Notes under the pieces: model-generated
The model's database searches: none
What the model was told of the DNA's origin: nothing
The model's input: the letters and a program-made list of their open reading frames with translations, nothing else
From: Candidatus Omnitrophota bacterium
GTDB taxonomy: Bacteria; Omnitrophota; Gorgyraeia; Gygaellales; Profunditerraquicolaceae
NCBI GenBank assembly: GCA_041651035.1
Contig: JBAZKC010000001.1
Coordinates: 323,244 to 387,243, forward strand
Length of the DNA stretch: 64,000 nucleotides
Direction: 5' to 3'
Program-made: the position numbers and the translations under genes
Shown here: positions 1 to 64,000 of the stretch, piece by piece
Numbering within the stretch: position 1 is the first letter of the stretch
Layout of the letters: each line of letters starts with the position of its first letter

Positions 1-127
1 CAGGCGTAAATGGCAAAGGTATACGCACAAAAGCGCCCAGGCTGGTAAGAATTATAAATGTTGCCACGCCGAATACGCGGCAGGATGTCTTATTTATAAG
101 TATTTCCTTTTTTAAAACCGCCTCCAT
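1..127 (-). CDS. bioY: Biotin transporter BioY, 5' part only (gene runs off the window start)
   Basis: Minus-strand translation from the ATG at 127 gives MEAVLKKEILINKTSCRVFGVATFIILTSLGAFVRIPLPFTP. The IPLPFTP motif is typical of the BioY N-terminus. A strong SD (GAAAGGAG) lies 6-12 nt upstream. The reading frame is open to the window edge. Confidence 0.5.
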   Translation of the reverse strand, partial: MEAVLKKEILINKTSCRVFGVATFIILTSLGAFVRIPLPFTP

Positions 128-221
128 AATATCTCCTTTCTTCTTGACCAGACAGACCTAAGTATACAAGTTATGATTTTATTTATTATATCCGAAAACA
201 TAACAATAGTAAAGTTATCTT

Positions 222-268
222 AAAAAATTGGGGACGGTTTTGTTAAAACAAAACCGTCCCCTTGTTTT
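222..268. terminator. Bidirectional rho-independent terminator. A 12-bp stem (GGGGACGGTTTT / AAAACCGTCCCC) is flanked by an A-run on one side and a T-run on the other.
   Basis: Perfect inverted repeat at 230-241 and 250-261, flanked by AAAAAATT and TTGTTTT. It sits directly downstream of the minus-strand gene 301-522. Confidence 0.7.
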
Positions 269-300
269 CAACCTCTGCTATCTTAAAAACTTCTGTAAAA

Positions 301-522
301 CTATTCTTTAGCGATGGCTAAGGTAATTATGCCCGCTAAGATCAAAAACAAACCCAGGCAGCCCTCTACTATTGTTAACAACTGCGGCCACCATTTTAAT
401 ATCGCCAAGGCGCCTAACGCCAAGAGCACAATACCTAAAATAACCTTGGAGATCACAGAGAACACCTTCTTGGTTTCTGCTTTCTTTTCTTCCTGCTTTA
501 TCTCTTCCGCCATATTACACAC
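301..522 (-). CDS. Small two-TM membrane protein, function unknown
   Basis: 73-aa ORF with two hydrophobic helices after a charged N-terminus (EEIKQEEKKAETKK). A terminator follows immediately downstream. Confidence 0.45.
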   Translation of the reverse strand: MCNMAEEIKQEEKKAETKKVFSVISKVILGIVLLALGALAILKWWPQLLTIVEGCLGLFLILAGIITLAIAKE

Positions 523-528
523 CTCCTT

Positions 529-1440
529 CTAATTTGGCTTGCTCTTCCATCTACGGTGAATCCATCCCCACTCCGCAGGATACCTGCGGATGTAAGATTC
601 AATTATACTGGTTAATCTCTGTATATTTACAACAATGGTCTCCTGGAAATCCTTGCCTTCTTTTATATCTAACTCCGGCTCAAAAATGATCTTATGATGG
701 TCGTCTTTTTGCCTGATGATAAAACAAGGAAGCACCGCTGCTTTTGTCCGTTTTGCCAAGATCACGGGCCCTGTGGCAGTAGCGGCTTTCCGGCCGAAGA
801 AATCTACAAATACGCCGCCTGTACCAAAATTCTGGTCAATGGGTATAAAGACCAGCTCATTATTCCGCAGCGTTTCTATAGTCTTATTAACGCAGGTATC
901 CCTCGGCTGGCTATATATTGTCTTTATATTAAGCCTGTCGCGCTTAGCCATAAAGAATTTTTCTACCCGGGTATCCCGCATCGCGCGCATGATGCCCGCG
1001 ATCTTATATCCGGAAAAGGCTAATCTTGCCATCAGCAAAGGAAAGTTGCCAAAATGCGCGCTTACTAAGATCACGCCGTTACCCCGGGATAAAGCGCTAT
1101 CTAAATTGTCTTTGCCTTCTATCTTAACGCGCTCCTTTAGAAGCCCGGGCTTATCCATAAGGAACATGAGTTCTATCGCTGCCTTTGCCATAAAAGTAAA
1201 ACTATTTCTGGCAATCTCCTCTATCTCCTGGGGGGATTTTTCCTGGCCAAAGGCAATGGTTAAGCTTTCCAGGGCGATCTTTCTCTGCTTACCGGAGAAC
1301 CGATAACCAAGAGAACTTATGCCCCTGGCAAACCCATACAGGCAGTTTACCGGGATAAGCTTGACCATCAAAGAACAGAAATTTAACGCCAGCCACGCAA
1401 AAAAACGGCCTATACTTGTACGAATTCTTTTTGAGTCCAT
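529..1440 (-). CDS. Lipid A biosynthesis (Kdo2-lipid IVA) acyltransferase, LpxL/HtrB family
   Basis: 303 aa with an N-terminal TM. The family-typical C-terminus is present (YPAEWGWIHRRWK, compare ...W.W.HRRWK in LpxL/LpxM), as is a central SAHFGNFP-type motif region. Confidence 0.6.
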   Translation of the reverse strand: MDSKRIRTSIGRFFAWLALNFCSLMVKLIPVNCLYGFARGISSLGYRFSGKQRKIALESLTIAFGQEKSPQEIEEIARNSFTFMAKAAIELMFLMDKPGLLKERVKIEGKDNLDSALSRGNGVILVSAHFGNFPLLMARLAFSGYKIAGIMRAMRDTRVEKFFMAKRDRLNIKTIYSQPRDTCVNKTIETLRNNELVFIPIDQNFGTGGVFVDFFGRKAATATGPVILAKRTKAAVLPCFIIRQKDDHHKIIFEPELDIKEGKDFQETIVVNIQRLTSIIESYIRRYPAEWGWIHRRWKSKPN

Positions 1441-1487
1441 TATTTTATTGTAGTTGAATTATAACAAAAGGCCGCATAAATGCAAGA

Positions 1488-1976
1488 TTAAAACTTATAG
1501 TTGAGTTTGCGCAAGAATTCCTTCCGCCAGGCTATATCCGCGTCCGTCTCAATACCCTGGGGCTTGGCGCCATCGATTACCCCCAATATACCCCTGGCGC
1601 CGTCCTGCGCTTGGGCGATAATCACCTGTACAGGATTAGCGGAGGCGCAATATATCGCGCAGACTTCGGGGATGTTTTTTATGGCGTTCAACACATTAAT
1701 AGGATAGGCATTCTTCATCAGGATAATAAAGCTGTGCCCCGCCCCTATTTCAAGGGCATTCTCAGAAGCTATCTTCTTTAATTCCGGGTCATTGCCCTCG
1801 CATCTTATTTTACAGGCTCCGGAAGACTCTACAAAACTAAGCGCGAATTTTATACCCGGAACGCTATTGACCAAGGCTTCGTGCAAATCCTCAACGGTTT
1901 TAATAAAATGGCTCTGCCCCAATATGATATTTACATCATCGGGCTTGCTGATCTTGAATAGTTTCAACTCTAACAT
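1488..1976 (-). CDS. Adenosine-specific kinase family protein (COG1839/PF04008-like)
   Basis: MLELKLFKISKPDDVNIILGQSHFIKTVEDLHEALVNSVPGIKF... matches the adenosine-specific kinase family. The start was moved to the internal ATG at 1976, which has a GGAG SD. The ORF-track N-terminal extension (MTDHYTSRSSELRECCPCGQGEA) is the translated leader element. Confidence 0.55.
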   Translation of the reverse strand: MLELKLFKISKPDDVNIILGQSHFIKTVEDLHEALVNSVPGIKFALSFVESSGACKIRCEGNDPELKKIASENALEIGAGHSFIILMKNAYPINVLNAIKNIPEVCAIYCASANPVQVIIAQAQDGARGILGVIDGAKPQGIETDADIAWRKEFLRKLNYKF

Positions 1977-1986
1977 AGCTTCTCCT

Positions 1987-2033
1987 TGCCCACAAGGGCA
2001 ACACTCGCGCAATTCCGATGAGCGCGAGGTGTA
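1987..2033 (-). promoter_or_regulatory. Conserved two-hairpin 5' leader element, copy A. On the mRNA strand: CUCGCGC-ucaucggaauu-GCGCGAG, then UGCCC-uugu-GGGCA abutting the SD.
   Basis: About 47 nt, near-identical to 41486-41532 (5 mismatches). It lies in the 5' UTR directly upstream of the SD and AUG of gene 1488-1976. Confidence 0.5.
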
Positions 2034-2072
2034 GTGGTCAGTCACGCAGGCCTGCCCGCCTGCAGGCAGGCT

Positions 2073-3458
2073 TTATTCAATATATACCTTCCTAAAACCT
2101 GAAACCCCAATAGGCAGCGCCTTACGGTATGACTTTACGGAAGTAAGGATAAAATCGGGGAAACCCAAGATCTGAAGCGGTACTTTTAAGATCAGGGCAT
2201 TAGGGCCTACCTCCAGAGATATGCCTTGCGGGTTGATCATTGTCTTGCCGTTGAATACCCTGAACTTGCCATACTTGGCGATTATTTTTATTTTAGGCAT
2301 ATGGGCAAACGGAGTTTTGTAACTGTAGCCGAAAAGATAAAGCATGAGATTGATCTGGCGGCGGGCCTCTTTTGTTTTTTCAATGCGGATCACAATAGAG
2401 TTATCCACAACGGCATAACTGACCCGGTCATTGCTTTTAGGCGGACCTTCTAAATTACCTGGGCCGCCGCTATCCTGCTTGCGAAACATGCCTAAAAAGC
2501 CAAAAGGCGAGACTGCCTTTTTTTCTTCAAATACCGCGCCCTTGATCTTTATCTCGGGGTAATCCCCGAATAATTCATTCTTGCGGACAAAAGACAATAA
2601 ATAAAAGGCGCTGGATTCTGTTTGGCTTTTGTAACAAAGAATAGCCTTATGTTTCTTATCCAGCTGCTCCGGGGTTAACGCGGATTCCTCCCAATTAATC
2701 TGACTGCCGGCAAATTTTTCTGGCGGCTCTAAATTTAACTCCGGATGATAATGGCGCGGAGCCGGCCAACCCAGGCAATGGACAAGATAAGGATATACCC
2801 GGGGCTTAGGGATTTCTTTATTTAGGTCGCGTAAGGCAACTTGCAAAAACAAATAGAGCGTTTTATGATCCACATTCACATCCGCCGGATGAGAAACAAA
2901 TATTTTATTCGGCTTATAATTCAAAAGCACATTCTTTAGATCATCCAGTATGCTTTCCCCGGTATAAGGGGCATCGTAAGAAAGATTATTTTTATAAGGC
3001 ACGCTTGAAATACGGGTCATCCGGTCTCTAAACGGCTTTTTATACGCCTGCCAATATTGGTTAAATATGGTAAATGTTCCAAAATCAGGATAACCCAGGA
3101 AAATAAGGTTATCTTCATCTAAACCTAAGGTTTTCATAGCCTTTACCGCCTCAGACCTGCGCACTTCACCCATATGGATGAATTCGCCTTTTCTGAAAGT
3201 CAGCCTTTTTTCATATACAATAAAGGCGAATTGATTATGGTCTCCGTTTGTAAGATAGGCAACCTGTACTTTAGCTCCCGCAGAAAGTGCCTGTTGAATT
3301 ATACCCGCGCAGCCTATAGTTTCATCGTCGGGATGAGGCGCTAGTATGAGGATACGATCGTTCTTCTTGATGGGGTCAATAGGAGCCGGCAAAGCAGCTG
3401 TATAATACCCCAGCATCAGGATGGAAGATAAAAAGATAAAAAATGATTTCTTATGCAT
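2073..3458 (-). CDS. PIG-L/LmbE family N-acetylglucosaminyl deacetylase with signal peptide and a C-terminal extra domain
   Basis: N-terminal signal peptide, then ILILAPHPDDETIGCAGII, the PIG-L HPDDE motif. 461 aa, so about 250 aa of additional C-terminal domain. Confidence 0.6.
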   Translation of the reverse strand: MHKKSFFIFLSSILMLGYYTAALPAPIDPIKKNDRILILAPHPDDETIGCAGIIQQALSAGAKVQVAYLTNGDHNQFAFIVYEKRLTFRKGEFIHMGEVRRSEAVKAMKTLGLDEDNLIFLGYPDFGTFTIFNQYWQAYKKPFRDRMTRISSVPYKNNLSYDAPYTGESILDDLKNVLLNYKPNKIFVSHPADVNVDHKTLYLFLQVALRDLNKEIPKPRVYPYLVHCLGWPAPRHYHPELNLEPPEKFAGSQINWEESALTPEQLDKKHKAILCYKSQTESSAFYLLSFVRKNELFGDYPEIKIKGAVFEEKKAVSPFGFLGMFRKQDSGGPGNLEGPPKSNDRVSYAVVDNSIVIRIEKTKEARRQINLMLYLFGYSYKTPFAHMPKIKIIAKYGKFRVFNGKTMINPQGISLEVGPNALILKVPLQILGFPDFILTSVKSYRKALPIGVSGFRKVYIE

Positions 3459-3560
3459 AGTATTATTTTATCATACAATCATTTATAACTCAACCGGATG
3501 CATAACTTTATTTTCCTATCCGTTTTAAGGCCTGGGAATCCTCTCTTTTATCAATATAAA

Positions 3561-4775
3561 TCAACAGAGATGAACAATGTCTTCAGGATGATACAAGGAA
3601 AGAAACAATAACATATAATCTCTTAAATGGCGCGTAATCAAAAAATTGTTTTTTATATGCTCCCGCCCATTTTCTCCTAATTTCTTGGCGTACGCCGGGC
3701 TGCTTAAAAGTTGCTTTATGGAAAAACTGGCTCCTTCAACTGAATGGCAAAGCAAACCTGAATATTTATGCTTTATCTGCAACGGGATACCGCCGACATT
3801 GGATGCCACAACAGGCTTGCCCTTCCATAAAGCCTCTGCAACCGTTAAACCGAAACCCTCCCTAAGAGACTTTTGGACAATTACATCTGATGCCTTCTGC
3901 AACGCATTGACCTCTATATCGTTTTGGGCTAATAATAAAATGTGGATATCGGGGTCGCTCTTAGCTTTTTCTTTAACCTCGCTCAAAACCTTGAATCCTT
4001 CCGGGTCGTCCTCTGCGGTACCGCCGGCTAACACCAGCTGGCAATCAATATATTTCTTTACCTGCAAATACGCTTCAATAACACCCAACGGGTCTTTCAA
4101 ACGGTCAAAACGCGATACCTGCGTGATGATCGGTTTATCTTTCTTGATATCGTATTTCCTCAATACGGAATCAACCGTTTCCTGCGGCAACTCTTTGTTT
4201 TTATCGCTTAAGGGGTCAATGGAAGGAGAAATCAGAAATTGCCTGATAGGCAATTTCCGGGAAAAAACCGGGGCGGAGAATACCGCCGAATCATATTGAA
4301 CGATAAAATCCATAAGGAATCCCCAAACTCTTTCATTAGGATTAGACACGTCAACATGGCATCGCCAAAGCCATTTATTAGCGGCCTTCTTTTTTATCAG
4401 GGCTATCGGCTGCGGATCATGGACAAAAACTATATCCCCATAGATATTGACATTTTCAATATTCTCCCGGCTCGTTTCCATGAATATTTCAAAATCCCTC
4501 CGGGTGACCTCTTCCGTCCTGCCGTGCAAGGCGTTGTGGAACTTCTTTGTCACATTAAAAAATTGTTCCCCGCCCTTTATCACATCCCATTTAGTATCCA
4601 CCCCCAATTCTCTCAATAATGGGACCATGCGGTTTAATATCTCGGCGACTCCGCCGCCTACAGGAGTAGAATTTATATGCTGGATAGCCTTACCCTTTAA
4701 CCGCTCGCCGAGCAGGCTTAAATCATCAATAACAGCCTGTCCTACTAAGGAGGCATATTCTTCTATTTTTGCCAT
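3561..4775 (-). CDS. treT: Trehalose glycosyltransferring synthase TreT (GT4 family)
   Basis: Blocks match archaeal/bacterial TreT as recalled: HINSTPVGGGVAEIL, FFNVTKKFHNALHG, VHDPQPIALI...WLWRCHVD, SPSIDPLSDKN, KPIITQVSRFD, REGFGLTV...WKGKPV. Confidence 0.65.
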   Translation of the reverse strand: MAKIEEYASLVGQAVIDDLSLLGERLKGKAIQHINSTPVGGGVAEILNRMVPLLRELGVDTKWDVIKGGEQFFNVTKKFHNALHGRTEEVTRRDFEIFMETSRENIENVNIYGDIVFVHDPQPIALIKKKAANKWLWRCHVDVSNPNERVWGFLMDFIVQYDSAVFSAPVFSRKLPIRQFLISPSIDPLSDKNKELPQETVDSVLRKYDIKKDKPIITQVSRFDRLKDPLGVIEAYLQVKKYIDCQLVLAGGTAEDDPEGFKVLSEVKEKAKSDPDIHILLLAQNDIEVNALQKASDVIVQKSLREGFGLTVAEALWKGKPVVASNVGGIPLQIKHKYSGLLCHSVEGASFSIKQLLSSPAYAKKLGENGREHIKNNFLITRHLRDYMLLFLSLYHPEDIVHLC

Positions 4776-5447
4776 TTAATCAGTTATCCTTCTTCCAACT
4801 ATTTGTATAATCTTATTTCTTAAATCCTCTAAGGTGCGGGTATAAGGATCAAAACCGGAAATCTCATCCGCTAACCCTTTATCGTCTAAAGAGTTCTCTA
4901 TCCAAAATGAAAAGTCATTAGTCGGCTTTTCCAGCCTTAAGCGCGCCTCAAAAATATGGAAATAAATAGAATCTATGGTTATTTTCTTTAAGACTTCCGT
5001 GAATTCTTTTAAATCATAAACAATATAATTTGTCGGCAGTATAAAACTGACCGATTTGATAAAATGGAATTCTTCCCCGGTCCTGGCAAATTTCAATTTA
5101 GCGAACGGGTTATCCTTCAGATAGTTCTCAATACTTGAAGCGATCTTCTCCCGCAAATCCCTGATGCTTGAGTATTGCATGGTATCAATGCTGGCCAACC
5201 TCTCCCCAAGCTCATCTTCACCGAGAATATCCGTTACCCAGTACGCGAAGTCGTTAGGAGGCTCAGGAGAAAGAAATTGGTGCTGTTGCAGGAATCTATG
5301 GGTATGGTGATAAATACAGGAGCCAGGCACTTCTTTAACAAGAACCAGTAACTGGCCTAAAGCGGTGGCCCGTAATCCGGTCAGCTCCGATAAATGTAAC
5401 CTGGTGCAAAACCTAAAAGGCTCTTTTGCTTTTATTAATCCTGACAT
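4776..5447 (-). CDS. Conserved hypothetical protein embedded in the trehalose operon
   Basis: 223-aa ORF whose ends are about 2 nt from otsB and treT. No recognisable catalytic motif. Confidence 0.4.
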   Translation of the reverse strand: MSGLIKAKEPFRFCTRLHLSELTGLRATALGQLLVLVKEVPGSCIYHHTHRFLQQHQFLSPEPPNDFAYWVTDILGEDELGERLASIDTMQYSSIRDLREKIASSIENYLKDNPFAKLKFARTGEEFHFIKSVSFILPTNYIVYDLKEFTEVLKKITIDSIYFHIFEARLRLEKPTNDFSFWIENSLDDKGLADEISGFDPYTRTLEDLRNKIIQIVGRRITD

Positions 5448-5449
5448 AA

Positions 5450-6247
5450 TTAGCTGGGCATGAGATCCAATATTAAACGTAGAAATTTAGTTACTTCTTT
5501 TGTATCCTTTAAGTAGTAATTGGCCTGAGAGCTACCTGGCTTTCCCACGAACACCGTCAACCCTTTATTTTTCAAGGCGCTAAAAGCATCTTCATCGGTT
5601 ATATCATCTCCGATATAAACCGGTAAGACATTCTTTTCTCCGGAAATAAATTGCTGCCTTGCGAAAAGCCACAAAACCACCCTGCCCTTGCCCCATTTAA
5701 CAGAAGGTCTTACCTCATAAACTTTTTTACCGGAATTAACCTTTATCTTGCCAGGCGCCGTATAAGGACCAGTGACTTCGGAAACAACCTTCTCCAGCGC
5801 GGGCATATCCCCTTTGTCAACCAGCCGGTAGTGGATACTCAAAGTCAAGCCCTTATCTTCAATTAAGGCGCCCTTGATGCCTGAAAGCCGCTTCCGCATA
5901 TCTTCGGCGACATTCCGCATAATTGATTTTGATCTCGCTGAAACCTGGCTTTCAAATTTCATCTTTGGGCTTTCAATTTCCAAACCGTGATTACCGGCAT
6001 AAATAATGCCCTCTATCCCCACGATGTTTTTTAAATCCTGTAAAGACCTGCCGCTGATAATACCCAATTTGCAATAAGGCTTGCTGGATAACTTCTGTAA
6101 TAATTCTTTTGCGCCCTTAGGGATAATTGCCTTCCTGGGGGTATCTACAATAGGGGCCAACGTCCCATCGTAATCAAGCAGAAGTAAAATAAATCTATTA
6201 CGCAATAGTTCTTTTATGTTATTAAATTGAGCGAATAAATAATCCAT
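5450..6247 (-). CDS. otsB: Trehalose-6-phosphate phosphatase OtsB (HAD family)
   Basis: HAD motif I LLLDYDGTL and motif IV YIGDDITDEDAF. 265 aa. Immediately downstream of otsA. Confidence 0.75.
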   Translation of the reverse strand: MDYLFAQFNNIKELLRNRFILLLLDYDGTLAPIVDTPRKAIIPKGAKELLQKLSSKPYCKLGIISGRSLQDLKNIVGIEGIIYAGNHGLEIESPKMKFESQVSARSKSIMRNVAEDMRKRLSGIKGALIEDKGLTLSIHYRLVDKGDMPALEKVVSEVTGPYTAPGKIKVNSGKKVYEVRPSVKWGKGRVVLWLFARQQFISGEKNVLPVYIGDDITDEDAFSALKNKGLTVFVGKPGSSQANYYLKDTKEVTKFLRLILDLMPS

Positions 6248-6249
6248 GC

Positions 6250-8487
6250 TTAAGCCTTTTTAAATGCCGTTAATTCCGTGATTATATTACCTGCCCAGCG
6301 GTAAATATTGTTTTCGGTTATCACCTTGCGCATGTTTTCCATGCGCCTCTGCTTCTCTTCTTTAGGCATCTGGATTGCCAGATTTATACTATCAGCAAAA
6401 TCTTCAATAGAATAAGGATTAATTAGAATAGCATCGCTGAGTTCACGCGCGGCCCCGGTAAACTGGCTTAAGATCAAACACCCCGATAAATCATCTTTCT
6501 CTGCCACATACTCTTTAGCCACCAGATTCATCCCATCATGCAGCGAACTAACAATACAAATATCACCCAGCTTATAATAAGGCTGAATATCGTCTTGCGA
6601 GAAATATTTCTTAAGATAAATTATTGGTTTCCAGTTCCCGTCTCTATATTTCCAGTTTATTTTCTCAACCAATTCATCAATTTCTCCTATTAAATCATGA
6701 TAACGCTTAATATGCGTGCGGCTCGGAGCGGCTAATTGAATAAAAACAAAATTCTTTTTATACGCGGGGTATTTATCCAGAAACCTATCTATCGCTAATA
6801 TTCTTTCAACTATGCCTTTAGTATAATCAATCCTGTCTACACCCATAGCAACAATCTTATTCTCAAGCTCAAATTCTTTCTTCAGCCTTTCCATCTGCCT
6901 TACCAGATTAACCTTAAGCGAACCGCCGCCTATGCGCGCGTTAATACTTATCGGGAAAGCCCTTATAAACGTCTCTTTCCCCGAACGAACAACACTGAAT
7001 CTTTCAGTGTCCACGCGTGACTCAAGCAGGCGGTTGGCGGTATCAAGAAAATTGTTGCAATGATTCTGGACATGGAAACCGATCAAATCACATCCCAGCA
7101 TTCCCTCCAGAATTTCGTTTTGATAAGGGCAAATCATAAAAGCCTCGGGCGTAGGCCAGGGTATGTGCCAAAATAAGGCTACTTTTGCATCCGGGCGTTT
7201 ATCTTTTATCATTTTTGGCAGAAGAGTAAAATGATAATCCTGCACAAATATAAACGGGCTGCTAGCCGGCAACTCTTCCAAAACACTATCAGCAAACTTC
7301 TGGTTTACTTCTTTATACATGCGCCAGTCAGATTCTCTGAAGACCGGACGTGTATGTGTGTTATGGCATAAGGGCCATAACCCTTCATTAGAAAAACCAT
7401 AATAATACCCTTGCTCCTCCTCTTTAGTAAGCCAAACTCTCTTAAGAATATAGCGGTTATCCTCAGGCGGCACCCCAAGCTTGTCTTTAGAATTGACGAA
7501 TTTCTTGTCGGAATTACCGCTTCCATGAGCAATCCAGGTCCCGCCGCAAGCAGAAAGTATGGGATGTATCGCGGTAACAACCCCGCTTGCCGGCCTTATA
7601 CACACTGCCTTACCTAAACTATCATCAAAAACATGCATATAAGGCTCTCTGTTAGAAACCACGAATAACGAATTATCTCCCAGCTTTGCGTGGATAAGAT
7701 CTTTAAGCTTGGCTTCAGTCCAAAGACCTTCTTTTTGCATCCGGGCATGCGCTTCATCTGATATGGTCCTGCGAGCTACCCTTATGCTTAAAGCAACCTG
7801 CTCAACTTCACTGATAAGTTTCCCAAATTCGCCTTTTTCTGCAAACGGGCGTAATTTGTCAGTTTCTCCTCTCTGAAAATGCGTAAACCACTGAGTCAAT
7901 CTGCGTACAGGGATGATAAAAATCTGCCTCTGGATCAATAAGGCAGTTAATACTATTAATAAAATAAGCGCTATGGAAGTAACGCTTATTTTTCTCCATA
8001 ATTCAGTTAAAGTAGCAAACATATAAGAAGTATCATAAATTACCTCTACCATGCCTAATACACTCTCATCATCATTTAAAACAGGCAAAATGTAACTATA
8101 CACGGAATATTCTTTAAATTTCTCCAAAACCCCGCGCGGATTCTTTGAAGACAGAATATCCTTAAGATATGGCCTTTCTCTATGTTTAAAATCAGAAAAT
8201 CGTTCAGTAATAGCTAATATTTGGCCGTCCTTATCGTAAATTACGCAACCCTGCAGCCTTTCTCTTTTCTGGAAACTATCAACTAAACGGTTAGCTTGTT
8301 TTAAATCATTGTTGATAAGGATGTACTTGGCGGATAACTCCAAACTCTCATCCACGGACCTGGCCTTCCTTTTTAAATCATCCATAAGCTTTTCTTCCGT
8401 GAAACGGGCCTGCATAATACCCGATATAGTAAATCCAAGCGCGACTAAGATTAATATAGGCAAAATAAACAGAAGTATTCTTTTCAT
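6250..8487 (-). CDS. otsA: Trehalose-6-phosphate synthase OtsA (GT20) fused to an N-terminal TM1 / periplasmic sensor / TM2 / HAMP module
   Basis: Residues ~1-250 hold two TM helices (ILLFILPILILVALGFTI and ISVTSIALILLIVLTALLI), a ~140-aa intervening domain and a HAMP-like segment (IPVRRLTQWFTHFQRGE...EFGKLISEVEQV). The GT20 core follows, with LFVVSNREP, FVQDYHFTLLP and ALFWHIPWP. Confidence 0.75.
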   Translation of the reverse strand: MKRILLFILPILILVALGFTISGIMQARFTEEKLMDDLKRKARSVDESLELSAKYILINNDLKQANRLVDSFQKRERLQGCVIYDKDGQILAITERFSDFKHRERPYLKDILSSKNPRGVLEKFKEYSVYSYILPVLNDDESVLGMVEVIYDTSYMFATLTELWRKISVTSIALILLIVLTALLIQRQIFIIPVRRLTQWFTHFQRGETDKLRPFAEKGEFGKLISEVEQVALSIRVARRTISDEAHARMQKEGLWTEAKLKDLIHAKLGDNSLFVVSNREPYMHVFDDSLGKAVCIRPASGVVTAIHPILSACGGTWIAHGSGNSDKKFVNSKDKLGVPPEDNRYILKRVWLTKEEEQGYYYGFSNEGLWPLCHNTHTRPVFRESDWRMYKEVNQKFADSVLEELPASSPFIFVQDYHFTLLPKMIKDKRPDAKVALFWHIPWPTPEAFMICPYQNEILEGMLGCDLIGFHVQNHCNNFLDTANRLLESRVDTERFSVVRSGKETFIRAFPISINARIGGGSLKVNLVRQMERLKKEFELENKIVAMGVDRIDYTKGIVERILAIDRFLDKYPAYKKNFVFIQLAAPSRTHIKRYHDLIGEIDELVEKINWKYRDGNWKPIIYLKKYFSQDDIQPYYKLGDICIVSSLHDGMNLVAKEYVAEKDDLSGCLILSQFTGAARELSDAILINPYSIEDFADSINLAIQMPKEEKQRRMENMRKVITENNIYRWAGNIITELTAFKKA

Positions 8488-8502
8488 TTAATTAGCCCCC
8501 CT

Positions 8503-8546
8503 AAAAACAAAAACCGCCCCCTGATTATTAAAATCAGATGGCGGCC
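8503..8546 (-). promoter_or_regulatory. Terminator-like hairpin plus U-tract inside the otsA 5' leader. Possible attenuator or riboswitch expression platform.
   Basis: Minus-strand RNA reads GGCCGCCAUCUGAU-uuuaaua-AUCAGGGGGCGG followed by UUUUUGUUUUU. This sits immediately 5' of the G-rich SD (AGGGGGG) and the AUG at 8487. There is no minus-strand gene upstream that it could terminate. Confidence 0.4.
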
Positions 8547-8644
8547 CGACCATCCAAAATCGCCTCCAGAGACATATATTTATCTCCAGACCACTTGATT
8601 TCTTATTTATGTTTATGCGCTTATTATACATCTTCCAGGGATTA

Positions 8645-8672
8645 TTACAACCATTTCATTCTCCCGTATAAT
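8645..8672 (+). promoter_or_regulatory. Sigma70-like promoter for the CDF transporter (TTACAA, 16-nt spacer, TATAAT)
   Basis: TTACAA at 8645-8650 and a perfect TATAAT at 8667-8672. It would give a ~150-nt leader containing a 9-bp hairpin (CGGCTTACG...CGTAAGCCG at ~8750-8783). Confidence 0.3.
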
Positions 8673-8829
8673 CTCAAGCATCCATCCTCCGGTTTTAAGG
8701 CCAGGGGGGTTACTGCGTTTCCCGTCTCGTAAGATATGCCTAAACGGCTTACGCTCACTGTCATTCCGTAAGCCGCGGGTTCATTAAAATAATTTGAACT
8801 ATAAATAAAAACGGGGTATAATTTATTTT

Positions 8830-9711
8830 ATGGATACCACTGATAGAGAACACTATAAAAGGATCAGGAAGATACTAATACTGATATTGATCCTGAATTG
8901 GGCGGTGGCCTTGGCTAAAATTATTTATGGAGCCTTGAGCCGCTGCGAAAGTATGTCAGCCGATGGATTCCATTCGCTGGCCGACGGCGCCTCCAATATA
9001 ATGGGCTTAATCGGCATACATTTCGCCTGCCAGCCTACGGATAAAGACCATCCCTATGGCCACAAAAAATATGAGACGCTTTTCTCCTTAGGCATAGCAG
9101 CCCTTCTATTTATTGTCGCTTTTAACCTCGCCAAAGAAGGCATAGAACACCTGCGACAACCCGCGATACCCAATATTGATATCAGAAGCTTTGTAGTAAT
9201 GCTCACTACACTGGCGATTAACCTTTGGGTAATGCGCTACGAACATAAACAAGGCAAGGCCTTAAAAAGCGACATACTTATATCGGATGCTATGCACACT
9301 AAGGCGGATATATTTATTTCGCTCTCAGTCATAACCGCCCTCATTGTGATAAAATTAGGCTACCCCATATTAGACCCCATTACCGCCATACTTGTTTCTT
9401 TATTTATCGCCCATACCGGATACGACATACTAAAAAGCAGTTCCGCGGTCCTCTGCGATACCGCGGCCATATTAGACGATAAGAGAATAACGGATATTGT
9501 TTTGGGGATCAAGGGGGTAAAAACCTGCCATAAGATAAGGTCACGCGGCAGGCTGGATGATATTCATGTGGATATGCACGTGCAGGTAAACGCGGACATG
9601 CACATAGACGACGCGCATAAAATAAGCTATAAAATCGAAGAGTCGATAAAAAAAGGCATCCCTGAAGTTAGCGACGTTATCGTACACATGGAGCCGAAAG
9701 AAAAGCGTTAG
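8830..9711 (+). CDS. Cation diffusion facilitator (CDF) family metal efflux transporter (CzcD/FieF-like)
   Basis: HSLADGASNIMGLIGIHFA (TM2 signature), HGHKKYETL, six TM helices and a C-terminal cytoplasmic domain. 293 aa. Confidence 0.7.
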   Translation: MDTTDREHYKRIRKILILILILNWAVALAKIIYGALSRCESMSADGFHSLADGASNIMGLIGIHFACQPTDKDHPYGHKKYETLFSLGIAALLFIVAFNLAKEGIEHLRQPAIPNIDIRSFVVMLTTLAINLWVMRYEHKQGKALKSDILISDAMHTKADIFISLSVITALIVIKLGYPILDPITAILVSLFIAHTGYDILKSSSAVLCDTAAILDDKRITDIVLGIKGVKTCHKIRSRGRLDDIHVDMHVQVNADMHIDDAHKISYKIEESIKKGIPEVSDVIVHMEPKEKR

Positions 9712-10850
9712 ATGCCTCTTAATATAAACCAGAGCCCGAAGCTGGAGAGTATCCCCATAAAGCCGCCGAAATAAAATGGCGCGGCCGGGCCAAAGTATTG
9801 CCAAAGCATCCCCGCCAATAGAGACGCCGGGAATAAACCAACGCCTACAAGCGCGGCATGCAGCCCTATCGTTGTTGCGCGCAGCTGGGATGGCGCGATA
9901 TCCGCTACCAATGCCTTTTCTACGCCGTCTGTAAATCCCATATACAGCCCGTAAATCCCGAATAAAAGCCAAAGTATGCCCGGGGAATTGTTTACTGCAA
10001 ACCCCAGATAAACCAGGCCATAAAATAAATAACCAAAGACCAGAAGATTCCTTCTGCCGATCTTATCCGAGAGGCGGGATGCCGGATAAGCAGCTAAACA
10101 ATAAACGATGTTATAAACCAGGTAAAAAAGAATAACCAGGGCAAGAGGGCTGCCCATATTCTTGGCGCGCAACAATAAAAATTGGTTGGAAGAATTACCC
10201 AGCGTAAAGATAAAAGTAAAAATAAGGAACAGTTTTAACTTTTTATCCAGGGCGTGCCACTTAAATTTCGGCCTTTCAACACCCGGTTTCAGCTCCCGCT
10301 TTTTTTCTTTTACTAAAAACAAGAATAACACGCCTAAGAACGCCGGTATTAAAGAAAACAGAAATACGCTTTTTATATTACCCCTATAATGCACAATTAA
10401 AAGATAGGAGATAAATACCCCCAAACTTGCCCCGAGGCTATCCATAGCCCTATGCAATCCAAACGCTGCCCCCCGCTTCCCTTCTTTAGCGCTGTCAATA
10501 ATCAGGGCATCCCTGGGGGCTGTACGTATGCCTTTGCCAAGCCGGTCAATCAAACGTCCGGCAAAAACATGCCCCCAGCCGGTAGATATATATATAAATA
10601 TTTTACCAAAAGCCGAACCGGCGTATCCTAATATAGTAAGGGGCTTTCTCGTTTTTGTCTTGTCAGAAGAATACCCCGAGAACACCTTAAGCATGCTTGC
10701 CAGGCTCTCAGCTATCCCTTCAATTAATCCCAGTATAGCGGGGCTGGCGCCAAGGGTAGTTACCAAAAAGACCGGCAAGAGCGGATAGATCATCTCGCTG
10801 GAAATATCGGTCAATAAACTGGTAATGCCTAATATGATAATGTTAAACAT
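9708..10850 (-). CDS. MFS transporter
   Basis: 380 aa with 12 predicted TM helices and an MFS-like N-terminus (ITSLLTDISSEMIYPLLPVFL). It is convergent with the CDF gene, overlapping by 4 nt. Confidence 0.55.
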   Translation of the reverse strand: MFNIIILGITSLLTDISSEMIYPLLPVFLVTTLGASPAILGLIEGIAESLASMLKVFSGYSSDKTKTRKPLTILGYAGSAFGKIFIYISTGWGHVFAGRLIDRLGKGIRTAPRDALIIDSAKEGKRGAAFGLHRAMDSLGASLGVFISYLLIVHYRGNIKSVFLFSLIPAFLGVLFLFLVKEKKRELKPGVERPKFKWHALDKKLKLFLIFTFIFTLGNSSNQFLLLRAKNMGSPLALVILFYLVYNIVYCLAAYPASRLSDKIGRRNLLVFGYLFYGLVYLGFAVNNSPGILWLLFGIYGLYMGFTDGVEKALVADIAPSQLRATTIGLHAALVGVGLFPASLLAGMLWQYFGPAAPFYFGGFMGILSSFGLWFILRGI

Positions 10851-10858
10851 GCCCTAAA

Positions 10859-11347
10859 CTACTCCAGGTATCCTAACGGATCTTGCGGGATGCCGTTATT
10901 CTTTACTTCAAAATGCAGGTGCGGTTGAATATCGCGAAGGTTGGCATTGCCGGTTTTACCTACATTCCCGATGATCTGGCCCTGCCTGAGGAATTGATTC
11001 TTGCTAACGCATATTTTAGAAAGATGCCCGTATATAGTAATGATACCGCCCGGATGTTTTATAATAACGTATTTGCCCATACCCCGGTTCTCTTCTACGG
11101 CAGCTACTATTCCTGAACGGCTGGCCAAAACCGGAGTGCCAACTGCCGCCAGAAGGTCTATGCCCCTATGCATTCTCCCGCCGTTACGCTTAGCGGCAAA
11201 GAAGCCGTCTCCGTAGTAATCATTACGTATAATAATACCCCTCTTATATTCTATGGGGGAGAGAAAATACTGTTTGTCTAAGAAATAAATACTTATTAAT
11301 AAGTAAACCGGCAGGATAATCAGTAAATATAATACTGTCTTCTTCAC
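10859..11347 (-). CDS. M23 family metallopeptidase (LytM-like) with N-terminal TM anchor
   Basis: HRGIDLLAAVGTPVLASRSG (HxxxD) and PHLHFEV (HxH) motifs. 162 aa. Confidence 0.7.
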   Translation of the reverse strand: MKKTVLYLLIILPVYLLISIYFLDKQYFLSPIEYKRGIIIRNDYYGDGFFAAKRNGGRMHRGIDLLAAVGTPVLASRSGIVAAVEENRGMGKYVIIKHPGGIITIYGHLSKICVSKNQFLRQGQIIGNVGKTGNANLRDIQPHLHFEVKNNGIPQDPLGYLE

Positions 11348-11391
11348 CCTTCAAGAGACCTCGCTTTCCAATTATAATATTTTCTAATGGC

Positions 11392-12945
11392 TTATCGCCT
11401 GTTTTTAAAAGTTTGTATTATACCATACAACAGGAATAAAAGACAAATAGCGGGGAAAAAATCTCCATAGCGGGTATAGATAGTAAGGGGCTTATTTAAA
11501 ACAGCAACCTCCCGCGTATTAATACCGCCTACAAATATATCCCCGCCAGATTTATCGCTAACTTTAGAAATGATCTTTCCGCCCGGGCCGATAAACCCTG
11601 ATATGCCGGTATTGGCGCAACGCACTAAGAATACGCGGTTCTCCACCGCCCTGAACACAGACGCCTGTAGATGCTGGCTTGAAGCGCTGGTCCTTTTATA
11701 CCAGGCATCATTAGTTATGTTCACTAAGAGGCCGGCTCCTCTTTTTATGAATTCTCTGGATATCTGCGGGAACAGATCTTCAAAACAAATCAAGACAGAA
11801 AACTTAAGCGGCAGAGGGCAAGAAACATCAGGCAGAGTAAATATTGTATAGTCCCTGCCCGGAGTTATGTCGCCGATAGGGACAACGGTCTCTAAGAAAG
11901 GCAGGGCTTTCTTTAGCGGTATATACTCGCCGAAGGGAACAAGATGCAGTTTATTATAGCGTCCGGATATTTCGCCTGAAGGCCCAAGCAATAACGCGCT
12001 GTTAAAATATCTTTCATTTTCCACCGCCACAACTCCTATAAGCAGAGGGACCCCTGTTTTCCTGCCTAAAGCGAAGATTTCCCCAGGAATTAAATCATCT
12101 TCGCCGAATATTCCCGGACTGGATGCTTCGGGCCAGACGATTAAATCCGGTTTTTCTTTACCGGCTTGTTCTGTAAATTTCGCGTATACGTCCAGTATGC
12201 CCGCCTTAGCATCGGGCGACCATTTTAATTCCTGCGGGATATTCCCCTGAACGACAGAAATCCGCACAGAATTCCGGGTATCTATTACAGGGGAATGGGA
12301 TAAACGAAAATAACCGTAAGATAAAACTAAAAACAAAGATAAAACCAGCAAAATGGAGACTTTTTTTAGCTTCGAACTTACTCCTTTTGCCTGCGACCAG
12401 ACCATCTCTACCACAGCCACATTTACCATCATCACCAAAAATGATACTCCCCAGGCACCTGTAATATCCGCTATCTGGATAACAGGCAGATTAAGGTATT
12501 GCGAATATCCTAAAAGCGCCCAAGGGAACCCCGTAAAAAGCAAGCCGCGTATATATTCTAGTAAAACCCATACGGAAGGAATAAATATTAACGAGTAAAG
12601 CGTGGATTTCTTAGTGGACGGCCGGATAACCAGGCCAAATACCGCGAAATACAGAGCCAAATACAAAACCAGCGCGATTGTCCCGGCTAAGGTAACATGT
12701 ATGAGCCAATAAATAATACCCGCCCAGAAGATTGCTCCGGTAACAAAAAATAATAAAAACGCCTGCCTGCCGGATTTATTATTAAGCGCAAAAAATACCG
12801 GCACAAACCCAAACCAGGCAAGAAATTCAAGATTGAAAGGGGGAAAGGACAGGATCAATAAGATTGCGGATAATAAACAAAGGAATAGTTCTTTTGCTAT
12901 TGGCCTCTGGCTTCTAATTATGGATTGGGCTACCTTCCGCAGCAT
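11392..12945 (-). CDS. lnt: Apolipoprotein N-acyltransferase Lnt
   Basis: Multi-TM N-terminal half plus a C-terminal CN-hydrolase domain ([30 protein letters not shown]). 517 aa. Overlaps the secA stop. Confidence 0.8.
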
Positions 12946-15827
12946 TTCTTATATTTCTTCCCTGACCCGCAGGGACAAGGGTCATTGCGGCCTACTTTGG
13001 GGTGGGACGACTGAACGGGTTTAACCGCCTCCGGCGCCTGCTCTTTAAGGCTTTCAAATTTGGCGGCATCAGGATGCACGAGCTGCTGGGAACCGGGGCT
13101 GAATACGCCTTTGAATCTTTCCGGTTTGGCTGCCTGTAACCTGAATACTGCTTCAACCGCTTCATCTCCAATGGTAGAAATCATCTGGCCGAACATATCA
13201 AATGCCTCGCGCTTATATTCTACCAGCGGGTCGCGCTGGCCATACGCGCGCAGCCCTATCCCTTCCCGTAAATTATCCATTATGTATAAATGGTCTTTCC
13301 ATTTGCTGTCGATTATCTGTAAGTATACCATGCGTTCCAAATGGCGCGTAAGGTCCTGGCCCATGGACTTCTCTTTTTCTTCATAGGCATAAAGAACCGC
13401 CCGGCATAATGATTCTTTTAATTCATTACTGTTTAAATCCCGCCCTTGCGGAATATCTATATCCAACCCAAATTTTAATTTAAGCGCCAGTTTAAGGCCT
13501 TCTCTGTCGGGCTCTTGGCCGCCGGCATTATCACTAAAATATGTTTCTACTATCCCGTCGATAACTACGCGGGCCGCCTCGAAAATATTTTCTTTCACGG
13601 AAGCCCCTTCCAGCACTTCCCGGCGCTGCGTATAGATTATTTCCCTTTGTTTATTCATTACATTATCATATTCCAGAAGCTGTTTTCTGATCTCAAAATT
13701 GCGCTGTTCTACGCGCCTCTGCGCCATCTCAATTGACCCGGAAACCCAGGAATGCTCTATCACCTGGCCTTCTTCTAAGCCTAATTTATCCATAACCCCC
13801 ACCAGCCTGTCAGAACCGAACAAACGCATTAAATCATCCTTCAGCGATACATAAAATCTTGATGACCCGGGATCACCCTGCCGGCCGCTGCGGCCGCGCA
13901 ACTGGTTATCAATACGCCGCGCCTCATGACGCTCAGTACCTAAAACATGCAGGCCCCCCGCCTCTACTACTTTTTTATGCTCTATTGCGGTTTCCTTCCT
14001 GTATTTATCCAAAAGCTTTTTATATTCTTCCTGATAACCGGGGTCTTCCGGATTCAATTTCTGTTTTATCAAATTCTTGGCCATGAACTCGGGATTACCT
14101 CCCAGTAAGATATCAGTTCCGCGGCCGGCCATATTTGTAGCAATAGTTACAGCTTTGTATCTGCCTGCCTGGGCGACAATTTGCGCTTCCATCTCGTGAT
14201 ATTTAGCATTAAGCACCTGATGCGCTATCCCCCGCATCTTTAACATCTCCGAGAGTTTTTCAGATCTGTCTATAGAAATAGTACCGACTAAAACGGGCTT
14301 GCCTATATTATAAAGCTCGGCTATTTCATCTACTACCGCGGCGAACTTTTCTTTTTCCGTCTTATAGATGCGGTCAGGGGAATTCGCGCGGATCAGCGGC
14401 TTATTAGTGGGGATGACTACGACATCTAACTGATAGATACTTTTAAATTCATTAGCTTCAGTAAATGCGGTGCCTGTCATACCGGCTAACTTTTCATACA
14501 TGCGAAAGTAATTTTGGAAGGTAACGGTTGCCAAGGTTTGGTTCTCGCGCTCTATTTTCATGCCCTCTTTGGATTCCACCGCCTGGTGCAGGCCGTCTGA
14601 CCAGCGCCTGCCGGGCATCATACGCCCGGTAAATTCGTCTACGATAATGACCTCGCCGTCTTTTATGACATAGTCCACATCACGCTGGAAGAATTCTTTC
14701 GCCCGCAAGGCCTGAATAGTGTGGTGCCGGTATTCGATCGTCTCTATATTATGCATACTTTCTACTCCCCAGAGCCCGGCTGCCTTTGTTTCTCCGGTAT
14801 CGGTAAGCGCGATGGTCTGGGCTTTCTCATCGGCGATATAATCAAACCCTAAAGATAGATCCACCCCTTTATATTTGGCGTCTATCTCATCTCTTTCTGT
14901 GACGCGCCTGCCTTTTAATTGATCCGCTATTTTTTTAGCAGTGTAATACTTATCCGTGGACTCTTCAGCGGGCCCTGAAATGATCAAAGGGGTGCGTGCT
15001 TCGTCAATTAATATGGAATCCACTTCATCGACGATAGCATAATAAAACGGCCTCTGCACCAGGTCCTCCAAACTATATTTCATATTATCGCGCAGGTAAT
15101 CAAACCCGAATTCGTTATTCGTGCCGTAGGTAATATCGCAGGCATAGGCAGATTTTCTTTCCTCATCAGACATTTCATGCTGTATAGTGCCTACGGTAAG
15201 GCCTAAAAATTCATAAATAGGCCCCATCCATTCGCGGTCCCGGCGCGCCAGGTAATCATTGACCGTAACAATATGGACGCCGCGGCCCAATAAGGCATTC
15301 AGATACGCCGGAAGTGTCGCGACTAAAGTTTTGCCTTCGCCGGTAGCCATTTCCGCGATCCTGCCTTCATGCAATACGATACCGCCGATTATCTGCACAT
15401 CAAAATGCCTTAGGCCGATGGCGCGTTTAGACGCTTCCCTGACAACCGCGAATGCCTCAGGCAGGATATCTTCAAAAATCTTGTTTCTAGAGGCCCTTAT
15501 TTTTCCTTTTATCCTCTCTCTTTCCTCCGGGATAGCTGCCAAAACAAGCGACTCTTCTAATTCCCGCAATTCCTGGGAGTATTCTTCAGACTTCTTTAAA
15601 ATATGCTTCTTAAACTCTTCTGTCTTCTGGCGTAATTGCGCGTCCTGAAGGCTGCTGATTTCGGCTTCCCGGCGATTAACCAGATCCACTATCCGGCTTA
15701 AGCCCGCTACTTTATTCATCGATGGGCTGGGCATATCCGGATGTAAAACAATACTGACACCGGGAAACCTTTTCTTGATCAGGCCTTGCTTACTGTTTAA
15801 AATAGTCTTTTTAATAAACTTTAACAT
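12930..15827 (-). CDS. secA: Preprotein translocase ATPase SecA
   Basis: 965 aa. DEAD-like motor motifs ([24 protein letters not shown]) and the C-terminal zinc motif [14 protein letters not shown]. Confidence 0.95.
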
Positions 15828-15837
15828 ATTGGGATCT

Positions 15838-16954
15838 CTAATTCTCTCCGGCAGGGCGGACGGATGAGGAACTTTTTAAGTACGCCTCAATAAATTCTAT
15901 AAGCCCGCCATCTAAAATCTTGGAGGTATCACCGGTTTCAAAACCGGTGCGATGGTCTTTTACCATATTATAAGGGTGCAGGATATAAGAGCGGATCTGG
16001 CTGCCCCATTCTATTTTTTTCTTTTGAGCGCCGTGTTTCAGCAGTGCCTGCTCTTTCTTTTCTTCTTCTAACTCGTAGATACGCGCCTTTAGTATTTTTA
16101 AAGCGGTCTGCTTGTTCTGGTGTTGCGAGCGTTCGTTTTGGCATTGCGCGACTAAACCGGTGGGTAAATGCGTGATCCTTACTGCGGAATCCGTGGTATT
16201 CACGCTTTGGCCGCCGGCGCCCTGAGAACGGAATACGTCAATGCGCAGGTCTTTTTCTTCCAGTTTTATATCCACGTCTTCTTCTATTTCGGGAATTACA
16301 TCTACTGAAGCAAAAGAGGTATGCCTGCGTTTGTTGGAGTCAAAAGGCGATATACGCACCAGCCTGTGCACCCCGCGTTCACATTTAAGATACCCGTAGG
16401 CGTATTCCCCCTCGATCAAAACGGTGATATTTTTTATTCCCGCCTCTTCCCCGGCAAGCAGGTCTATGGTTTTTACTTTATACCCGCGGCTTTCCGCGAA
16501 ACGCGTATACATGCGCGAAAGCATCTGGGCCCAATCGCAAGACTCAGTGCCTCCCGCGCCGGCGTTGATGCTTAAGATAGCGCTGTTCTTATCAAACTCG
16601 CCCCCCAGAACGACCCTGAATTCTAATTCCCCAACCTCTTTTGAAAGGGCCTCTATATTCCTGTCCAGATCGGAGATCAATTCTTTGTCTTGGGTATTAA
16701 GAATATCGGCGAGATCCTGCAGCTCCTGATATTTCTTGTAGACCAGTTCCCAGGGTTCAACAACCGACTTTAAGGCCTTAAGCTGCTTTACTACTTTAGC
16801 TGAATTACCCGCGTCATCCCAGAATCCAGGAGCGGACATCTGAGACGACAGATCGTCAATAAGGTTCCTTTTATTGCCTACGTCAAAGATAACCTCTAAG
16901 CTGCTGGAGAATGCCTGATACAGACGATAATCGTGCCCTTGCCTCTTCTAACAT
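15838..16954 (-). CDS. prfB: Peptide chain release factor 2 with its conserved +1 programmed frameshift. ORF0 runs 16954..16883 and ends at the in-frame UGA. ORF1 continues from 16885.
   Basis: GGQ motif ([20 protein letters not shown]). Upstream, ATG at 16954 encodes [23 protein letters not shown] then stop. The CTT-TGA-C shift site is at 16888-16882, preceded by the SD-like AGAGGT. The +1 frame reads [15 protein letters not shown] and joins MSAPGFWDD of the tracked ORF. Confidence 0.85.
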
Positions 16955-16964
16955 TTTATCTCCT

Positions 16965-18038
16965 TTATCTTTTCTTTATCCCTTTTAAGGACAGGTTGAA
17001 CTCGTCGCTATTATTCGAGAATTTTACCGCTTCTTCTTCGGTTATCTTGCCCTGCTGGACTAAGTCTATTAAGGATTGATTGAAAGACTGCATGCCGAAT
17101 ATACCGCCGTCTTCTATATAAGGAGGTATCTCCCAGGTCTTCCTTTCCCTGATGAGCCGGCTTATGGTAGGAGTTAACAGCATAACTTCGTAAGCAGGTA
17201 TACGGCCAGTGCCGTCTTTTAGAGGTACCAGTCTTAAGGATATTACGCCTTTCAGCAAAGAAGATAATTGGGCGCAAATCTCGGCGTGCTGATGCGGCGG
17301 GAAGAAATTAATGATCCTTTCCGTGCTTAAGGCGGCGTTTATCGTATGTAAAGTGCTTAAGACCAATACCCCTGTCTCAGCAACGGTAAGGCAGGCGGAC
17401 ATAGTTTCATAGTCCCTGATATTGCCGATAAATATGACATCCGGGCTCTGTAAGGTAAACGCGCGCAATGCCGCGGCATATGAAGAGACATCTAAGCCGA
17501 GCTCTCTCTGGTTAATAATGGATTTCTTATCTTTAAACGTGAACTCAATGGGCTCCTCTATGGTCAAGATATGTTTGTTATAAGTAACATTGATATGTTC
17601 CAGCATGCTGGCAATGGTAGTGGATTTCCCGCTGCCTACGCTGCCGGTCAAAAGGATCAACCCCCGGGACTCCGCGCACAACTTCTTTAATACTTCGGCG
17701 GGCAGGTTGAGTTCTTCGAAAGTATGGACATCGGAGCGGATATACCTGACAACTAAAGCCGGCCAGTTGCGCTGCATAAAGATGCTTATGCGGAAACGGG
17801 ACTCGAGCTCCGGTACGTATATCCCGAAGTCCACGTCGAGATTCTTCTGAAAAAGCGTCCTCAGTTCATTAGAAGTCAGCTCTTTTACCGCGTCATTAAC
17901 TTCGTCCAGGCTGATGATCCGTTCGTCTACAGGGATAATTTTGCCGTTGACACGCATGCGGACATTCGCTCCGGCGCGGTAGAACAGGTCCGAGGCCTTA
18001 TTTTCAATCATCAACTTTAAATAATTCTTTATAGACAT
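16965..18038 (-). CDS. pilT: Type IV pilus retraction ATPase PilT
   Basis: Walker A (LTGSVGSGKSTT), Asp-box, Walker B and the PilT-type His box (AYEVMLLTP). 357 aa. Confidence 0.8.
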   Translation of the reverse strand: MSIKNYLKLMIENKASDLFYRAGANVRMRVNGKIIPVDERIISLDEVNDAVKELTSNELRTLFQKNLDVDFGIYVPELESRFRISIFMQRNWPALVVRYIRSDVHTFEELNLPAEVLKKLCAESRGLILLTGSVGSGKSTTIASMLEHINVTYNKHILTIEEPIEFTFKDKKSIINQRELGLDVSSYAAALRAFTLQSPDVIFIGNIRDYETMSACLTVAETGVLVLSTLHTINAALSTERIINFFPPHQHAEICAQLSSLLKGVISLRLVPLKDGTGRIPAYEVMLLTPTISRLIRERKTWEIPPYIEDGGIFGMQSFNQSLIDLVQQGKITEEEAVKFSNNSDEFNLSLKGIKKR

Positions 18039-18081
18039 CTTCTCCCCCCGTCAACTAGGATTTTTGCCATTATTTTCCATA

Positions 18082-19599
18082 TTATACCATTTTATTGCCT
18101 TTTTCAGTAGGATTAAATTCCATATACCTGCCTAACATCAACCTTGTCTGCGCGTCTAAAGCGGGAGTAGAGCCTAAGACCAGTATTATCAACGGCACAG
18201 TTACCCATTCTATGGTCATTATTATATTCTTCGTCCAGCTCACGCTTTTCGGGCGGGGAGGCAGGATCGTCCTGCTTAAGATTATCCAGGCTAAGCTGGT
18301 GATCAATGTGAAATTAAGCAGGAGCCCGGTTATTTTGGGCAAATTATAACCTATGGCCATCTGGTTAAAGAAAGTCCCTCCCAGCAATATCGGCAAAGGG
18401 CCTACCAGAACCAGGATAATCGCCCAGACCGCCCAGGTAACATGGCTTTCTAAAAGGTTAAATGTCCGTCTTATTTTTTTGGTCAGGGCTATATTCTGAT
18501 TATTTAAAAATCCGGTGAGCACAAAAGGAAAATTCTCAACGCCCCAGGCCCACCTTCTTTTCTGTTTATACTGTATCACTATCGTCTTAAAAAAGTTCCT
18601 GGAATAGGCCACATCCATGGAAATCGTGATATACAAAGGTATAACGCGGTAGTCCCCATTATAAAAAAGAAAGGCCTTCCAGTAGATTAACGAGTCATCT
18701 GAGACCATATCTACGGGCCAATAATCTATATCCACCAAAGTCTTAAAATTCATGCTGTGGCTGGAAAAGGTAACAAATTTTTCCAAGCGCATGCTCTCGA
18801 TCAACTGGCAGAAAGACGCGCTTATCTCCACGATACGCGCGAAAGACGGCGCCTGCCAGATATTATTGTTATAGACGGGGATAGGCTGGTAACTGGCCTG
18901 ATGAGGGTTGGGAGTGGTCAAGAAATGATACGTAAGGCATCCAAAGTATTGCCTGTCTACGCAGGTATCCGCGTCAAAACAAGAAATAATTACATTCTCA
19001 TAGGCTATAACTTTAGTATCCAGGAATTGCTTTGCTTTTTTTGCCGCCCAGGTGGCATTAGCGCCTTTTGTGCGGCCTTCTCCCGGGATACCGTCAGGAT
19101 GGAATGTGGATAAATACCCGAAGAACGATCCCTTAAATTCTGCCTCCAGGGCCAAGGCATTCTCCCTGCACTGTTTATTGCGCTCCTCAAACGCCACCAC
19201 CACGATTATTTTGTCTTTCGGGTAATGCGATTGTTTTAACGCGTTTAAAGAAGCAGCCAGGATATCCTGGCCTTCTTTATATACCGGAAAAATAATTAAA
19301 TGATACAGCTTTTGCCAAGGCCGCTTGAGGCTTCTTCCCCCATCGCCGACAGCGCTTAAGTTCTGGCATTCGCTTAGCCAATCCCTGTCTTTTTGCTTGT
19401 GCAGTTTCCGGTAAGCCATAACTAACAGCGTAGTTAAGTACCCCGTGCGGATGATCCAGTAGAAATCAAAAATAATTATCAGTATCGCGCAGGCAACGGG
19501 ATTAAGAATGGCCAGCAAAATAAAGAAAAGGATTATCCCCCAGGAGATGCCTCCGGGGATGATCTCAAGATATCTTTTTATTCTCGGCATATTATTCAT
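18082..19599 (-). CDS. Processive GT2-family membrane glycosyltransferase (cellulose/chitin/PNAG-synthase-like)
   Basis: N- and C-terminal TM helices with a cytoplasmic GT-A domain. CFDADT (DxD) and the QxxRW motif (QYKQKRRWAWG) are present. 505 aa. Confidence 0.6.
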   Translation of the reverse strand: MNNMPRIKRYLEIIPGGISWGIILFFILLAILNPVACAILIIIFDFYWIIRTGYLTTLLVMAYRKLHKQKDRDWLSECQNLSAVGDGGRSLKRPWQKLYHLIIFPVYKEGQDILAASLNALKQSHYPKDKIIVVVAFEERNKQCRENALALEAEFKGSFFGYLSTFHPDGIPGEGRTKGANATWAAKKAKQFLDTKVIAYENVIISCFDADTCVDRQYFGCLTYHFLTTPNPHQASYQPIPVYNNNIWQAPSFARIVEISASFCQLIESMRLEKFVTFSSHSMNFKTLVDIDYWPVDMVSDDSLIYWKAFLFYNGDYRVIPLYITISMDVAYSRNFFKTIVIQYKQKRRWAWGVENFPFVLTGFLNNQNIALTKKIRRTFNLLESHVTWAVWAIILVLVGPLPILLGGTFFNQMAIGYNLPKITGLLLNFTLITSLAWIILSRTILPPRPKSVSWTKNIIMTIEWVTVPLIILVLGSTPALDAQTRLMLGRYMEFNPTEKGNKMV

Positions 19600-20530
19600 T
19601 TGGCCTTGGTTTTATTAAGCCCTGGAATGGATAGGCTTTAACGCTTAATTCCAGCTTATAGGTGTTGTCGTAAACCTGCCCGTCCGGGGCCTCTTGAGGA
19701 TCCAGGAAATAAAGCGCGTCTTTAGCATCATCATAAAATACGGAATTCGTTTCTTTATTCAAATTCACCAGATTAACCGGCGCGGCCTGACGGCTTGCCT
19801 CCAATACCCCTATATTCTTATCAGTAACTAAAACAAGGTGGTAGCTGTCGGAATGCCAGAATATATCAACTATATTGCGGTCAGGATAATTCAATATGAA
19901 TGAATAACCCGCGGGTGATGAACCGTTTTGCGCAATTAAATAAATTACCGCGATCTGGTGCTGGCTAAAGCCCAATAATTTTTCCTGGTCAGGGGAAGGC
20001 TTCCATTTCTTAAGCGGGATGCTGGCTTTGGGTATAGTGCCAACCTCTTTAAAATTATCACCCTCCAGATCCGACCTGTAAATAATACTGTCTTGCTGGT
20101 TAACGTAATAGATCTTCTCTTTTTCCTTATCTACCCAATAGGAGGAAATCTTGTTTTTATTCAGCTGTTTGATATTCGACCTTAAAGGGAAAAAGATGAT
20201 CTTCTCCAGGCGGGTGACCCTGCCGCCTTCTACATCAACCTCCCCAAACCAGGGATAATATTTCTCCAATTCCAGCCTGATATTATATTTACCCGGCAGG
20301 AGCTCATTAATAGTGGCGGATGTTTTATCATTTAATAATCTGCCGTTTAGATAAATACTTGCTCCCTGGGGCTGTGTTTTTAAAGCGACCAGCCCGGTTT
20401 TGGTAAATTTGAATGTCCGCTTATTGAATTTGTAACCCAGCGCGAAAGATAAAATAAAAGGCAGGCCGAGCAGGAATATAGTCAGGCTTAAATAAAATAA
20501 AACGGTCCTTATTCTTTGTTCGTGAGACAC
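19592..20530 (-). CDS. PEGA-domain protein with N-terminal TM anchor and a C-terminal beta-rich domain
   Basis: TM helix (LFYLSLTIFLLGLPFIL) then a PEGA-like segment (GASIYLNGRLLNDKTSATINELLPGKYNIRLE). Overlaps the GT2 gene by 8 nt. Confidence 0.45.
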   Translation of the reverse strand: MSHEQRIRTVLFYLSLTIFLLGLPFILSFALGYKFNKRTFKFTKTGLVALKTQPQGASIYLNGRLLNDKTSATINELLPGKYNIRLELEKYYPWFGEVDVEGGRVTRLEKIIFFPLRSNIKQLNKNKISSYWVDKEKEKIYYVNQQDSIIYRSDLEGDNFKEVGTIPKASIPLKKWKPSPDQEKLLGFSQHQIAVIYLIAQNGSSPAGYSFILNYPDRNIVDIFWHSDSYHLVLVTDKNIGVLEASRQAAPVNLVNLNKETNSVFYDDAKDALYFLDPQEAPDGQVYDNTYKLELSVKAYPFQGLIKPRPNE

Positions 20531-20787
20531 AGTGAAAACCTCTTTTCCAGATCCAGGATCAATTTCTTCGGCTTGATGCCGAAGACATACCCGCCTGATT
20601 TTTTATCACTTTTCACTACCCGGTGGCAAGGAACTAGGAACGGCAAAGGATTATTTTTTAATATCGTGCCCACCGCGCGGAACGCCCTGGGGTTACCTGC
20701 TTTTTGAGCCACCCACTTATAAGTCCGCACCTGGCCCAAGGGGATACTTAATACCGCTTTATAAACCTTCCTGGCAAAAGGAGTCAT
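20509..20787 (-). CDS. Methylated-DNA-protein-cysteine methyltransferase family protein (MGMT/Ogt DNA-binding domain)
   Basis: 92 aa. The PCHRVV active-site motif with the helix-turn-helix-like VAQKAGNPRAFRAVG is typical of the Ogt C-terminal domain. Confidence 0.7.
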   Translation of the reverse strand: MTPFARKVYKAVLSIPLGQVRTYKWVAQKAGNPRAFRAVGTILKNNPLPFLVPCHRVVKSDKKSGGYVFGIKPKKLILDLEKRFSLCLTNKE

Positions 20788-22025
20788 CTGCCTATAGTCT
20801 TCTTCCTTCTTAATATATGGTGATAGGAAACCGCAAACCTATGCGCTTCATCGCGGATCCTGCGGATCAAATTTAACGCGGGGGTGTCCGAACTTAATTT
20901 TATGGGTTCCGCCCTTTCTTTAGTATATATGTTCTCTTGTTCTTTAGCAATACTTACTAAAGGTACGCGCACGCCCAACCCCTTAAGTGCTTTTTGCGCG
21001 GTCAAAAGATGCCCCCTGCCGCCGTCAATAAGGATTAAATCCGGCAGCGGAGATTTCTCCCGGATAAGCCTGGCATAACGCCTCTCTACTACCTCGCTCA
21101 GCATTTTATAATCATTAACCGCCCTGACTGTCTTTATCCGGAAGCGGCGGTAATTATTTTTATCCGGCATGCCTCTATAGAAACTGACCATTGAACCAGT
21201 GGCTTCTTTGCCGTATATATTAGATATATCAAAGGCTTCAATGCGTTTAATGGGCAGGCGTAAGCGCAGCAGGTTTTTCAGGTCTTCTAACGCGAACCGA
21301 CTGGAAAAACCGGTTTGGCCCCGGCCTATCGCGCCTAAGGCGCTTATCTGGTCCCTAAGCTTGGCTGCTTCTTCAAATTCCCGCCTTTTAGATCTTAAGC
21401 CCATTTCGCGGGATAATTTTTTAATAAGGAAATCTGTTTTCCCCTCTAAGATCAGGGATATATTTTTTGTGGTCTTAGCGTATGCCTGTTTATTTATCCT
21501 GCCGATGCAGGGAGCCGGAGATAGGCCTATCCTGTAATATATGCATTCCTTCCTGGGAAGGTGTTTACAGGAACGATACGGGAAATGCCTGCGGATAATT
21601 TTCAGAGCCTCTCTTAAAAGGCCGGAATTTGTATACGGGCCGAAGTAACGCGCGCCGTCCGGTTCTTTTCTCCTGACGATACAAATCGCGGGGAATTCTT
21701 CATTTGTTATCTTAACCATAGGAAAACTTTTGTCGTCACGAAGCGATATATTATATTTGGGTTTATATTTACGGACTAAATTTGCCTCAAGCAATAAAGC
21801 TAGGCTTTCGGCGGGAGTGGGCCTGTATCCGATATCATAAACATTAGACATCAGAGCAACGGTCTTACTGGAAAGGCCGCCGGAGAAATAACTGCTTAAT
21901 CGTTTTCTTAATGACTTTGCCTTACCGATGTAAATAACCTTGCCTGCCTGGTCTTTCATAAGATAGACTCCCGGGCTATCCGGCATAGAAGCAATTCTCT
22001 CTTTTAGCTTATCGACACACGCCAT
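20784..22025 (-). CDS. uvrC: Excinuclease ABC subunit C (UvrC), short form lacking the C-terminal (HhH)2 domain
   Basis: GIY-YIG (GVYLMKD...GKVIYIGKAKSLRKR), a UVR-like helix (FEEAAKLRDQISAL) and the RNase H-like nuclease motif IRDEAHRFAVSYHH. Only 413 aa. Confidence 0.65.
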   Translation of the reverse strand: MACVDKLKERIASMPDSPGVYLMKDQAGKVIYIGKAKSLRKRLSSYFSGGLSSKTVALMSNVYDIGYRPTPAESLALLLEANLVRKYKPKYNISLRDDKSFPMVKITNEEFPAICIVRRKEPDGARYFGPYTNSGLLREALKIIRRHFPYRSCKHLPRKECIYYRIGLSPAPCIGRINKQAYAKTTKNISLILEGKTDFLIKKLSREMGLRSKRREFEEAAKLRDQISALGAIGRGQTGFSSRFALEDLKNLLRLRLPIKRIEAFDISNIYGKEATGSMVSFYRGMPDKNNYRRFRIKTVRAVNDYKMLSEVVERRYARLIREKSPLPDLILIDGGRGHLLTAQKALKGLGVRVPLVSIAKEQENIYTKERAEPIKLSSDTPALNLIRRIRDEAHRFAVSYHHILRRKKTIGR

Positions 22026-22027
22026 TT

Positions 22028-23626
22028 TTATAATTGATCCTTAAGGGGAGTAGCCACTTTCTTAGCTAACCACTGCCACAATTGCCGCATCTCAACTACC
22101 TTAAAGATAAAACAGAAAACAATATAAGATACGATTCCGGAAATAAGCGCTAATGCCAGATTAATTACTTTATACAATATATTGGCGCCCAGGAAGATGT
22201 TCTGGGAAACAAGATAACAGGCTATGCCCATGCAGATACTCGCTGCCAGTATCCGCATAAAAGATCCCAGGATCTCTTTCGTATCAAAATCCCCCAGTTT
22301 TCTCTTTAAGACAAAAAACAGGATAAAAAATGTGCTTATACCGGATAAAGATGTGGCCAGCGCCAATCCCCCGATCTTAAGGGGGAACATAAACAGGAAA
22401 TTCAAGCCGGTATTAATTATTAAAGCGATGGCCGCTATTTTTGTGGGGGTCACGGTGTCTTTTAAAGCAAAAAAACAAGACTGCAATATCTTGGTCGCCC
22501 CATAAGCGGACAAACCAATACTATAAAAGAATAACGCGTTAGCGGTGAGTTTGGCGGAATTCGTGTCAAACCTCCCGCCGCCGAATAATAGCGAAACAAT
22601 AGGCAAGGCCAGGACCATAAATCCCACGGAAGCAGGCAGCATAACGAAAAATGATGTACGCAGGCCCCAGGAAAGCGTATGCTTTAGCCCCTGGTGTCCT
22701 TCTTCCAGCGCCTGCGTGGAAAACGCGGGCAATATCGCCTGCGAAAGAGCGTTGCTAAAGATGCCTAAAGGGAACTGGATCAATCTATAGGAGAAATATA
22801 ATACGGCGACCCCTCCTTCTCCCACTATCCAGGCCAAAGAACCGAACATTGTGTCTACAAAATTATTCAATTGGTATATGGAAGAACTTAAAATCCGCGG
22901 CAGCATCAATACGCCGATAGTTTTTGCTGCCGGATGGTTGAATCTGGCGGGGAACTTGAGCCTAAAGCCTTTCTTGTAAAGCACCGGGACCTGAACTGCC
23001 AATTGCAGGATCCCTCCTGCCAGGATCCCCAAAGCCAGGCCTTTTATCCCTTCCCCGAAAATAAGCGCGAATACGATTATGGAGATATTTAAAAGGCAGG
23101 GCGCGAAAGCGGGAACGGCAAAATGTTTTAAGGAATTCAGTATCCCCATAGAATAAGCCGCCAGGCTTACTAATAAAATATAGGGAAAGATGATGCGAGT
23201 TAACCTGATCGTGGCTTCTAATTTCTCCGGAGAGGCCGTAAAGCCGGGCGCGATGAGCCGCACGATAACCGGAGATAATATTATCCCCAAGAGCGTGATC
23301 GACATAAGGACGACCAACAGCAAATTAAGCACGACGTTTATAAGCTCCCAAAACTCCTCTTTCGAATGGGTTACCGCGTATTGGCTGAACACCGGGACAA
23401 GCGCGGCATTAGTCGCTCCTTCGCCAACCAGATCACGGAATAGGTTAGGGATTTTAAACGCTATGACAAAGGCCTGGGCGTAAATATAGACTCCGAATAG
23501 CCTGGCAATGATCACATCCCGGATGAACCCCAATATGCGGGAGCACAAAGTCGCCAGGCCAATTACGCTGGCGGATTTAGCGAGGCTGCGGTGGGTTTGA
23601 AGATAAACAGATTTGTCTGTTGACAT
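22028..23626 (-). CDS. murJ: Lipid II flippase MurJ
   Basis: 532 aa. MviN/MurJ N-terminal signature (RILGFIRDVIIARLFGV...FKIPNLFRDLVGEGATNAALVPVFSQ). 14 TM helices. Confidence 0.85.
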   Translation of the reverse strand: MSTDKSVYLQTHRSLAKSASVIGLATLCSRILGFIRDVIIARLFGVYIYAQAFVIAFKIPNLFRDLVGEGATNAALVPVFSQYAVTHSKEEFWELINVVLNLLLVVLMSITLLGIILSPVIVRLIAPGFTASPEKLEATIRLTRIIFPYILLVSLAAYSMGILNSLKHFAVPAFAPCLLNISIIVFALIFGEGIKGLALGILAGGILQLAVQVPVLYKKGFRLKFPARFNHPAAKTIGVLMLPRILSSSIYQLNNFVDTMFGSLAWIVGEGGVAVLYFSYRLIQFPLGIFSNALSQAILPAFSTQALEEGHQGLKHTLSWGLRTSFFVMLPASVGFMVLALPIVSLLFGGGRFDTNSAKLTANALFFYSIGLSAYGATKILQSCFFALKDTVTPTKIAAIALIINTGLNFLFMFPLKIGGLALATSLSGISTFFILFFVLKRKLGDFDTKEILGSFMRILAASICMGIACYLVSQNIFLGANILYKVINLALALISGIVSYIVFCFIFKVVEMRQLWQWLAKKVATPLKDQL

Positions 23627-23740
23627 AACTAGTTAATTATGATATAAAAATTACTCGTTGTGGTTATCCCTTGCGTAAGCGCTTGAAGATTTCCTGGCGC
23701 TTCGCGCCAAAAATCTTCTTCGCACGCTTCGGGATAATTC

Positions 23741-23786
23741 GCGCATATAACTTACGTTGCGCTTCGCGCTTCCGTAAGTTATGCGC
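23741..23786 (+). promoter_or_regulatory. Long imperfect hairpin in the rpsT leader (GCGCATATAACTTACG ... CGTAAGTTATGCGC)
   Basis: A 14-16-bp stem with a 2-nt bulge, ending 8 nt before the rpsT SD (AAAGGAG). CGCTTCG-type repeats lie upstream. Confidence 0.4.
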
Positions 23787-23804
23787 TCATTAAAGGAGAA
23801 AAAT

Positions 23805-24065
23805 ATGCCCAGGCGCAGGACCTCTGTAAAGAAAACCCGTGCTGACAAAAAAAAGCACCTACGGAATTTAAAAATAAAACAGCAGCTCAAGAAAACAATA
23901 AAAAAGTTCCAGTCATTATTATCCGCAAAGAACACCGCTGAAGCTAAAGCATTATTAGGAAAGGTGTTTTCTCAACTCGATAAGGCGGCAAAAAAAAGAG
24001 TTATCCATCCCTGCACATCCGACAGAAGAAAATCACGGCTGGCAAAGAAACTCTCACGGACCTGA
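23805..24065 (+). CDS. rpsT: 30S ribosomal protein S20
   Basis: MPRRRTSVKKTRADKKKHLRN...KNTAEAKALL...KSRLAKKLS is S20-like. The start was set at the ATG with a GGAG SD 7 nt upstream. The ORF-track start at 23781 lies inside the leader hairpin. Confidence 0.8.
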   Translation: MPRRRTSVKKTRADKKKHLRNLKIKQQLKKTIKKFQSLLSAKNTAEAKALLGKVFSQLDKAAKKRVIHPCTSDRRKSRLAKKLSRT

Positions 24066-24101
24066 TATTTTCTATAGCCTGGGTACCTTGAGCCCTTTAA
24101 T

Positions 24102-24752
24102 TCAATTTCTCTCACGGGCAGCCCCGCACAAATTTATTACCAGCCTCTCTAACGCGAAAACGGGTTTAAGTTTACCCGTTTTGATATCAATATCGCAATT
24201 AAGCAGTAATCGTAACTTTCTTTTCATGGTAAGGGCGCTTGCCGTATCCCTTTCCCAGGCATACCTTAATCCCCCTAAAATCCGTTCCGGCCTTTCTCCC
24301 GCTTTAAGAAGCTGATCCAGTACCCGAAGGGCGTAGTCGGGCTTGCTTAAGGCTATCTGGCGGCTTAAGGCGAATGTATCCAGTTGTTTTGTTTCTTTAA
24401 AATGGCAGGCCTTTACATATCTACGCAAATGGCCTATAAATTCTTTGGACTTATCCGGCTGGGTGATATCTAAAACAAGGATTATCTGCTTATACGGTTC
24501 CTTTATATATTTAATAATATAATCCCTAACGCCTTCTTTTAAGTTCTGCGCCTCTTTTATGACTATTATTCGTTTGGGGTTATTTACAGGCAGGTAGAAT
24601 AATCTTTCTTGCAGGTCTTTTAAAGTTAATTCCCTGGCGTATAAAATATCCAGGTTGAACTGTTCGGTTTCTTTCTTAAAGAATTCTTTTCGTATCGCCT
24701 TTAACTGCGCGTCCTTAGAAAGGCAGTCTTCGCCTAGGAATAGATAAACCAT
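24102..24752 (-). CDS. holA: DNA polymerase III delta subunit (HolA), short
   Basis: MVYLFLGEDCLSKDAQLKAIRKEF resembles the HolA N-terminus (YLLYGEE...). Synteny with lptE immediately upstream matches the conserved leuS-lptE-holA arrangement. 216 aa. Confidence 0.55.
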   Translation of the reverse strand: MVYLFLGEDCLSKDAQLKAIRKEFFKKETEQFNLDILYARELTLKDLQERLFYLPVNNPKRIIVIKEAQNLKEGVRDYIIKYIKEPYKQIILVLDITQPDKSKEFIGHLRRYVKACHFKETKQLDTFALSRQIALSKPDYALRVLDQLLKAGERPERILGGLRYAWERDTASALTMKRKLRLLLNCDIDIKTGKLKPVFALERLVINLCGAARERN

Positions 24753-24758
24753 TTTAAG

Positions 24759-25310
24759 CTACCATACTTCAACTGCCCGCTCAACGATCCTGCGCGCTAA
24801 ATCATCCAGGGCATCTTTTACGGCAGCGTCTTCGGTTTTCGCCTGGATCCCGCTGGTAAAATAAGTGGTATCGCCTATAAAATTGTTTTCCTGCCAGAGC
24901 AGTTTATTTTCTTTTTTATCCTGGAGGCTGATATTGACCACTAAATTGATCCTGTATTCGGCGACCACGTCATTACTATCATATCTTAAAGGATCCCTGC
25001 GGAATTCGGTGATTTCCCCTTTTAAAACCACATCCGCCGATTCTTCTTTCACGGGCCTTAAATTCCCGTCAAAAAGAAATTTATTTGTAACAGACCTAGT
25101 GATATCTGTTTCTATCATAGGCCTGTAGATCCTGTATTTGTTCTGGGTATATGCCTCATTGGTGATATCTACTTTATTAATAAAAGGCGTTACATATATG
25201 GTCTTGAAATTATCCGAGATCATAGAACGGGTAGTATAACCGCATCCCGTAAGCCCGAGGCCGCAGACGGAAAACCACAAACTAAAGGCAATTATCTTTA
25301 GGTTCCTCAT
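24759..25310 (-). CDS. lptE: LPS-assembly lipoprotein LptE (RlpB-like)
   Basis: Lipobox LTGC|G after a signal peptide. ~180 aa beta-rich protein. Its position between the leuS-side genes and holA matches the conserved operon. Confidence 0.5.
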   Translation of the reverse strand: MRNLKIIAFSLWFSVCGLGLTGCGYTTRSMISDNFKTIYVTPFINKVDITNEAYTQNKYRIYRPMIETDITRSVTNKFLFDGNLRPVKEESADVVLKGEITEFRRDPLRYDSNDVVAEYRINLVVNISLQDKKENKLLWQENNFIGDTTYFTSGIQAKTEDAAVKDALDDLARRIVERAVEVW

Positions 25311-26251
25311 TTTTTAGCCTCCATTAACCGCAACCTCTCCAGGGCCTTGCCCGCCCATGTACTATCGGGATAATTACTGATCGTATCGTTGTAATAAATC
25401 TTAGCTGATCCATACGCTTCCTGCTTTTCGTAAAACAGCCCGATATTATAGCTGCCTTCGGCCTCTTTTTCTCTTAACTGCTTTATGTTCTTCTCCGCGT
25501 CCCGGGAAAGGACTGCATCAGGATGCTCTTTTACAAACTCTTCAAACTTCTGCTTGGCTTCCTGTGTCGCTCCCTGATCATAAGAAGAACTCTTGGATAC
25601 AGCCGCCCTGCAAGAGGCGATCTGAAACTTTGCCGCCTCCACCCATTCGCTGTCAGGATAGTTTAAGATCACTTTATTAAAAGCGTCTTCCGCCTCATAG
25701 TACCTCATCAGGCTTTTTAAGACCAGCCCCAATTTGTACTGGGCCTTAGAGGCCAGAGGCCCAAAAGAAGAATTCTCCACCACTTTGGTAAATATCTCTA
25801 TAGCCGGATTCTCCACGGGCAAAGTAACACCCATGCTCTTGCGTTTTTCACCCGTCATAAAGCGTTCGGCGAGTCCGTATTCACGTTCAATGACCTCCTG
25901 GATCCTTTCTGAAAAAGGATATTTATCAATAACCTTTTGAAAAGCCTGATACGCCTCGTATAAATTACCCTGGGCCTCTTCTGTAAGCCCAAGATAATAC
26001 TGGCTTTCCGAAGCCTCAAAGGACCTGGGATATTTCTTCAGCAGCTTCTTAAACTCACGCTTGGCGTCTTCGTATTTCTTCTCGTCGTAAAAAGCCTTGG
26101 CGAAATCGAATTGTTCCTTAGGGGTAGGCTTGGGCATGCTCTTTGGGTTTATCCATTTGCCTGTCTTGGGAGTCCAGATCCAGTAAGGATAGGCTGGATT
26201 TACGGATAAACCTAAGGAAATAAACACTATTATTATGATTATTCGCTTCAT
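25307..26251 (-). CDS. TPR-repeat outer-membrane assembly factor, BamD/YfiO-like, with signal peptide
   Basis: Repeated ...Y..A...F..V...YP.S.... TPR units (KYPRSFEASESQYYLG, KYPFSERIQEV, NYPDSEWVEAAKFQIA, NYPDSTWAGKALERL), characteristic of BamD. No lipobox Cys. Confidence 0.45.
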   Translation of the reverse strand: MKRIIIIIVFISLGLSVNPAYPYWIWTPKTGKWINPKSMPKPTPKEQFDFAKAFYDEKKYEDAKREFKKLLKKYPRSFEASESQYYLGLTEEAQGNLYEAYQAFQKVIDKYPFSERIQEVIEREYGLAERFMTGEKRKSMGVTLPVENPAIEIFTKVVENSSFGPLASKAQYKLGLVLKSLMRYYEAEDAFNKVILNYPDSEWVEAAKFQIASCRAAVSKSSSYDQGATQEAKQKFEEFVKEHPDAVLSRDAEKNIKQLREKEAEGSYNIGLFYEKQEAYGSAKIYYNDTISNYPDSTWAGKALERLRLMEAKK

Positions 26252-26296
26252 GTTAGTTTAATTTAACATATATATGGGGATTTGTCAACCCTGCCC

Positions 26297-27835
26297 TCAA
26301 GAGCAGTCTCTTGTAAAGCGGATACGGAAAAGGTTCAAGATCAATAAAAGCAGGATGTAATAAAATAAGACCGCGGCAGGAGATACTCCGGATAATTTAA
26401 AATACGCTCCGGGGATACTGATCAACAAGGAATTTATCTTAAATAATAATGAAATAGACAACTCACAGCTGGCAGCAAACACAGGCGCTAAAGAAGGCGC
26501 TAATATGCCCAGGAGCATTAAAGTAAATCCTGAAGCTACGATGATTGAGGCATAAGGGACGATAATCATATTCGCTATAAGAGCAACGGGAGTAATAATC
26601 TTAAAATAATACGCGATTAAAGGCAGGAGGCCAAGCCAGGCGGCAAACGAGACAGAGAACGTAAGAGCTAAGAACCGCGCCCAGTTTATCTTACATAACC
26701 CTGGCGGGAATATGGCTGTGATCTTTGGCGTAAGCCAGACAATAAAAATTATACTCAAGAACGATAACTGAAAACTGATCTCAAAAATCTGCCAGGGATT
26801 AATTGCCAATATGATCAAGGCGGCCAGGGACAGGGAATTATAGATATCAACTTCCCGCTTCAGGAAATAACTAAACAATAAAACTATGGCCATGATCGTC
26901 GCTCTGACTACCGGCGGATTTGCTCCGGTTAAGACGCAGTAAACAAATAAAAAAATAATAGTAAGCATATAGCGCGGCTTTCTGGGGATCCTGATGATCT
27001 TTAGTATGAGCAGGGCCATAAAAGCGACGATGCCTATATTAAAACCGGAGATAGCGATTATATGGATAGTGCCGGATTTTAATAACCCGTCATTAACCCA
27101 AAAGGGCAGGTTTTGCCTTTCGCCTAAAATAAGGGCATTGAATATATTCGCTGAAAAAGAAGGCAAGTTCTTATCAAACGCCGCTTTCATATTGCTCCTG
27201 GCCATATACCCCAGAAAGGTTAACGGGTTACCGGCATGCCTATCTAACCGCTTGATCATTTCGCCCTTCTTCACGCTCAAAACGCAGTAAATACCCTGGC
27301 GTTTTAAATAATCTCTGTAATCAAACCCTCCTGAGAAAGAAAACGGCCGGTACAATTTGCCTCTCAGCAACAATCTATCCCCGTAGGAAAACCTGTTCTT
27401 TCCAAAAACCTTGGCTAAAACTTTGCCGCGGGCCTTAAGCCAGGTTTCGTTTATTCCTATCTTTTCCGCCTTTAAAATAAAAGAAGTGCTGCTGGCCTGG
27501 TAATAGGGTTCATTGTCGATGACCCCTATTAAAAAAGAAGGCCCGCTTTTATAAGGGATTAATCTGGCGATATGACAGCCGGGGAGGGCTTGAGTGTTCT
27601 TTAATAAAACCGCTCCGAAGGAAAAAATAAGACAAGAGAGAAAAATATCAAATAGTATTCTTTTTTTAAATGATCCCCAGGCCGCTATCAGGGATATTGC
27701 CGCGAGAGAATAAAGCAGGGGCGGATAAATCCTTATTTTACTGGCGGCGATTATCCCTAAGCAGAAAATGAGCGTAAAACACGCTAAGGGATATTTCTTT
27801 ATTTTATGGTTAAATAATCCTTCATTTTCCCGCAT
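26297..27835 (-). CDS. comEC: DNA internalisation channel ComEC/Rec2 (competence domain only, no beta-lactamase domain)
   Basis: DUF4131-like N-terminal TMs plus the Competence domain (GTIHIIAISGFNIGIV...GANPPVVRATIMAIV). 512 aa. Confidence 0.7.
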   Translation of the reverse strand: MRENEGLFNHKIKKYPLACFTLIFCLGIIAASKIRIYPPLLYSLAAISLIAAWGSFKKRILFDIFLSCLIFSFGAVLLKNTQALPGCHIARLIPYKSGPSFLIGVIDNEPYYQASSTSFILKAEKIGINETWLKARGKVLAKVFGKNRFSYGDRLLLRGKLYRPFSFSGGFDYRDYLKRQGIYCVLSVKKGEMIKRLDRHAGNPLTFLGYMARSNMKAAFDKNLPSFSANIFNALILGERQNLPFWVNDGLLKSGTIHIIAISGFNIGIVAFMALLILKIIRIPRKPRYMLTIIFLFVYCVLTGANPPVVRATIMAIVLLFSYFLKREVDIYNSLSLAALIILAINPWQIFEISFQLSFLSIIFIVWLTPKITAIFPPGLCKINWARFLALTFSVSFAAWLGLLPLIAYYFKIITPVALIANMIIVPYASIIVASGFTLMLLGILAPSLAPVFAASCELSISLLFKINSLLISIPGAYFKLSGVSPAAVLFYYILLLLILNLFRIRFTRDCS

Positions 27836-28128
27836 TTGGATTCAGGGATACCTTTTATATTCTTTAATTCTTCCAGGCTGGTGAAACTTGTTTGCTTCTC
27901 CCTGTATTCAATGATACGCCTGGCTAATTTTTCTCCGATCCCCGGGATGCTCATCAACAGGTCCTTATCCGCTGAATTCAGGTCGATCTTGCCGATATCC
28001 TGGCTAAATCGCGCGATGGCCCTAACAGGAGAGTATTGTTTTGCTAAGAAATCTATACCCAATCCTGCTAACGCCAGGGCAGCCAGGAATAAAACAACCC
28101 GGCGTTCTTCCCGCGTAAGATTAAACAT
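27799..28128 (-). CDS. comEA: ComEA-like helix-hairpin-helix DNA-binding protein
   Basis: TM anchor then DLNSADKDLLMSIPGIGEKLARRIIEYR (HhH). 109 aa. Overlaps the comEC start. Confidence 0.7.
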   Translation of the reverse strand: MFNLTREERRVVLFLAALALAGLGIDFLAKQYSPVRAIARFSQDIGKIDLNSADKDLLMSIPGIGEKLARRIIEYREKQTSFTSLEELKNIKGIPESKCGKMKDYLTIK

Positions 28129-28253
28129 AAAAAATGCCCCTTTCTACTATAATTGACGTAAAAAGAGGCCCAATCTAACAAAATAGGGACACCCAACTTG
28201 CCAATCGGGGGACACCCTTTCAGTTAATCGGGAGGGTGTCCCCCGCTTAATGA

Positions 28254-30653
28254 TTATATTACCAGGTTGACTAACTTATTAGGAACAACGATACAATTCT
28301 TGATAGGCTTATTTTGCAGCCAGGGTTTTAATTTCTCATCGGCGAGAACAAGCTTCTTGATCTCGCTTTCTGAGATACCGGCGGGAACATCTATTTTTGA
28401 CCGCACCTTGCCGTTAACCTGCACGACGATAGTGACGTTTTCCTCGACTAACAGCGCGGGGTCATATTTCGGCCAGGATGCCTTAAGGATACTCTCTTTG
28501 TTCCCCAAAGACTGCCAGAGCTCTTCACAAAAATGCGGGGCAATGGGGCCAAGCATGATCAAAAGATTAGAAAAAACTTCTCTATCTGCCGCGGATTGAT
28601 ATATCGCATTGACAAATTCCATCATCGCGGCGATCGCGGTATTGAATTTAAAACTCTCCACATCTTCGGTAATACGTTTGATCAAACGATGCATAACTTT
28701 GATCAAATCCTGATCTGCTTTTTCTTTCAGGTTTTCCCTGATGCGCCAGACACGGTTTAAAAATTTATGCGCCCCCTCAATGCCGCGGTCATCCCACTCC
28801 AGCTCTGTTTCCGGCGGAGCGGCAAAGAGTATAAACAACCTCAAGGTATCCGCGCCGTATCTCTGGATAATGGAATCAGGGTCAACGATGTTGCCGCGGG
28901 ACTTAGACATCACCTCACCGTCTTTTAAAACCATCCCCTGCGTAAGCAGCCTGGTAAACGGCTCGTTGAAATCCACATAACCTAGATCCTGGAAAAACTT
29001 AGTGAAGAAACGCGAATACAAAAGATGCAGGACAGCATGTTCGATCCCGCCGATGTATTGATCAACCGGCATCCAGTATTTGACTTCCTGCCGATCAAAA
29101 GGCCCTTGGTCAAAATTGGGCGAACAAAATCTTAAAAAATACCATGAGGAATCAAAAAATGTAGCCATAGTGTCAGTTTCCCGGCGGGCAGAGCCATGGC
29201 ATTTAGGACAAGAGCACTCTACGAATTCCTTTACTTTGCCCAATGGGCTTCCGCCTTCTCCGGTAAACGGCGCGTCAGCGGGAAGTTTAACCGGCAGGGC
29301 ATCGTAAGGCACGGGGACGGTGCCGCATTTCTTGCAATAGATCATCGGGATGGGCGTGCCCCAGTAACGCTGGCGGGAGATCAACCAATCCCGCAGCCGC
29401 CAATGCGTCTGGATCTTACCGATCCCTTCTTTCTCCATCCACTCGGCGATCTTTATTTTAGCTTCCTGATTAGGAAGGCCGTTGAATTGCCCGGAATTAA
29501 CCTGCGTCCCATCGCCTTCATAGGCTTGGCTTGTTTCATTTGGATTTTGAGCCTTGAATTCTGGATCTTTAATTACAATCCTCATCAATAAATTATGCTC
29601 TTTAGCGAATAAAAAATCCCTCTGGTCATGCGTGGGTACTGCCATGATCGCGCCTGTGCCGTATTCCATAAGCACATAATCAGCTATCCAGACCGGGACT
29701 TCTTCGTTATTAACAGGATTTACCGCGTAAGCTCCCGTAAAAACACCTTCCTTTTTCACATCCGACGCCTGGCGCACAACCTTGCTCTCTTGAGAAACTT
29801 TATCTATAAAATCCAACACGCTTTTTTCCTGCGGTTTACCTTTTACGATCTTCTTCACCAGCGGATGTTCCGGAGCTAAAACAATGTAGGTGGCGCCGAA
29901 GATAGTGTCTACCCGCGTCGTAAAAACCGGTATCGTTTTATCAGCTTCCTTTAATTTAAAATAAATCTCCACGCCCTGGCTCCTGCCTATCCAGTTACTC
30001 TGCATGGAAAAGACCCTATCCGGCCAGTCCTTAAGCTGCGCTAGATCCTCTAACAGCTTCTCTTTGTAGTCTGTAATTTTTAAATACCATTGCTCCAGGT
30101 CTTTCTGTTCTACTTTTGTATGACATCTCCAGCACCCGCCTTCAATCACCTCTTCGTTGGCCAGGGTGGTGGCACAGGAAGGACACCAGTTTACTGCCGA
30201 GGCTCTCTTGTAAGCAAGCCCCTTTTCAAACATCTTCAGGAATATCCATTGGTTCCATTTATAGTAACTGCTGTCGCAGGTAGAGATCTCTCTATCCCAA
30301 TCGTAAGAAAACCCCATCTTCTTTAACTCAACTTTCATCCATTCAATGCACTTGCGCGTCCAGGCATCGGGCCTGGTTTTATTTTTTATAGCCGCGTTCT
30401 CTGCCGGCTGGCCGAAAGCGTCGAAACCCATGGGGTGTAAGACATTAAATCCCTGCATTATTTTATACCTGGCTGCCACATCGGCAATGGTATAATTACG
30501 GACATGCCCCATATGGATCTTCCCGGAAGGATAAGGGAACATCTCCAAGAGGTAATACTTCTTCCTTCCGCTAGAGGAATTGACAGAAAATATCTTCTGT
30601 CTTTCCCACTCCTTCTGCCATTTTTCTTCGATTTCTTTAAAAGTATAGAACAT
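28254..30653 (-). CDS. leuS: Leucyl-tRNA synthetase
   Basis: HIGH (HMGHVRNYTIADV), KMSKS (VMSKSRGN), CP1 editing domain and zinc Cys clusters. 799 aa. Confidence 0.95.
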   Translation of the reverse strand: MFYTFKEIEEKWQKEWERQKIFSVNSSSGRKKYYLLEMFPYPSGKIHMGHVRNYTIADVAARYKIMQGFNVLHPMGFDAFGQPAENAAIKNKTRPDAWTRKCIEWMKVELKKMGFSYDWDREISTCDSSYYKWNQWIFLKMFEKGLAYKRASAVNWCPSCATTLANEEVIEGGCWRCHTKVEQKDLEQWYLKITDYKEKLLEDLAQLKDWPDRVFSMQSNWIGRSQGVEIYFKLKEADKTIPVFTTRVDTIFGATYIVLAPEHPLVKKIVKGKPQEKSVLDFIDKVSQESKVVRQASDVKKEGVFTGAYAVNPVNNEEVPVWIADYVLMEYGTGAIMAVPTHDQRDFLFAKEHNLLMRIVIKDPEFKAQNPNETSQAYEGDGTQVNSGQFNGLPNQEAKIKIAEWMEKEGIGKIQTHWRLRDWLISRQRYWGTPIPMIYCKKCGTVPVPYDALPVKLPADAPFTGEGGSPLGKVKEFVECSCPKCHGSARRETDTMATFFDSSWYFLRFCSPNFDQGPFDRQEVKYWMPVDQYIGGIEHAVLHLLYSRFFTKFFQDLGYVDFNEPFTRLLTQGMVLKDGEVMSKSRGNIVDPDSIIQRYGADTLRLFILFAAPPETELEWDDRGIEGAHKFLNRVWRIRENLKEKADQDLIKVMHRLIKRITEDVESFKFNTAIAAMMEFVNAIYQSAADREVFSNLLIMLGPIAPHFCEELWQSLGNKESILKASWPKYDPALLVEENVTIVVQVNGKVRSKIDVPAGISESEIKKLVLADEKLKPWLQNKPIKNCIVVPNKLVNLVI

Positions 30654-30770
30654 AGTTATTAATTATAGAGCGGGCCTCTTATATACTTGGCCCATCAGAT
30701 TAGTTAAGCTAGAAATAACTAAATCATATATTATCATGATTTCTAACGGGGTCAAGGTCATAGTTGCTAT

Positions 30771-30805
30771 AAAAACAAAGGACGGATCGCAATCCGTCCT
30801 TTTTA
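30771..30805. terminator. Bidirectional intrinsic terminator (GGACGGAT-cgca-ATCCGTCC flanked by an A-run and a T-run)
   Basis: 8-bp GC-rich stem at 30780-30799 with TTTTT downstream on the plus strand and TTTGTTTT downstream on the minus strand. Immediately 3' of tRNA-Ala on the minus strand. Confidence 0.65.
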
Positions 30806-30806
30806 T

Positions 30807-30882
30807 TGGTGGAGCTGGAGGGAGTTGAACCCTCGACCCCTTGCATGCCATGCAAGTGCTCTCCCAACTGAGCTACAGCCCC
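30807..30882 (-). tRNA. tRNA-Ala (anticodon GGC)
   Basis: Manual fold: acceptor GGGGCUG/CAGCUCC carrying the G3:U70 Ala identity pair. D arm GCUCAGUUGGGAGAGC. Anticodon stem CUUGC/GCAAG with loop AUGGCAU. T arm GAGGG-UUCAACU-CCCUC. CCA is encoded. 76 nt. Confidence 0.85.
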
Positions 30883-30946
30883 GTTTAATTAGTTGTTGAT
30901 TTTTAGTATTTTAGAATATAAAATGGTCAGCGTCAACTTAAATATT

Positions 30947-31032
30947 GCCGGAGTGGCGGAATGGCAGACGCGGCAGCCTCAAAAGCTGTTGAGGGCAACC
31001 TCATGGGGGTTCAAGTCCCTTCTCCGGCACCA
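30947..31032 (+). tRNA. tRNA-Leu (anticodon CAA), class II with a long variable arm
   Basis: Acceptor GCCGGAG/CUCCGGC. Anticodon stem GCAGC/GCUGU with loop CUCAAAA (U33, CAA, A37). Variable arm UGAGG-gcaa-CCUCA. T loop UUCAAGU. CCA is encoded. 86 nt. Confidence 0.8.
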
Positions 31033-31673
31033 TGTTTTTTTCTTAAGGCGGTGTTTTGTTCAAGGTAAGGCATTATCGCCTCATAGATACGCTGGGCAAC
31101 TATCTTATAACCTTCCGTGTTAGGATGCAGGAAATCGCTCTTCATGGAAGGGTTAGTGATCAGCCCGCTTAGTATGGCGGGGATAAATATAGCTCCATTC
31201 TCCCGGGCGATATTTCTAAACAGCGGCCGGTATTCCTTTAAGAACAAGCCCGCGCTTATATCTACAATAGCTACCATAGCACCCCTTGCCTGAAACTGCC
31301 TGACCATTTCTCTTATATTATTAGCGGTATCCTGCTTAGGGATCTTTCCTAAAAAGTCATTTCCGCAAAACTCAATAATCACAAGATATGGATCTTTATC
31401 CAATACATCCGGATTAATACGCTTTAGGCCATCAAAAGTGGTGTCCGCGCTGACGCCTGAGTTTATTACCGGCACATCAGTCAATTTGGCTAATAGTGAC
31501 GGATAGTCTTCGCCTGGGCTTACTCCATAGCCAAAAGTAAGGCTGTCGCCAAAACAGATAATATTTACCCCTTTTGAATCTATGTTCTTTACCTCTTTTT
31601 TTACGCAGCCCGCCAACATAAAAGCGCAAAAAATAAAGACGCTACCCAGTAGCAAAAATTTATTTTTTCCCAT
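31011..31673 (-). CDS. SGNH/GDSL-family lipase/esterase lipoprotein
   Basis: Lipobox LAGC, GDSLT motif (block I) and a DxxH-like C-terminal block (DFLHPN). 220 aa. The 3' end overlaps the tRNA-Leu 3' end on the opposite strand by 22 nt. Confidence 0.6.
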   Translation of the reverse strand: MGKNKFLLLGSVFIFCAFMLAGCVKKEVKNIDSKGVNIICFGDSLTFGYGVSPGEDYPSLLAKLTDVPVINSGVSADTTFDGLKRINPDVLDKDPYLVIIEFCGNDFLGKIPKQDTANNIREMVRQFQARGAMVAIVDISAGLFLKEYRPLFRNIARENGAIFIPAILSGLITNPSMKSDFLHPNTEGYKIVAQRIYEAIMPYLEQNTALRKKHGAGEGT

Positions 31674-32688
31674 ATCTTAACCTAAGTTGTCCGCAGGCAG
31701 CCTCAATATCCCGGCCGCGCGGTTTCCTCAAAGTCACGTTTACGCCCTGTTTTAAAAGATAATCCCTGAATAATAAAATAGCTAATTTACTCGGCGGTTC
31801 CATCCCAAGCTCTTTTATAGGATTAGAAGGGATAAGGTTCACCTTACAATTTAAGCCATTTAATATATCGCTTAATCTTGCCGCGCTGCGCAGATCAGAA
31901 TTTATGCCATTAATTAAAATGTATTCAAAGGTGACCTGGCGGTTTGTCTTCTTAATGTATTCTGCGCAGGCCTTGATAAGCTCTTTAACGGGATATTTTT
32001 TATTTACGGGCATAATTTGCGACCTGGTTTGGTCATCCGCGGCATGTAAAGAAATGGATAGCTCCACTTGCAACCCTTCATCCGATAACCTTTTGATCCC
32101 CGGGATCAGGCCGCAGGTAGAAATAGTGATCCTCCTCGCCCCGATACGTAAGGCTTCGGGTGAATTTATAATACGGATGGCTTTAATGACATTCTCGCAA
32201 TTATCCAGGGGCTCGCCCATGCCCATAAACACCAGATGGGTGAGTTTGCCGCCCTGAGATCTATTTTTTAAATACAGGGCTTCCTCCACTATCTCGCCGC
32301 TGGCCAGATTCCTTTTAAAACCCGATACACCGCTGGCGCAGAATCCGCAATTGAATTTGCAGCCTACCTGTGTAGAGACGCACCCTGTAATCCTGTTTTC
32401 CGCCGGGATGAGGACCGTTTCAATAAGGCTTGCGTCCTTTAATTCAAGAAGGGATTTCTCCGTGCCATCAAGAGATTTATCCAGCTTGACCGGTTTTAAA
32501 CTTAATAAATAGAAATCTTCTTTTAATTGTTTTCTTAACCCGGAAGATAAATCGCTCATCATTTCAAAATCTGTGGCTGCTTTCTTATATATCCAGGAAA
32601 AAACCTGCTGGGCATGAAAAGCCTCCTGCCCGCGCTTACGCAGAAGTTCTTTCAGTTCTTCTAAAGTCAGATCACAGATATTTATCAT
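31660..32688 (-). CDS. rlmN: 23S rRNA (adenine2503-C2)-methyltransferase RlmN (radical SAM)
   Basis: CxxxCxxC as GCKFNCGFCASG plus RlmN/Cfr-type surrounding blocks (HLVFMGMGEPLDN, ISTCG). 342 aa. Confidence 0.8.
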   Translation of the reverse strand: MINICDLTLEELKELLRKRGQEAFHAQQVFSWIYKKAATDFEMMSDLSSGLRKQLKEDFYLLSLKPVKLDKSLDGTEKSLLELKDASLIETVLIPAENRITGCVSTQVGCKFNCGFCASGVSGFKRNLASGEIVEEALYLKNRSQGGKLTHLVFMGMGEPLDNCENVIKAIRIINSPEALRIGARRITISTCGLIPGIKRLSDEGLQVELSISLHAADDQTRSQIMPVNKKYPVKELIKACAEYIKKTNRQVTFEYILINGINSDLRSAARLSDILNGLNCKVNLIPSNPIKELGMEPPSKLAILLFRDYLLKQGVNVTLRKPRGRDIEAACGQLRLRYGKK

Positions 32689-32721
32689 TATTTGACGAGA
32701 TTGTTTTAACGGGAGAGCAGT

Positions 32722-34236
32722 TTATTCTTTATTCGCCTGCCTGAGTTTTTCTTTATCTACTTTCCCTGTCCTGTTCTTAGGCAGTTGGGGAATAAATTCA
32801 AAATAGTGGGGGATTTTAAAATGGGCCAAATGCTCGCGGCAGAAATAACGCAGGTCTTCTTCGCTTAAACCCCTGCCTTGCCTTAAAGCCACAAAAGCCT
32901 TAGGCACTTCTCCTCTTAATTTATCCGGCACGCCTATAACCGCAGCTTCCGCCACATCCGGATGTTTATGCAGGGCGGCTTCCACTTCCGGCTCAAAAAC
33001 AATTTCACCGCCCACCTTGATCATTTCTTTAATTCTCCCGACGATATACAAAAACCCCTCTTTATCAAATCTGCCTAAATCTCCGGTATGGAACCAACCG
33101 TTACGCAGGGCCTGGCGGGTTAAGGCTTCGTCTTTATAATAACCGTCTGTAACTACCCAGCTTTTTACCACTACCTCTCCGGAACTTCCCGCGGGAAGTT
33201 CTCTATCAGAATCATCAAATATTTTCACGTCAATCCAGGGCGCTGGCCTGCCCACGCTTTCTATTTTCTGCGAACCCATAGGAAGTACTACAGTCGGGGC
33301 ATTGGTTTCTGTCAGGCCCCAGCCGTTTAAAAGCTGCGCCTTGGGGCAATATTGATGGAAACGCCGCAGCGCGTCAGGCGAATTAGAAGCGCCAAAAGTA
33401 ACGATCCAGCGCAGGCTGGATAGATCAAAGGTTTCAAATTCTTTAAGCTGTAATAGCGCGTAATACATGGAAGGCACTATCCAAAAGGAATTTACTTTGT
33501 GTTGCTGGATATTCTTTAAGAATTCTAAAGGGATAAAACGCTCCATCAAAACCATAGTCAGGCCAAAAGAAAGCATATTCTGGATATAGATCAAACCACC
33601 CAGGTGGGAAAACGGTAAAGCGCAGAGTACTGTATCTTTATGGGTTAAATCAGCGTTAACAAAAAACTCCATGGACTTAGGAGGAGCTCCCAGCTGCAGA
33701 TAATTTATCAGGACCCCTTTGGGTTTTCCAGTAGTGCCTGAAGTATAGAAAATTATCGCGTAGTCCTTATCCGCTACCGTGACAGCTGGCGCTTTATCGC
33801 TTGAGGAAGCAAGCAATTCTTCCAGATTCAAGACCCCATCAACTTTTTCCTGAACAGTAATGATGTCTTTTAACAAAGGTGCCGCTTTTTTCAGATTATC
33901 CAGGGAAATAGTGGCTTTCTGCTTAGCGATCAAAACCCTGGCTTCAGAGTGGGCTATGCAGGAGGCCAGTTCATCGTCGGTAAGCATAAAATCCAACGGC
34001 ACGCAGACAGCACCTATTGACCAGCAGCCCAGATAACTATAAATATATTCCGGCCAACTGGGCAGATATATCGCTACCTTATCGCCCTTCTTTATCCCCA
34101 GCTTAACCAAGGCATTACCCAGGCGGAAACTCGCTTCTTTTAATTGGGTAAAATTGATATCCTGGCTGCGGAAAATTATTGCCGGCTTAGCTGGATATTT
34201 TTTTGCCTTTTCTTCTAATAATGCCCTGACATCCAT
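32722..34236 (-). CDS. AMP-dependent acyl-CoA synthetase/ligase (ANL superfamily)
   Basis: AMP-binding motif YTSGTTGKPKGV, plus TGD and the C-terminal K of the ANL fold. 504 aa. Confidence 0.75.
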   Translation of the reverse strand: MDVRALLEEKAKKYPAKPAIIFRSQDINFTQLKEASFRLGNALVKLGIKKGDKVAIYLPSWPEYIYSYLGCWSIGAVCVPLDFMLTDDELASCIAHSEARVLIAKQKATISLDNLKKAAPLLKDIITVQEKVDGVLNLEELLASSSDKAPAVTVADKDYAIIFYTSGTTGKPKGVLINYLQLGAPPKSMEFFVNADLTHKDTVLCALPFSHLGGLIYIQNMLSFGLTMVLMERFIPLEFLKNIQQHKVNSFWIVPSMYYALLQLKEFETFDLSSLRWIVTFGASNSPDALRRFHQYCPKAQLLNGWGLTETNAPTVVLPMGSQKIESVGRPAPWIDVKIFDDSDRELPAGSSGEVVVKSWVVTDGYYKDEALTRQALRNGWFHTGDLGRFDKEGFLYIVGRIKEMIKVGGEIVFEPEVEAALHKHPDVAEAAVIGVPDKLRGEVPKAFVALRQGRGLSEEDLRYFCREHLAHFKIPHYFEFIPQLPKNRTGKVDKEKLRQANKE

Positions 34237-34258
34237 AACCTGATCGTCCTCTTTAGCC

Positions 34259-35701
34259 CTAAAACCCGTACCAGTAATTTACCAACGGCTTTCCATCCTT
34301 AGTTTTATCAACCAGTATATTTTTCAGGCGTGTATATTCCAAGAATCCTTCTTTGCCTAATTCTTTGCCAAAGCCGCTTTGTTTAAATCCACCGAAGGGC
34401 GTTTCATTATAAAACATGCCGTAGGTATTGATCCAGACTGTTCCGGCATCCAGTTTCCTGGCGATCTCTTCTGCTTTTAAATTATCTTTAGTCCAAATAC
34501 TGGCGGCCAGGCCGTATTTGGAATTATTAGCCAGCTTTATCGCTTCATCAATATTGGAAAATTTGCTGACGCAGGCTACCGGGCCGAAAACTTCCTCCTG
34601 GGATATCTCCGCCTGCGGCGCGGCATCCACTACGACTGTAGGCTCAAAGAAAAACCCGTTTTTTAACTGCGGGCTGCCGGGAATTTCTCCTCCGCCAATA
34701 ATTTTCGCGCCCTGCTTTTTCGCCCTTTCTAAAAAGTTGATCACGCGCTTACGCTGCGCGTCGGAAATCAAAGGCCCCATCTGGGTTTGGAAGTCGCTTC
34801 CCGGGCCTAATTTAATGCGCTTGGCTTTCGCTGTAAAACCTGCTATAAATTGTTCGTAGATCTTATCTTCTACTAATAAGCGCGACATCGCGGTGCACAT
34901 CTGGCCCTGGTTTAAAAATATGGAGCATAGAGCGCTGTTTATTGCCACATCAATATCAGCATCGGATAAAATAATAGCCGCTGATTTTCCGCCCAGTTCC
35001 ATATTCAGTTTCTTGACATTTTCCGCGGCATAGGCAGTGATTTTCCTGCCGACTTCATTGCTGCCGGTAAAAGACACCATATTTACGCGCGCGTCCGAAC
35101 AAAGGGCTTTACCGATCTTCTCTCCGCTGCCGTATATGATATTTACAACGCCCGCGGGAATTCCGGCAGCCTGGATAATTTTCCCTAATTCCAACGCGGT
35201 AAGCGGGGTTAAGCTGGATGGTTTTAAGATCACGGTATTGCCCGCGGCTAAAGCTGAAGCCATTTTCCAGGAGGCGATCAGAAGAGGATAATTCCAAGGC
35301 ACGATCAAAACTATCACGCCTACGGGCTCGCGGATCAATTTACATTCTGCTTCCGCTTCTAAAACAGGAACTTTTTCTTCTAAATATTTCTCAAAATTAT
35401 TAGCCAGGTATTCAAATGCCTTGGCACTGGAAGGGATATCCATAAAGGTGGATTCTTTGATAGGCTTGCCGGTATTCATTGTTTCTAAGTCCGCCAGCTC
35501 CCCCGCTTTTTCTAAAATGCCCTGCGATATTTTTAAAAGGTAGTTTTTCCGCTCAAGAAGGGATGATCTTGGCCAGGGCCCGTGGTCAAAAGCAGCGCGC
35601 GCGGAACACAGGGCGTTTTCTATATCCTGCGCCGAAGCTATAGGAACCTCAGCAATTACTTTTCCGGTAGAGGGATTAATTATTTTTTGTTTCTCGCTCA
35701 C
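34259..35701 (-). CDS. NAD(P)-dependent aldehyde dehydrogenase
   Basis: ALDH Glu motif (ELGGKSAAII) and the catalytic Cys region (NQGQMCTAMSRLLV). 480 aa. Confidence 0.8.
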   Translation of the reverse strand: MSEKQKIINPSTGKVIAEVPIASAQDIENALCSARAAFDHGPWPRSSLLERKNYLLKISQGILEKAGELADLETMNTGKPIKESTFMDIPSSAKAFEYLANNFEKYLEEKVPVLEAEAECKLIREPVGVIVLIVPWNYPLLIASWKMASALAAGNTVILKPSSLTPLTALELGKIIQAAGIPAGVVNIIYGSGEKIGKALCSDARVNMVSFTGSNEVGRKITAYAAENVKKLNMELGGKSAAIILSDADIDVAINSALCSIFLNQGQMCTAMSRLLVEDKIYEQFIAGFTAKAKRIKLGPGSDFQTQMGPLISDAQRKRVINFLERAKKQGAKIIGGGEIPGSPQLKNGFFFEPTVVVDAAPQAEISQEEVFGPVACVSKFSNIDEAIKLANNSKYGLAASIWTKDNLKAEEIARKLDAGTVWINTYGMFYNETPFGGFKQSGFGKELGKEGFLEYTRLKNILVDKTKDGKPLVNYWYGF

Positions 35702-36684
35702 TTGAATTTTACCTCTTTAAAGTGCTGGAAAAGCCGCGTAAACGGCACATACCACTTGGAAAGCTGCCCTAATTGCCCCGCAAGCTTCATCTTACCCTGG
35801 GTTACCGCGACAAAAGAATCAAGTTTCCCCAAGAAAACCTGTTCCCATATCTCTCGGGAGGCAGAAATCACAAACGGCGCGTCAGCATCATCATCCAGCC
35901 GGATAATTTTCCCTTTTTCAAAATTAAATTTAAAAGCCTTGCCAGCCCCGTCTAATTTTATTGCCAACTGCACGGTTAAATCCAGTTCTTTTCCTTTTTG
36001 AGCGATAAAATCATCTTTATTTACCCCATCCACTATAGCCTGGATATGCCCGCGGGAAAACATTTCATACGCTGGATCGTCTTTTTTTAAGGTTTGCTTT
36101 AGCTCTACATCCAGGTCATCAAGTATTGCTTTGTCGAAAAGCCGTGCTAAGGCTGCTGTGCGCACTGCCTCTTCCAATGCCTCAATTAAACTTAAAGCAT
36201 CTTCAAATTTATCCCCTACCGCGACTACGCCGTGGTTTTTTAAAACTACCAGGTTATTTGACTTTAACGCGCTGATTACTTCCTGCGGCCTGGTTACTGT
36301 GGGCGTATCCTGCTCTACTACCGGTATCTCTCCCAGATAAAATTTGGTTTCAAAAGTCAGTGCCTTGATCTTCTGATAAACCGCAAAATATCCGTTAATT
36401 AAAGGCGGGTGCGCGTGCACTACCACCTTTGCCGGAAAGTTTTTATAGACCAAAGAATGCAGCGGTAGTTCGGAACTGGGTTTTTTACTTTCGGCGCATT
36501 TCCCGTCCGCTAAACTAACCTTTACTATATCATCCTCTTTCAGATCTCCTAAAAAAGTGCCCGTAGCTGTAATTAAAATGCCCGCTTCATCCGGCCGGGA
36601 ACTGATATTGCCGGACTTAGCAACCGTTAAACCGTTTTGATAAAGACGCCTGCCTACTTTAATAATATCTTCTTTTTGGCTCAT
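35698..36684 (-). CDS. Class II aldolase/adducin-domain protein (MtnB / methylthioribulose-1-P aldolase-like) fused to a C-terminal SCP2 sterol-carrier-like domain
   Basis: N-terminus (GLTVAKSGNISSR...VVHAHPPLING) is class II aldolase / L-fuculose-P aldolase-like. The C-terminal ~120 aa (…AFKFNFEKGKI…AVTQGKMKLAGQLGQLSKW) matches the SCP2 pattern. Confidence 0.55.
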   Translation of the reverse strand: MSQKEDIIKVGRRLYQNGLTVAKSGNISSRPDEAGILITATGTFLGDLKEDDIVKVSLADGKCAESKKPSSELPLHSLVYKNFPAKVVVHAHPPLINGYFAVYQKIKALTFETKFYLGEIPVVEQDTPTVTRPQEVISALKSNNLVVLKNHGVVAVGDKFEDALSLIEALEEAVRTAALARLFDKAILDDLDVELKQTLKKDDPAYEMFSRGHIQAIVDGVNKDDFIAQKGKELDLTVQLAIKLDGAGKAFKFNFEKGKIIRLDDDADAPFVISASREIWEQVFLGKLDSFVAVTQGKMKLAGQLGQLSKWYVPFTRLFQHFKEVKFK

Positions 36685-37619
36685 TTTAGATTTAAATAGA
36701 TATGCTTGGTTATCAGGTTATTCGGGGTTATATCAAACGCCGGATAATATGCTTTTACTCCTTTAGGCGCGATGCAGGTGCCGCAGAATTGAAGCAGTTC
36801 GCTGTCCGGCCGCACTTCAATCTTGATATCCTCTCCGGTAGCCGCGTTTGAAGCCGGCGGGCAAATAACGTAAAATGGGATCTTAAAATAGTTTGCCAGA
36901 ATAGCGATCTGGTAAGTGCCGACCTTGTTGGCAATGTCACCGTTCTGCGCCAGATTATCCGAGCCGACTATCACTTTACTAACCCTGCCTTCTTTCATTA
37001 CCTGCGCTGCCATATTATCAGTGATAAGCGTAACTTCAAAACCCGCTTCTTTTAATTCCCAGGCGGTTAAACGGCTGCCTTGCAGATACGGCCGCGTTTC
37101 TGTGGCAATAAAACTGACGGTTTTCCCCTGTTTGCGGCAAATTCCTCCGATCAAAGGCAATAGCCCGCTGATATTACAGTGAGTCAGTATAACATCTTTG
37201 TCGCTTAGTAATTGCGCGCATTCTTCTGCCTGCGCGATGCGCTTAAATTTCAAGCCCTCTAAGAATCCTATGATACCTTTATCCAAAGGAATACCTTGTT
37301 TGTGTAAACCCAGCACTATATCAGTAAGGAATTTAAATGACAGCGTGGGCCGCGCTGTATTAAAGGCATCGGCAACCACAGCCAGTATTTCCACGAGGTT
37401 CTTCTTGTTCTTATTCTGGTTAAATACAAGCAGGAAGGAATACATTACCAGCAAAACCTGGCCTACGGCGCGCGTCTTCATTTGCTTAATGGCCGCTACT
37501 GCCTGTTTATAATTCTTAGCTTTGATATATTTTACTTTATGCGGCAGGAGAGTTTCATCAAGGATGTAAATTGTATTCCCTTTTAATTCTATAGGCCAGA
37601 AAAGCGGTGAGAATCCCAT
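36681..37619 (-). CDS. eIF-2B alpha/beta/delta-family sugar-phosphate isomerase (methylthioribose-1-phosphate isomerase MtnA-like)
   Basis: 312 aa. N-terminal IYILDETLLPH and the e2b2 Rossmann-like core (AQNGDIANKVGTYQIAILA). Confidence 0.6.
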   Translation of the reverse strand: MGFSPLFWPIELKGNTIYILDETLLPHKVKYIKAKNYKQAVAAIKQMKTRAVGQVLLVMYSFLLVFNQNKNKKNLVEILAVVADAFNTARPTLSFKFLTDIVLGLHKQGIPLDKGIIGFLEGLKFKRIAQAEECAQLLSDKDVILTHCNISGLLPLIGGICRKQGKTVSFIATETRPYLQGSRLTAWELKEAGFEVTLITDNMAAQVMKEGRVSKVIVGSDNLAQNGDIANKVGTYQIAILANYFKIPFYVICPPASNAATGEDIKIEVRPDSELLQFCGTCIAPKGVKAYYPAFDITPNNLITKHIYLNLK

Positions 37620-38368
37620 TATTTACCCTCTAACTTTTTTACAGCCCCTAAGGCAATGGTGATTAAGTTTGATTCCGCCATATAATAAAGCGGGTTCATA
37701 AATCCCATTTCGCCGGTTATGACATTATCGCTTACCGCAAGTATTGAGCCGGCCTTAATATTGTAAGTCTGCGCGATAGTTAACAGCGTCGAGGAAACCA
37801 TATCCACGGCAATAGCGCCTTCTTTGCGTTTTGCTTCCACTATCTCCCTGGTCTCGCGTAAAAGAGCGTCTGTGGTCCAGACTGTGCCGCGGTGTATATT
37901 TAACCCCATGTCTTTGGCAACATCATATAAGGTATCGCTGATCTTTTTATCGGCAACTGTCTTAAAATCTTTATCCACATAGTAAGGCGTAACCCCGTCT
38001 CCGCGGATTACTTTATCCGCTATTACTAAATCCCCGACTTTGATATCCTCGCTTAAAGAGCCGCAGGTGCCAATACGAATAATATTCTGTATCCCGGAGT
38101 TACACATTACCTCGCTGGTAATAGAGGTATCGGTAGAGAATCTTCCGCCGTTTATGGCAGTAAGTTTGATCCCCTGATAGGTGCCGGTGTACATGGTGTA
38201 TTCCATAAAAGAAAAATTGCGCACGGGATTTTCTATTTTCTTGATCAACACTTCTAATCTATCTTTCGGGCCGGGGACAATGGCGTATTTGCCCACATCC
38301 TGCGGCCTCAACTGCACCATCTGCGTTAGATCCTTGCCTGTTAAATGAACATCCTTCTGCATCTGCAT
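37619..38368 (-). CDS. PNP/UDP-family nucleoside phosphorylase (candidate MTA/purine nucleoside phosphorylase)
   Basis: PNP_UDP_1 signature (IRIGTCGSL...GDLVIADKV). 249 aa. Start codon overlaps the mtnA-like stop. Confidence 0.6.
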   Translation of the reverse strand: MQMQKDVHLTGKDLTQMVQLRPQDVGKYAIVPGPKDRLEVLIKKIENPVRNFSFMEYTMYTGTYQGIKLTAINGGRFSTDTSITSEVMCNSGIQNIIRIGTCGSLSEDIKVGDLVIADKVIRGDGVTPYYVDKDFKTVADKKISDTLYDVAKDMGLNIHRGTVWTTDALLRETREIVEAKRKEGAIAVDMVSSTLLTIAQTYNIKAGSILAVSDNVITGEMGFMNPLYYMAESNLITIALGAVKKLEGK

Positions 38369-38392
38369 GTATTTATCTCCTTTTTAATCACT

Positions 38393-38562
38393 GTTTAGCG
38401 GCTGTCTTGTCTTGTTTCTCGCAGGGACGTTCGCCAGCCCCGGCGTGTCTGGCTCACTCAGCGAAAATTCTCGCTCTGCCAGATAATTATTTAGCGGGGC
38501 AACCGTGCCCGCTCGAATTTCCGTATGCCCTGCTCAAAATCAAGCCAAGCCATCCGCTAAAT
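38393..38562. promoter_or_regulatory. Three copies of a TTTAGCGG box (two direct, one inverted) plus an 8-bp hairpin in the promoter region of the phosphorylase/isomerase/aldolase operon
   Basis: GTTTAGCGG at 38393, ATTTAGCGG at 38489, CCGCTAAAT at 38554. Hairpin AGCGGGGCA...TGCCCGCT at ~38493-38514. Confidence 0.3.
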
Positions 38563-38601
38563 CGGACATCCTTTTTTCAAAAAACAGTCGCTGTCTCTAT
38601 T

Positions 38602-39297
38602 TTACATATTTTCAACCAATATCTTAGAATCCATACCCCAACAGAGTAAACGAACTAAAATTCTATCGCTAAGCCTTCGCTTTTCATCATCTTTTCTTAG
38701 GGGATTTATATAAATCTTTTTTATATATTCAAAGGGGTTAACATAAAAGACAACGCACGCTAATGATACTTTACTGCTTATTCTATATCCAAACCTATAT
38801 TCTTTATCTAGAAAATACTTTTTCCCTTGAAACTCCTTAAGTTTTCTAAAGGGGCTCTCTAAGCAATAGTTAGGCATTTCTGCAGCTTCTGGTGGAGCAT
38901 CGTCATCTGTATAGTAGGAAATCTTCGCGTCTTTAAATTCTTGAAATATCCCCTTTTCTAGGAAGTAGCTACCCTGTGAAGCAATCTTCTTCACATCGTC
39001 CACGGTTGACAAAATAGCAATATCATTATTTTGTGTATACAATTCAAAGAATGTCTGTATATCTTTATTTTTATCTTCATTCTCTAAGGAATGCCAACAA
39101 CTTACTAACCAGTCACCTGATGTCGTAGCAATTGTATTTTTTAATCTGGTTTCCTTCTCATGTGGGTCGCCATTCTTTTCTAAAGGAAGAACGAGATAGT
39201 ATTTGGTATTATGAAAGATGAAAGTACTGCTTTCTCCACTTTCAGGTAAAATATAATTGCTAAAGTCTTGAATTGAAATAATTCTGAGTAACTCCAT
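38602..39297 (-). CDS. Hypothetical protein in an AT-rich (~35% GC) island, no recognisable domain
   Basis: 231-aa ORF. Composition and codon usage differ clearly from flanking genes. Flanked by long non-coding stretches. Confidence 0.45.
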   Translation of the reverse strand: MELLRIISIQDFSNYILPESGESSTFIFHNTKYYLVLPLEKNGDPHEKETRLKNTIATTSGDWLVSCWHSLENEDKNKDIQTFFELYTQNNDIAILSTVDDVKKIASQGSYFLEKGIFQEFKDAKISYYTDDDAPPEAAEMPNYCLESPFRKLKEFQGKKYFLDKEYRFGYRISSKVSLACVVFYVNPFEYIKKIYINPLRKDDEKRRLSDRILVRLLCWGMDSKILVENM

Positions 39298-39357
39298 CTT
39301 AAAATTATCTTAAGAATTTGTTATCTATTCAATGAACTTGGCAAGGTTCGAGCGAAT

Positions 39358-39523
39358 GTCGATTTTAGCCAAAGCAGCTTGAGCATTTTCGGGAATCCCG
39401 AAGCCCGAAGGGCAATTTCGGGACGGCGATGCTGTTTGAGCGCCGAGGTAGAGGCCGAGGCGCGAGTTCAGCAGCCGCCGAAAATGCGAAAGACCTTTGG
39501 CGGCCCGTCAGGGCAAAATCGAC
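39358..39523. ncRNA. Candidate structured RNA or regulatory element, GC-rich (~60%), with nested long-range helices
   Basis: Outer helix GTCGATTTT(39358)/AAAATCGAC(39515). Inner helix GCCAAAG/CTTTGGC. Internal alternative pairings TTCGGG/CCCGAA x2. Direct repeats GCCGAGG x2. No credible ORF. Confidence 0.3.
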
Positions 39524-39552
39524 CTTGAGCGAGAAGCTTGACAGGTTCATTG

Positions 39553-40464
39553 TTAAAGAGCAAGTATATTTCCCAAATTACCACCCAGGATATCTTGCTT
39601 ATCCTCTTGCGATATATCCAGGCTGTTTACCGCGTTTATCCCCGCGGCGACATCTTTCTTTGCCGGCCAGTCACTGCCCCAGAGTATATGTTTTGGGCCG
39701 AGCATCTCCAGCGCGGAGAGAAAATTAGTCTTTTTTATATCGCCGCTGGTATCTACGTAAATACTCCTTAAGAAATCCGTGGGCTTGCCTTTTAAGTCTT
39801 TGACAAAATTCATCCCTTTAAGCATCTGATAAGTGGCGTCAAAGCGGTGCTCCAAATGGGTGATCACTCCTCCGAAATAAGCAAAGATAAACTTCAACTT
39901 AGGATAATCACGCAGGATATCCGCCATCAAGAGTTTACCGATACAGATCGTAGTATCAAATACATACTCGGCAACCGGGGTCAATAACGGGTCCTGCACG
40001 CGTTCATAGCCGATAGGATTGACTATCTGCGAATGCACAAATATCGGGATTTTTGATTCTTCAGCCAGCTTGTATAAAGGTAAGAACCTCTGATCATCAA
40101 GATAAATACCGTTGTAGCTGCTGGCTAAAGAAATTGCCTTAAAACCAAATTCCCCTGTGGCGCGCTTGGCCTCTGAGACCATATCCTGCGAGTTATCTAC
40201 CGGCATGATCGCAGCACCAATGAACTTATCAGGGAACTTTTTAATAATCTTGGCTACATGGTCATTATAAATACGCGAGACCATACTCATGCTGCCGAGT
40301 TTTAAATGCGCGTCAGAGGTAGGATATGACAAAACCGCCTTATCAATGCCGGCTGCTTCCATCATCTTTACCTGGGCTTCAATATCTCCCCATGCCTTAT
40401 GGAAGAAATGGGCATTGTTGATGATTTCTTCTGGTAACCAATGCGAGTGGCTGTCTATAATCAT
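39553..40464 (-). CDS. Amidohydrolase-2 family (TIM-barrel metal-dependent hydrolase/decarboxylase, PF04909-like)
   Basis: N-terminal IIDSHSHW metal-binding HxH and further His/Asp ligands (VHSQ, HLEHRFD, GSDWP). 303 aa. Confidence 0.6.
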   Translation of the reverse strand: MIIDSHSHWLPEEIINNAHFFHKAWGDIEAQVKMMEAAGIDKAVLSYPTSDAHLKLGSMSMVSRIYNDHVAKIIKKFPDKFIGAAIMPVDNSQDMVSEAKRATGEFGFKAISLASSYNGIYLDDQRFLPLYKLAEESKIPIFVHSQIVNPIGYERVQDPLLTPVAEYVFDTTICIGKLLMADILRDYPKLKFIFAYFGGVITHLEHRFDATYQMLKGMNFVKDLKGKPTDFLRSIYVDTSGDIKKTNFLSALEMLGPKHILWGSDWPAKKDVAAGINAVNSLDISQEDKQDILGGNLGNILAL

Positions 40465-40465
40465 C

Positions 40466-40855
40466 CTAATGCTCCGTGCTTTTTAAGATCCTCTCGGTCA
40501 TCTCCTTCTCATAAAGCGCCTTGATCTCTTTTAGAGATGATACCCCAAGTGTCCTGGCAATTACTTTCTCTATTGCCCGCAGTTTTAAACACAAAAACGC
40601 GTAATCTCTTTTTAAAGCCTTGCCGTCATATTTTAATTTCAGGCCGGTTTTCTCCTTATTCTCGATATAGGCCTGAAAATCATCAACAAATTTCTTTATT
40701 TCCGGGCTCTGGCGGTTACGCAGTTCTTTTAAGATCAACCTGTCAATCTGGCTTTGCGTAAACTTACGCTCGATCTTATCCAATTCCTCTTTGACAGCCT
40801 TATACAGCCAGATGAGGTATCTCTTTTTAAGGTTTTTCAGGTCTTGCTTATCCAC
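40466..40855 (-). CDS. Hypothetical helical protein
   Basis: 129-aa Lys/Glu-rich ORF overlapping the amidohydrolase start. Confidence 0.35.
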   Translation of the reverse strand: MDKQDLKNLKKRYLIWLYKAVKEELDKIERKFTQSQIDRLILKELRNRQSPEIKKFVDDFQAYIENKEKTGLKLKYDGKALKRDYAFLCLKLRAIEKVIARTLGVSSLKEIKALYEKEMTERILKSTEH

Positions 40856-40862
40856 CGTTTAG

Positions 40863-41471
40863 TTATTTCTTTACCAATTCCGCGTCGTCAAGATAAAGCG
40901 TGCCTTTTGCCGGCGGCAACGGTTCAAACTGGTAACTCTTTATCGGGAAATCTATCTGTCCATTCTTTTCCGCGGTCTGCGGCTGCCAGTCGTCGCGCGC
41001 GACAAATTCCTTGAACGGGCAGACTACCTGTTTCCAGCCTTTAAAATTATCTTCAAAAATATAGCGCGATATCTCACCGCCGTTATCTTTGATGTCAAAA
41101 GCGATCTTTGCCTTATTATCGCTGCCGTACATATAAAAAGCTATGGCATTGTATTTATTCCAGCTCACATCTCCTGCCTTCACCAGCCAGCCGGAATTCT
41201 TAGCGTCTAAATCATAACCTCTGGCTACCCAGATATATCCTCCGGGAACAGCATCATAAGTTACCTTAAGCGACTGTTTGCCTCCGTGCGCGATATCTGT
41301 AGCCGCGCTGACTTCCACGTTTGAACCATTACCAGCCCCGAAATCCACCGTTCCTTCGGGACCGCCGGTAATCATGATCTCAAAACCGTCAATTAATAAT
41401 ATCTCATCCGCGGCAAGGCTCAAACCTGCCAAACTTAAAACCATAACCAGGATCAAAACAGCTGTTTTCAT
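40863..41471 (-). CDS. Secreted beta-sandwich protein, carbohydrate-binding-module-like (CBM11/CIA30-like)
   Basis: Start moved to the internal ATG (41471) with a strong SD (AGGAGGAAGC). Signal peptide MKTAVLILVMVLSLAGLSLAADE. The ORF-track N-terminal extension is the translated leader element. Confidence 0.45.
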   Translation of the reverse strand: MKTAVLILVMVLSLAGLSLAADEILLIDGFEIMITGGPEGTVDFGAGNGSNVEVSAATDIAHGGKQSLKVTYDAVPGGYIWVARGYDLDAKNSGWLVKAGDVSWNKYNAIAFYMYGSDNKAKIAFDIKDNGGEISRYIFEDNFKGWKQVVCPFKEFVARDDWQPQTAEKNGQIDFPIKSYQFEPLPPAKGTLYLDDAELVKK

Positions 41472-41485
41472 AATGCTTCCTCCTT

Positions 41486-41532
41486 TGCCCACAAGGGCAC
41501 ACCCGCGCAATTCCGATAAGCGCGGGGTGTAA
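41486..41532 (-). promoter_or_regulatory. Conserved two-hairpin 5' leader element, copy B
   Basis: mRNA strand reads CCGCGC-uuaucggaauu-GCGCGG then UGCCC-uugu-GGGCA-AAGGAGG. One stem base pair covaries with copy A (U:A to C:G). Confidence 0.5.
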
Positions 41533-41572
41533 GTCCACAGGGACACGCCCGCCACTCCTTTATGGCGGGGCG

Positions 41573-42349
41573 TTATTTACCCGGGTGCGCTTGTTTAAAC
41601 GGTATTACCGGCGCGGTCCAGGGTGTCTGCTGGTTAATAATAGCGATCTCCAACGGACAAACATTTGCCGGCACAGTCAAAGCGAACTTCACCGCGTTTT
41701 CAATTGCCTCGGTTGTCATCAGGCGCGAGGTGTCTGCGGTAATTTCCTTTAATTTGCCGGTTAAGTCAGTATCTGTTACGCCCGGCAGCAAAGAGGTGAT
41801 CTTAATGCCGTGGTCGCGGATCTCCCAAAAGAGCCCTTTTAAGAAAGCACGCAAGCCCACTTTTAAAGAACTATAAACAAGGAAATTACGCGGCAGGGGA
41901 TCGCATAGAGTTGAACCGGAAACCATATTAATGATCGAGCCGCTTTTATTTTTTATCATATCGTTAATTACCAGGCGGATCAACCTGACATAACCTAAGT
42001 AATTCGTATGCGCCAATCTTTCAAAATCCTCAATGGGCTGCTCGTGGAACGGATACTGGCTGGAAACCCCGGCGTTATTGATGAGGATATCTATTTTGCC
42101 GAATTTCGCTTTTGTTTTATTAACCAGGTTTTCCAGGTCCTCTAATTTCGCCACGTCGCAGACCAAAGGCAGCACTTCTACTTTATATTTTTTGGCGATC
42201 TCGCCCGCGGTTTCCTCTAACGGGCCCTGCTGGCGCGCGGCAATGGCAAGATTAATGCCTAAACTCGCGCAGGTGCAGGCAATAGCCTTGCCGATACCGC
42301 GGCTTGCTCCGGTTATAATAGCGGTCTTCCCTTTCAATTCCGTGCTCAT
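41573..42349 (-). CDS. SDR-family ketoreductase (FabG/ActIII-like)
   Basis: TGASRGIGKAIA Rossmann motif, NNAG, and catalytic S...YSSLK. 258 aa. Last gene of the PKS-like operon. Confidence 0.75.
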   Translation of the reverse strand: MSTELKGKTAIITGASRGIGKAIACTCASLGINLAIAARQQGPLEETAGEIAKKYKVEVLPLVCDVAKLEDLENLVNKTKAKFGKIDILINNAGVSSQYPFHEQPIEDFERLAHTNYLGYVRLIRLVINDMIKNKSGSIINMVSGSTLCDPLPRNFLVYSSLKVGLRAFLKGLFWEIRDHGIKITSLLPGVTDTDLTGKLKEITADTSRLMTTEAIENAVKFALTVPANVCPLEIAIINQQTPWTAPVIPFKQAHPGK

Positions 42350-42359
42350 ATTAAGCCTC

Positions 42360-43484
42360 CTAAACTTTTGCGATCAATAACTTCCTATCCAGTAATAATA
42401 ATACTACCAAGCTAAAACCAAAACAAACAAAACTCAAAACAAAACTTTTCTGTATCAACACTCCTCCGATAGCCACACCCAGGCCTCCGGAGACAAAACG
42501 TATGCCGCTGTTTAAACTCGCTGCCTCATGCAGAAAATCCCCGGGCAGGTCAGTAAGCATAGTAGAAAGCCCGGCGTGGTTAAAAGTCCAACCCAGGCCC
42601 CAGATAATCATTAACAGCGCGATAAACAAAACCGGCAGTTTAAATGCCAGGCAAAATATGCTTAAGGCCATCATCAGGATCCCTAAATTTATCGTCTTTA
42701 CCCTGCCCAGCGTATCTGCCAAAATACCCCCGAATGTTTCACCGAAAACTCCGCTTAGGCTGGTCAATGTGATCAAAGAACTGATCAGGAACTGGGAAAA
42801 TCCTAAATCAGATGAAAAATATACTGCCAGCCACTGCTGCACGCCGTGATAGATCAAGCTGATAAAGAATATATAGGTAAAAACCAGAAAGAAATCCCTG
42901 TTTTTAAAGGCGCGCAAATAATTTATTTTAAAACCCACAGCATCTTTCTTAAAGCTCGGCAGGTAAAAATAGATAATAACGCATAATACAAACCCTAACA
43001 CCGCCGGAATAAAGAAAATCAGCCGCCAGTGGACAATCCCGCTTAAGGCCAGGCCTAAAAGAGACGCGATAAACGTCGCTCCAAAGAAAATCCCGACGAA
43101 TTTGCCCCGGGATTTGTCTTCCACGTGCCTGGCAATTAAAATAATCCCCAAAGGAATTACTGAAGCCCCGAATAACCCCATCATGAACCGGGCAAAAAAT
43201 AAGGAATTTATATTTTGCGCCAATGCCGCCAGCAGGTTAGCCAAAGAAAACAAACTAAGGCAGGTTAATTCTACCTTTTTGGCGTCAATCAAACGCACCA
43301 GCGGCCCGTAGACCAAGGCAGCTATGCCGTAAGGCAGCATATACAGCCAGATGATCCTGCCGGCAAATAATTGAGAAAGAGCGAAATCCCTGGCTATGGA
43401 AGGCACCAGTGCTGCAACTGCGGCGACATTAAAAGAAAGCAGCGCGCCTTCTAAACACAAGATAATAAAAGTAGACTTCTTCAC
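42360..43484 (-). CDS. MFS transporter (putative exporter of the cluster product)
   Basis: 374 aa, 12 TM helices. Overlaps the SRPBCC stop by 4 nt. Confidence 0.55.
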   Translation of the reverse strand: MKKSTFIILCLEGALLSFNVAAVAALVPSIARDFALSQLFAGRIIWLYMLPYGIAALVYGPLVRLIDAKKVELTCLSLFSLANLLAALAQNINSLFFARFMMGLFGASVIPLGIILIARHVEDKSRGKFVGIFFGATFIASLLGLALSGIVHWRLIFFIPAVLGFVLCVIIYFYLPSFKKDAVGFKINYLRAFKNRDFFLVFTYIFFISLIYHGVQQWLAVYFSSDLGFSQFLISSLITLTSLSGVFGETFGGILADTLGRVKTINLGILMMALSIFCLAFKLPVLFIALLMIIWGLGWTFNHAGLSTMLTDLPGDFLHEAASLNSGIRFVSGGLGVAIGGVLIQKSFVLSFVCFGFSLVVLLLLDRKLLIAKV

Positions 43485-43966
43485 TTCTTAGTTGCTTCTC
43501 TTTCAATAATTTCTTTAAAGATCTTCAGGTTGTGCCGTGAGCCTTCATTAATAAAGCCCTCGACCTGCTGGTCGGTAAATTTAGCTTTTTCATCCATTTC
43601 AAAATGCTGGATCCAAGCCATCTCCACTGGACAGAAGTCCGTGGTTTGGCATCCTTTAGCCAAAGCCATGCCTGCGGGCTTAGACGTATAAAGCCAGACG
43701 ATCTTCATATATTTAAAAGGAAACAACGGCTCCTGCCTTTGGGCATAAGTAAAATATTTGTCTTTAAAAAGCAGCCGCCAGGAAACCCAGGACTTCCCTT
43801 CTTCGTCAGTAAGGCGGAAGGTGATTTTATTGTCTTTCTTCTCCACGACTTCGGCTTTCTGGTATTCACTGCCAAATAATTCTGTCCAGCGCGGGATATC
43901 GTTAGAAATATCAAAAACCAAATCATACGGGGCGTTAATAATTATTGAATTGCACGTGTGTCCCAT
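43481..43966 (-). CDS. SRPBCC-superfamily protein (polyketide aromatase/cyclase-dehydrase type, Polyketide_cyc2-like)
   Basis: Start at the internal ATG (43966) with SD AAGGAGG. IINAPYDLVFDISNDIPRWTELF is the typical START/Bet v1-like N-terminus. ~160 aa. Confidence 0.55.
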   Translation of the reverse strand: MGHTCNSIIINAPYDLVFDISNDIPRWTELFGSEYQKAEVVEKKDNKITFRLTDEEGKSWVSWRLLFKDKYFTYAQRQEPLFPFKYMKIVWLYTSKPAGMALAKGCQTTDFCPVEMAWIQHFEMDEKAKFTDQQVEGFINEGSRHNLKIFKEIIEREATKK

Positions 43967-44020
43967 ATATAACCTCCTTGCGCAGAAAGCGCACACCGAC
44001 TCCTCCTTTAGAGTCGGGTG

Positions 44021-44821
44021 CTATTCTAATATCGCCACTACGCGCGACCAGGCAGCTCCGGTATTCTTTATCTTTACCGGAAAACAAACCACCTTAAAAC
44101 CAAAAGCAGGCAGTTCCTCTAAATGCGCCAGGCGCTCAATATGTATAAATTCCCTTTTCCTGCCGTAAAAATGCGCCGGATATAACGCGCCCGTTTTTTT
44201 GTTATCCAGAAATTCTTTCAGCATGAATTTATAAGGCCGGTCAATACCCATGGTGTCTGTGCCGAATATTTTTACACCCCTGTCCAGCAAATAATCTATC
44301 GCCGAAATATCTATCCCCGGGTAATCTGTAAAATAACGGGGGCTTCCATAAAATTTATCGGCGCCGGTATGCAAAAGCACGATATCCAGGTTTTTAAGGG
44401 AATAATTTATCTTTTTTAGCGCGCTTTCTAAGTCCTGGGCGGTTATGGTTTCGTTTGGCGTCTTATGCGTAAAGTCAAGATGCACGCCACTAGACATGCA
44501 CCAATCTAATGGGATTTCTTCCGCGGTCTTTGACGGCCTGCCTTCTGATAATGAACCGTAATGAAAGGAGTAATCTAAGTGTGTGCCGACATGAACCGGC
44601 GAATGGACTATTTCTAAAGACAGGAATTCCTGGCCAGGGAGGTCTTCTTTCCGGAGGATACGCTTTCCCAGGATATATTTTATCCTGCCTAAGAAAGTCT
44701 TACCCATAATTACGCGGTTAAACTTTTCCACGCCCTGCTTATGAGACACTCTCTGGATATTTACAGGGTGCACCTCAAAAGCCTTTTCATCAATAGGCAG
44801 GCTTAAGTCAACTATCTTCAT
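44021..44821 (-). CDS. Cyclase-family protein (PF04199; kynurenine formamidase/polyketide cyclase-like)
   Basis: HxGTHxDxPxH motif as HSPVHVGTHLDYSFH. 266 aa. Confidence 0.65.
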   Translation of the reverse strand: MKIVDLSLPIDEKAFEVHPVNIQRVSHKQGVEKFNRVIMGKTFLGRIKYILGKRILRKEDLPGQEFLSLEIVHSPVHVGTHLDYSFHYGSLSEGRPSKTAEEIPLDWCMSSGVHLDFTHKTPNETITAQDLESALKKINYSLKNLDIVLLHTGADKFYGSPRYFTDYPGIDISAIDYLLDRGVKIFGTDTMGIDRPYKFMLKEFLDNKKTGALYPAHFYGRKREFIHIERLAHLEELPAFGFKVVCFPVKIKNTGAAWSRVVAILE

Positions 44822-45055
44822 TTAACTTAATTTTGGTTGGATCACCTTTTCAATATCGTTGATAGTAGAAGACTTGGTTATTTCTTTAGGGCTTAATTTT
44901 ATATTAAAGGTTTTTTCCAGCGCGATAACGGTTTCTACCATTTCCGTGGAATCCACGCCTATGCTGTCCTGTAGCGCTGCGTCGTCTTTTAACTCTTCAA
45001 GCTTCACCTTCAATAATTTCACTAAAACATCTTTGATCTTTGGTTTTATATCCAT
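44822..45055 (-). CDS. Acyl carrier protein
   Basis: 77 aa. Phosphopantetheine-attachment motif IGVDSTEMVETVIALE. Confidence 0.8.
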   Translation of the reverse strand: MDIKPKIKDVLVKLLKVKLEELKDDAALQDSIGVDSTEMVETVIALEKTFNIKLSPKEITKSSTINDIEKVIQPKLS

Positions 45056-45070
45056 ATCGCCTCCCTGTGT

Positions 45071-46531
45071 TTAGATGTGCGCTTCGCCTTTAGTGGCTCC
45101 GGCTTCCCATTTTCCTACGCCTGCCATAACATCCTGGAAACAAAGCTTGGCAAGAGGATCAAAATTGCTTTCCATGATCCGGTTGATCCTGCCGGGTTTA
45201 GAAAAGAATTCGCGCATACACCAGGAACCCAGGCGGCCCAAATCTTCGGTAGTAAGATGATCCGTCGGGATAACCGGATGCAGGAAATCCCAGGTACTGA
45301 AATCAACTTTTTTAGGGTCGATCCAGTTTTTCTTCATGGCGATCCTCCACATCGGGGAATTCGGCGCGGGAGTAACGTAGCCGACCCAGAGGATATCCGG
45401 ATCAACCTGGTCCGTAAACTCAAAGCGCTGCTTGATGATCTCTTCGGTGTCGTAATCAAAACCCATCATAATATCGGCGACGATCGCGATGTCATGCTTG
45501 CGCAGAAGCTCAATGGTTTTTTTGATCTGGTCTAACGTAATACCCTTGGCTATTCTCTTAAGTTCTGACTGCGTGGTAACCTCGATGCCGAATACCCCCA
45601 TAAACAACCCTGTTTCTTTCATTAAGGGAAGTACGGATTCACAATTGACCCAGTCAATGGCGCGGCCCAGGGAAACCCATTTAATATCGATCTTTTTTTG
45701 CTTCTTTAATTCGCAGAATCTCCTGACGCGTTCGGGGTCTACGTTAAAATTATCATCCTGGATAACCACTACCTTTACCCCGTATTTATTCTGCAGAAGT
45801 TCCATCTCCTCTATTACGCGTTCCGGGGATTTGGCGCGCCAGGTCAAGAAATCAGAGGGGTGGCGCGGATCATACTGGTCCCATTCATAACAAAAGGTGC
45901 AGGCAGAAGGGCAGCCGCGCGAGGTCACCATGTCCACAAACGGCTTCCAGTAAGTATGCCCCACGTATTTATCCATGGGAAACAGGTCATATGCCGGTAA
46001 AGGCAATTTATCTAAATCCTGCATAAGCGGTTTGTGCGGCCCCATGACAATCTTACCGTCAATGCGCGAGGTAACGCCGCCGACATCCTTAAGGTTTTTC
46101 TTTTTATCTATAGCCTCAATTAAATCGCCAAAAGACTCCTCTTCGCCCATGACCACAAAATCAACAGCCGGATTCTCTTCCAGCGTCGGAACAGGCATTG
46201 CCGAATACCATAAGCCGCCGAAAATTATCTTTGTTTCAGGCAGTGCCTGCTTGATCTTCTCGGCTGCTTCCTTAAAATGCCTTAATACTCCGTAGCCGCC
46301 ATAGCCATGCAGTTGTTCGCCCATCACCACCACATCGGGATTTTTTGATTTCACCTGTTCGACCAGTTCATCCATCGGGGTTTGAAAGGCCTTACCGTCA
46401 ATAACTGCCACATCCGCGTAACCCCGTTCTCGGACATATGCTGCCCAGTGCGCGTAAAGCTGATTAGGTGACCTGTGTATCCCGTGTGTTGCCCACGCGC
46501 CTACTTTTGGCATTACAAATAGAATCTTCAT
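45071..46531 (-). CDS. B12-binding-domain radical SAM enzyme (class B)
   Basis: N-terminal Rossmann-like B12-binding domain. CxxxCxxC as CPSACTFC. 486 aa. Confidence 0.7.
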   Translation of the reverse strand: MKILFVMPKVGAWATHGIHRSPNQLYAHWAAYVRERGYADVAVIDGKAFQTPMDELVEQVKSKNPDVVVMGEQLHGYGGYGVLRHFKEAAEKIKQALPETKIIFGGLWYSAMPVPTLEENPAVDFVVMGEEESFGDLIEAIDKKKNLKDVGGVTSRIDGKIVMGPHKPLMQDLDKLPLPAYDLFPMDKYVGHTYWKPFVDMVTSRGCPSACTFCYEWDQYDPRHPSDFLTWRAKSPERVIEEMELLQNKYGVKVVVIQDDNFNVDPERVRRFCELKKQKKIDIKWVSLGRAIDWVNCESVLPLMKETGLFMGVFGIEVTTQSELKRIAKGITLDQIKKTIELLRKHDIAIVADIMMGFDYDTEEIIKQRFEFTDQVDPDILWVGYVTPAPNSPMWRIAMKKNWIDPKKVDFSTWDFLHPVIPTDHLTTEDLGRLGSWCMREFFSKPGRINRIMESNFDPLAKLCFQDVMAGVGKWEAGATKGEAHI

Positions 46532-46553
46532 AAAACCTCCATGTTAGATTTTA

Positions 46554-47786
46554 CTATTTACCTTTTTCAATCACCAATACAGAATTTATGCCGCCTCTCC
46601 CGCGGGAGATTATTAAAGCCTTATTTATTTTATGCTCCCTGGCTTCTTTTGTAACATAATTCAGGCCGGGGAAGACAGGAGTATCTAAATTCAACGTGGG
46701 GGGTATCAAACTGTTCTCCATCGCCAGGATCGCGATGATCAAGTCCACGGCGCCTGAAGCACCCAGCAGGTTCCCGAACATAGACTTAGGGCAGCTGACA
46801 GGTATACTTTTAAGTTTCCCGCCAAAAACATTCTTTAATGCTTCTATCTCTGAATTATCCCAGATATCTACAGCTAATCCGTCTAAACTAATATAATTAA
46901 TCTCATCCGGGGATGCTTCTGCGTCGGCAAGGGCAGTCTTGATCGCCCGGGCCAATTGCCGGCCGTCTAAGGCGGGATTGATCCTGTCTTCTCCATCGCA
47001 GCTTGTCCCGAATCCGGAAACATACGCTAATATATTCGCCCCGCGGCCAAGCGCGCGCTCTCCCGGCTCCATTACCATAATGCCGGCACCCTCTCCGATA
47101 ACAAAACCGCTGCGTTTTTTATCAAAAGGCCTGTAGGCAGCCTGGGGGTGGGCGTTATCAGTAGATAACCCGCCGTAAGTATTGCAGCATAAAAGCGCGT
47201 AAGGCGTAACCGGCGCTTCCATGCCGCCGGCCAGGATCATATCTAATTTTTGCTTAGCCAGAGTCTTGCGCGCGTAACCAATGGCCTCAATTGAACTGGC
47301 CCTGTCCGCTACAATAGTCTTGCTAAAACCCTTTATCCCGTAATAAATGGAAACCTGGCCCTGTGGCGCTGCCGGAAACCACGCCGAGGCCATATATGGG
47401 GAAACCCCTTCACGGCCCTCCAGATATAGATCGCGTAATTCCGTCTCCGCGTATAACCATCCGCCTATGGCATTACCTAAAAATATGCCTACCAGGTTAG
47501 GGTCTTCTTTCTTGATGTCTATACCCGCATCCTGCAAGGCAAGCTCTGAGGCGATCAGCGCCATATGCGAAAAAGCATCGATCTTTTTTAAAAGGCGCTC
47601 TGAAACGTGGCTGTATTTTTCCAGGTCATCTATCTGTCCGGCGATATGAGCGGGATATTTAGAGGCGTCAAAACGGGTGATCTCCTTAATAAACGACCTG
47701 CCGGCTTTGATATTGGCCCAGAATTGCCGGCGGCCTATTCCCGACGGAGCAACTATGCCTAAACCCGTAACCGCGACTTTTTTCAC
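46554..47786 (-). CDS. Ketosynthase-fold protein lacking the Cys-His-His triad (KS-beta / chain-length-factor-like)
   Basis: Aligns along its length with the adjacent KS. The active-site Cys position reads IVADRASS. The His positions read CDGEDR and SLDGLAV. Its start overlaps the KS stop by 1 nt. Confidence 0.7.
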   Translation of the reverse strand: MKKVAVTGLGIVAPSGIGRRQFWANIKAGRSFIKEITRFDASKYPAHIAGQIDDLEKYSHVSERLLKKIDAFSHMALIASELALQDAGIDIKKEDPNLVGIFLGNAIGGWLYAETELRDLYLEGREGVSPYMASAWFPAAPQGQVSIYYGIKGFSKTIVADRASSIEAIGYARKTLAKQKLDMILAGGMEAPVTPYALLCCNTYGGLSTDNAHPQAAYRPFDKKRSGFVIGEGAGIMVMEPGERALGRGANILAYVSGFGTSCDGEDRINPALDGRQLARAIKTALADAEASPDEINYISLDGLAVDIWDNSEIEALKNVFGGKLKSIPVSCPKSMFGNLLGASGAVDLIIAILAMENSLIPPTLNLDTPVFPGLNYVTKEAREHKINKALIISRGRGGINSVLVIEKGK

Positions 47787-49048
47787 TATACCTCCAGACG
47801 TTTAAGGATTAATGATGAATGTATGCCTGAGAATCCGCTTGAAGTCTTAAGGATAGTCTTTACTTTCTTGGCCCGTGCCACATTGGGGATGTAATCCAAG
47901 TCGCAGCGGGGATCTTTTTCCTCCTGGTTTATCGTGGGAGGAAGAATATCTTTCTGAAAGATCATGGAACAAACTACCAGCTCTATGGCATTGGCCGCGG
48001 CCAAGGGATGGCCGATCATGGATTTTAAGGAACTGGCCGGAAGTTTATACGCGTAATCCCCAAAGACCATTTTATAAGCGGAAGTCTCAAATATATCATT
48101 CATGCGCGTGGATGAACCGTGCGCGTTAATGTAATCTATGCCTTGCGGTTTTATATCCGCGTCTTTAAGCGCTAAATTAATACAATTAGCCATGGCTGAG
48201 CCGTCGGATGGCAAATCCGTCATATGGAAGGCATTGCAGCTTGTGCCAAAACCCGCTACTTCAGCGTAAATATGGGCGTTGCGTTTTAAAGCATGGCCTA
48301 GCTCTTCCAGGATCAATATGCCTGCCCCCTCTGAAAGTACAAACCCATCGCGCTTGTTATCAAACGGCCTGCTGGCAGCTTCCGGCCGGTCATTACGCGC
48401 GGACAGTACATTAACCACGTCAAAGGCGCCAAAGGTAACTGGAGTGATCGGCGCCTCCGCGGCTCCAGCGAACATTATGTCCTGTTCACCGTCCTGAATG
48501 ACCTCTAAAGCAAACCCTAATGAATCAGTTCCCGCGGTACAACCCGTAGAAAGCGTGTTACAAATACCCTTTAACCCGAGCCTAGCTGATATTTCAATGG
48601 AAGGCGTATTAAACATCGCCGCGTCATACAGATCCGGCCTTACTTTTGACGGATCAATGGGATTCTTGCCGTCGTCGGTAACTAAGGCGAATTCCTCTTC
48701 CATATATTTTGTTCCGCAGATAGCATTGGCAAGGCAGACCCCGATGCGCTGGGGATCTTCTTTAGATAAAACTAATCCACTGTCTTTTAAGGCCATATCT
48801 CCGCAGACTACGCCAAACTGCACATATCTATCCATGCGCACCGCTTCTTCATGCGTAAGGCCGAGTTTGAAAGGATCAAAATCGCGCACTTCCGCGGCGA
48901 TCCTGGTATTAAATAGAGATACATCAAAGCCATCTACCAGTTTTACCGCTGATTTTCCCGATGACATTGCCTGCCAAACGTTATCCTTACCTATGCCGTT
49001 AGGCGAAACCACCCCTACTCCCGTAATAACCACTCTTCTCTTTGCCAT
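47786..49048 (-). CDS. Beta-ketoacyl synthase (KS-alpha / FabF-like condensing enzyme)
   Basis: Active-site Cys (LSTGCTAGTDS) and both His (FHMTD, NAHGSST). Also GHPLAAAN. 420 aa. Confidence 0.8.
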   Translation of the reverse strand: MAKRRVVITGVGVVSPNGIGKDNVWQAMSSGKSAVKLVDGFDVSLFNTRIAAEVRDFDPFKLGLTHEEAVRMDRYVQFGVVCGDMALKDSGLVLSKEDPQRIGVCLANAICGTKYMEEEFALVTDDGKNPIDPSKVRPDLYDAAMFNTPSIEISARLGLKGICNTLSTGCTAGTDSLGFALEVIQDGEQDIMFAGAAEAPITPVTFGAFDVVNVLSARNDRPEAASRPFDNKRDGFVLSEGAGILILEELGHALKRNAHIYAEVAGFGTSCNAFHMTDLPSDGSAMANCINLALKDADIKPQGIDYINAHGSSTRMNDIFETSAYKMVFGDYAYKLPASSLKSMIGHPLAAANAIELVVCSMIFQKDILPPTINQEEKDPRCDLDYIPNVARAKKVKTILKTSSGFSGIHSSLILKRLEV

Positions 49049-49049
49049 T

Positions 49050-49652
49050 TTACTTTTCTTTATCCTCTTGGACCCGCCTTACTTTAAAAACAATATTTCC
49101 CCCGTCGGGACAAGTGACCGTATCTATGGAGTCAGGGTCTTCCATAAAGAAGAACTTGGCTCCGAAATTAAGCGCGAAAAGCGCCGGAAATGCCGTATGG
49201 AACGCCGCGCCGCAGAAACCGGGGATACATTTCAAACCTTGCGTCTCCCATTTATCCCCGACTTTATAACCAAAAGCGCATTTACCTTTTGCCTTGGCTA
49301 CCTCAATTATCATTTTCTTAGGGTTAGGCCCCTTAAAATCAGGGTCCTTAGGCAATACTTTGACCTTACCCTCTTTGTCTAAAACCTCCGCCTTAAATTC
49401 CAGCTTACCTCCGTCGGGGCAAGTTACTAACAATGAATGCTGGTTATCGCGGAAGCCGAATTTTGCCCCAAAACTTAAAGCATAGGCAACCGGAAAAAGC
49501 GCGTGGGCCAACCCCAGGCAAAAATACTTAGGCGCGTGCGTGAAATCTTCAAGTACCAGCTCATCGCCGATCTTATAACCATGATAACAATGGCCGAAGA
49601 CATTGGTTACCGTAAGTTTTAATTTAGGAAAAGGAGAATTGATCTCGTTCAC
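49050..49652 (-). CDS. Tandem-duplicated small Cys-rich domain protein (TIGR04076-like, x2)
   Basis: Two ~95-aa repeats, each with C..GYK.GD, C.G.(A/C)..A....FP...AL.FGAKF and VTCPDGG..(E/V)FK. The family assignment is from memory. Confidence 0.45.
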   Translation of the reverse strand: MNEINSPFPKLKLTVTNVFGHCYHGYKIGDELVLEDFTHAPKYFCLGLAHALFPVAYALSFGAKFGFRDNQHSLLVTCPDGGKLEFKAEVLDKEGKVKVLPKDPDFKGPNPKKMIIEVAKAKGKCAFGYKVGDKWETQGLKCIPGFCGAAFHTAFPALFALNFGAKFFFMEDPDSIDTVTCPDGGNIVFKVRRVQEDKEK

Positions 49653-50647
49653 AGGCCTTTTATATTATTCAGTAATTCTTCCTTGGTAAAAAACTTCCGC
49701 GTTTGTTCAACTTTATGCACCATCTCCACTAATTTCTTATTCAAAGGAGCGTTTAGTTTATACTTCTCGGCTATAAGCAGAAACTCGCCATTTATATAAT
49801 CGATCTCGGAAGCCTTTCCTCTTTTTATGCTCTGCAATATTGAGCCGTAAAGCGGCTCTTTGTTTAGATTAATCATGATACCGGAAAATATCTTCGCTGC
49901 TTCCAGATTAGGCATAGAAGTCAATTTTGTCAGCCTCTCTAATGGGAAATCCGGCAAAGACAACAACCGGATACCTGCTTTATCCATGATATCCAGGCCT
50001 TCTTTCCATATGGCAATACTGATACTGCTAATATCTATATCCAAGAACGCTTCCTGCATGCTTACGCCTAGTATCGCCGGTATACAATTATTGGCATTAA
50101 CGAATATCTTAAGGTACTTCATTCCCTTTAAGTCTTCTGCTACGATAGTAGGGAAGGCTTTATCTAAAACCCGGCTTATTTCTACCGTCTTTTCATCATT
50201 ATTAGTGAACGCCCTGCCAATGATCCAGCTGCCTTCAAAATTATGCGCTATCTTGCCCCGCTCTAAATAAGTAGCGCCAAACATGACAATGCTGGAGATT
50301 ATATTCTCAGCAGGAACATACTTGGCAACTATACCATCTGCGGCTATCCCGTTTTGAGTAGTCAAGATCGTAGCACTGCCGATAAATCCCAGGTTCTCTT
50401 TTACCGCTCGCTCAACATCCTGTACTTTTGTAGCCAGGATCACCAAGTCAGGGCTTTGGGATAGCTTTTCCTGCGCGTCTATCCGGATATTAAAATCACC
50501 CCTTACTCCGGAAATCTGTAACCCATTTTCTTTTATCGCCCTTATCGAATCAGCGCTGCCCGATAAAGAGACATCCGCGTTTTTAAGTTTTAAATACCCT
50601 GCCACCAGGCCGCCTATTGCCCCGCTTCCGACTACCGCTATCTTCAT
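49649..50647 (-). CDS. Ketopantoate reductase family (PanE/ApbA-like) NAD(P)H-dependent reductase
   Basis: MKIAVVGSGAIGGLVAGYL Rossmann N-terminus and the ApbA C-terminal helical domain. 332 aa. Confidence 0.65.
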   Translation of the reverse strand: MKIAVVGSGAIGGLVAGYLKLKNADVSLSGSADSIRAIKENGLQISGVRGDFNIRIDAQEKLSQSPDLVILATKVQDVERAVKENLGFIGSATILTTQNGIAADGIVAKYVPAENIISSIVMFGATYLERGKIAHNFEGSWIIGRAFTNNDEKTVEISRVLDKAFPTIVAEDLKGMKYLKIFVNANNCIPAILGVSMQEAFLDIDISSISIAIWKEGLDIMDKAGIRLLSLPDFPLERLTKLTSMPNLEAAKIFSGIMINLNKEPLYGSILQSIKRGKASEIDYINGEFLLIAEKYKLNAPLNKKLVEMVHKVEQTRKFFTKEELLNNIKGL

Positions 50648-50665
50648 TTTATACCTTTTGTGATC

Positions 50666-51004
50666 TTATTGCTGCCGCCTGGGAAAACCGTATTTTTTAT
50701 AATCAAACCCTGTCTGCTCTAATAACCTGATCATCATGCCATAGAATGGCGAAGGCACATCGCAAAAAAAGGCAGCTATCACGTCCTGCTCTTCAATCTG
50801 CTTAGCTTGCCTGAGTGAGGCGTTCTCCTGGGCTCTCTTAGTTACCGCTTCTTCGGTAATGTGACGGTGGAAAACGGGGATCTTAGAGATCATCAGCTGG
50901 AACTTTGTCTTAACTTCATTATTCCAATCCATGGGATTTTCCCTTCTCTGGTAATAGTAAAATTTTACTATTCCAATTTTACCGACCAAGCCAAATTTTG
51001 TCAA
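50666..51004 (-). CDS. PCP-reductase-domain-like small protein (PF08369-like); true start may be the ATG at 50932
   Basis: WNNEVKTKFQLMISKIPVFHRHITEEAVTKRAQENASLRQAKQIEEQDV matches the W..EA...L..IP.FVR...E..A pattern of the BchB/ChlB C-terminal domain. Confidence 0.35.
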   Translation of the reverse strand: MTKFGLVGKIGIVKFYYYQRRENPMDWNNEVKTKFQLMISKIPVFHRHITEEAVTKRAQENASLRQAKQIEEQDVIAAFFCDVPSPFYGMMIRLLEQTGFDYKKYGFPRRQQ

Positions 51005-51047
51005 GCAATTTCTTAATAGCTATTTATCTAATGAACTTGGAGAGGAA

Positions 51048-51566
51048 TCAGACTGTTTTTATCAGGGTCAAGAGGAACTTTGATTCCGTTTCTACCATTT
51101 GGAGGTTATGTTCCAGTATGCGCTTCAAGGGTAATGGTATCCCCTGTTTATACTTCAGGCGAAGCATTTGTTTTAGGTCGCGGGATAATTTATTTAAAAT
51201 AAATACCCGGCCCTTTAGCCTCCTGCGGGCAATATTGGAATTTATATAGGACAAGAAATACAGGCTTAGATCTAAGCTAAAATGCGGGCGTTTAAAATCC
51301 AGGAAGCTGGCGGAAAGCAGCTTATCAAAACGCGCCTGCCCGCTCTTGCTTAAGGCGTAGACAAAACGCTGCGGGCGCCTGCCTTGTTTGGCTGTGTGCT
51401 TTATCACTAACCCTTTTTTCTCTAATAAATTTAAAGGGTAATATATGGACTTTGGCTCTAAGCCGGCGAATAGAGATAAGATCTCTTTGATTTTCTTCTT
51501 TATCTCGTATCCATGCTTGGGGCTCTCTTTGAGCAAACCCAACAGCAACAGCTCATGCTCGATCAT
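51048..51566 (-). CDS. PadR-family transcriptional regulator
   Basis: LLLLGLLKESPKHGYEIKKKI...SIYYPLNLLEKKGLV winged-HTH PadR signature. 172 aa. Confidence 0.75.
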   Translation of the reverse strand: MIEHELLLLGLLKESPKHGYEIKKKIKEILSLFAGLEPKSIYYPLNLLEKKGLVIKHTAKQGRRPQRFVYALSKSGQARFDKLLSASFLDFKRPHFSLDLSLYFLSYINSNIARRRLKGRVFILNKLSRDLKQMLRLKYKQGIPLPLKRILEHNLQMVETESKFLLTLIKTV

Positions 51567-52510
51567 CCTATGACACCCATGTTCCTGAATCTCTTATATC
51601 TTAATTCCAGCAATTCTTTCTTATCCAGCGTACCAAGAGCCTTCAAATTCCTGTTTATCGCTTCTTTCAATGCCGCGGCTGTTTTCTGGGGATCGCGGTG
51701 CGCGCCGCCTAAAGGCTCCGGCACTACTTCATCAATAATGCCCATCTTTAACAAATCCTGCGCGGTCAATTTTAATACCTCCGCTGCTTCGGGCGCTTTT
51801 GCTCCGTCCTTCCACAATATCGCAGCACACCCTTCCGGAGAGATAACTGAATAATAAGCATTTTCCAGGACTAAAACACGGTCCGCTATTCCCACTCCTA
51901 ACGCCCCGCCTGAGCCGCCTTCACCAATGACTATGGCTATTATGGGTACGGATATACCCATCATCTCTCTTAAATTAAGCGCTATAGCCAGCGACTGGCC
52001 GCGTTCCTCCGCGCCTATGCCAGGATAGGCGCCGGGCGTATCTATAAATACCACGATAGGCAGGTTAGATGCTTCAGCTAATTGCATGATCCTCAGCGCC
52101 TTACGATACCCTTCGGGATGCGCGCAACCGAAATTACGCTTGAGGTTTTCTTTGGTGTCTCTCCCTTTCTGATGCCCCATGATAACCAGCTTTTGGCCGT
52201 CTAATTTAACCAAGCCGCAAACCATCGCCTTATCGTCGGCAAAAACCCTATCCCCATGCAATTCTATAAAATCAGACATGAGCATGTTAATATAATCCAA
52301 TGTATAGGGCCTGGTGGGATACCTGGCCAGCTGCACTCTTTGCCAGGCAGTTAAATCACTGTAGATGCTTTTCTTTAAATGCTCGAGCTTATCTTCCAGG
52401 CGCCTGACCTCGGAAGAAAGATCGATTTTTTTATCCGAAATGAAATTCTTCAGTTCCTCGATCTTCTTTTCCAGCTCTACAATAGGTTTTTCGAAATCAA
52501 GTCCAGCCAT
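51563..52510 (-). CDS. accA: Acetyl-CoA carboxylase carboxyltransferase alpha subunit
   Basis: 315 aa. AccA blocks (IVVFIDTPGAYPG, GEGGSGGAL). The stop overlaps the padR start by 4 nt. Confidence 0.85.
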   Translation of the reverse strand: MAGLDFEKPIVELEKKIEELKNFISDKKIDLSSEVRRLEDKLEHLKKSIYSDLTAWQRVQLARYPTRPYTLDYINMLMSDFIELHGDRVFADDKAMVCGLVKLDGQKLVIMGHQKGRDTKENLKRNFGCAHPEGYRKALRIMQLAEASNLPIVVFIDTPGAYPGIGAEERGQSLAIALNLREMMGISVPIIAIVIGEGGSGGALGVGIADRVLVLENAYYSVISPEGCAAILWKDGAKAPEAAEVLKLTAQDLLKMGIIDEVVPEPLGGAHRDPQKTAAALKEAINRNLKALGTLDKKELLELRYKRFRNMGVIG

Positions 52511-52553
52511 AATTAATGCCTATCTTTTAACCTGTGGTTTATCGAACCGGGGG

Positions 52554-53369
52554 TTAATCAACAATAGTTACTTCCGTGCCTACGGGGACTATTGAATACA
52601 GCTCTTCCACATCGGGATTTGCCATACGCACGCAGCCTTCAGTAACCTGCTGGCCTAAACTTTTAGGGTCAGTCGTGCCGTGTATGCCATAACCAGGCAG
52701 GTTAAACCCCAGCCAGCGCGTACCCAGTACATTCTCAGGGCTTTGGGCCGGGACAACCGCGCCTGCCTTAAACCAGGTAGGATTCATTAGCTTGTTGGTT
52801 ATCTTAAGAGTGCCTACCGGGCTGGAATTGTTTTTACCTGTGGCAACAATGTATGTTTTAACTATGTCTTCATCGGATTTTAAAATAAGGATATTCTGGG
52901 ATTTGTCCACAAATATACTAAAAGGCGCTGTCCATACCTTGATCTTCCTGCCCGGCAAGATCCTGTCATTGGCCAGATTATTGCTCTTCATAATTAAATC
53001 GCCCGTAGTTTTAAACTCTTTAGCGATCCTGGCTATCGTATCACCCGGCTTGATCTCATAAACAATGCTCTTAGGAGTTATAGTGGGAGAAAATAATAAT
53101 TTTATGTTTATATCTTCAGCCTTCTTCTGCCAATTCATGACCTCCCTTGAATTGGGAAATTCGCTGATCAGTTTCTGATATGCCGCGCCGCTAGACATAA
53201 GCTCTCCCTTGGCCTCAGAATCTTTAGCCTGGCCAAGCAAGCTGGTTAAATCCGCGGGGTTACATGTTTTAGCTGGAGAAGAACTCCCATTCTTTTTGAT
53301 ATTTAAAGCTATAGAAACAATTAAGATTATTAAGGCTGCGGAACCTGCGATAAGTAGCTTCTTCTTCAC
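52554..53369 (-). CDS. L,D-transpeptidase (YkuD) with a LysM domain
   Basis: LysM (YEIKPGDTIARIAKEF) plus the catalytic HGT...GCVRM motif. Signal/TM anchor present. 271 aa. Confidence 0.75.
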   Translation of the reverse strand: MKKKLLIAGSAALIILIVSIALNIKKNGSSSPAKTCNPADLTSLLGQAKDSEAKGELMSSGAAYQKLISEFPNSREVMNWQKKAEDINIKLLFSPTITPKSIVYEIKPGDTIARIAKEFKTTGDLIMKSNNLANDRILPGRKIKVWTAPFSIFVDKSQNILILKSDEDIVKTYIVATGKNNSSPVGTLKITNKLMNPTWFKAGAVVPAQSPENVLGTRWLGFNLPGYGIHGTTDPKSLGQQVTEGCVRMANPDVEELYSIVPVGTEVTIVD

Positions 53370-53412
53370 CGAATCCTCCTTTAATAAACCCTGATCATTT
53401 GATCGAACGATT

Positions 53413-53859
53413 TTACTGCGCTAAAAAAGCAATGGCTACGCCCAATAAAAACCCTACAATGACTTCTACCGGAGTATGGCCTACGAGTTCGCGCAACCTG
53501 CCCTCGTCAATCTTACCCTGCCAATATATATCTTCCGTTATTTTATTCAATATGCGGGCCTGCTTACCGGTAGCCCGGCGCACACCCTGGGCATCAAACA
53601 TCACTACAATGGCAAATACGGCAGCCAGGGCAAAGTAAGCGCTGCCAAATCCGTATTCGATCCCCATGGCCGTAGCTAAACAAGAAGCTCCTGTGGCATG
53701 GCTGGAAGGCATCCCTCCGGTGCCTACGAACCAGCGAAAGTCAAATTTCTTCTGGCGGATGACGCCTATAGCTACCTTAATTGTCTGGGCGATCAACCAG
53801 GCAGAAATGGTGGTCATCAGGATCTTATTCTTAACTATCTGGGTAAATATCTCCATCAT
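53413..53859 (-). CDS. Divergent PAP2-family membrane protein (DUF212-like)
   Basis: GGMPSSHATG motif and 4 TM helices. 148 aa. Confidence 0.55.
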   Translation of the reverse strand: MMEIFTQIVKNKILMTTISAWLIAQTIKVAIGVIRQKKFDFRWFVGTGGMPSSHATGASCLATAMGIEYGFGSAYFALAAVFAIVVMFDAQGVRRATGKQARILNKITEDIYWQGKIDEGRLRELVGHTPVEVIVGFLLGVAIAFLAQ

Positions 53860-54100
53860 TATTATTCTTTCACCAGTAAAACCGGGGCGCGTTTAAAGAT
53901 GCTAATACGGTTTTAGCCAACAAGAAGGCGTTTAACATATTCTTAAGCAAGGTGTTATAGTAAATTAGTATTATATAATCCAGGCATATAAAAAGCAAGA
54001 TTTTTTCTACGGGCCGGCTGATTACCGGAGTTTCTTAGTTAGATTTAACGGTTCATCACGTCTATTAAAGTAGGAAACATACCCTAAGGAGGCAAACAAG

Positions 54101-55630
54101 ATGCTGGCAAAAGTTTTTAGTTTTGGGCTCTTAGGTATAGAAGCGTATCCTATTGAGATAGAGGTAGATGTCTCCAGGGGCCTGCCGGCCATAACCCTGG
54201 TTGGCATGGCAGACACAGCCATAAGAGAAAGCAGGGAACGGGTTAAATCCGCTATTAAAAATTCGGGTTTTGAGTGGCCGGCTGAAAGAATTACTGTAAG
54301 CCTGGCACCTTCAGATATAAAAAAAGAGGGCTCTTCTTTTGATCTGGCTATAGCTTTAGGCATCCTCGCTGCGACAGAACAATTAAGCGGTGAAAGCCTT
54401 AAAGATTATTATGTGTTAGGGGAATTATCGCTTGATGGGTCTCTCAGGCCGACTCGGGGTATTTTGCCTATAAGCGTAGCGATCTCTAAGTCTAAATCTA
54501 AAAACATTATTACAGCGGTTCAGAATGCCAGAGAGGCGGCCGCGGTTTCAGGGATCGGGGTCTGGCCGGTAAAAACCCTGAAAGAAACAATAGAATTCTT
54601 GCATAATCCAAACACAACCCGGCCTTTTAAACTGGATATAGCCGGGTCGTTTAAGCAAAATTCAAGCTACGCGGTGGATTTTTCAGAAGTTAAAGGCCAG
54701 TATTTGGCTAAAAGGGCTTTGGAGGTAGCGGTTTCTGGCGGGCACAACGTGCTGATGATCGGCCCTCCGGGAAGCGGCAAGACTATGCTGGCTAAAAGGA
54801 TACCCACGATCATGCCCGATCTGACTTTGGATGAAGCATTAGAAGTAACCAAAATACATTCTGCAATGGGGACATTACCTAACGGAGAAGGCATAATGGG
54901 GATAAGGCCATTCCGCAGCCCTCATCACAGCATATCCAGCGTAGCCTTAATTGGCGGCGGTTCTATCCCTCAACCCGGAGAAATAAGCATGGCTCATCAA
55001 GGCGTCTTATTCCTCGACGAACTTCCGGAATTCCACCGCGATTGCCTGGAAGCATTAAGGCAGCCCCTGGAAGATGAATTAATCCGCGTATGCCGGATAA
55101 GAAAATCCTTTATTTTCCCCGCTTCCTTTATGCTGGTCTGCGCCATGAACCCCTGCTCTTGCGGTTATTACACTGATTTGCATAAAACCTGCAGGTGTAA
55201 TCCGAATAAAATCTCAGGCTACATGAGTAAGATCTCCGGGCCGCTATTGGACAGAATAGATATACATATTGAGTTGCCGTCAATAAAATATACGGAGCTT
55301 GTTGACACAAAAGAATCCGAATTTTCAATTGCTATTAAAGCGCGGGTAGCAAAAGCACGCTCTATACAAAACAAGCGCTTCAGGAATGACGGGATCTTTC
55401 ATAACGCGCGAATGAATACTAAATTAATCAGAAAATATTGCGCCCTGGAAGATGAGGCTAAAGAATTACTTAAGATGGCAATGACGGAACTAGGGTTCTC
55501 CGCGCGCGCTTTTGATAAGATACTTAAAATCAGCCGGACTATCGCTGATTTAGCTGAGTCGGAAATTATTCTAGTTGAGCATATTTCCGAAGCAGTGCAG
55601 TATAGGAATCTGGATAAACAGCACTTATGA
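54101..55630 (+). CDS. YifB/ComM-family Mg-chelatase-like AAA+ ATPase
   Basis: N-terminal Lon-like domain (LLGIEAYPIEIEVDVSRGLP), Walker A (GPPGSGKT), Walker B (LFLDELPEF) and a Cys cluster. 509 aa. Confidence 0.8.
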   Translation: MLAKVFSFGLLGIEAYPIEIEVDVSRGLPAITLVGMADTAIRESRERVKSAIKNSGFEWPAERITVSLAPSDIKKEGSSFDLAIALGILAATEQLSGESLKDYYVLGELSLDGSLRPTRGILPISVAISKSKSKNIITAVQNAREAAAVSGIGVWPVKTLKETIEFLHNPNTTRPFKLDIAGSFKQNSSYAVDFSEVKGQYLAKRALEVAVSGGHNVLMIGPPGSGKTMLAKRIPTIMPDLTLDEALEVTKIHSAMGTLPNGEGIMGIRPFRSPHHSISSVALIGGGSIPQPGEISMAHQGVLFLDELPEFHRDCLEALRQPLEDELIRVCRIRKSFIFPASFMLVCAMNPCSCGYYTDLHKTCRCNPNKISGYMSKISGPLLDRIDIHIELPSIKYTELVDTKESEFSIAIKARVAKARSIQNKRFRNDGIFHNARMNTKLIRKYCALEDEAKELLKMAMTELGFSARAFDKILKISRTIADLAESEIILVEHISEAVQYRNLDKQHL

Positions 55631-56971
55631 TCTATAGGAACAATTTCCCAGTAATGCGTTCACGCGGGCGGAACGGATATGAGAGTCATTAGACCCATCC
55701 GCGAGAAACCAATTGGTAACATAATCTTCCGGCAAAACCATACCCCACTTCTTATGGTTTTCAAAAAGATCGCTTCCCTTTAAGACATAACAAGGGTTAA
55801 TATGAATACAGTCGGTTAATGCGCGTATTTTATTAACGAATCTTCGGGTTTTTTCAAAATCTTCCTCTGACTCTCCGGGGTGGCCGATCACAAGATTCAC
55901 GGAAAACGAAATCCCCGCGTCTTTTGTGTATTCAAGCGTCCTCAAGGCAAGATCTGTGTCAAAAGATTTCTTCATAATTTTAAGCACACTATCAGACCCG
56001 GATTCTATACCAAAGTTCAGCCGCTCAGCTCCGGCTATCTTCATTTTTAATAAAAAACCCTTTGTCATTTCTTTCCTTACCAATATATGCCCTCCCCAAT
56101 TGACCCCCATTTCCCTGACGGCCATTAGGTCGCAAAACATGGAGAATCCCTCCATGTTCCCGTTAATAAGCGAATCATTAAGGTAAACGAATTTAAGCTT
56201 GCTAAAACGGCTTTTTTGAAACGCTATCTCCTCAACCACTGAAACCGCGCTTCGAAAACGGTGAGGGCTCCAATGGCTCTTTTCTATACAGAAACTGCAA
56301 TGCGCTATGCATCCACGCGAAGTTGAAATCGAAATCTTTTCTGTTTGCTCATTCAGGAATCCGAAATCCGCGAAAGGCAGCTCATCCAGACACCGGACTA
56401 GCTCTTTCTGCCCACAATCAAGAGGCCCATCTCCTGTTTTTATAAGAAAACCCTCCGTGCGCCAGTCTTCATTATTACTTATTTTCCTTAAAAGCTCGGG
56501 CAAAACAATCTCCGCCTCTCTTAGACATACGGCGTCAAACATTCCTGTACTCATCAAGTATTCTGGGCTGAAGTTTATAAAACATTCCGGGCCCCCGGCA
56601 AGAATGATTTTCTCGGGATACCTTTCCTTAATTTTCTTTATTAATTCTACAGCAAAAACAAAATTCAGGCTCTGTAATGTAAATCCCAATATCTCGAACT
56701 TTTCTAGACTACTTATTGCGCCCTCAATAATGTTTTTATTGCGTCCCAGGAAAGATAATACCTCTTTCTGCGATTGCCAAAATCCGTACGGATTAGAAAT
56801 ATTCCAGAGATACTGTTCTTGCGGCAGCAAGTCGTGAAAAGAGCGGTTAAAGTCAAAACACTCTGCTTCGAAACGCTTTCCTTTCAATACCGCGCATATA
56901 AGGGCGATATTGTAGGGGGGGAACTCAATATCCCACATCGGACATTGCACTAATGCTAATTTTTTTTCCAT
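55625..56971 (-). CDS. B12-binding-domain radical SAM enzyme (second copy in the window)
   Basis: B12-binding N-terminal domain. CxxxCxxC as CIAHCSFC. 448 aa. Confidence 0.65.
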   Translation of the reverse strand: MEKKLALVQCPMWDIEFPPYNIALICAVLKGKRFEAECFDFNRSFHDLLPQEQYLWNISNPYGFWQSQKEVLSFLGRNKNIIEGAISSLEKFEILGFTLQSLNFVFAVELIKKIKERYPEKIILAGGPECFINFSPEYLMSTGMFDAVCLREAEIVLPELLRKISNNEDWRTEGFLIKTGDGPLDCGQKELVRCLDELPFADFGFLNEQTEKISISTSRGCIAHCSFCIEKSHWSPHRFRSAVSVVEEIAFQKSRFSKLKFVYLNDSLINGNMEGFSMFCDLMAVREMGVNWGGHILVRKEMTKGFLLKMKIAGAERLNFGIESGSDSVLKIMKKSFDTDLALRTLEYTKDAGISFSVNLVIGHPGESEEDFEKTRRFVNKIRALTDCIHINPCYVLKGSDLFENHKKWGMVLPEDYVTNWFLADGSNDSHIRSARVNALLGNCSYRS

Positions 56972-57028
56972 TTCCGGAGCTTAGGCAGAAAATTATTTCT
57001 ATAAAATACGGCCTGGCAGGATCTTATT

Positions 57029-57406
57029 TTACGCAGTTCTTTCAATACAATCCATCAACTCTCTTACGCTTACCGGCTTGGCAATAAAAGGGCGCCCCCC
57101 GATACTACCCTTGCCGTTCTTTACTTCTTCTTTGCTGGCGATCGCGGTTAGAAATATCACGGGGATACCCTTGGTTTCCTCGTCATTTTCCAGCTGAGAG
57201 CAAACATCTCCGCCGTCTATATCCGGCATCATAATATCCAAAAAAATAAGGTCCGGCTTAAACTCCTTGGCAGCATCCAGCCCAAGCAGCCCGTTATTTT
57301 CTGTTTTAACTTCGTATTGACCGGTCAGTTCAAGGTTTAATTTTATCAATTTCGTAAAATCCGCTTCATCGTCAATCAACAATATCTTTTTCTTTTTAAT
57401 GCTCAC
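57029..57406 (-). CDS. Single-domain response regulator (CheY-like receiver)
   Basis: DD...D phospho-acceptor (LIFLDIMMPDIDG) and T/K residues. 125 aa. Confidence 0.75.
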   Translation of the reverse strand: MSIKKKKILLIDDEADFTKLIKLNLELTGQYEVKTENNGLLGLDAAKEFKPDLIFLDIMMPDIDGGDVCSQLENDEETKGIPVIFLTAIASKEEVKNGKGSIGGRPFIAKPVSVRELMDCIERTA

Positions 57407-57416
57407 TCGCCCCTCC

Positions 57417-59210
57417 TTACCTTTCGGCTACCTTTAAAATAACGGTCATTATAGTCCCTTGCCCGGGCTTGCTGTCGGCGTATATCAGGCCCCTGTGCAT
57501 ATGAATTATACTCTTGGTTACGGATAATCCTAAGCCGGTGCCTTGCTGGCCCTTGGTAGTAAAAAAAGGGTCAAAGATCCTTTTTAAGTTTTCTTCAGTA
57601 ATCCCTGTCCCTGTATCTTCAATCTCAACCATTACCACTTTTTCTCCAAGTTGAAAATTATCCTGCACCCTCCTGCCTATACCATTCTTTATTGTTTCTA
57701 ATTGCTTATCAAAACTACGTATTGCGATCTTGCCTCCGTCAGGCATAGCCTGCGCCGCGTTCAATAGTATATTAATAAATACCTGCTCTAATTTATTCTT
57801 ATCCGCTAAGACCTTAGGCATGCCTTTTTTTATTTCCATTGTAGTATCTATATTCTCAAATTTCAGCCTGGTCTTTACCAAGGCTAAAGAATTCTGTAAA
57901 ATAGGATTTATGTCTTCCGGGTTTAAACCCAGGCTCACATCCTTGGAGAAGTCAAGCAGGGAATTTACAATACTGTCCGCCCTGCCGATGTTATCCTTAA
58001 GCGCGGCCAGGGTCTCTAAGATATCCACCTCTTTGGATGAGAGCCTGCTTTCCAGGTAATTAACACCTTGCAGCATTATTCCTAATGGATTCCTCACCTC
58101 GTGGGCTACGCCACTGGCAAGCTGGCCTATGGCGTTCAATTTTTCAGCCTGGATAAGCTGGTCCTGTATTTCTTTAAGTTTTGTATACGACTCTTTAAGT
58201 TCCCCCTCCGCTTTCTTGCGTTCGGAGATTTCTTTAACCAGTATTTCTTTCTGTTCGAAGAATTTAGATATTAATCGCGCGATATCACCGAACTCGCTGG
58301 TGTCCTTTTTAAGGCCGCGGAGATTCTCCGGATCCTCTGTTTTTAACGTCTGGGATATCATAAAGAAGGGCGTGCTTAATAAAATTGTAAGAAAAACCGC
58401 TATAAAAATAATAACAGAAATAATAAAACCTATAAATATTATCGCCGCGTTCCTGGAGAATAGTTTGTAACTTTCCATTTCTTTGGATTGTATATTGACA
58501 TAAATATACGCTGCCGGTTTTCCTTGCCAGTCGGAAAACTCCCTAGAAAGAATAATCGTATTTCTTTCTGAAAGAGTTTTAAAATCAGGGATTGCCTGCT
58601 TTATAGCACTAATGCTAATCTGCCCTCCTACCAACTTTGAGAGCTCTTCTATATAATTTTTATTCCATAGGCGGCCAGTAAAAAAATAGCCGCAAGGAGC
58701 GGTTTTTCTTGTTGGGTCTGAGCTGGGATGTATCGTAGCACCGCGAATTTCCATTAAACCGGCGCTGGTATCCACAAAAAAATGGCAAAACCGTTCTTTT
58801 AAAAATATATTATTAATTGCTTCTCTGGGCAAAGGGAACTCTTTTATGACGGAAGAATCCTGGTTATTTATGAAATAGGCCTGAGAAAGGTCTCTTTTGT
58901 ATACCCATATCGTGTCGGCTTGATAAGTCTTAAGGACAGTCTCGTTTAACATCTTCTTGGCCCACTCTATATCATTATTAAGAATAAAATCCACCATTTC
59001 ATCCCAGTAGGTATAATCAAATGCCAGCGTTTCAAGGGTTGACCCTTTCAGCTTTACAAGCTTATCAAAGTAAATATTTTTCTCCTCGTTATTATCCTTA
59101 AACAGGGCGTATACCCGCTTATCTTCAAATATCTGATAAAAATATCTTCCTGCGGTAAATATAGCGCTAAGCAGCAGCAACAGCAAAATTAATCTTGTCC
59201 GTACTCTCAT
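57417..59210 (-). CDS. Sensor histidine kinase with a large periplasmic sensor domain
   Basis: TM1, a ~230-aa extracytoplasmic domain, TM2, coiled coil, HisKA H-box (HEVRNPL) and HATPase_c N/G boxes. 597 aa. Confidence 0.8.
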   Translation of the reverse strand: MRVRTRLILLLLLLSAIFTAGRYFYQIFEDKRVYALFKDNNEEKNIYFDKLVKLKGSTLETLAFDYTYWDEMVDFILNNDIEWAKKMLNETVLKTYQADTIWVYKRDLSQAYFINNQDSSVIKEFPLPREAINNIFLKERFCHFFVDTSAGLMEIRGATIHPSSDPTRKTAPCGYFFTGRLWNKNYIEELSKLVGGQISISAIKQAIPDFKTLSERNTIILSREFSDWQGKPAAYIYVNIQSKEMESYKLFSRNAAIIFIGFIISVIIFIAVFLTILLSTPFFMISQTLKTEDPENLRGLKKDTSEFGDIARLISKFFEQKEILVKEISERKKAEGELKESYTKLKEIQDQLIQAEKLNAIGQLASGVAHEVRNPLGIMLQGVNYLESRLSSKEVDILETLAALKDNIGRADSIVNSLLDFSKDVSLGLNPEDINPILQNSLALVKTRLKFENIDTTMEIKKGMPKVLADKNKLEQVFINILLNAAQAMPDGGKIAIRSFDKQLETIKNGIGRRVQDNFQLGEKVVMVEIEDTGTGITEENLKRIFDPFFTTKGQQGTGLGLSVTKSIIHMHRGLIYADSKPGQGTIMTVILKVAER

Positions 59211-59456
59211 AATCGCCTTTCTTCCGGATATTTTTTCTTGTTAATAACCGCCAGACAGGTTAAACGTAATATTTTTATTAAGCTTATAATTAAGGCGGGG
59301 GGCTGATTCGTTGTTTAAATAAAGAGAGAGTTTCTTGGTTGCCCTAGAGAAAATGGCTACCGCCTCTTTCCATTGATATTATACACCATCAATCAAAAAT
59401 AAGCGATAGTTTATCGTTAAAACGGAGTTTAAAGCGGGATATTCTTTATTTAGAAA

Positions 59457-61994
<2,538 letters not shown>

Positions 61995-61998
61995 TTGA

Positions 61999-63519
61999 CT
62001 ACCCCTGAAAAGTTTTCTTAAAATCCCCCAGCAGCATATCCAGCCTTTTTATTAGATCCGGGTTCAGTTCTCCTTTTTCTTCAATATCTTTCTCAATGCC
62101 TGGATCACGCTCCTGCGCGAAAGGATATAACTGCGACTCAAACTTTACCACTGATTCCAAGGCAACGCCGTCTAATAATCCGCGTGTGCCGGCATAAATT
62201 ATCATAATCTGTTTCCCCAGGGAAAGCGGACTATATTGTTTTTGTTTAAGAATTTCTACCATGCGCTGGCCGCGGATAAGCTGCGCCTGGGTCGTCTTAT
62301 CCAATTCTGTGCCGAACTGCGTAAAGTTGACTAATTCCCGGTATTGTGCCAAGTCAAGCCTTAGTTGCCCGCATACCTGGCGCATGGCCTTGCTTTGCGC
62401 CTTGCCGCCGACGCGCGACACAGACAAACCCACATTAACTGCCGGGCGTATGCCCGCGTAAAAATAATCGCTCTCAAGGTATATCTGCCCATCAGTGATT
62501 GAAATAACGTTAGTCGGGATATAGCTGGTAATGTCCCCTGCCTGTGTTTCAATTATGGGTATGGCGGTAAGGGAACCTCCGCCTAAAGTATCATTTAGCC
62601 TGGCTGCTCTCTCCAGCAAGCGGGAATGAAGATAAAATATATCCCCGGGATAAGCCTCTCTCCCCGGCGGCCTTCTTAAAAGAAGTGAAAGCTGCCTGTA
62701 GGCCTGGGCGTGTTTCGAAAGGTCATCGTAGATTATAAGGACGTCTTTACCGGAATACATCAATTCTTCCCCTATGGCGCAGCCTGAGTAAGGAACGAGG
62801 TATTGCAATGATGCCGACGCCCGGGAAGAAGCGGAAACTATAGTGGTATATTCCATTGCCCCGTGCTTAATTAACGTCTCGCTGACCGCGACAATACTGG
62901 ATATTTTCTGCCCTATGGCGACATACACGCAATAAACGCCTTTATCTTTCTGGTTTATTATAGTATCTATAGCTAAAGAAGTTTTGCCTGTCTGCCTGTC
63001 GCCTATGATCAACTCGCGCTGGCCCCGGCCTATCGGTATCATGGAATCAATGGCCTTGATACCCGTCTGGAGTGACCGCGTCACCGGCTGGCGTTCGATT
63101 ACATTGGGTGCCTGTGTCTCCAACGGACGAAATTTATCCGCCGCTACCGGGCCCTTACCGTCAAGGGGATTCCCCAAAGCGCCTATGACACGCCCCAACA
63201 AGACTTCTCCGACAGGAACCTGGGCAACTTTACCGGTCCTCTTTACTACATCGCCTTCTTTAATGGTCTGGTCGGGATTATCTGTCCCGAATATTACCGC
63301 TCCTACGCTGTCCTCTTCAAGATTAAGCACCATCCCCATTATCTTGCCGGGGAATTCAACCAATTCCCCTACCATTACGTCATCCAGGCCGTATACCCTG
63401 GCTATAGTGTCACCCACCTGAATGACTGTGCCCACAGACTCAAGGCGCATGCGAGTCTGGTATTTTTCCAATTCTTTCTTAAGAATAGAAGTTACTTCTT
63501 CCGGGTTTAAAGGCGCCAT
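61999..63519 (-). CDS. atpA: F1 ATP synthase alpha subunit
   Basis: Walker A GDRQTGKT. 506 aa. Confidence 0.95.
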
Positions 63520-64000
63520 TTATAATATCCTGGTTATGGAAAGTTTCTCTTTTAGTTCATCCAGACGCTTACGGACCGAACCGTCGATTATTGTATTGCC
63601 GATTACCACTTGAACGCCCCCTAACAGGCTGCCGTCTAATTCTATATACAGCTTAAACCCTCTTTTGAATTTCCTCTCCAAGGCCTCCTTAATCAGCTGT
63701 ATCTGGTCTAATTCTATAGGAAAACTGGTCTTAATAACAGCTTCCGCCTTCTGCGCGCGCACATACTTTAACCGGATATACTCGGCTATCTCCATGAACT
63801 TATCAATGCGCTGGCGCTCTATAAGCAGCTTCAGGAAATTTCTGAACTCTTCCGGAAAATCCTTGCACAGGAACCCGTCGATAAAATCACTTTTCTCCGT
63901 AAAAGTAATTTGCGGGGCGGTAAAAAAATCCCACATCTCGGGATCCTTTCTAAAAACATCCTTTACCTGCTTAAAACATCCTAATACCGCCTCTTTCTGA
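63520..64000 (-). CDS. atpH: F1 ATP synthase delta (OSCP) subunit, 3' part only; frame open to the window end
   Basis: OSCP-like C-terminal domain. The frame upstream of the tracked ATG (63936) stays open to position 64000 (…QKEAVLGCFKQVKDVFRKDPE-MWDFF…). Confidence 0.7.
   Translation of the reverse strand, partial: QKEAVLGCFKQVKDVFRKDPEMWDFFTAPQITFTEKSDFIDGFLCKDFPEEFRNFLKLLIERQRIDKFMEIAEYIRLKYVRAQKAEAVIKTSFPIELDQIQLIKEALERKFKRGFKLYIELDGSLLGGVQVVIGNTIIDGSVRKRLDELKEKLSITRIL

Follow-up and report, generated by a model that had tools for sequence, protein, structure and literature searches.

Two adjacent genes within a 64,000-nucleotide stretch of a Candidatus Omnitrophota genome (contig JBAZKC010000001.1, hereafter the window) probably encode the ketosynthase/chain length factor (KS/CLF) core of an aromatic type II polyketide synthase (PKS) from the non-actinomycete branch termed 'ancestral' or 'non-oxidative'. 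This branch also holds the clostrubin, dendrubin, AQ-256 and pyxidicycline systems. KS-CLF pairs of Omnitrophica have been catalogued before, and with the pair described here the branch gains an uncultured, strictly environmental phylum. The two proteins are referred to as KSα and KSβ; all genes discussed lie on the minus strand, and coordinates are those of the window.

The gene pair and its active sites

KSα, a predicted catalytically competent ketosynthase, is encoded at 47786..49048 (420 aa, ATG start) and KSβ, the chain length factor, at 46554..47786 (410 aa, GTG start). PF00109 and PF02801 cover the whole of each protein (E 1e-43 to 1e-27), and an alignment of KSα with KSβ spans 414 columns with 33% identical residues (E 1e-82), far beyond chance, which bears out the full-length alignment of two ketosynthase-fold proteins claimed in an earlier note on this DNA. 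The single-nucleotide overlap between the genes that it reported is likewise real. At the coupling junction (47784..47795), which reads ...GGAGGtaTAGTGaaa, the TAG stop of KSα occupies 47788-47786 and the GTG start of KSβ 47786-47784, so that the two share one base in TAGTG; a GGAGG (47795-47791) precedes the KSβ start by 4 nt. The genes overlap or nearly abut (-8 to +7 nt) in about 67 of 78 related loci, and one homologue (P0132) is a natural KSα-KSβ fusion. The AF2 monomer model of KSβ has a pLDDT of 88.8, its interface loops (residues 105-136) being of low confidence, and retrieves FabF and the actinorhodin CLF (1TQY_B of 1TQY) at TM 0.90-0.94, a result that reflects the generic ketosynthase fold and cannot tell one family from another. 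Both KSα and KSβ are matched by PDB entry 9S5H, a heteromeric ketosynthase; a literature search for a paper on this entry found none.

The active site of KSα comprises Cys170 (STGCTAG), His310 (NAHGSS), Lys342 and His347 (KSMIGH347P). In KSβ, the column of Cys170 is occupied by Arg162, preceded by Asp161 (VADRASS), that of His310 by Asp302 and that of His347 by Asn339; KSβ therefore possesses neither the cysteine nor either histidine of the triad, while the conserved lysine is retained as Lys334. The pair thus has the minimal composition of a KS/CLF, an intact Cys170/His310/His347 triad in KSα next to a KSβ devoid of the nucleophilic cysteine, and the earlier reading of a cysteine in KSα against DRASS in KSβ stands. 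Of the two histidine positions proposed at the same time, the one in NAHGSS was correctly identified; the other had been placed in HMTD, a motif whose histidine is conserved (FH275MTD in KSα, with Asp267 at this place in KSβ) and does not belong to the Cys-His-His triad of ketosynthases. The second triad histidine is instead His347 of KSMIGH.

The register of the alignment was controlled against FabF, the actinorhodin CLF and AntE (6SMO_C). In the comparison with 1TQY, suggested as a check from the outset, Arg162 falls exactly on the glutamine of the actinorhodin CLF (Gln161), and the three alignments rule out a shifted register in which a cysteine or a glutamine would really occupy the active-site column. 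KSβ accordingly has Arg162 where a canonical CLF carries glutamine, a residue that is not universal among accepted CLFs. Neither is it a decarboxylating priming domain of the KSQ type, in which glutamine replaces the cysteine and both histidines are kept, since it has Arg162, Asp302 and Asn339.

Family placement

Among solved structures, KSα is closest to the actinorhodin KS (1TQY_A, 398 bits) and next to AntD of the AQ-256 system of Photorhabdus (6SMO_B, 380 bits), the best FabF reaching 344 bits; by these PDB bit scores it is nearer to PKS KSα proteins than to the FabF of fatty acid synthesis. KSβ scores higher against the actinorhodin CLF (256 bits) than against the actinorhodin KS (223 bits), and higher still over its full length against FabF (285 bits). 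It nevertheless carries features absent from FabF: the AWF motif (W136, F137), common to the actinorhodin CLF and AntE, and an acidic-X pair at the active-site column and an aspartate at the first histidine column (His1), common to 1TQY_B and 6SMO_C. The fabF equivalog model TIGR03150 has a cutoff of 494, which neither KSα (459) nor KSβ (375) reaches. A neighbour-joining tree, which is rough (BLOSUM62, 19 sequences, no support values), places KSβ inside the CLF clade and groups KSα with the partner KSα proteins, the two parts of the tree having parallel topologies. Judged by its sequence, KSβ belongs to the CLF lineage and is not a decayed FabF or KSα. The interpretation of the genes as a KS/CLF pair, already advanced in the earlier note, is well supported by the CLF signatures, the tree, the structural matches of KSα, the natural fusion, and the acyl carrier protein and cyclases described below.

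The resemblance to characterised systems is partial. Along its whole length KSβ has 35% identity with 1TQY_B; common to both are the AWF motif, an acidic residue preceding the active-site position, the aspartate at His1 and the lysine. The actinorhodin CLF differs in having Glu-Gln where KSβ has Asp-Arg and an arginine where KSβ has asparagine at the second histidine position (His2). The tunnel-gate positions are W110/A113/L117 in KSβ against F109/T112/F116. The actinorhodin system differs further in that the Omnitrophota host is an anaerobic non-actinomycete with other tailoring genes. AntD/AntE likewise form a non-actinomycete type II PKS whose CLF is devoid of the glutamine, and AntE shares the motif AWFPAA.QGQ with KSβ. 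The ant cluster possesses its own ketoreductase, cyclases, CoA ligase and PPTase. AntE is shorter (371 aa) and reads Ser-Asp in place of Asp-Arg (PMC6638757). The 'ancestral' type II KS/CLF pairs are soluble in E. coli and therefore useful for engineering (PMC6638757).

The Asp-Arg pair in chain length factors

The 120 top homologues of KSβ, all from Omnitrophota, match it from end to end at 79-88% identity, and every one of them has DRA(S/G)S, with arginine invariant (120/120) at the CLF glutamine column. The conservation of the Asp-Arg pair, which the earlier note had asked to be verified, is thus complete in this set, and it disposes of the possibility that KSβ is a pseudogene or a decaying duplicate. 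The pair extends well beyond the phylum: it is found in CLFs of Clostridium beijerinckii, C. puniceum, Ktedonobacter, Archangium and cyanobacteria, as well as in the KSβ part of the fusion P0132, and it constitutes the majority state across a broad non-actinomycete CLF clade. The CLFs of Nitrospirota, the closest sister group, carry a serine at the column of Arg162. The two columns appear to vary together, 243 of 258 Asp-Arg sequences (about 94%) having Asp or Glu at His1 and the serine-bearing Nitrospirota set having Asn there, a covariation of columns 162 and 302 that rests on few independent clades.

C. beijerinckii and C. puniceum make clostrubin, and the clostrubin CLF, ClrB, has been placed in the ancestral clade (PMC7693217). 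From its species and its cluster, we infer that the Clostridium CLF of our alignment (P0125, WP_077837155) is ClrB. This CLF shares with KSβ the Asp-Arg at the glutamine position and an acidic residue at His1, and the proteins are 43% (KSβ) and 46% (KSα) identical to those of the Clostridium pair (ClrA/ClrB); the Clostridium CLF differs in keeping the second histidine, which is Asn339 in the Omnitrophota protein.

The suggestion that an Asp-Arg pair implies a different mechanism of priming or of chain length control finds no support in this distribution: the pair is the majority state of the non-actinomycete clade, clostrubin producers included, the Nitrospirota sister group has serine and AntE aspartate at this place, and the actinorhodin CLF itself shares the aspartate at the first histidine position. 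As far as sequences can tell, Asp-Arg is the usual state of this branch of enzymes and gives no sign of a new mechanism, although the strict conservation of the arginine would also fit a functional role.

A version of that role deserves consideration. Arg162, together with Asp161 and Asp302, might bind a carboxylate group, either that of malonyl-ACP or that of an unusual carboxylated starter, and promote decarboxylative priming in place of the glutamine, KSβ thereby retaining a catalytic or substrate-binding function. The invariance of the arginine among close homologues, its dominance over the wider clade, the retention of Lys334 and a core cluster containing no KAS III, acyltransferase or obvious starter-loading enzyme all speak for it. 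Yet both triad histidines needed for decarboxylation of the ketosynthase type are replaced, the sister Nitrospirota cassette has the same gene order with a serine, the functional CLF AntE has an aspartate (PMC6638757), and the Asp-Arg CLF cluster of the clostrubin producers encodes its own KAS III, so that the pair is not bound to one mode of priming. We regard a priming KSβ as improbable.

The survey of this column, which we judge more useful than the gene pair itself, indicates that glutamine is neither the ancestral nor the general state of the CLF active-site column and that Asp-Arg dominates outside actinomycetes. It is relevant to the long-running argument about a priming role of the CLF glutamine. 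Roughly 6,000 CLFs have been catalogued (PMC10132072); a 2026 preprint on KS/CLF evolution contains nothing on the glutamine column.

The surrounding cluster and its probable product

The cluster is headed by a PadR-family regulator (51048..51566), syntenic in 34 related loci, followed by a small DUF2621-like protein (50666..51004; PF11084, E 4.4e-6, just below cutoff). The real start of the latter is probably the ATG at 50932, because its homology begins at residue 25; its homologues upstream of the Nitrospirota clusters (43-46% identity) begin at the corresponding methionine. A domain match identifies the next gene (49649..50647) as an ApbA/ketopantoate-reductase-like NAD(P)H oxidoreductase, syntenic in Omnitrophota, in Nitrospirota and in the metagenome-assembled locus L087. 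Directly upstream of KSα, a tandem protein with two TIGR04076 matches (49050..49652) gave no match in a search of solved folds. Its homologues flank the KS/CLF genes as two separate genes in Nitrospirota, and one copy is fused to the acyl carrier protein (ACP) in Clostridium.

Between KSβ and the ACP lies a B12-binding radical SAM enzyme (B12-rSAM, 45071..46531), which resembles BchE and HpnJ and scores below both family cutoffs. No other gene of the cluster is so well conserved (median identity 88.5%), and wherever a contig runs on beyond KSβ this gene comes next. The dedicated ACP expected of a type II PKS is a 77-aa ORF (44822..45055) with a DS serine motif (GVDSTEM), matched by NCBIfam ACP models at E 1.6e-12, below their cutoffs, and found at the same place in 61 of 80 related loci. 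Cyclases of both the TcmN and OxyN types come next: a PF04199 'putative cyclase' (44021..44821), of the family to which OxyN belongs, and an SRPBCC Polyketide_cyc protein (PF03364, 43481..43996), a TcmN-like aromatase/cyclase kept in all compared clusters. Orthologues of the PF04199 cyclase occur at 41-49% identity in the Clostridium, Nitrospirota, cyanobacterial and L087 clusters. It fills the OxyN slot of the described KS-CLF-ACP-TcmN-OxyN architecture (PMC7693217).

Further downstream are an MFS transporter (42360..43484), identified by a domain match and present in related loci, and an SDR oxidoreductase (41573..42349), a candidate ketoreductase with a median identity of 85% in related loci; an ActIII-type C9 ketoreductase was considered and rejected for it, a PDB search having returned generic SDRs only. 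A CBM11-like protein (40863-41555, domain match), an unknown protein of 129 aa (40466-40855) and an Amidohydro_2 enzyme (39553-40464) are syntenic in related loci, the last also occurring in the Clostridium and L087 clusters. A trio for handling nucleosides or 5-deoxyribose, made up of a PNP_UDP_1 phosphorylase (37619-38368), an MtnA-like isomerase (36681-37619) and a class II aldolase with an SCP2 domain (35698-36684), travels with the cluster in many Omnitrophota loci and also lies beside the orthologous cluster of L087. The cluster contains no malonyl transferase or PPTase, and neither a dehydratase of the FabZ/FabA type nor an enoyl reductase was found in its conserved part.

A contig scan with a diverse alignment kept 80 loci, all from Omnitrophota, and taxonomic breadth was therefore drawn from the representative search, the cluster members and their encoding contigs. 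In these 80 best species-level loci the order TIGR04076-KSα-KSβ-rSAM-ACP-cyclase-SRPBCC-(MFS)-SDR recurs wherever the contig extends, and the genes are 80-88% identical, a conservation no lower than that of the adjacent accA (77.5%). Uncharacterised cassettes in Nitrospirota and 'Deltaproteobacteria' MAGs (L083, L086 and L087) share the order DUF2621-like, ApbA, two TIGR04076, KSα, KSβ, ACP, cyclase and SRPBCC, with KSβ 53-59% identical. L087 additionally possesses the B12-rSAM (52% identity), the MFS transporter, the Amidohydro_2 enzyme and the PNP, MtnA-like and aldolase II genes; it differs in that its rSAM lies upstream and in two extra AFOR genes. The Nitrospirota loci differ more, since they are devoid of the B12-rSAM, have AFOR, FMN_red and U32 peptidase genes instead, and carry Asp-Ser in the CLF. 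The Clostridium cluster, ordered KS-CLF-(TIGR04076-ACP)-cyclase-SRPBCC, has in common the TIGR04076 protein, both cyclases, the Amidohydro_2 enzyme and the ACP, and its hosts, like the Omnitrophota, are anaerobes. Unlike the Omnitrophota cluster, it has the TIGR04076-ACP fusion, a KAS III, PPTases, CMD, DUF362 and DUF169 proteins, and is without the B12-rSAM, the ApbA-type reductase, the DUF2621-like protein and the nucleoside trio. It is the conserved setting of the Omnitrophota pair, with the B12-rSAM between CLF and ACP, TIGR04076 proteins linked to KS/CLF/ACP in three phyla and the nucleoside trio accompanying the cluster across phyla, that could lead to new O2-free chemistry.

If the pair is a KS/CLF core, KSα would perform all decarboxylative Claisen condensations through Cys170, His310 and His347, with malonyl units carried on the in-cluster ACP. 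Translational coupling would supply KSβ at about 1:1 with KSα for an obligate heterodimer, in which KSβ, with no catalytic site of its own, would provide the wall at the far side of the polyketide tunnel and thereby set chain length. Arg162, at the N-terminus of the 'nucleophile' helix, may form a charge pair with Asp302, the residue replacing the first catalytic histidine; the vestigial pocket of KSβ would then be filled and priming would be independent of a glutamine, most simply carried out by KSα itself or based on a starter from elsewhere. The TcmN-like and PF04199 cyclases would fold the nascent chain, and the SDR, the ApbA-type reductase, the Amidohydro_2 enzyme and the B12-rSAM, which may C-methylate or oxidise without O2, would act after folding, before the MFS transporter exports the product.

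A bolder extension, which we consider rather unlikely, takes the whole cassette (TIGR04076, ApbA-type reductase, KSα with the Asp-Arg KSβ, ACP, two cyclases, B12-rSAM and the PNP/MtnA/aldolase-SCP2 trio) to be vertically inherited in Omnitrophota, conserved at housekeeping level and shared with Nitrospirota and Deltaproteobacteria MAGs. Its product would be an aromatic polyketide essential to the physiology of anaerobes, such as a quinone-like redox carrier, and not an antibiotic, and the Asp-Arg CLF clade would prime independently of glutamine with the help of the ACP-associated TIGR04076 protein. The nucleoside trio might then even process an adenosylated polyketide intermediate, beyond salvage of 5'-deoxyadenosine.

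A heterodimer of FabF and a dead FabF elongating a fatty acid or 'ladderane-like' lipid alongside the B12-rSAM would agree with the housekeeping-level conservation of the cluster, the adjoining accA, the best scores of KSβ against FabF structures, the weak match of the rSAM to the lipid-biosynthesis model TIGR04072 (79 bits, cutoff 360) and the 'ladderane' clusters called by antiSMASH in Omnitrophota MAGs (PMC9902471). This is very unlikely: no FabF comes as near to KSα as the actinorhodin KS and AntD do, KSβ has CLF-specific motifs, the TIGR03150 and TIGR04072 scores are below cutoff, the core genes have orthologues in the cluster of clostrubin-producing clostridia, and the operon encodes two polyketide cyclase families with neither dehydratase nor enoyl reductase.

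The aryl polyene (ApeO:ApeC) and ishigamide (Iga11:Iga12) systems have a cysteine-less KSβ without the canonical glutamine. That trait, the occurrence of such systems in Gram-negative bacteria and the presence here of an SDR and an ApbA-type reductase would suit a highly reducing type II PKS with a polyene product, but we give this little credence, since KSα scores 227 bits against Iga11 (6KXD_A) compared with 398 against the actinorhodin KS, the conserved cluster has no FabZ/FabA-type dehydratase, and the TcmN-like and OxyN-like cyclases are both present and conserved.

The KSα/KSβ gene pair and its family

Two ketosynthase-fold genes lie in tandem on the reverse strand: the upstream KSα (47786..49048, 420 aa) and the downstream KSβ (46554..47786, 410 aa, GTG start). 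Both match the N- and C-terminal ketoacyl-synthase domains end to end, and the two proteins align over their whole length (33% identity, E 1e-82). At the junction, GGAGG-tata-GTG, a single G is shared by the TAG stop of KSα and the GTG start of KSβ. The two full-length genes, the second without Cys, and the 1-nt overlap reported in the earlier note are thus borne out.

The catalytic triad of KAS and PKS ketosynthases consists of a Cys, the His of (N/E)AHG(T/S) and the His of KSxxGH. KSα carries Cys170 (STGCTAG), His310 (NAHGSS), Lys342 and His347 (KSMIGHP); in the same columns KSβ has Arg162, directly preceded by Asp161, then Asp302, Lys334 and Asn339. The earlier note had correctly listed the His of NAHGSS as kept in KSα and lost in KSβ, but its other choice, the His of FHMTD (His275 in KSα, Asp267 in KSβ), is conserved outside the triad, whose second His is that of KSMIGH. 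Since KSβ lacks the Cys and both catalytic His, the conclusion that it is catalytically dead stands despite the wrong His.

Comparison with solved structures, over short segments and over full length, set the alignment register; the actinorhodin (act) CLF query was confirmed as identical to residues 10-415 of 1TQY_B. VADRASS of KSβ pairs with VAEQAGG of act CLF, so that Arg162 stands opposite the CLF Gln and Asp161 opposite the Glu before it, as had been claimed, and a wrong register is ruled out. KSβ, act CLF and AntE of Photorhabdus have a common AWF(P/Y)A motif where FabF proteins have MI or similar, and Asp occupies the first His column in both KSβ and act CLF (ADGAG). KSβ scores higher with act CLF (256 bits) than with act KS (223 bits), its highest scores being with FabF proteins (285 bits). 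In a rough NJ tree, KSβ falls inside a CLF clade with act CLF, and KSα among the partner KSα proteins that form the sister clade; the two subtrees are parallel in topology and the FabF sequences lie outside both. The confident AF2 model of KSβ (pLDDT 88.8), with Arg162 at the start of helix 161-177, superposes on FabF and 1TQY_B alike (TM 0.90-0.94), which confirms the fold and does not discriminate the families. The best solved relatives of KSα are actinorhodin KS (398 bits) and AntD (380 bits), every FabF scoring at most 344 bits and the ishigamide polyene KS Iga11 227 bits. The shared CLF motifs, the score difference and the tree placement support the reading as a KS/CLF pair, and an 824-aa protein fusing a Cys-bearing KSα to an Asp-Arg KSβ supports their physical pairing. 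Both proteins also match chains B and C of the PDB entries 9S5H/9S5I (292 bits for KSα; 227 and 183 bits for KSβ), heteromeric '3-oxoacyl-ACP synthases' that are unpublished and could be a new KS/KSβ structure of relevance here.

The Asp-Arg pair and priming

The Asp-Arg pair is present in 120/120 close KSβ homologues. It recurs in many KSβ-like representatives of 50% clusters (37-59% identity), where DK, ER, DT, DS, DA and others are minority states. Its bearers include Clostridium beijerinckii and C. puniceum (WP_077837155), Ktedonobacter racemifer, Archangium violaceum, Leptolyngbya, Bacillus cytotoxicus and Deltaproteobacteria MAGs; Asp-Ser takes its place in the nearest sister cassette, that of Nitrospirota. 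The conservation that the earlier note proposed to check is found, and the pair is not special. Our literature search found no paper discussing the motif. AntE (6SMO_C) aligns with Asp in the CLF Gln column, as also given in a figure legend (PMC6638757).

KSα would perform the chemistry, with KSβ as the structural partner closing the polyketide tunnel. The tunnel-gate columns read W110/A113/L117 in KSβ, F109/T112/F116 in act CLF and W/G/L in the Clostridium CLF, no chain length being predicted from them. Most likely, Arg162 fills the dead pocket, paired with an acidic residue at the first His column: Asp or Glu stands there in about 243/258 Asp-Arg sequences, and Asn in the Ser-bearing Nitrospirota set. 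This covariation is suggestive, with few independent clades. Priming must be Gln-independent. An Arg-based decarboxylase is unlikely, because KSβ has neither triad His and because functional or orthologous systems have Ser or Asp in place of the Arg. The new priming mechanism proposed from the Asp-Arg pair is not supported.

The cluster and its conservation

In transcriptional order, the operon opens with genes for a PadR regulator, a small DUF2621-like protein, an ApbA-type reductase and a tandem TIGR04076 protein. KSα and KSβ come next, then a B12-binding radical SAM enzyme, a 77-aa ACP, a cyclase of family PF04199, an SRPBCC Polyketide_cyc protein, an MFS transporter, an SDR, a CBM11-like protein, an unknown protein of 129 aa and lastly an Amidohydro_2 enzyme; the operon contains neither a dehydratase nor an enoyl reductase. 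The DUF2621-like ORF (50666-51004, -) has a mechanical TTG start, and its true start is probably the ATG at 50932, since the homology to the Nitrospirota DUF2621-like proteins sets in only at residue 25 (MDWNNE...). Core chromosomal genes flank the operon (ATP synthase, accA, SecA, RF, MurJ, leuS).

The closest KSβ homologues all come from Candidatus Omnitrophota MAGs. A genome scan confirmed 571 relatives, of which the best 80 species-level loci (77-87% identity) are all labelled Omnitrophota or mislabelled Planctomycetales. Wherever the contig continues, these keep the order DUF2621-like, ApbA, TIGR04076, KSα, KSβ, radical SAM, ACP, cyclase, SRPBCC, (MFS), SDR, ..., Amidohydro_2, often followed by PNP, MtnA-like isomerase and class II aldolase. 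Among loci ranked by KSβ identity, median identities are 82% for KSα, 80% for KSβ, 88.5% for the radical SAM enzyme, 83% for TIGR04076, 85% for SDR and 77.5% for the adjacent housekeeping accA, and the two ketosynthase genes overlap or nearly abut (-8 to +7 nt) in about 67/78 related loci. Because order, identities and coupling are conserved, KSβ is under strong purifying selection, and a decaying copy is ruled out. A 231-aa ORF (38602-39297, -) splits the Amidohydro_2-PNP junction, which is conserved elsewhere. It matches no Pfam or NCBIfam model, none of the 80 related Omnitrophota loci has a homologue of it, and it has the look of a genome-specific insertion.

Ancestral type II PKSs outside the actinomycetes have been described with the architecture KS-CLF-ACP-TcmN-OxyN (PMC7693217), and a 2023 catalogue lists KS-CLF pairs of Candidatus Omnitrophica and Nitrospirae (PMC10132072); the present pair is an already catalogued, uncharacterised, new member of this ancestral non-actinomycete group. 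In both clostridia, the WP_077837155 cluster reads KS-CLF-(TIGR04076-ACP fusion)-PF04199 cyclase-SRPBCC-...-Amidohydro_2-ACP-KAS III. As these species are the two clostrubin producers, whose ClrB CLF was assigned to the ancestral clade (PMC7693217), we infer that WP_077837155 is ClrB. The Ktedonobacter KS/CLF forms a soluble heterodimer when expressed in E. coli (PMC6638757).

Associated genes across phyla

The most novel material, beyond the KS/CLF finding itself, is the association of TIGR04076, radical SAM and nucleoside genes across phyla. L087, a 'Deltaproteobacteria' MAG locus, holds orthologues of 13 cluster genes, including the B12-radical SAM enzyme (52% identity), ApbA, tandem TIGR04076, MFS, Amidohydro_2 and the PNP/MtnA-like/aldolase II(+SCP2) trio. 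Nitrospirota loci share the core, with AFOR, FMN_red and U32 peptidase instead of the radical SAM enzyme. In two of them, L083 and L086, the cassette comes after a U32 peptidase with a fused DUF2621-like region and a tungsten-type aldehyde:ferredoxin oxidoreductase, and before an FMN reductase. U32 proteins are O2-independent hydroxylases in quinone biosynthesis, an analogy that hints at anaerobic oxygenation of the polyketide in such loci.

TIGR04076 domains accompany KS/CLF in three phyla (49050-49652, -, in the window; 3224-3861 in L083; 8127-8684 in L086; 11260-11787 and 15656-15946 in locus L081). They form a fused tandem in Omnitrophota and L087, two separate genes in Nitrospirota, and an ACP fusion plus one extra copy in C. 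beijerinckii, which suggests direct action with ACP or KS-CLF. A moderate AF2 model (pLDDT 69.5) matched no solved fold in the PDB.

The B12-binding radical SAM gene (45071-46531, -), between those for CLF and ACP, is the most conserved of the cluster. The enzyme scores best with the BchE (214 bits, cutoff 481) and HpnJ models; being below both cutoffs, it belongs to neither family and could catalyse C-methylation, O2-independent oxidation or cyclisation. A second such protein (55625-56971, -, 448 aa), ~23% identical to it, is encoded upstream of the cluster, beyond comM.

The PNP_UDP_1 phosphorylase, MtnA-like isomerase and class II aldolase-SCP2 fusion (35698-38368, -; 18447-21242 in L087), followed by ALDH and acyl-CoA ligase genes (32722-35701, -), resemble by analogy a DHAP-shunt route of 5'-deoxyadenosine/MTA salvage. 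Since the trio accompanies the PKS cluster in many loci of Omnitrophota and in one Deltaproteobacteria MAG, a functional link to the B12-radical SAM step is suggested.

Elsewhere in the window, an nhaA-I (Na+) riboswitch (RF03057, 8536-8593, -; 41.2 bits, gathering score 37) immediately precedes a trehalose operon (3561-8487, -) encoding a Cache-like + GT20 trehalose-6-P synthase, a trehalose phosphatase, DUF5752 and a TreT-like glycosyltransferase. This riboswitch would place compatible-solute synthesis under sodium control.
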